Below are positions 1-16,842 of a stretch of DNA of 16,842 nt, one piece after another (the stretch's first letter is position 1; each line of letters begins with the position of its first letter). A program made the translations under genes and the position numbers. Source of the stretch: Gammaproteobacteria bacterium (lineage in GTDB: Bacteria > Pseudomonadota > Gammaproteobacteria > Eutrophobiales > Eutrophobiaceae); contig OY728593.2 of assembly GCA_963422205.2 (NCBI GenBank), positions 1 to 16,842 on the forward strand, written 5' to 3'. The notes under the pieces are model-generated. The model worked only from the letters and a program-made list of their open reading frames with translations. It was not told where the DNA came from and ran no database searches.

Positions 1-43
1 CTGGCAGGTCTACTGGGTCATCCTCGATATCCGGCGCACCTGA
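1..43 (+). CDS. 3' end of pVI-like minor coat gene (partial)
   Basis: Matches the end of 7254..7667 (WQVYWVILDIRRT*). Confidence 0.8.
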   Translation, partial: WQVYWVILDIRRT

Positions 44-44
44 T

Positions 45-854
45 ATGCAGCACGGGGTGTTTTTTATCACGGGCAAGCTGGGGGCAGGGAAGGGCCTGGT
101 CTCGGTCAGCCATATGGTGGAGAAATACATCCAGCGAGGCCGACGGGTGGCCACCAACTTCAACCTGTTCTTCGAACACTACCCTAACCCCCACCGGCGG
201 GAGCTGCACGTCATCCGCCTGCCCGATAAACCCACAGCGGAGCACCTGAGCGCTATCGGCACAGCCTATGCGGGCGACTATGATGAGAGTCAGAACGGCC
301 TCATCCTGCTGGATGAATGTGCCAGTTGGTTTAACTCCCGGCAATGGAACGACAAGGGCCGCCAGGCCTTGATTGAATGGCTCATCCATGCCCGAAAGCT
401 GGGCTGGGATCTGTACTTCAACGTCCAGTCCTTCGAGGTGGTGGACAGTCAGGCCAGGCAACTCATCGGTGAGCACGTGGTCAACTGCTATGCCGGCAAG
501 AAACTGCCCATCATCCGTCTGTTGCCGTTCAAATTCCACCTCGGTACGGTCTACTACATGCTCGATGGCGGCAAGCAGAAAGTCGATACCTGGCTCTACA
601 AGGCCGACCGCTACTACAAGCTCTATGATACCCGGCAGATATTCAGTCCGTTCTATGCCCATGGCATCTACAGCTACCTATCGCCCTGGCACTTAAAAGG
701 CCGTTACCTCAAGCGCCGGACATGGAAGGATGTTGTCAACTTTGGCCTTCGCCTGTTGCTTTATGCCATCCTGCTCATCTTTGCCATCTGCCAGCGCAAA
801 CCGGTGATGACCCTGGCCTATGAATACGGCATGACCTGCCAGCGGCCAGGATAA
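45..854 (+). CDS. zot: Zot/pI-like phage assembly ATPase, 269 aa
   Basis: Walker A GKLGAGKG, VATN motif, Walker B LILLDEC, HARKLGWD and YDTRQ motifs typical of inovirus pI/Zot, and a C-terminal hydrophobic segment. Confidence 0.93.
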   Translation: MQHGVFFITGKLGAGKGLVSVSHMVEKYIQRGRRVATNFNLFFEHYPNPHRRELHVIRLPDKPTAEHLSAIGTAYAGDYDESQNGLILLDECASWFNSRQWNDKGRQALIEWLIHARKLGWDLYFNVQSFEVVDSQARQLIGEHVVNCYAGKKLPIIRLLPFKFHLGTVYYMLDGGKQKVDTWLYKADRYYKLYDTRQIFSPFYAHGIYSYLSPWHLKGRYLKRRTWKDVVNFGLRLLLYAILLIFAICQRKPVMTLAYEYGMTCQRPG

Positions 855-866
855 CACTCCCCACGA

Positions 867-959
867 ATTTACCCCATACTACCCCTTGCCCAGCCTCAAA
901 AAACGCCTTAAATCGAAAATACGGCGGTCGGATGTGACAGATTGACAGCGAAATGGGGG
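867..959 (+). repeat. About 95 bp imperfect direct repeat, copy 1 (partner 1965-2059; also at 8491-8583, 9589-9683 and 16128-16220)
   Basis: Shared blocks ATTTACCCC, CCCTTGCCCA, AAAACGCCTTAAATCG, TACGGCGGTCGGAT and ATTGAC(A/G)GCGAAATGGGGG. Confidence 0.9.
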
Positions 960-1274
960 GTTTTGGCTATTATGGGTAGCGCTGGCTCATCGCTGAAAGC
1001 CCGCACGGACAAGGCATCCCGAGTAATGGCCATCCGCCGATCGCCAGCTAACCACCCCCGCCTTCGCCTGTTTCAGGTGAGCATTGTCTAGCGAGCCTAA
1101 AACAGGCAGGGCATGGTGCACCGCAGGGATGAGATCAGAAAGCGATGCAATCGGCATTGACAAGCACCCGCTGGTGCAGAGAAAGCCGATACGTGCATTA
1201 TCCTGATGACAGCAGCCAGGACGTTCCGGTTGCCACGAACACACAAAAAGACAATACAAAAAAAACCCCCAGGG

Positions 1275-1383
1275 CTGTGGGTATGTGGATAAAACGTCGT
1301 GTGTTTTATCCAGCATATCCACAGCAGACCAACCGGTGGGTATGTGGGTAACTGCGTCTTTTGCAGTTATCCACCATATCCAC
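1275..1383. promoter_or_regulatory. Two tandem hairpins with DnaA-box-like 9-mers in their stems; candidate single-strand origin or primosome site (copies 8899-9007, 16536-16644)
   Basis: CTGTGGGTATGTGGATAAAAC / GTTTTATCCAGCATATCCACAG (1275-1324) and GTGGGTATGTGGGTAACTGC / GCAGTTATCCACCATATCCAC (1336-1383). A consensus TGTGGATAA lies at 1284-1292. The structure is seen; the function is inferred. Confidence 0.55.
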
Positions 1384-1404
1384 GGGAAGAGATAACCGCC
1401 AGGC

Positions 1405-1459
1405 GGCGGGGGTTAATTCCCGAAGCGCAAGCGTTTCTATGAGGGAATTAACCCCCGCC
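1405..1459. other. Perfect 17-bp inverted repeat; candidate packaging signal or terminator (copies 9029-9083, 16666-16720)
   Basis: GGCGGGGGTTAATTCCC (1405-1421) and GGGAATTAACCCCCGCC (1443-1459), just past the stop of the minus-strand gene at 1470. Confidence 0.6.
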
Positions 1460-1469
1460 AACGGCCACC

Positions 1470-1937
1470 TTAGCGTGCGTTGCAGGCCGCATTGCGCCGC
1501 TCGGCCAGGGCACGCTCTCTATCGTGCAGGGATTGACTTTGTGCCGCTCGGTAACCTAAGCCCATGAGACTGCGGTGGCGCTGCAAGCTGTCTCTGGCAC
1601 GCTGGCAATGCTGCGCCCGCCAGGCCGCCCGCTGTCGGCGTTGCTCACGTTGTTGTTGCCGTTGCCCGGCTCGATTTCGCTGTGCCTGCTCCCTGGCCAA
1701 TAACTCATGGTACTGGCGCATCATCGGGGCAGAAGGCAGAGGATCGTTCATCTCAATGAGATGCTGCCCGCTCGCCTCATCTCGCTCACACGGCGCATCA
1801 GAGAACCGCCAGTGCCCATTTGCCTGCTGGCACTGAAACACCAGCGTCTGGCTGCTCGCTGGCAGGGGAACAAGCCACAGAGCGCCGGCGATGGCAGGCA
1901 GATAGACGACTGACAGGGGGCGGATGGTGAGGCGCAT
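1470..1937 (-). CDS. Exported DUF4124-like protein, 155 aa (accessory gene)
   Basis: Signal-peptide-like N-terminus, then VFQCQQANGHWRFSDAPC matching the DUF4124 pattern V(Y/F)xCxxxxGxxxFSDxPC, an R/Q-rich coiled coil and a second Cys pair. Confidence 0.75.
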   Translation of the reverse strand: MRLTIRPLSVVYLPAIAGALWLVPLPASSQTLVFQCQQANGHWRFSDAPCERDEASGQHLIEMNDPLPSAPMMRQYHELLAREQAQRNRAGQRQQQREQRRQRAAWRAQHCQRARDSLQRHRSLMGLGYRAAQSQSLHDRERALAERRNAACNAR

Positions 1938-1964
1938 CCGGTCATCTTAGCTGATAATCTGTGG

Positions 1965-2059
1965 ATTTACCCCCATACCTGACCCTTGCCCACCCCCGGA
2001 AAACGCCTTAAATCGCATCTACGGCGGTCGGATTCGGCTAATTGACGGCGAAATGGGGG
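1965..2059 (+). repeat. About 95 bp imperfect direct repeat, copy 2
   Basis: Aligns by eye with 867-959. Confidence 0.9.
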
Positions 2060-2202
2060 ATTGTCTGACTTTTCCGCTTTTCTCGATACCGGCACCGGCC
2101 ATTCACCGATCGTCAGCTAACTACCCCCCCCCCAATCGATTTGGACAGCTGTCCAAAAAAGTCGATTTGTCTGTTAGCAAGGCCGGCATCCTGCCGCTGG
2201 TC

Positions 2203-2405
2203 ATTACGCATAATGTGGGCATTATGTTCACGGCGAGGCCGTCAGGATAATGGATAAGCCCGAAGGCCGAGCCGCCCGACAGGCGGGGGTGGCCATCCCT
2301 GTACGCTGTCCCCCGTGGCTATCCTTATGCTGATCATCCTGCCGCCACGGGGGACAGCGTGCAGCCCATACCGCCTGTTGAACATAGTGCCACATTATGC
2401 GTCCT
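2203..2405. other. attP-like region: two inverted dif-like XerC/XerD sites
   Basis: ATTACGCATAA-TGTGGGCA-TTATGTTCACG at 2203-2232 (+) and AGGACGCATAA-TGTGGCA-CTATGTTCAAC at 2377-2405 (-), compared with E. coli dif GGTGCGCATAA-TGTATA-TTATGTTAAAT. Confidence 0.82.
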
Positions 2406-2535
2406 TGACAGCTTGCCTGTCACAGGGGCTTGAGTGACCTGGGGCAGGATGCCGACTACCCCGCAAAACTGACCTGGCCAGCCTGTTTTTTTGTTGAACG
2501 CTCGTTCAATGAACGGGGGGATGGGGGGCAGAATC

Positions 2536-2604
2536 AGTGCGGGTCCCTATGACACCCGCACTTTGTAACCGGATCCGGTTATTTTTTGTCTGTTTTTTTG
2601 TCTG
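2536..2604. promoter_or_regulatory. Hairpin, palindrome and short direct repeats; candidate rolling-circle double-strand origin (copy 10160-10228)
   Basis: AGTGCGGGT/ACCCGCACT stem (2536-2562), palindrome TAACCGGATCCGGTTA (2566-2581), and TTTTTTGTCTG twice (2582-2604). Confidence 0.4.
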
Positions 2605-2838
2605 TCAGGGCGCGAACGACAATTTGAGAATGAACAGCAGGATGACCAGGCTGACGCCCAGATTTAGCCGGTTGGTCACCCTTAACTCAGCGACTGTCAC
2701 TTCCAATCTATTCAGGCGTTCATCAATGGTGTTGAATTTGCCGGTGAATGTGTGATCGATACTGTCACTGGCTTCTTTCGCCTCATTCTCGGGTGCACCC
2801 GCATGAACCAGGGCGCGGTACAGGGCGGTGCCGCTCAT
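2605..2838 (-). CDS. 77-aa coiled-coil protein with C-terminal membrane anchor (DUF1640/CCDC90-like)
   Basis: LYRALVHAGAPENEAKEA head, heptad stalk IDERLNRLEVTVAEL and a hydrophobic tail. The start is placed at 2838 because copy B (10229..10462) is identical only from this ATG. Confidence 0.75.
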   Translation of the reverse strand: MSGTALYRALVHAGAPENEAKEASDSIDHTFTGKFNTIDERLNRLEVTVAELRVTNRLNLGVSLVILLFILKLSFAP

Positions 2839-2842
2839 TTTT

Positions 2843-3008
2843 TCATTTCTGAGTATCCCTCCTCTTTGCTTTCGTCTCAATTCCTTTTAAGATCAGGTAG
2901 TTAAGTACTTCTGTAGGTTTTAATGCTTCTTTTGTTTCTATAACCGCATTTACTACTTCTTTTTTCGACTTTTCGCCATGTTGTGTCGGGTATGTGTTTA
3001 GTAGGCAT
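2843..3008 (-). pseudogene. Putative ribbon-helix-helix repressor allele A, frameshifted as written
   Basis: ATG at 3008 gives MPTKHIPDTTWRKVEK and stops at 2901 (35 aa). Removing one base from the T6 run at 2960-2965 gives a 54-aa protein continuing EVVNAVIETKEALKPTEVLNYLILKGIETK, which aligns without gaps to allele B. Confidence 0.7.
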
Positions 3009-3056
3009 ATCAGTCACCGACTGTTCAGTTAATTTGCATATTACAGTTTTTTCATC

Positions 3057-3122
3057 AGTTACTTGATATTTCGTTTTTTAGTAACTAAGATTTACTCTTA
3101 TAAAAAAATATTTAGAAACTAA
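3057..3122 (+). promoter_or_regulatory. Sigma70-like rep promoter with overlapping candidate operators (cassette A)
   Basis: TTGATA (3063-3068), 17 bp, TAAGAT (3086-3091). Inverted pair AGTTACT (3057-3063) / AGTAACT (3080-3086), and TAG(T/A)AACTAA at 3079 and 3113. Confidence 0.65.
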
Positions 3123-3132
3123 TAACGAATAA

Positions 3133-4266
3133 ATGCCCCACTGGTTTTTTGACTGGTTGAAGCTGTATCAGGACTTTGATTATGAGTTACCGCTCATCGG
3201 TGAGCGTGCTTGTATTCACATTGATGCGGCCACCGGTGAGCAGCTCCGTCTTACCCAGCCGCCGATTAAGCATGAGGGCAGCCATTCGACCACCATCACG
3301 ATCACCATCTCATCCAACCGCCTGACGGTCACGGGCAATCCTTCCCGTATCAACCGCTTGGATAATCTGTTCGGCTATACCCGTCTCACTGACTGTGTGG
3401 CCATCTACAACGCCATCTTACGCACTTACGGCCTGCCTGAGTTCACCCCCTGCACCCAGACCTACCATCGTCAGAACAAAGCGCACCAGAGGGTCGAGAC
3501 CTACAGCGATGGGGCGATGATTACCGAGTTGCACATCACCACCAATCAATCGGTCGGGCAGGGCAATGAAGAGGATTACCTTCGGGGCATGGCCTCCCAG
3601 CGTTACCGCCATTCCATCCCCCGGCTTCTGACCAACGGCAAGACCGTGGACTGGTTGCCAGCCAACGGCAACCGGCAACGGCTCATCTACCCGTCCATGT
3701 ACCACAAGGCGCATGAGCTTGGCCTGCACTTGTTGCCCCGCATCAAGAAGCTCTACGGGGCAGACAGCGAGCAATACCGCTATGTTAAGCAAGTCAAGCG
3801 CTACTGCGAGCAACACGGGGTTATCCGCGCCGAGCTCAAGCTGAAATCCCAGTTCCTTAGAGAGCATAACTACCGCTACTACGGCTTATTTACCGAGGGA
3901 GACCTCACCGATCACATCGAGACATTCATCAATACCGACAACCAACTCAAGGTTAATGCCATGAACTTGCAATACATCGCCCAGACCCTCTTGACCGAGC
4001 ACATCGTCAACACCACCTATGCGGCGAATACCACCGCCAGCTATGCGCTGCGCTGGATGCACGGCGAGCAGTTTGATTTTAAGCATAACGGTTCTGCACA
4101 GAAACACAGAACCCGCCTACGCAAGATAGGCATAGACATTGCCAATCGCTGTGACATCAGCACCTTCAGTCCGATTCGGGTGGTATCGACCCGTGAGATT
4201 GTAAGGCAACCCCTGGCTGTGCCTGACTGGTATCGGCGGCCACGGCAGTTGAGGCTGGTGGCATGA
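3133..4266 (+). CDS. Rolling-circle replication initiator, gene II/X (Phage_CRI-like) family, 377 aa
   Basis: N-terminal FDWL, EGSHST, GNPSRINRLDNLFG, MYHKAHE, IRAELKL and C-terminal HRTRLRKIGIDI motifs. It is the first gene of the phage operon. Confidence 0.88.
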   Translation: MPHWFFDWLKLYQDFDYELPLIGERACIHIDAATGEQLRLTQPPIKHEGSHSTTITITISSNRLTVTGNPSRINRLDNLFGYTRLTDCVAIYNAILRTYGLPEFTPCTQTYHRQNKAHQRVETYSDGAMITELHITTNQSVGQGNEEDYLRGMASQRYRHSIPRLLTNGKTVDWLPANGNRQRLIYPSMYHKAHELGLHLLPRIKKLYGADSEQYRYVKQVKRYCEQHGVIRAELKLKSQFLREHNYRYYGLFTEGDLTDHIETFINTDNQLKVNAMNLQYIAQTLLTEHIVNTTYAANTTASYALRWMHGEQFDFKHNGSAQKHRTRLRKIGIDIANRCDISTFSPIRVVSTREIVRQPLAVPDWYRRPRQLRLVA

Positions 4267-4442
4267 GTACGCCCTTATCCCGTCAATCGGAATTAGCGCA
4301 AGTCCTAGCTGAGGTGCGTCAGATTGCCCTGGATGATTACCTTACCCATTTACGCACCTGTTTCTACTGTGCCAGCAAGCCATTTCATTTGTGTCATAGC
4401 GGTAAAGTTAAACGACTCACCTTAGGAGAGAGCAAGCCATGA
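4263..4442 (+). CDS. 59-aa protein with HxxxCxxC-x6-C motif (not in the ORF track)
   Basis: MSTPLSRQSELAQVLAEVRQIALDDYLTHLRTCFYCASKPFHLCHSGKVKRLTLGESKP. It has ATGA overlaps with rep upstream and the ssb-like gene downstream. Confidence 0.75.
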   Translation: MSTPLSRQSELAQVLAEVRQIALDDYLTHLRTCFYCASKPFHLCHSGKVKRLTLGESKP

Positions 4443-4741
4443 AGATCATTGTCAAAGTGTTAGACGTACAAACCACCCTTATCAGAGACAAAGAGACGGC
4501 CTTGGTGACCATGATGTCCGGTCACGATGTTATTCAAGCCAGGCTGTGGAATGCCGAGTATCTGAAAGGCACGCACAAGCAGGCGGAGAAGGTTATCGGC
4601 CAGCCGGTGGTGGTCGATGTCATGCCTGAGTTATACAACGACAAGCTCAATTACGGTTTTGGTTATGCCCCGACCTTCATACCGGTTACCACCTATTTCA
4701 AGCAATTCGCTACCCCCACCAGCAAGACAGCGACCGGCTAG
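4439..4741 (+). CDS. Probable ssDNA-binding protein (pV-like), 100 aa
   Basis: AGGAG RBS, typical size, beta-rich composition with aromatic residues, and position after rep. Assigned by synteny. Confidence 0.65.
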   Translation: MKIIVKVLDVQTTLIRDKETALVTMMSGHDVIQARLWNAEYLKGTHKQAEKVIGQPVVVDVMPELYNDKLNYGFGYAPTFIPVTTYFKQFATPTSKTATG

Positions 4742-4751
4742 GGAGATGCTT

Positions 4752-4910
4752 ATGACCACACGGCTCGATCCTGATGAGGCGCACAGTGACGATCACTTTG
4801 CGTTATGTCCTGGCGATTATGTTCAGCAGGCGTTTGATTTTGGTGCGGATGATTTATCTGATGAACACACCCGTATTGGCGATACGCTCTATACGGATGT
4901 TGAGCGTTAG
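4752..4910 (+). CDS. 52-aa acidic hypothetical protein
   Basis: AGGGAG RBS at 4740-4745 and ATG at 4752 (alternative ATG at 4746). Sequence MTTRLDPDEAHSDDHFALCPGDYVQQAFDFGADDLSDEHTRIGDTLYTDVER. Confidence 0.6.
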   Translation: MTTRLDPDEAHSDDHFALCPGDYVQQAFDFGADDLSDEHTRIGDTLYTDVER

Positions 4911-4959
4911 TGCGCTTGCAGGTTCTCTGTCATTCCTCATCCTGCCCTACAAGGGCAGG

Positions 4960-5379
4960 ATGAGGCTGACCGAATGCATCCCTAAGCCCCTGTTGATGCT
5001 CTGTGCTTTGCTGAGTATCTCAACCCAGGCGGCTGACTGGTCGTGTTTTGGCAGCCTGCGCTTTGTTGACCGCCATGCGGTAGCCAGCAGTTGTCATGCG
5101 GCATGTTCGGCACTGACTGGTGACAGCTTATCGGCCTGCCGCGGGGCCTCACGGCGTTATGGTCAGTGTTACTTAAACCCCGGCTCGCCAGCCAAGGCGG
5201 CGGATTGTGTCCGTCTGCCGACCGGTGTTGAGATTACCGATAACAGTACCGCCGGTTTCCATTTTTTATTCAATGCCGAGCCACTGCAGCACTCCCTGAA
5301 CGAGATCACCTGGCTTATTCTCGCCAGCGGCGTGGTGTTGGCCTTTGCCTTAGGCTTTAAGACCGGCCTGATGCGCTGA
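4960..5379 (+). CDS. pVII-position protein: signal peptide, 6-Cys domain and C-terminal TM (about 139 aa; start uncertain)
   Basis: LLMLCALLSISTQA/ADW signal-like segment and C-terminal ITWLILASGVVLAFALGFKTG. The stop overlaps the next start (TGATG). Confidence 0.65.
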   Translation: MRLTECIPKPLLMLCALLSISTQAADWSCFGSLRFVDRHAVASSCHAACSALTGDSLSACRGASRRYGQCYLNPGSPAKAADCVRLPTGVEITDNSTAGFHFLFNAEPLQHSLNEITWLILASGVVLAFALGFKTGLMR

Positions 5380-5492
5380 TGGATATCGCCTATTACACCG
5401 CTGCCCTGACTTACCTGTTAGCTGCCTGGATAGCGGGTTATCTGGCGGGTCTGTCAGTTTGGGCAGTAAAACGCTTTCTTGAGCAGTTGTGA
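5379..5492 (+). CDS. pIX-like minor coat protein, 37 aa (not in the ORF track)
   Basis: MDIAYYTAALTYLLAAWIAGYLAGLSVWAVKRFLEQL: a single TM helix directly before the major coat gene. Confidence 0.75.
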   Translation: MDIAYYTAALTYLLAAWIAGYLAGLSVWAVKRFLEQL

Positions 5493-5553
5493 TAAGAAAC
5501 GGTGAAACGGCGCACCGCCAAAACTCGCCACAGTGTTATTGAGGAGACTTAAC

Positions 5554-5784
5554 ATGAAAACCCTCGCTACCAAGCTGTTACCTGGCCTGGGCCTTGCCTT
5601 GGCCGGTGTACAGGTCAAGGCGGTCTCGCTGATTGACTTCAGCGCAGGCGGCCTGACCGGGGCGGCCACCAACATCGGTGATACGGCGTCCTCGGCCGCG
5701 GCCTTTGTGCTGCCGGTCATCGTCGGTGTGGCTGCCCTGCTGGTGGGTGTTCGCTTGCTCAAGCGTTTCATCCGCAGCATCTAG
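5554..5784 (+). CDS. Major coat protein precursor (pVIII-like), 76 aa
   Basis: GAGGAG RBS at 5541-5546, signal peptide ending VKA, amphipathic segment, TM helix and basic C-terminus RLLKRFIRSI. Confidence 0.88.
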   Translation: MKTLATKLLPGLGLALAGVQVKAVSLIDFSAGGLTGAATNIGDTASSAAAFVLPVIVGVAALLVGVRLLKRFIRSI

Positions 5785-5790
5785 CTGGCC

Positions 5791-7257
5791 ATGAAGCCGG
5801 CCACATTCATTATCCTGATAGTGACCCTGTGGCCGGCCTCATCCCTCGCCCACCAGACCCGCTGCAACTTGACCGGCTGGGATGACCCGGTCTCGCCCTG
5901 CCAGGGGAGCTGTAGCAGCTCCCAAGCCATTTATGAGCAGCGTCCCGCGGGCAGCCGTACCTATGAGTATTCCAGTTACACCATCACGGCACAGACTTTT
6001 GAATCCCGTTGTGTCTATCCCAATCAAACCCCCGGTCGCTGGTATCCCGCCCAGGAACAGATTCAGACCTTCACCTGCAAGAGCGGCTATCAATGGGATG
6101 ACAGAAACCATATCTGCATCCGTGCCACCTGCACCGCCACCCAGCAATGGAATCCTGCCACCGCCCGCTGTGAGAGTGCTTGCCCGACAGGCACCACCTT
6201 CGCCCTGACAGAGGCCAATCCACAAGGCATCTGTCAACTTGACTGTCCTGCCGGTTATTACCGCCTCAGTGACAGCGAATGCCAACGCTGTGGTTCGGGC
6301 ACAGAGCTGGTCATCACCCCGGACGATCGTTCTGGCACCTGCTTGCCCTTTTGTCCCTTAGGTCATCTTCGCAATATCTCGGGCAACTGTGAGCCGCTGC
6401 TATGCCCTGATGGCCAGGTGCTCCATAACGGCGATTGCCTGCCGGCCTGTCCGACAGGACACATCCGTAATGAAGCCGGCCACTGTGAGGCACTTCTCTG
6501 CCGTGCTGGCATGGTCGTCTTTCAGGGACAATGCCGAGAGCAATGCCCCGGCACCCAGCAATACGATGCGCTCGGTCAATGCACCTCGCAGCGCTGTCCC
6601 CTCGGCCAGACCCGCAACAGCCAGGGCCGCTGTCAACCCCTGCCTGCCCCTGATGATAACGATAACGACAGCGATGCGGATGATGACAGCGATAACGGCA
6701 ACGATGATAATAACGACAGTGAGGGGGAGAGCACAACGACAACTAACAACACCACGAACAATAACACCACCAATAACACCACCAACCGCACCATCATCAA
6801 CACCACGACCACCAACACCAATGGCGGCAGCGGTGATGGCACAGGCACAGGCACCGGCAGCGGTCAGGGTGAGGGCGCAGGGCAGGGCGAGGGTGAGGGC
6901 GATACGCTCAGTGGCCCGGATGCTTTTCAGTTGACTGAGATTGACCTGCCCGATGCCGAGGGCATTCAGGGCATTGCCGATACGCTAACCACCATTGACA
7001 CCAGCACACTGACCAGCCCATTTACCCGCTTGATTGACAAGGTGCTGGCGGTGATCTGGTCAGCGCCACCTTCCTCTGCCTGTCCCTTGCTGGGGTATTC
7101 TTATGGCACGGGCGAGCGGGCCTACACCCCACTGGCACAATGGCAGATCGTCTGCGGCTGGCTGGACTTCTTTCGTGGGTTGCTGGATCTGCTCGTCGCT
7201 TCTCTGTCCCTGTTTGCCTGTTTCTCCATCGCCAGCAAGCTCACTCTGCGGCCATGA
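5791..7257 (+). CDS. pIII-like adsorption protein, 488 aa, Cys-rich
   Basis: Signal peptide, 26 Cys in the N-terminal part, D/N-, T/N- and G-rich linkers, and a C-terminal CP..C motif with membrane anchor. It lies between pVIII and pVI. Confidence 0.85.
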   Translation: MKPATFIILIVTLWPASSLAHQTRCNLTGWDDPVSPCQGSCSSSQAIYEQRPAGSRTYEYSSYTITAQTFESRCVYPNQTPGRWYPAQEQIQTFTCKSGYQWDDRNHICIRATCTATQQWNPATARCESACPTGTTFALTEANPQGICQLDCPAGYYRLSDSECQRCGSGTELVITPDDRSGTCLPFCPLGHLRNISGNCEPLLCPDGQVLHNGDCLPACPTGHIRNEAGHCEALLCRAGMVVFQGQCREQCPGTQQYDALGQCTSQRCPLGQTRNSQGRCQPLPAPDDNDNDSDADDDSDNGNDDNNDSEGESTTTTNNTTNNNTTNNTTNRTIINTTTTNTNGGSGDGTGTGTGSGQGEGAGQGEGEGDTLSGPDAFQLTEIDLPDAEGIQGIADTLTTIDTSTLTSPFTRLIDKVLAVIWSAPPSSACPLLGYSYGTGERAYTPLAQWQIVCGWLDFFRGLLDLLVASLSLFACFSIASKLTLRP

Positions 7258-7667
7258 GAGATATCCACCGACAACAGGGCTTTGTGCAGCTCCCGGCACT
7301 GGCCGCCATCGGCTCGCTGCTGATTGCTATCGGCAGTTGGCTGGCTTCCGCCTGGACGGCGGCAACCTCTGCCTTGATTACCTACAGCACGCTGCGCTTT
7401 GCGGTCATGGTCATTATTGCAACCGTTTGGCTGACGGCTTTTACCGCAGTGGTGCTGGCCATCGATGCCTTGCTGCCGACCGCTGCAGTGACCACGGCCT
7501 CGGCATCGTTGCGTTCAAATAACTTGTTTGCGGCGTATTTTCTGCCCTGGTTCTCATACCTTAGACCGGCCTGCCTGACCGCCTGCATCGGCGCTATCAG
7601 TGCCACCTGGGTGGCCGCCAAGCTCTGGCAGGTCTACTGGGTCATCCTCGATATCCGGCGCACCTGA
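7254..7667 (+). CDS. pVI-like hydrophobic minor coat protein, 137 aa
   Basis: The ATG overlaps the pIII stop (ATGA). Several hydrophobic helices, directly upstream of zot. Confidence 0.78.
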   Translation: MRDIHRQQGFVQLPALAAIGSLLIAIGSWLASAWTAATSALITYSTLRFAVMVIIATVWLTAFTAVVLAIDALLPTAAVTTASASLRSNNLFAAYFLPWFSYLRPACLTACIGAISATWVAAKLWQVYWVILDIRRT

Positions 7668-7668
7668 T

Positions 7669-8478
7669 ATGCAGCACGGGGTGTTTTTTATCACGGGCAA
7701 GCTGGGGGCAGGGAAGGGCCTGGTCTCGGTCAGCCATATGGTGGAGAAATACATCCAGCGAGGCCGACGGGTGGCCACCAACTTCAACCTGTTCTTCGAA
7801 CACTACCCTAACCCCCACCGGCGGGAGCTGCACGTCATCCGCCTGCCCGATAAACCCACAGCGGAGCACCTGAGCGCTATCGGCACAGCCTATGCGGGCG
7901 ACTATGATGAGAGTCAGAACGGCCTCATCCTGCTGGATGAATGTGCCAGTTGGTTTAACTCCCGGCAATGGAACGACAAGGGCCGCCAGGCCTTGATTGA
8001 ATGGCTCATCCATGCCCGAAAGCTGGGCTGGGATCTGTACTTCAACGTCCAGTCCTTCGAGGTGGTGGACAGTCAGGCCAGGCAACTCATCGGTGAGCAC
8101 GTGGTCAACTGCTATGCCGGCAAGAAACTGCCCATCATCCGTCTGTTGCCGTTCAAATTCCACCTCGGTACGGTCTACTACATGCTCGATGGCGGCAAGC
8201 AGAAAGTCGATACCTGGCTCTACAAGGCCGACCGCTACTACAAGCTCTATGATACCCGGCAGATATTCAGTCCGTTCTATGCCCATGGCATCTACAGCTA
8301 CCTATCGCCCTGGCACTTAAAAGGCCGTTACCTCAAGCGCCGGACATGGAAGGATGTTGTCAACTTTGGCCTTCGCCTGTTGCTTTATGCCATCCTGCTC
8401 ATCTTTGCCATCTGCCAGCGCAAACCGGTGATGACCCTGGCCTATGAATACGGCATGACCTGCCAGCGGCCAGGATAA
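7669..8478 (+). CDS. zot: Zot/pI-like assembly ATPase (second copy)
   Basis: Same translation as 45..854. Confidence 0.93.
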   Translation: MQHGVFFITGKLGAGKGLVSVSHMVEKYIQRGRRVATNFNLFFEHYPNPHRRELHVIRLPDKPTAEHLSAIGTAYAGDYDESQNGLILLDECASWFNSRQWNDKGRQALIEWLIHARKLGWDLYFNVQSFEVVDSQARQLIGEHVVNCYAGKKLPIIRLLPFKFHLGTVYYMLDGGKQKVDTWLYKADRYYKLYDTRQIFSPFYAHGIYSYLSPWHLKGRYLKRRTWKDVVNFGLRLLLYAILLIFAICQRKPVMTLAYEYGMTCQRPG

Positions 8479-9093
8479 CACTCCCCACGAATTTACCCCA
8501 TACTACCCCTTGCCCAGCCTCAAAAAACGCCTTAAATCGAAAATACGGCGGTCGGATGTGACAGATTGACAGCGAAATGGGGGGTTTTGGCTATTATGGG
8601 TAGCGCTGGCTCATCGCTGAAAGCCCGCACGGACAAGGCATCCCGAGTAATGGCCATCCGCCGATCGCCAGCTAACCACCCCCGCCTTCGCCTGTTTCAG
8701 GTGAGCATTGTCTAGCGAGCCTAAAACAGGCAGGGCATGGTGCACCGCAGGGATGAGATCAGAAAGCGATGCAATCGGCATTGACAAGCACCCGCTGGTG
8801 CAGAGAAAGCCGATACGTGCATTATCCTGATGACAGCAGCCAGGACGTTCCGGTTGCCACGAACACACAAAAAGACAATACAAAAAAAACCCCCAGGGCT
8901 GTGGGTATGTGGATAAAACGTCGTGTGTTTTATCCAGCATATCCACAGCAGACCAACCGGTGGGTATGTGGGTAACTGCGTCTTTTGCAGTTATCCACCA
9001 TATCCACGGGAAGAGATAACCGCCAGGCGGCGGGGGTTAATTCCCGAAGCGCAAGCGTTTCTATGAGGGAATTAACCCCCGCCAACGGCCACC

Positions 9094-9561
9094 TTAGCGT
9101 GCGTTGCAGGCCGCATTGCGCCGCTCGGCCAGGGCACGCTCTCTATCGTGCAGGGATTGACTTTGTGCCGCTCGGTAACCTAAGCCCATGAGACTGCGGT
9201 GGCGCTGCAAGCTGTCTCTGGCACGCTGGCAATGCTGCGCCCGCCAGGCCGCCCGCTGTCGGCGTTGCTCACGTTGTTGTTGCCGTTGCCCGGCTCGATT
9301 TCGCTGTGCCTGCTCCCTGGCCAATAACTCATGGTACTGGCGCATCATCGGGGCAGAAGGCAGAGGATCGTTCATCTCAATGAGATGCTGCCCGCTCGCC
9401 TCATCTCGCTCACACGGCGCATCAGAGAACCGCCAGTGCCCATTTGCCTGCTGGCACTGAAACACCAGCGTCTGGCTGCTCGCTGGCAGGGGAACAAGCC
9501 ACAGAGCGCCGGCGATGGCAGGCAGATAGACGACTGACAGGGGGCGGATGGTGAGGCGCAT
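9094..9561 (-). CDS. DUF4124-like exported protein (second copy)
   Basis: Same translation as 1470..1937. Confidence 0.75.
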   Translation of the reverse strand: MRLTIRPLSVVYLPAIAGALWLVPLPASSQTLVFQCQQANGHWRFSDAPCERDEASGQHLIEMNDPLPSAPMMRQYHELLAREQAQRNRAGQRQQQREQRRQRAAWRAQHCQRARDSLQRHRSLMGLGYRAAQSQSLHDRERALAERRNAACNAR

Positions 9562-9826
9562 CCGGTCATCTTAGCTGATAATCTGTGGATTTACCCCCAT
9601 ACCTGACCCTTGCCCACCCCCGGAAAACGCCTTAAATCGCATCTACGGCGGTCGGATTCGGCTAATTGACGGCGAAATGGGGGATTGTCTGACTTTTCCG
9701 CTTTTCTCGATACCGGCACCGGCCATTCACCGATCGTCAGCTAACTACCCCCCCCCCAATCGATTTGGACAGCTGTCCAAAAAAGTCGATTTGTCTGTTA
9801 GCAAGGCCGGCATCCTGCCGCTGGTC

Positions 9827-10029
9827 ATTACGCATAATGTGGGCATTATGTTCACGGCGAGGCCGTCAGGATAATGGATAAGCCCGAAGGCCGAGCCGCC
9901 CGACAGGCGGGGGTGGCCATCCCTGTACGCTGTCCCCCGTGGCTATCCTTATGCTGATCATCCTGCCGCCACGGGGGACAGCGTGCAGCCCATACCGCCT
10001 GTTGAACATAGTGCCACATTATGCGTCCT
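9827..10029. other. attP-like inverted dif pair (second copy)
   Basis: Same sequence as 2203-2405. Confidence 0.82.
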
Positions 10030-10228
10030 TGACAGCTTGCCTGTCACAGGGGCTTGAGTGACCTGGGGCAGGATGCCGACTACCCCGCAAAACTGACCTG
10101 GCCAGCCTGTTTTTTTGTTGAACGCTCGTTCAATGAACGGGGGGATGGGGGGCAGAATCAGTGCGGGTCCCTATGACACCCGCACTTTGTAACCGGATCC
10201 GGTTATTTTTTGTCTGTTTTTTTGTCTG

Positions 10229-10462
10229 TCAGGGCGCGAACGACAATTTGAGAATGAACAGCAGGATGACCAGGCTGACGCCCAGATTTAGCCGGTTGGT
10301 CACCCTTAACTCAGCGACTGTCACTTCCAATCTATTCAGGCGTTCATCAATGGTGTTGAATTTGCCGGTGAATGTGTGATCGATACTGTCACTGGCTTCT
10401 TTCGCCTCATTCTCGGGTGCACCCGCATGAACCAGGGCGCGGTACAGGGCGGTGCCGCTCAT
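10229..10462 (-). CDS. 77-aa DUF1640/CCDC90-like membrane-anchored coiled-coil protein (second copy)
   Basis: Same as 2605..2838. An AAGGAG RBS is supplied by the end of the repressor B gene. Confidence 0.78.
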   Translation of the reverse strand: MSGTALYRALVHAGAPENEAKEASDSIDHTFTGKFNTIDERLNRLEVTVAELRVTNRLNLGVSLVILLFILKLSFAP

Positions 10463-10467
10463 GACAT

Positions 10468-10650
10468 TTACTCCTTTATATAGTAGTTACCTTGTTCGTC
10501 TATATCTAGTTTAGTTATTGTTTTTATTATTAATTCGCTGATTATTTCACTGGGTCTTATTACCTCTCCTTTCTTTACAGACAGTTCCAGTGCTCTTTTT
10601 TCGACCTTTGGTGCGGCAACCTTATTGATGCTGTAGGTTTTTGCCTTCAT
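10468..10650 (-). CDS. Putative ribbon-helix-helix repressor allele B, 60 aa
   Basis: Divergent from rep in the position of CTX rstR. It has an alternating N-terminal strand KTYSI followed by two helices (KVEKRALELSV; RPSEIISELIIKTI). The fold is inferred. Confidence 0.72.
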   Translation of the reverse strand: MKAKTYSINKVAAPKVEKRALELSVKKGEVIRPSEIISELIIKTITKLDIDEQGNYYIKE

Positions 10651-10669
10651 TTTCTCATTCTAGTTTTAT

Positions 10670-10749
10670 TTTATAAATACTTGACAATAGATAATTTATA
10701 AGTGTAATTTATAAAATAATATAAATTCTATTTTCTTGGAATTTATAAA
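10670..10749 (+). promoter_or_regulatory. Sigma70-like rep promoter with TTTATAA repeats (cassette B)
   Basis: Consensus TTGACA at 10681-10686, with candidate -10 TGTAAT (10703-10708) or TAATTT (10705-10710). TTTATAA occurs at 10670, 10695, 10708 and 10742. Confidence 0.6.
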
Positions 10750-10771
10750 AAAACCTCGAAATATGACAACA

Positions 10772-11905
10772 ATGCCCCACTGGTTTTTTGACTGGTTGAA
10801 GCTGTATCAGGACTTTGATTATGAGTTACCGCTCATCGGTGAGCGTGCTTGTATTCACATTGATGCGGCCACCGGTGAGCAGCTCCGTCTTACCCAGCCG
10901 CCGATTAAGCATGAGGGCAGCCATTCGACCACCATCACGATCACCATCTCATCCAACCGCCTGACGGTCACGGGCAATCCTTCCCGTATCAACCGCTTGG
11001 ATAATCTGTTCGGCTATACCCGTCTCACTGACTGTGTGGCCATCTACAACGCCATCTTACGCACTTACGGCCTGCCTGAGTTCACCCCCTGCACCCAGAC
11101 CTACCATCGTCAGAACAAAGCGCACCAGAGGGTCGAGACCTACAGCGATGGGGCGATGATTACCGAGTTGCACATCACCACCAATCAATCGGTCGGGCAG
11201 GGCAATGAAGAGGATTACCTTCGGGGCATGGCCTCCCAGCGTTACCGCCATTCCATCCCCCGGCTTCTGACCAACGGCAAGACCGTGGACTGGTTGCCAG
11301 CCAACGGCAACCGGCAACGGCTCATCTACCCGTCCATGTACCACAAGGCGCATGAGCTTGGCCTGCACTTGTTGCCCCGCATCAAGAAGCTCTACGGGGC
11401 AGACAGCGAGCAATACCGCTATGTTAAGCAAGTCAAGCGCTACTGCGAGCAACACGGGGTTATCCGCGCCGAGCTCAAGCTGAAATCCCAGTTCCTTAGA
11501 GAGCATAACTACCGCTACTACGGCTTATTTACCGAGGGAGACCTCACCGATCACATCGAGACATTCATCAATACCGACAACCAACTCAAGGTTAATGCCA
11601 TGAACTTGCAATACATCGCCCAGACCCTCTTGACCGAGCACATCGTCAACACCACCTATGCGGCGAATACCACCGCCAGCTATGCGCTGCGCTGGATGCA
11701 CGGCGAGCAGTTTGATTTTAAGCATAACGGTTCTGCACAGAAACACAGAACCCGCCTACGCAAGATAGGCATAGACATTGCCAATCGCTGTGACATCAGC
11801 ACCTTCAGTCCGATTCGGGTGGTATCGACCCGTGAGATTGTAAGGCAACCCCTGGCTGTGCCTGACTGGTATCGGCGGCCACGGCAGTTGAGGCTGGTGG
11901 CATGA
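10772..11905 (+). CDS. Rolling-circle Rep, gene II/X family (second copy)
   Basis: Identical to 3133..4266 from ATG 10772. An in-frame ATG at 10763 could add MTT. Confidence 0.88.
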   Translation: MPHWFFDWLKLYQDFDYELPLIGERACIHIDAATGEQLRLTQPPIKHEGSHSTTITITISSNRLTVTGNPSRINRLDNLFGYTRLTDCVAIYNAILRTYGLPEFTPCTQTYHRQNKAHQRVETYSDGAMITELHITTNQSVGQGNEEDYLRGMASQRYRHSIPRLLTNGKTVDWLPANGNRQRLIYPSMYHKAHELGLHLLPRIKKLYGADSEQYRYVKQVKRYCEQHGVIRAELKLKSQFLREHNYRYYGLFTEGDLTDHIETFINTDNQLKVNAMNLQYIAQTLLTEHIVNTTYAANTTASYALRWMHGEQFDFKHNGSAQKHRTRLRKIGIDIANRCDISTFSPIRVVSTREIVRQPLAVPDWYRRPRQLRLVA

Positions 11906-12081
11906 GTACGCCCTTATCCCGTCAATCGGAATTAGCGCAAGTCCTAGCTGAGGTGCGTCAGATTGCCCTGGATGATTACCTTACCCATTTACGCACCTGT
12001 TTCTACTGTGCCAGCAAGCCATTTCATTTGTGTCATAGCGGTAAAGTTAAACGACTCACCTTAGGAGAGAGCAAGCCATGA
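11902..12081 (+). CDS. 59-aa HxxxCxxC protein (second copy)
   Basis: Same as 4263..4442. Confidence 0.75.
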   Translation: MSTPLSRQSELAQVLAEVRQIALDDYLTHLRTCFYCASKPFHLCHSGKVKRLTLGESKP

Positions 12082-12380
12082 AGATCATTGTCAAAGTGTT
12101 AGACGTACAAACCACCCTTATCAGAGACAAAGAGACGGCCTTGGTGACCATGATGTCCGGTCACGATGTTATTCAAGCCAGGCTGTGGAATGCCGAGTAT
12201 CTGAAAGGCACGCACAAGCAGGCGGAGAAGGTTATCGGCCAGCCGGTGGTGGTCGATGTCATGCCTGAGTTATACAACGACAAGCTCAATTACGGTTTTG
12301 GTTATGCCCCGACCTTCATACCGGTTACCACCTATTTCAAGCAATTCGCTACCCCCACCAGCAAGACAGCGACCGGCTAG
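12078..12380 (+). CDS. Probable ssDNA-binding protein (second copy)
   Basis: Same as 4439..4741. Confidence 0.65.
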   Translation: MKIIVKVLDVQTTLIRDKETALVTMMSGHDVIQARLWNAEYLKGTHKQAEKVIGQPVVVDVMPELYNDKLNYGFGYAPTFIPVTTYFKQFATPTSKTATG

Positions 12381-12390
12381 GGAGATGCTT

Positions 12391-12549
12391 ATGACCACAC
12401 GGCTCGATCCTGATGAGGCGCACAGTGACGATCACTTTGCGTTATGTCCTGGCGATTATGTTCAGCAGGCGTTTGATTTTGGTGCGGATGATTTATCTGA
12501 TGAACACACCCGTATTGGCGATACGCTCTATACGGATGTTGAGCGTTAG
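12391..12549 (+). CDS. 52-aa acidic protein (second copy)
   Basis: Same as 4752..4910. Confidence 0.6.
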   Translation: MTTRLDPDEAHSDDHFALCPGDYVQQAFDFGADDLSDEHTRIGDTLYTDVER

Positions 12550-12598
12550 TGCGCTTGCAGGTTCTCTGTCATTCCTCATCCTGCCCTACAAGGGCAGG

Positions 12599-13018
12599 AT
12601 GAGGCTGACCGAATGCATCCCTAAGCCCCTGTTGATGCTCTGTGCTTTGCTGAGTATCTCAACCCAGGCGGCTGACTGGTCGTGTTTTGGCAGCCTGCGC
12701 TTTGTTGACCGCCATGCGGTAGCCAGCAGTTGTCATGCGGCATGTTCGGCACTGACTGGTGACAGCTTATCGGCCTGCCGCGGGGCCTCACGGCGTTATG
12801 GTCAGTGTTACTTAAACCCCGGCTCGCCAGCCAAGGCGGCGGATTGTGTCCGTCTGCCGACCGGTGTTGAGATTACCGATAACAGTACCGCCGGTTTCCA
12901 TTTTTTATTCAATGCCGAGCCACTGCAGCACTCCCTGAACGAGATCACCTGGCTTATTCTCGCCAGCGGCGTGGTGTTGGCCTTTGCCTTAGGCTTTAAG
13001 ACCGGCCTGATGCGCTGA
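12599..13018 (+). CDS. pVII-position 6-Cys membrane-anchored protein (second copy)
   Basis: Same as 4960..5379. Confidence 0.65.
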   Translation: MRLTECIPKPLLMLCALLSISTQAADWSCFGSLRFVDRHAVASSCHAACSALTGDSLSACRGASRRYGQCYLNPGSPAKAADCVRLPTGVEITDNSTAGFHFLFNAEPLQHSLNEITWLILASGVVLAFALGFKTGLMR

Positions 13019-13131
13019 TGGATATCGCCTATTACACCGCTGCCCTGACTTACCTGTTAGCTGCCTGGATAGCGGGTTATCTGGCGGGTCTGTCAGTTTG
13101 GGCAGTAAAACGCTTTCTTGAGCAGTTGTGA
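13018..13131 (+). CDS. pIX-like minor coat protein (second copy)
   Basis: Same as 5379..5492. Confidence 0.75.
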   Translation: MDIAYYTAALTYLLAAWIAGYLAGLSVWAVKRFLEQL

Positions 13132-13192
13132 TAAGAAACGGTGAAACGGCGCACCGCCAAAACTCGCCACAGTGTTATTGAGGAGACTTAAC

Positions 13193-13423
13193 ATGAAAAC
13201 CCTCGCTACCAAGCTGTTACCTGGCCTGGGCCTTGCCTTGGCCGGTGTACAGGTCAAGGCGGTCTCGCTGATTGACTTCAGCGCAGGCGGCCTGACCGGG
13301 GCGGCCACCAACATCGGTGATACGGCGTCCTCGGCCGCGGCCTTTGTGCTGCCGGTCATCGTCGGTGTGGCTGCCCTGCTGGTGGGTGTTCGCTTGCTCA
13401 AGCGTTTCATCCGCAGCATCTAG
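13193..13423 (+). CDS. Major coat protein precursor (second copy)
   Basis: Same as 5554..5784. Confidence 0.88.
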   Translation: MKTLATKLLPGLGLALAGVQVKAVSLIDFSAGGLTGAATNIGDTASSAAAFVLPVIVGVAALLVGVRLLKRFIRSI

Positions 13424-13429
13424 CTGGCC

Positions 13430-14895
13430 ATGAAGCCGGCCACATTCATTATCCTGATAGTGACCCTGTGGCCGGCCTCATCCCTCGCCCACCAGACCCG
13501 CTGCAACTTGACCGGCTGGGATGACCCGGTCTCGCCCTGCCAGGGGAGCTGTAGCAGCTCCCAAGCCATTTATGAGCAGCGTCCCGCGGGCAGCCGTACC
13601 TATGAGTATTCCAGTTACACCATCACGGCACAGACTTTTGAATCCCGTTGTGTCTATCCCAATCAAACCCCCGGTCGCTGGTATCCCGCCCAGGAACAGA
13701 TTCAGACCTTCACCTGCAAGAGCGGCTATCAATGGGATGACAGAAACCATATCTGCATCCGTGCCACCTGCACCGCCACCCAGCAATGGAATCCTGCCAC
13801 CGCCCGCTGTGAGAGTGCTTGCCCGACAGGCACCACCTTCGCCCTGACAGAGGCCAATCCACAAGGCATCTGTCAACTTGACTGTCCTGCCGGTTATTAC
13901 CGCCTCAGTGACAGCGAATGCCAACGCTGTGGTTCGGGCACAGAGCTGGTCATCACCCCGGACGATCGTTCTGGCACCTGCTTGCCCTTTTGTCCCTTAG
14001 GTCATCTTCGCAATATCTCGGGCAACTGTGAGCCGCTGCTATGCCCTGATGGCCAGGTGCTCCATAACGGCGATTGCCTGCCGGCCTGTCCGACAGGACA
14101 CATCCGTAATGAAGCCGGCCACTGTGAGGCACTTCTCTGCCGTGCTGGCATGGTCGTCTTTCAGGACAATGCCGAGAGCAATGCCCCGGCACCCAGCAAT
14201 ACGATGCGCTCGGTCAATGCACCTCGCAGCGCTGTCCCCTCGGCCAGACCCGCAACAGCCAGGGCCGCTGTCAACCCCTGCCTGCCCCTGATGATAACGA
14301 TAACGACAGCGATGCGGATGATGACAGCGATAACGGCAACGATGATAATAACGACAGTGAGGGGGAGAGCACAACGACAACTAACAACACCACGAACAAT
14401 AACACCACCAATAACACCACCAACCGCACCATCATCAACACCACGACCACCAACACCAATGGCGGCAGCGGTGATGGCACAGGCACAGGCACCGGCAGCG
14501 GTCAGGGTGAGGGCGCAGGGCAGGGCGAGGGTGAGGGCGATACGCTCAGTGGCCCGGATGCTTTTCAGTTGACTGAGATTGACCTGCCCGATGCCGAGGG
14601 CATTCAGGGCATTGCCGATACGCTAACCACCATTGACACCAGCACACTGACCAGCCCATTTACCCGCTTGATTGACAAGGTGCTGGCGGTGATCTGGTCA
14701 GCGCCACCTTCCTCTGCCTGTCCCTTGCTGGGGTATTCTTATGGCACGGGCGAGCGGGCCTACACCCCACTGGCACAATGGCAGATCGTCTGCGGCTGGC
14801 TGGACTTCTTTCGTGGGTTGCTGGATCTGCTCGTCGCTTCTCTGTCCCTGTTTGCCTGTTTCTCCATCGCCAGCAAGCTCACTCTGCGGCCATGA
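13430..14895 (+). pseudogene. pIII-like gene, second copy, with a 1-nt deletion (possibly a sequencing error)
   Basis: CAGGACA at about 14164 versus CAGGGACA in unit A shifts the frame after VVFQ. Confidence 0.8.
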
Positions 14896-15306
14896 GAGAT
14901 ATCCACCGACAACAGGGCTTTGTGCAGCTCCCGGCACTGGCCGCCATCGGCTCGCTGCTGATTGCTATCGGCAGTTGGCTGGCTTCCGCCTGGACGGCGG
15001 CAACCTCTGCCTTGATTACCTACAGCACGCTGCGCTTTGCGGTCATGGTCATTATTGCAACCGTTTGGCTGACGGCTTTTACACCGCAGTGGTGCTGGCC
15101 ATCGATGCCTTGCTGCCGACCGCTGCAGTGACCACGGCCTCGGCATCGTTGCGTTCAAATAACTTGTTTGCGGCGTATTTTCTGCCCTGGTTCTCATACC
15201 TTAGACCGGCCTGCCTGACCGCCTGCATCGGCGCTATCAGTGCCACCTGGTGGCCGCCAAGCTCTGGCAGGTCTACTGGGTCATCCTCGATATCCGGCGC
15301 ACCTGA
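14892..15306 (+). pseudogene. pVI-like gene, second full copy, with two indels (possibly errors)
   Basis: An extra AC at about 15081 and a missing G at about 15250 relative to unit A. Confidence 0.75.
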
Positions 15307-15307
15307 T

Positions 15308-16115
15308 ATGCAGCACGGGGTGTTTTTTATCACGGGCAAGCTGGGGCAGGGAAGGGCCTGGTCTCGGTCAGCCATATGGTGGAGAAATACATCCAGCGAG
15401 GCCGACGGGTGGCCACCAACTTCAACCTGTTCTTCGAACACTACCCTAACCCCCCACCGGCGGGAGCTGCACGTCATCCGCCTGCCCGATAAACCCACAG
15501 CGGAGCACCTGAGCGCTATCGGCACAGCCTATGCGGGCGACTATGATGAGAGTCAGAACGGCCTCATCCTGCTGGATGAATGTGCCAGTTGGTTTAACTC
15601 CCGGCAATGGAACGACAAGGGCCGCCAGGCCTTGATTGAATGGCTCATCCATGCCCGAAAGCTGGGCTGGGATCTGTACTTCAACGTCCAGTCCTTCGAG
15701 GTGGTGGACAGTCAGGCCAGGCAACTCATCGGTGAGCACGTGGTCAACTGCTATGCCGGCAAGAAACTGCCCATCATCCGTCTGTTGCCGTTCAAATTCC
15801 ACCTCGGTACGGTCTACTACATGCTCGATGGCGCAAGCAGAAAGTCGATACCTGGCTCTACAAGGCCGACCGCTACTACAAGCTCTATGATACCCGGCAG
15901 ATATTCAGTCCGTTCTATGCCCATGGCATCTACAGCTACCTATCGCCCTGGCACTTAAAAGGCGTTACCTCAAGCGCCGGACATGGAAGGATGTTGTCAA
16001 CTTTGGCCTTCGCCTGTTGCTTTATGCCATCCTGCTCATCTTTGCCATCTGCCAGCGCAAACCGGTGATGACCCTGGCCTATGAATACGGCATGACCTGC
16101 CAGCGGCCAGGATAA
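15308..16115 (+). pseudogene. zot: Zot/pI gene, third copy, with four 1-nt indels (possibly errors)
   Basis: Missing G at about 15345, extra C at about 15452, missing G at about 15833 and missing C at about 15963; length 808 vs 810 nt. Confidence 0.8.
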
Positions 16116-16730
16116 CACTCCCCACGAATTTACCCCATACTACCCCTTGCCCAGCCTCAAAAAACGCCTTAAATCGAAAATACGGCGGTCGGATGTGACA
16201 GATTGACAGCGAAATGGGGGGTTTTGGCTATTATGGGTAGCGCTGGCTCATCGCTGAAAGCCCGCACGGACAAGGCATCCCGAGTAATGGCCATCCGCCG
16301 ATCGCCAGCTAACCACCCCCGCCTTCGCCTGTTTCAGGTGAGCATTGTCTAGCGAGCCTAAAACAGGCAGGGCATGGTGCACCGCAGGGATGAGATCAGA
16401 AAGCGATGCAATCGGCATTGACAAGCACCCGCTGGTGCAGAGAAAGCCGATACGTGCATTATCCTGATGACAGCAGCCAGGACGTTCCGGTTGCCACGAA
16501 CACACAAAAAGACAATACAAAAAAAACCCCCAGGGCTGTGGGTATGTGGATAAAACGTCGTGTGTTTTATCCAGCATATCCACAGCAGACCAACCGGTGG
16601 GTATGTGGGTAACTGCGTCTTTTGCAGTTATCCACCATATCCACGGGAAGAGATAACCGCCAGGCGGCGGGGGTTAATTCCCGAAGCGCAAGCGTTTCTA
16701 TGAGGGAATTAACCCCCGCCAACGGCCACC

Positions 16731-16842
16731 TTAGCGTGCGTTGCAGGCCGCATTGCGCCGCTCGGCCAGGGCCACGCTCTCTATCGTGCAGGGATTGACT
16801 TTGTGCCGCTCGGTAACCTAAGCCCATGAGACTGCGGTGGCG
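16731..16842 (-). CDS. 3' end of DUF4124-like gene (third copy, partial, extra C at about 16772)
   Basis: Matches 1470 onward at offset 15261. Confidence 0.65.

Follow-up and report, generated by a model that had tools for sequence, protein, structure and literature searches.

Two adjoining copies of one inovirus genome that agree base for base on either side of a single short block raise the question of what that block does and how it came to differ. We asked this of a window of 16,842 nucleotides (the whole stretch of DNA analysed here), which is an entire contig (C2) of a 2.99-Mb genome in 14 contigs and holds the two cassettes, A and B, listed with their neighbors in Table 1. We consider it likely that the two blocks are portable immunity cassettes of a dif-integrating inovirus, each consisting of a ribbon-helix-helix (RHH)-type repressor and its cognate operators at the rep promoter. 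Taken as a whole, the system is best understood as a heteroimmunity cassette of the CTXphi type, in a new host and with a different Rep, the concept itself being already established.

Two otherwise identical prophage units differ in one AT-rich block

Alignment of the two units revealed that positions 1-2838 and 7625-10462 are 100% identical, with the first mismatch at 2839, and that identity is back at 3132/10771, one base ahead of the rep ATG, to run for 3393 bases without a difference. Up to the end of those 3393 bases the units differ in the two blocks only, and the limits that the sequence-only reading had assigned to them proved exact. Its description of the blocks as AT-rich was borne out as well, cassette A (293 bp) having 31% GC and cassette B (308 bp) 28%, against 57% elsewhere in the window. 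That they are largely dissimilar is right for the blocks overall, but their global alignment score of 125 exceeds that of 200 shuffles (90.8 +/- 10.6, best shuffle 119), and by this measure they appear to keep a faint homology and not to be entirely unrelated. Beyond the 3393 identical bases, to the contig end, there are eight gap events and no mismatches. All eight gaps, counted against the first unit, fall at 14163-16842 and disrupt pIII, pVI and pI; they are probably low-coverage consensus errors, because a contig from public run X1 matches 3132-8633 without a difference.

Besides its G2P/CRI Rep, the unit encodes a pVIII-like coat protein, a cysteine-rich pIII candidate and a Zot-family pI, and neither the open reading frames nor family annotation gave an integrase or recombinase gene within the 7.6 kb. 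The pIII candidate (5791-7257, 488 aa) has many cysteine repeats and linkers rich in Asp, Asn/Thr and Gly. A repeat of ~98 bp (82% identical) occurs twice per unit, at 867-962 and 1965-2062, as well as in the remnants on contigs C13 and C8, and is possibly the Rep origin. Positions 1270-1460 hold paired direct repeats (GTGGGTATGTGG and TTATCCA-CATATCCAC) and a long hairpin (1405-1459), which together are candidates for a packaging signal or a second-strand origin.

Table 1. Features of the window and related loci, with window positions unless another contig or locus is named
Feature	Position	Strand	Remarks
Tandem inovirus prophage array	1-16842	+	2.2 copies of a 7.6-kb integrase-less unit
attP	2205-2402	.	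two inverted dif-like sites (2205-2232, 2375-2402) with single-stranded fold-back pairing; copy 2 at 9829-10026
77-aa gene	2605-2838	-	hydrophobic C-terminal segment; lies 3' of the repressor gene, with which it is translationally coupled; copy 2 at 10229-10462
Repressor A, 56 aa	2835-3008	-	MPTKHI... family, PHROG 5219; intact copy C13:128-298
Cassette A	2839-3131	.	spans gene A, the divergent promoter region, the operator-like repeats and the 77-aa gene's ribosome-binding site
Sigma-70-like rep promoter of cassette A	3063-3091	+	TTGATA-17-TAAGAT, 9/12; consensus match only
Two TTAG-N3-CTAA inverted repeats, candidate A operators	3078-3122	.	3078-3088 over spacer and -10; 3112-3122 just before rep
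Rep, G2P/Phage_CRI type	3133-4266	+	presumed target operon; copy 2 at 10772-11905
Cassette B	10463-10770	.	
Repressor B, 60 aa	10468-10650	-	55/60 residues identical to the gene of G031 unit 2
Four TTTATAA repeats around TTGACA, candidate B operators and rep promoter	10670-10748	.	repeats at 10670, 10695, 10708, 10742; TTGACA at 10681
Small coiled-coil genes 3' of repressors	window 2605-2838; L013:15066-15338; L014:2551-2814; L014:12129-12362; L015:5101-5265		

Gene A, cassette depth and linkage

Each block had been credited with a small leftward gene, and for B this stands, the gene being intact, whereas block A as assembled holds no intact gene, two extra bases near 2873 and one near 2960 breaking the frame. 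The left end of C13 carries the same block A minus these three bases, and there it reads as an intact 56-aa ORF (Table 1). Contigs of public runs X1 and X2 (two samples from two years of one study, of which X1 may be the source sample) likewise lack the three bases, at full depth (11.2/11.2 and 1209/1209). The extra bases are an assembly error, and with C13, X1 and X2 in agreement a true pseudogene or a programmed frameshift is ruled out for gene A. All three match B's bases at the aligned places, and we therefore read them as probable consensus cross-talk between the two copies.

Both X1 and X2 connect each cassette to the common flanks on both sides; two other runs, X3 and X4, contained little and were left out. 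Contig depth, a rough measure of copy number, was 11.2 for A, 8.1 for B and 18.6 for the core in X1, and 1209, 1149 and 2466 for A, B and the rep core in X2; since the depths of A and B sum to that of the core, every core carries A or B. Contigs with the single-copy variants seen on C13 and C8 had depths of 4.7-8 (X1) and 345-776 (X2), and on this rough scale A and B each amount to about one to two copies per chromosome. None of the X1 or X2 contigs spans both cassettes, the longest public piece being 5502 bases, so that the A-B tandem order and linkage are those of the source assembly alone, by which A and B presumably lie on one chromosome.

The cassettes could be real and their tandem the product of the assembler, with A and B phages residing in separate cells or as free circles, which we judge somewhat unlikely. 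Such an origin would fit a contig that has no host flank and both of its ends inside the repeat, the three wrong A bases that equal B's and so suggest mixed reads, the concentration of indels at the contig end, the limited length of the public pieces and the absence of the dif end from the assembly. It fits less well with the similar depths of A and B in two samples of different years, with the match of their summed depth to the rep core, or with each being at least as deep as the single-copy variant contigs; moreover, C13 connects A to the chromosome, and A-type and B-type units adjoin in the closed chromosome of G031, described below.

The array lies at dif

That these phages stack at a single site had been proposed, and the site is dif, as seen both at the array end in X1 and X2 and in the G031 array. 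In each of the two runs a contig exits the unit at 2216, inside the first dif-like site, into a canonical dif XerD arm followed by non-phage DNA; the array ends in a regenerated dif that is absent from the source assembly. The attP folds back at -96.9 kcal/mol compared with -51.8 +/- 4.0 for 100 shuffles, the known attP design of CTXphi.

At its other end, on C13, the array has remnants ahead of the A unit, namely a third allele C (frameshifted as assembled) and a block D, each of which stands before a homolog of the 77-aa gene. This left end of C13 (L001:1390-3500) comprises a C-type repressor gene, a CCDC90/DUF1640-like gene and the AT-rich block D, together with three 77-aa gene homologs (84, 66 and 57 aa) and an att whose interior is deleted. 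Elsewhere in the source genome, inovirus-like fragments stand beside a tRNA-like gene and RHS-type genes on C8 (L002:6900-10400), and a lone 77-aa gene homolog is found on C10 (L003:6283-6471).

The two repressors are predicted to share an RHH-like fold

Repressors A and B have 18 of 56 residues in common, and together with alleles C and E they all match PHROGs 5219, 2503 or 5642, none of which is annotated; a profile built from nine sequences recovered 164 representatives at E <= 0.001. Predicted models (pLDDT 82 for A and 94.5 for B) have an extended N-terminus followed by two helices, the strand being unlabelled in the monomers. For A the best fold matches were RHH domains, led by TraM (Z 6.2, rmsd 2.5, 50 aligned; also TraM at Z 6.1), and for B they were TraM (Z 5.8, rmsd 2.3, 49 aligned), PutA (5.0), CdbA (5.0), omega and Arc, with ORF56 also matched; all of these fall below the tool's mark of Z 8, as may be expected for 50 residues. 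A homodimer, predicted for A only, scored 0.73 against 0.22 for the best control on a scale whose mark was reached by 20 of 30 true pairs and 1 of 23 single chains, and it placed residues 2-7 in the interface. Its runs agreed in at least 98% of contacts with pLDDT of at least 84, and the pass may stem from likeness to solved RHH dimers.

Searches by family and sequence were less telling. Pfam assigned no family to A or B, and no RHH family was among the 25 Pfam families listed, of 26 in all, for 116 family members. The PDB sequence search returned eight matches, all unrelated repeats and no RHH chain, while Foldseek with the A model gave no PDB match at E <= 0.001. A search with B alone recovered no protein other than B from the clustered set and had no match among phage records. 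We interpret the fold matches and the predicted A dimer as favoring the RHH reading made earlier, under which A and B would be divergent members of one RHH-like family.

The stop codon of repressor A overlaps the ATG of the 77-aa gene. A small coiled-coil gene follows every repressor gene examined, most having a hydrophobic segment, and it varies between the G031 units; it is a candidate exclusion or receptor-blocking gene.

Each allele has its own repeats before rep

Of the regulatory elements attributed to the blocks, the rightward promoters stand as consensus matches, but the promoter scans found 3 where 1.3-1.5 were expected per 800-bp scan, a count not above chance. As for the repeats, each block has its own: window A holds four CTAA/TTAG and no TTTATAA, window B none and four, and in G031 the A cassette has three and none and the B cassette none and three, this last keeping its three TTTATAA copies plus TTGACA. 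The motifs do not cross. Their counts in A or B were reached by 0 of 2000 shuffles, for motifs that had been picked after looking.

The wider family offers a stronger test, in which at least two TCTAA occurred in 13 of 16 dereplicated A-family intergenic regions and in 1 of 31 others. A second scan (75 loci, 12 duplicates removed; 5 of its 75 contigs common to the first set) gave at least two TCTAA in all 63 distinct A-family loci and two TTTATAA in 0 of 63. Window A is a weak member with one TCTAA/TTAGA 5-mer only, below its family. Across these sets the motif appears to follow the repressor allele, and the repeats are candidate operators.

We propose that the small RHH-type repressor gene, transcribed away from rep, would encode a protein that binds repeated operators over the rep promoter, the A dimer at CTAA/TTAG-type sites and the B dimer at TTTATAA-type sites, each silencing its own rep promoter only. 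A B phage would then escape the repression of an A lysogen, replicate, and be added by the host XerC/D at the dif that each integration regenerates. Cassettes would be exchanged by ordinary homologous recombination in the flanks, which are identical, a process that recurs within arrays and needs no special enzyme, and the start-codon edges would be sharp because identity is homogenised up to the end of homology, which is the rep start codon. DNA binding, repression, lack of cross-repression and order of arrival are, for A and B alike, what we infer.

Cassettes recur across genera and are exchanged at the rep start

A closed chromosome from another genus of the same family (G031) has three rep copies at dif, where its cassettes are A-type (38/56 identical to A), B-type (55/60 to B), E-type and a rep-less C-type remnant, and in a further genome (G007) a single prophage of this kind, carrying a B-like gene, lies at dif; both arrays end in dif. 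The B allele thus keeps its 55/60 residues across genera, compared with 72-75% identity in the N-terminal part of Rep. Units 1 and 3 of G031 share 986 identical bp, and units 2 and 3 are 97% identical over 2882 bp; identity begins -3 to +6 from the conserved rep start, and the left edge includes the next gene.

Used as a single sequence, Rep found nothing in viral or genome contigs and an alignment was needed. Rep relatives were present in only 4 of the 83 genomes searched of the order. Two scans yielded 147 loci, 131 with upstream room, and these carried an RHH-family gene in 58 cases, an HTH gene in 68 (by a profile derived from those same loci) and neither in 5. Among 219 pairs with rep at least 88% identical, the upstream regions were less than 65% alike in 95 and more than 85% alike in 124, with none between. 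Since 85 of these 95 swapped pairs fall in one 19-member group, counting independent cases leaves 6 rep groups out of 19 that have two cassettes. The L104 and L125 group consists of 19 viral contigs of one rep lineage, 9 with an RHH and 10 with an HTH cassette, exchanged at the rep start. The survey also held 12 multi-copy loci (at least two rep), of which 11 are near-identical duplications, some perhaps assembly overlaps, and one is mixed (G031); because 11 of 12 are same-cassette duplications, tandem arrays alone do not imply heteroimmunity.

The right breakpoint recurs: in six of six other swapped pairs identity sets in -15 to +3 bases from the rep start, as it does within -3 to +6 in G031. 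The left edge, placed at the start codon of the 77-aa gene, recurs within the source genome but is not general, lying 333 to 1085 bases upstream in five of those six pairs; together with G031 these rule out a fixed left breakpoint as a general rule. The near-constant right edge, which also falls at 0 from the rstA start codon when CTXphi El Tor or classical is compared with environmental, would suit a dedicated site-specific exchange at the two start codons, but the unit is without a recombinase, the edges hold no common site, and the left edge wanders and takes in the next gene in G031. A-type genes, furthermore, stand before unrelated Rep types (G2P Rep 35, RstA-like Rep 16, other genes 24; n=75 loci), and we regard such an exchange as extremely unlikely, preferring homologous recombination in the flanks.

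Relation to CTXphi, IMEX and Pf phages

CTXphi has eleven named rstR types with allele-specific repression and mixed arrays, according to two reports (PMC11509585; PMC7326730). Table 2 of the former has allele 6 lowering its own promoter 11-fold versus empty vector, the short alleles calc and 5 lowering theirs 1.5- and 1.2-fold, and allele 232 lowering two foreign promoters too.

An RHH repressor had been taken to set the present system apart from the HTH RstR of CTXphi, and this part of the sequence-only reading did not survive. Environmental RstR falls into the A/B family, scoring 35.4 bits on the A/B profile against 7.8 for the best of 1000 shuffles (hhalign probability 95%), while the RstR proteins of El Tor and classical match the HTH profile and show no homology on the A/B profile. 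A primer for rstR-calc (180-bp gene; supplement of PMC11509585), translated by eye, gives MATKHIKDST, 7/10 identical to the start of A, and that for rstR-6 (192 bp; same supplement), also read by eye, gives a start resembling other family members; none of the 75 A-family loci starts with the rstR-calc primer sequence. A CTXphi RstR of the same length as the environmental one was among the top viral fold matches for B (E 0.24). The homology of environmental RstR and the calc start rule out RHH instead of HTH as a novelty. In a literature search that was thin on subscription journals, no paper turned up in which the short RstR alleles are called RHH.

These homologies bear on another reading, in which A and B are plasmid-style copy-number regulators (CopG/omega-like) that tune rep, their alleles giving replicon compatibility and not immunity. 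The fold matches to omega and ORF56 would agree with it, some relatives are non-integrated phage records, and the RHH gene of an episomal inovirus was interpreted in this way in PMC10534721. Yet the gene is divergent from rep, in the position of rstR, its homologs are CTXphi rstR alleles, and on one rep lineage it is interchangeable with HTH repressors (the 58 RHH, 68 HTH and 5 neither above), which makes copy-number control quite unlikely beside an immunity function.

The immunity cassette reading draws most on CTXphi and pre-CTXphi, in which rstR plus ig-2 (short alleles calc, environmental and 6) place a divergent repressor before rep, as here. Both have an allele-specific block in near-identical phages, identity that restarts at the rep start codon, mixed-allele tandem arrays at dif and a fold-back attP. 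Unlike CTXphi, the window belongs to an uncultured non-Vibrio gammaproteobacterium, neither toxin cargo nor an RstC-like gene was noticed in the unit, its Rep is of the G2P/CRI type in place of RstA, and a small membrane-protein gene is coupled to its repressor; no CTXphi (Affertcholeramvirus) record was among the 22 phage records matched by Rep.

The unit also resembles the IMEX, integrase-less inoviruses with a dif-like attP, a regenerated dif and arrays of two to six units (PMC12715192), in having no integrase, a dif-like attP and a regenerated dif at its array end. That survey covers Vibrio, and the words ribbon, RHH and heteroimmun are absent from its available text. Pseudomonas aeruginosa Pf groups 4-7, which are integrase-less, have genes annotated 'repressor' in the same place; the annotation is by similarity, and cassette exchange, operators and immunity are not discussed in the accessible portion of the report (PMC10675462). 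Pf 36-2 and 17897 have a Rep related to that of the window. On the A/B profile the 'repressor' genes of Pf 97-1 and 36-2 reach 59 and 52 bits; the Pf 17897 gene is HTH. PM2 gp c scores 3.3 bits on the HTH profile and is not listed on the RHH profile.

A probable general inovirus module and its possible history

Read in this way, the CTXphi heteroimmunity design would be a general inovirus module, with the same repressor family and near-identical alleles found across genera, that is exchanged at the start of rep and passes from one Rep type to another, unrelated one. Three unannotated PHROG families gain a likely fold, role and operator. What the analysis adds is a cross-genus allele pool, allele-linked motifs and a natural pair, the same phage with two cassettes, which is clean material for tests of RHH specificity.

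A broader suggestion is that dif arrays act as an immunity archive, in which a limited set of portable RHH repressor-operator cassettes circulates across genera and unrelated Rep types, hosts retain the repressor of an old prophage once its other parts are gone, and non-redundant immunities accumulate; we hold this to be unlikely. It draws on a rep-less C-type gene at the old array end in both the source genome (A, B and remnant C) and G031 (A-type mini-element, B, E and remnant C), where no allele occurs twice. Against it, C is present on the assembled C13 in a frameshifted form, the genomes are two only, and plain decay would leave remnants similar to those of an archive.

Two minor observations concern the G031 array. 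All three rep copies (G031:C1 ~1422400, 1429930 and 1439540) have a frameshift near codon 107, reflecting either shared ancestry or a repeated assembly error. Unit 1 (G031:C1 ~1421600-1423700) is a mini-element without morphogenesis genes, made up of rep, an A-type repressor, one membrane-protein gene and att, and is satellite-like.
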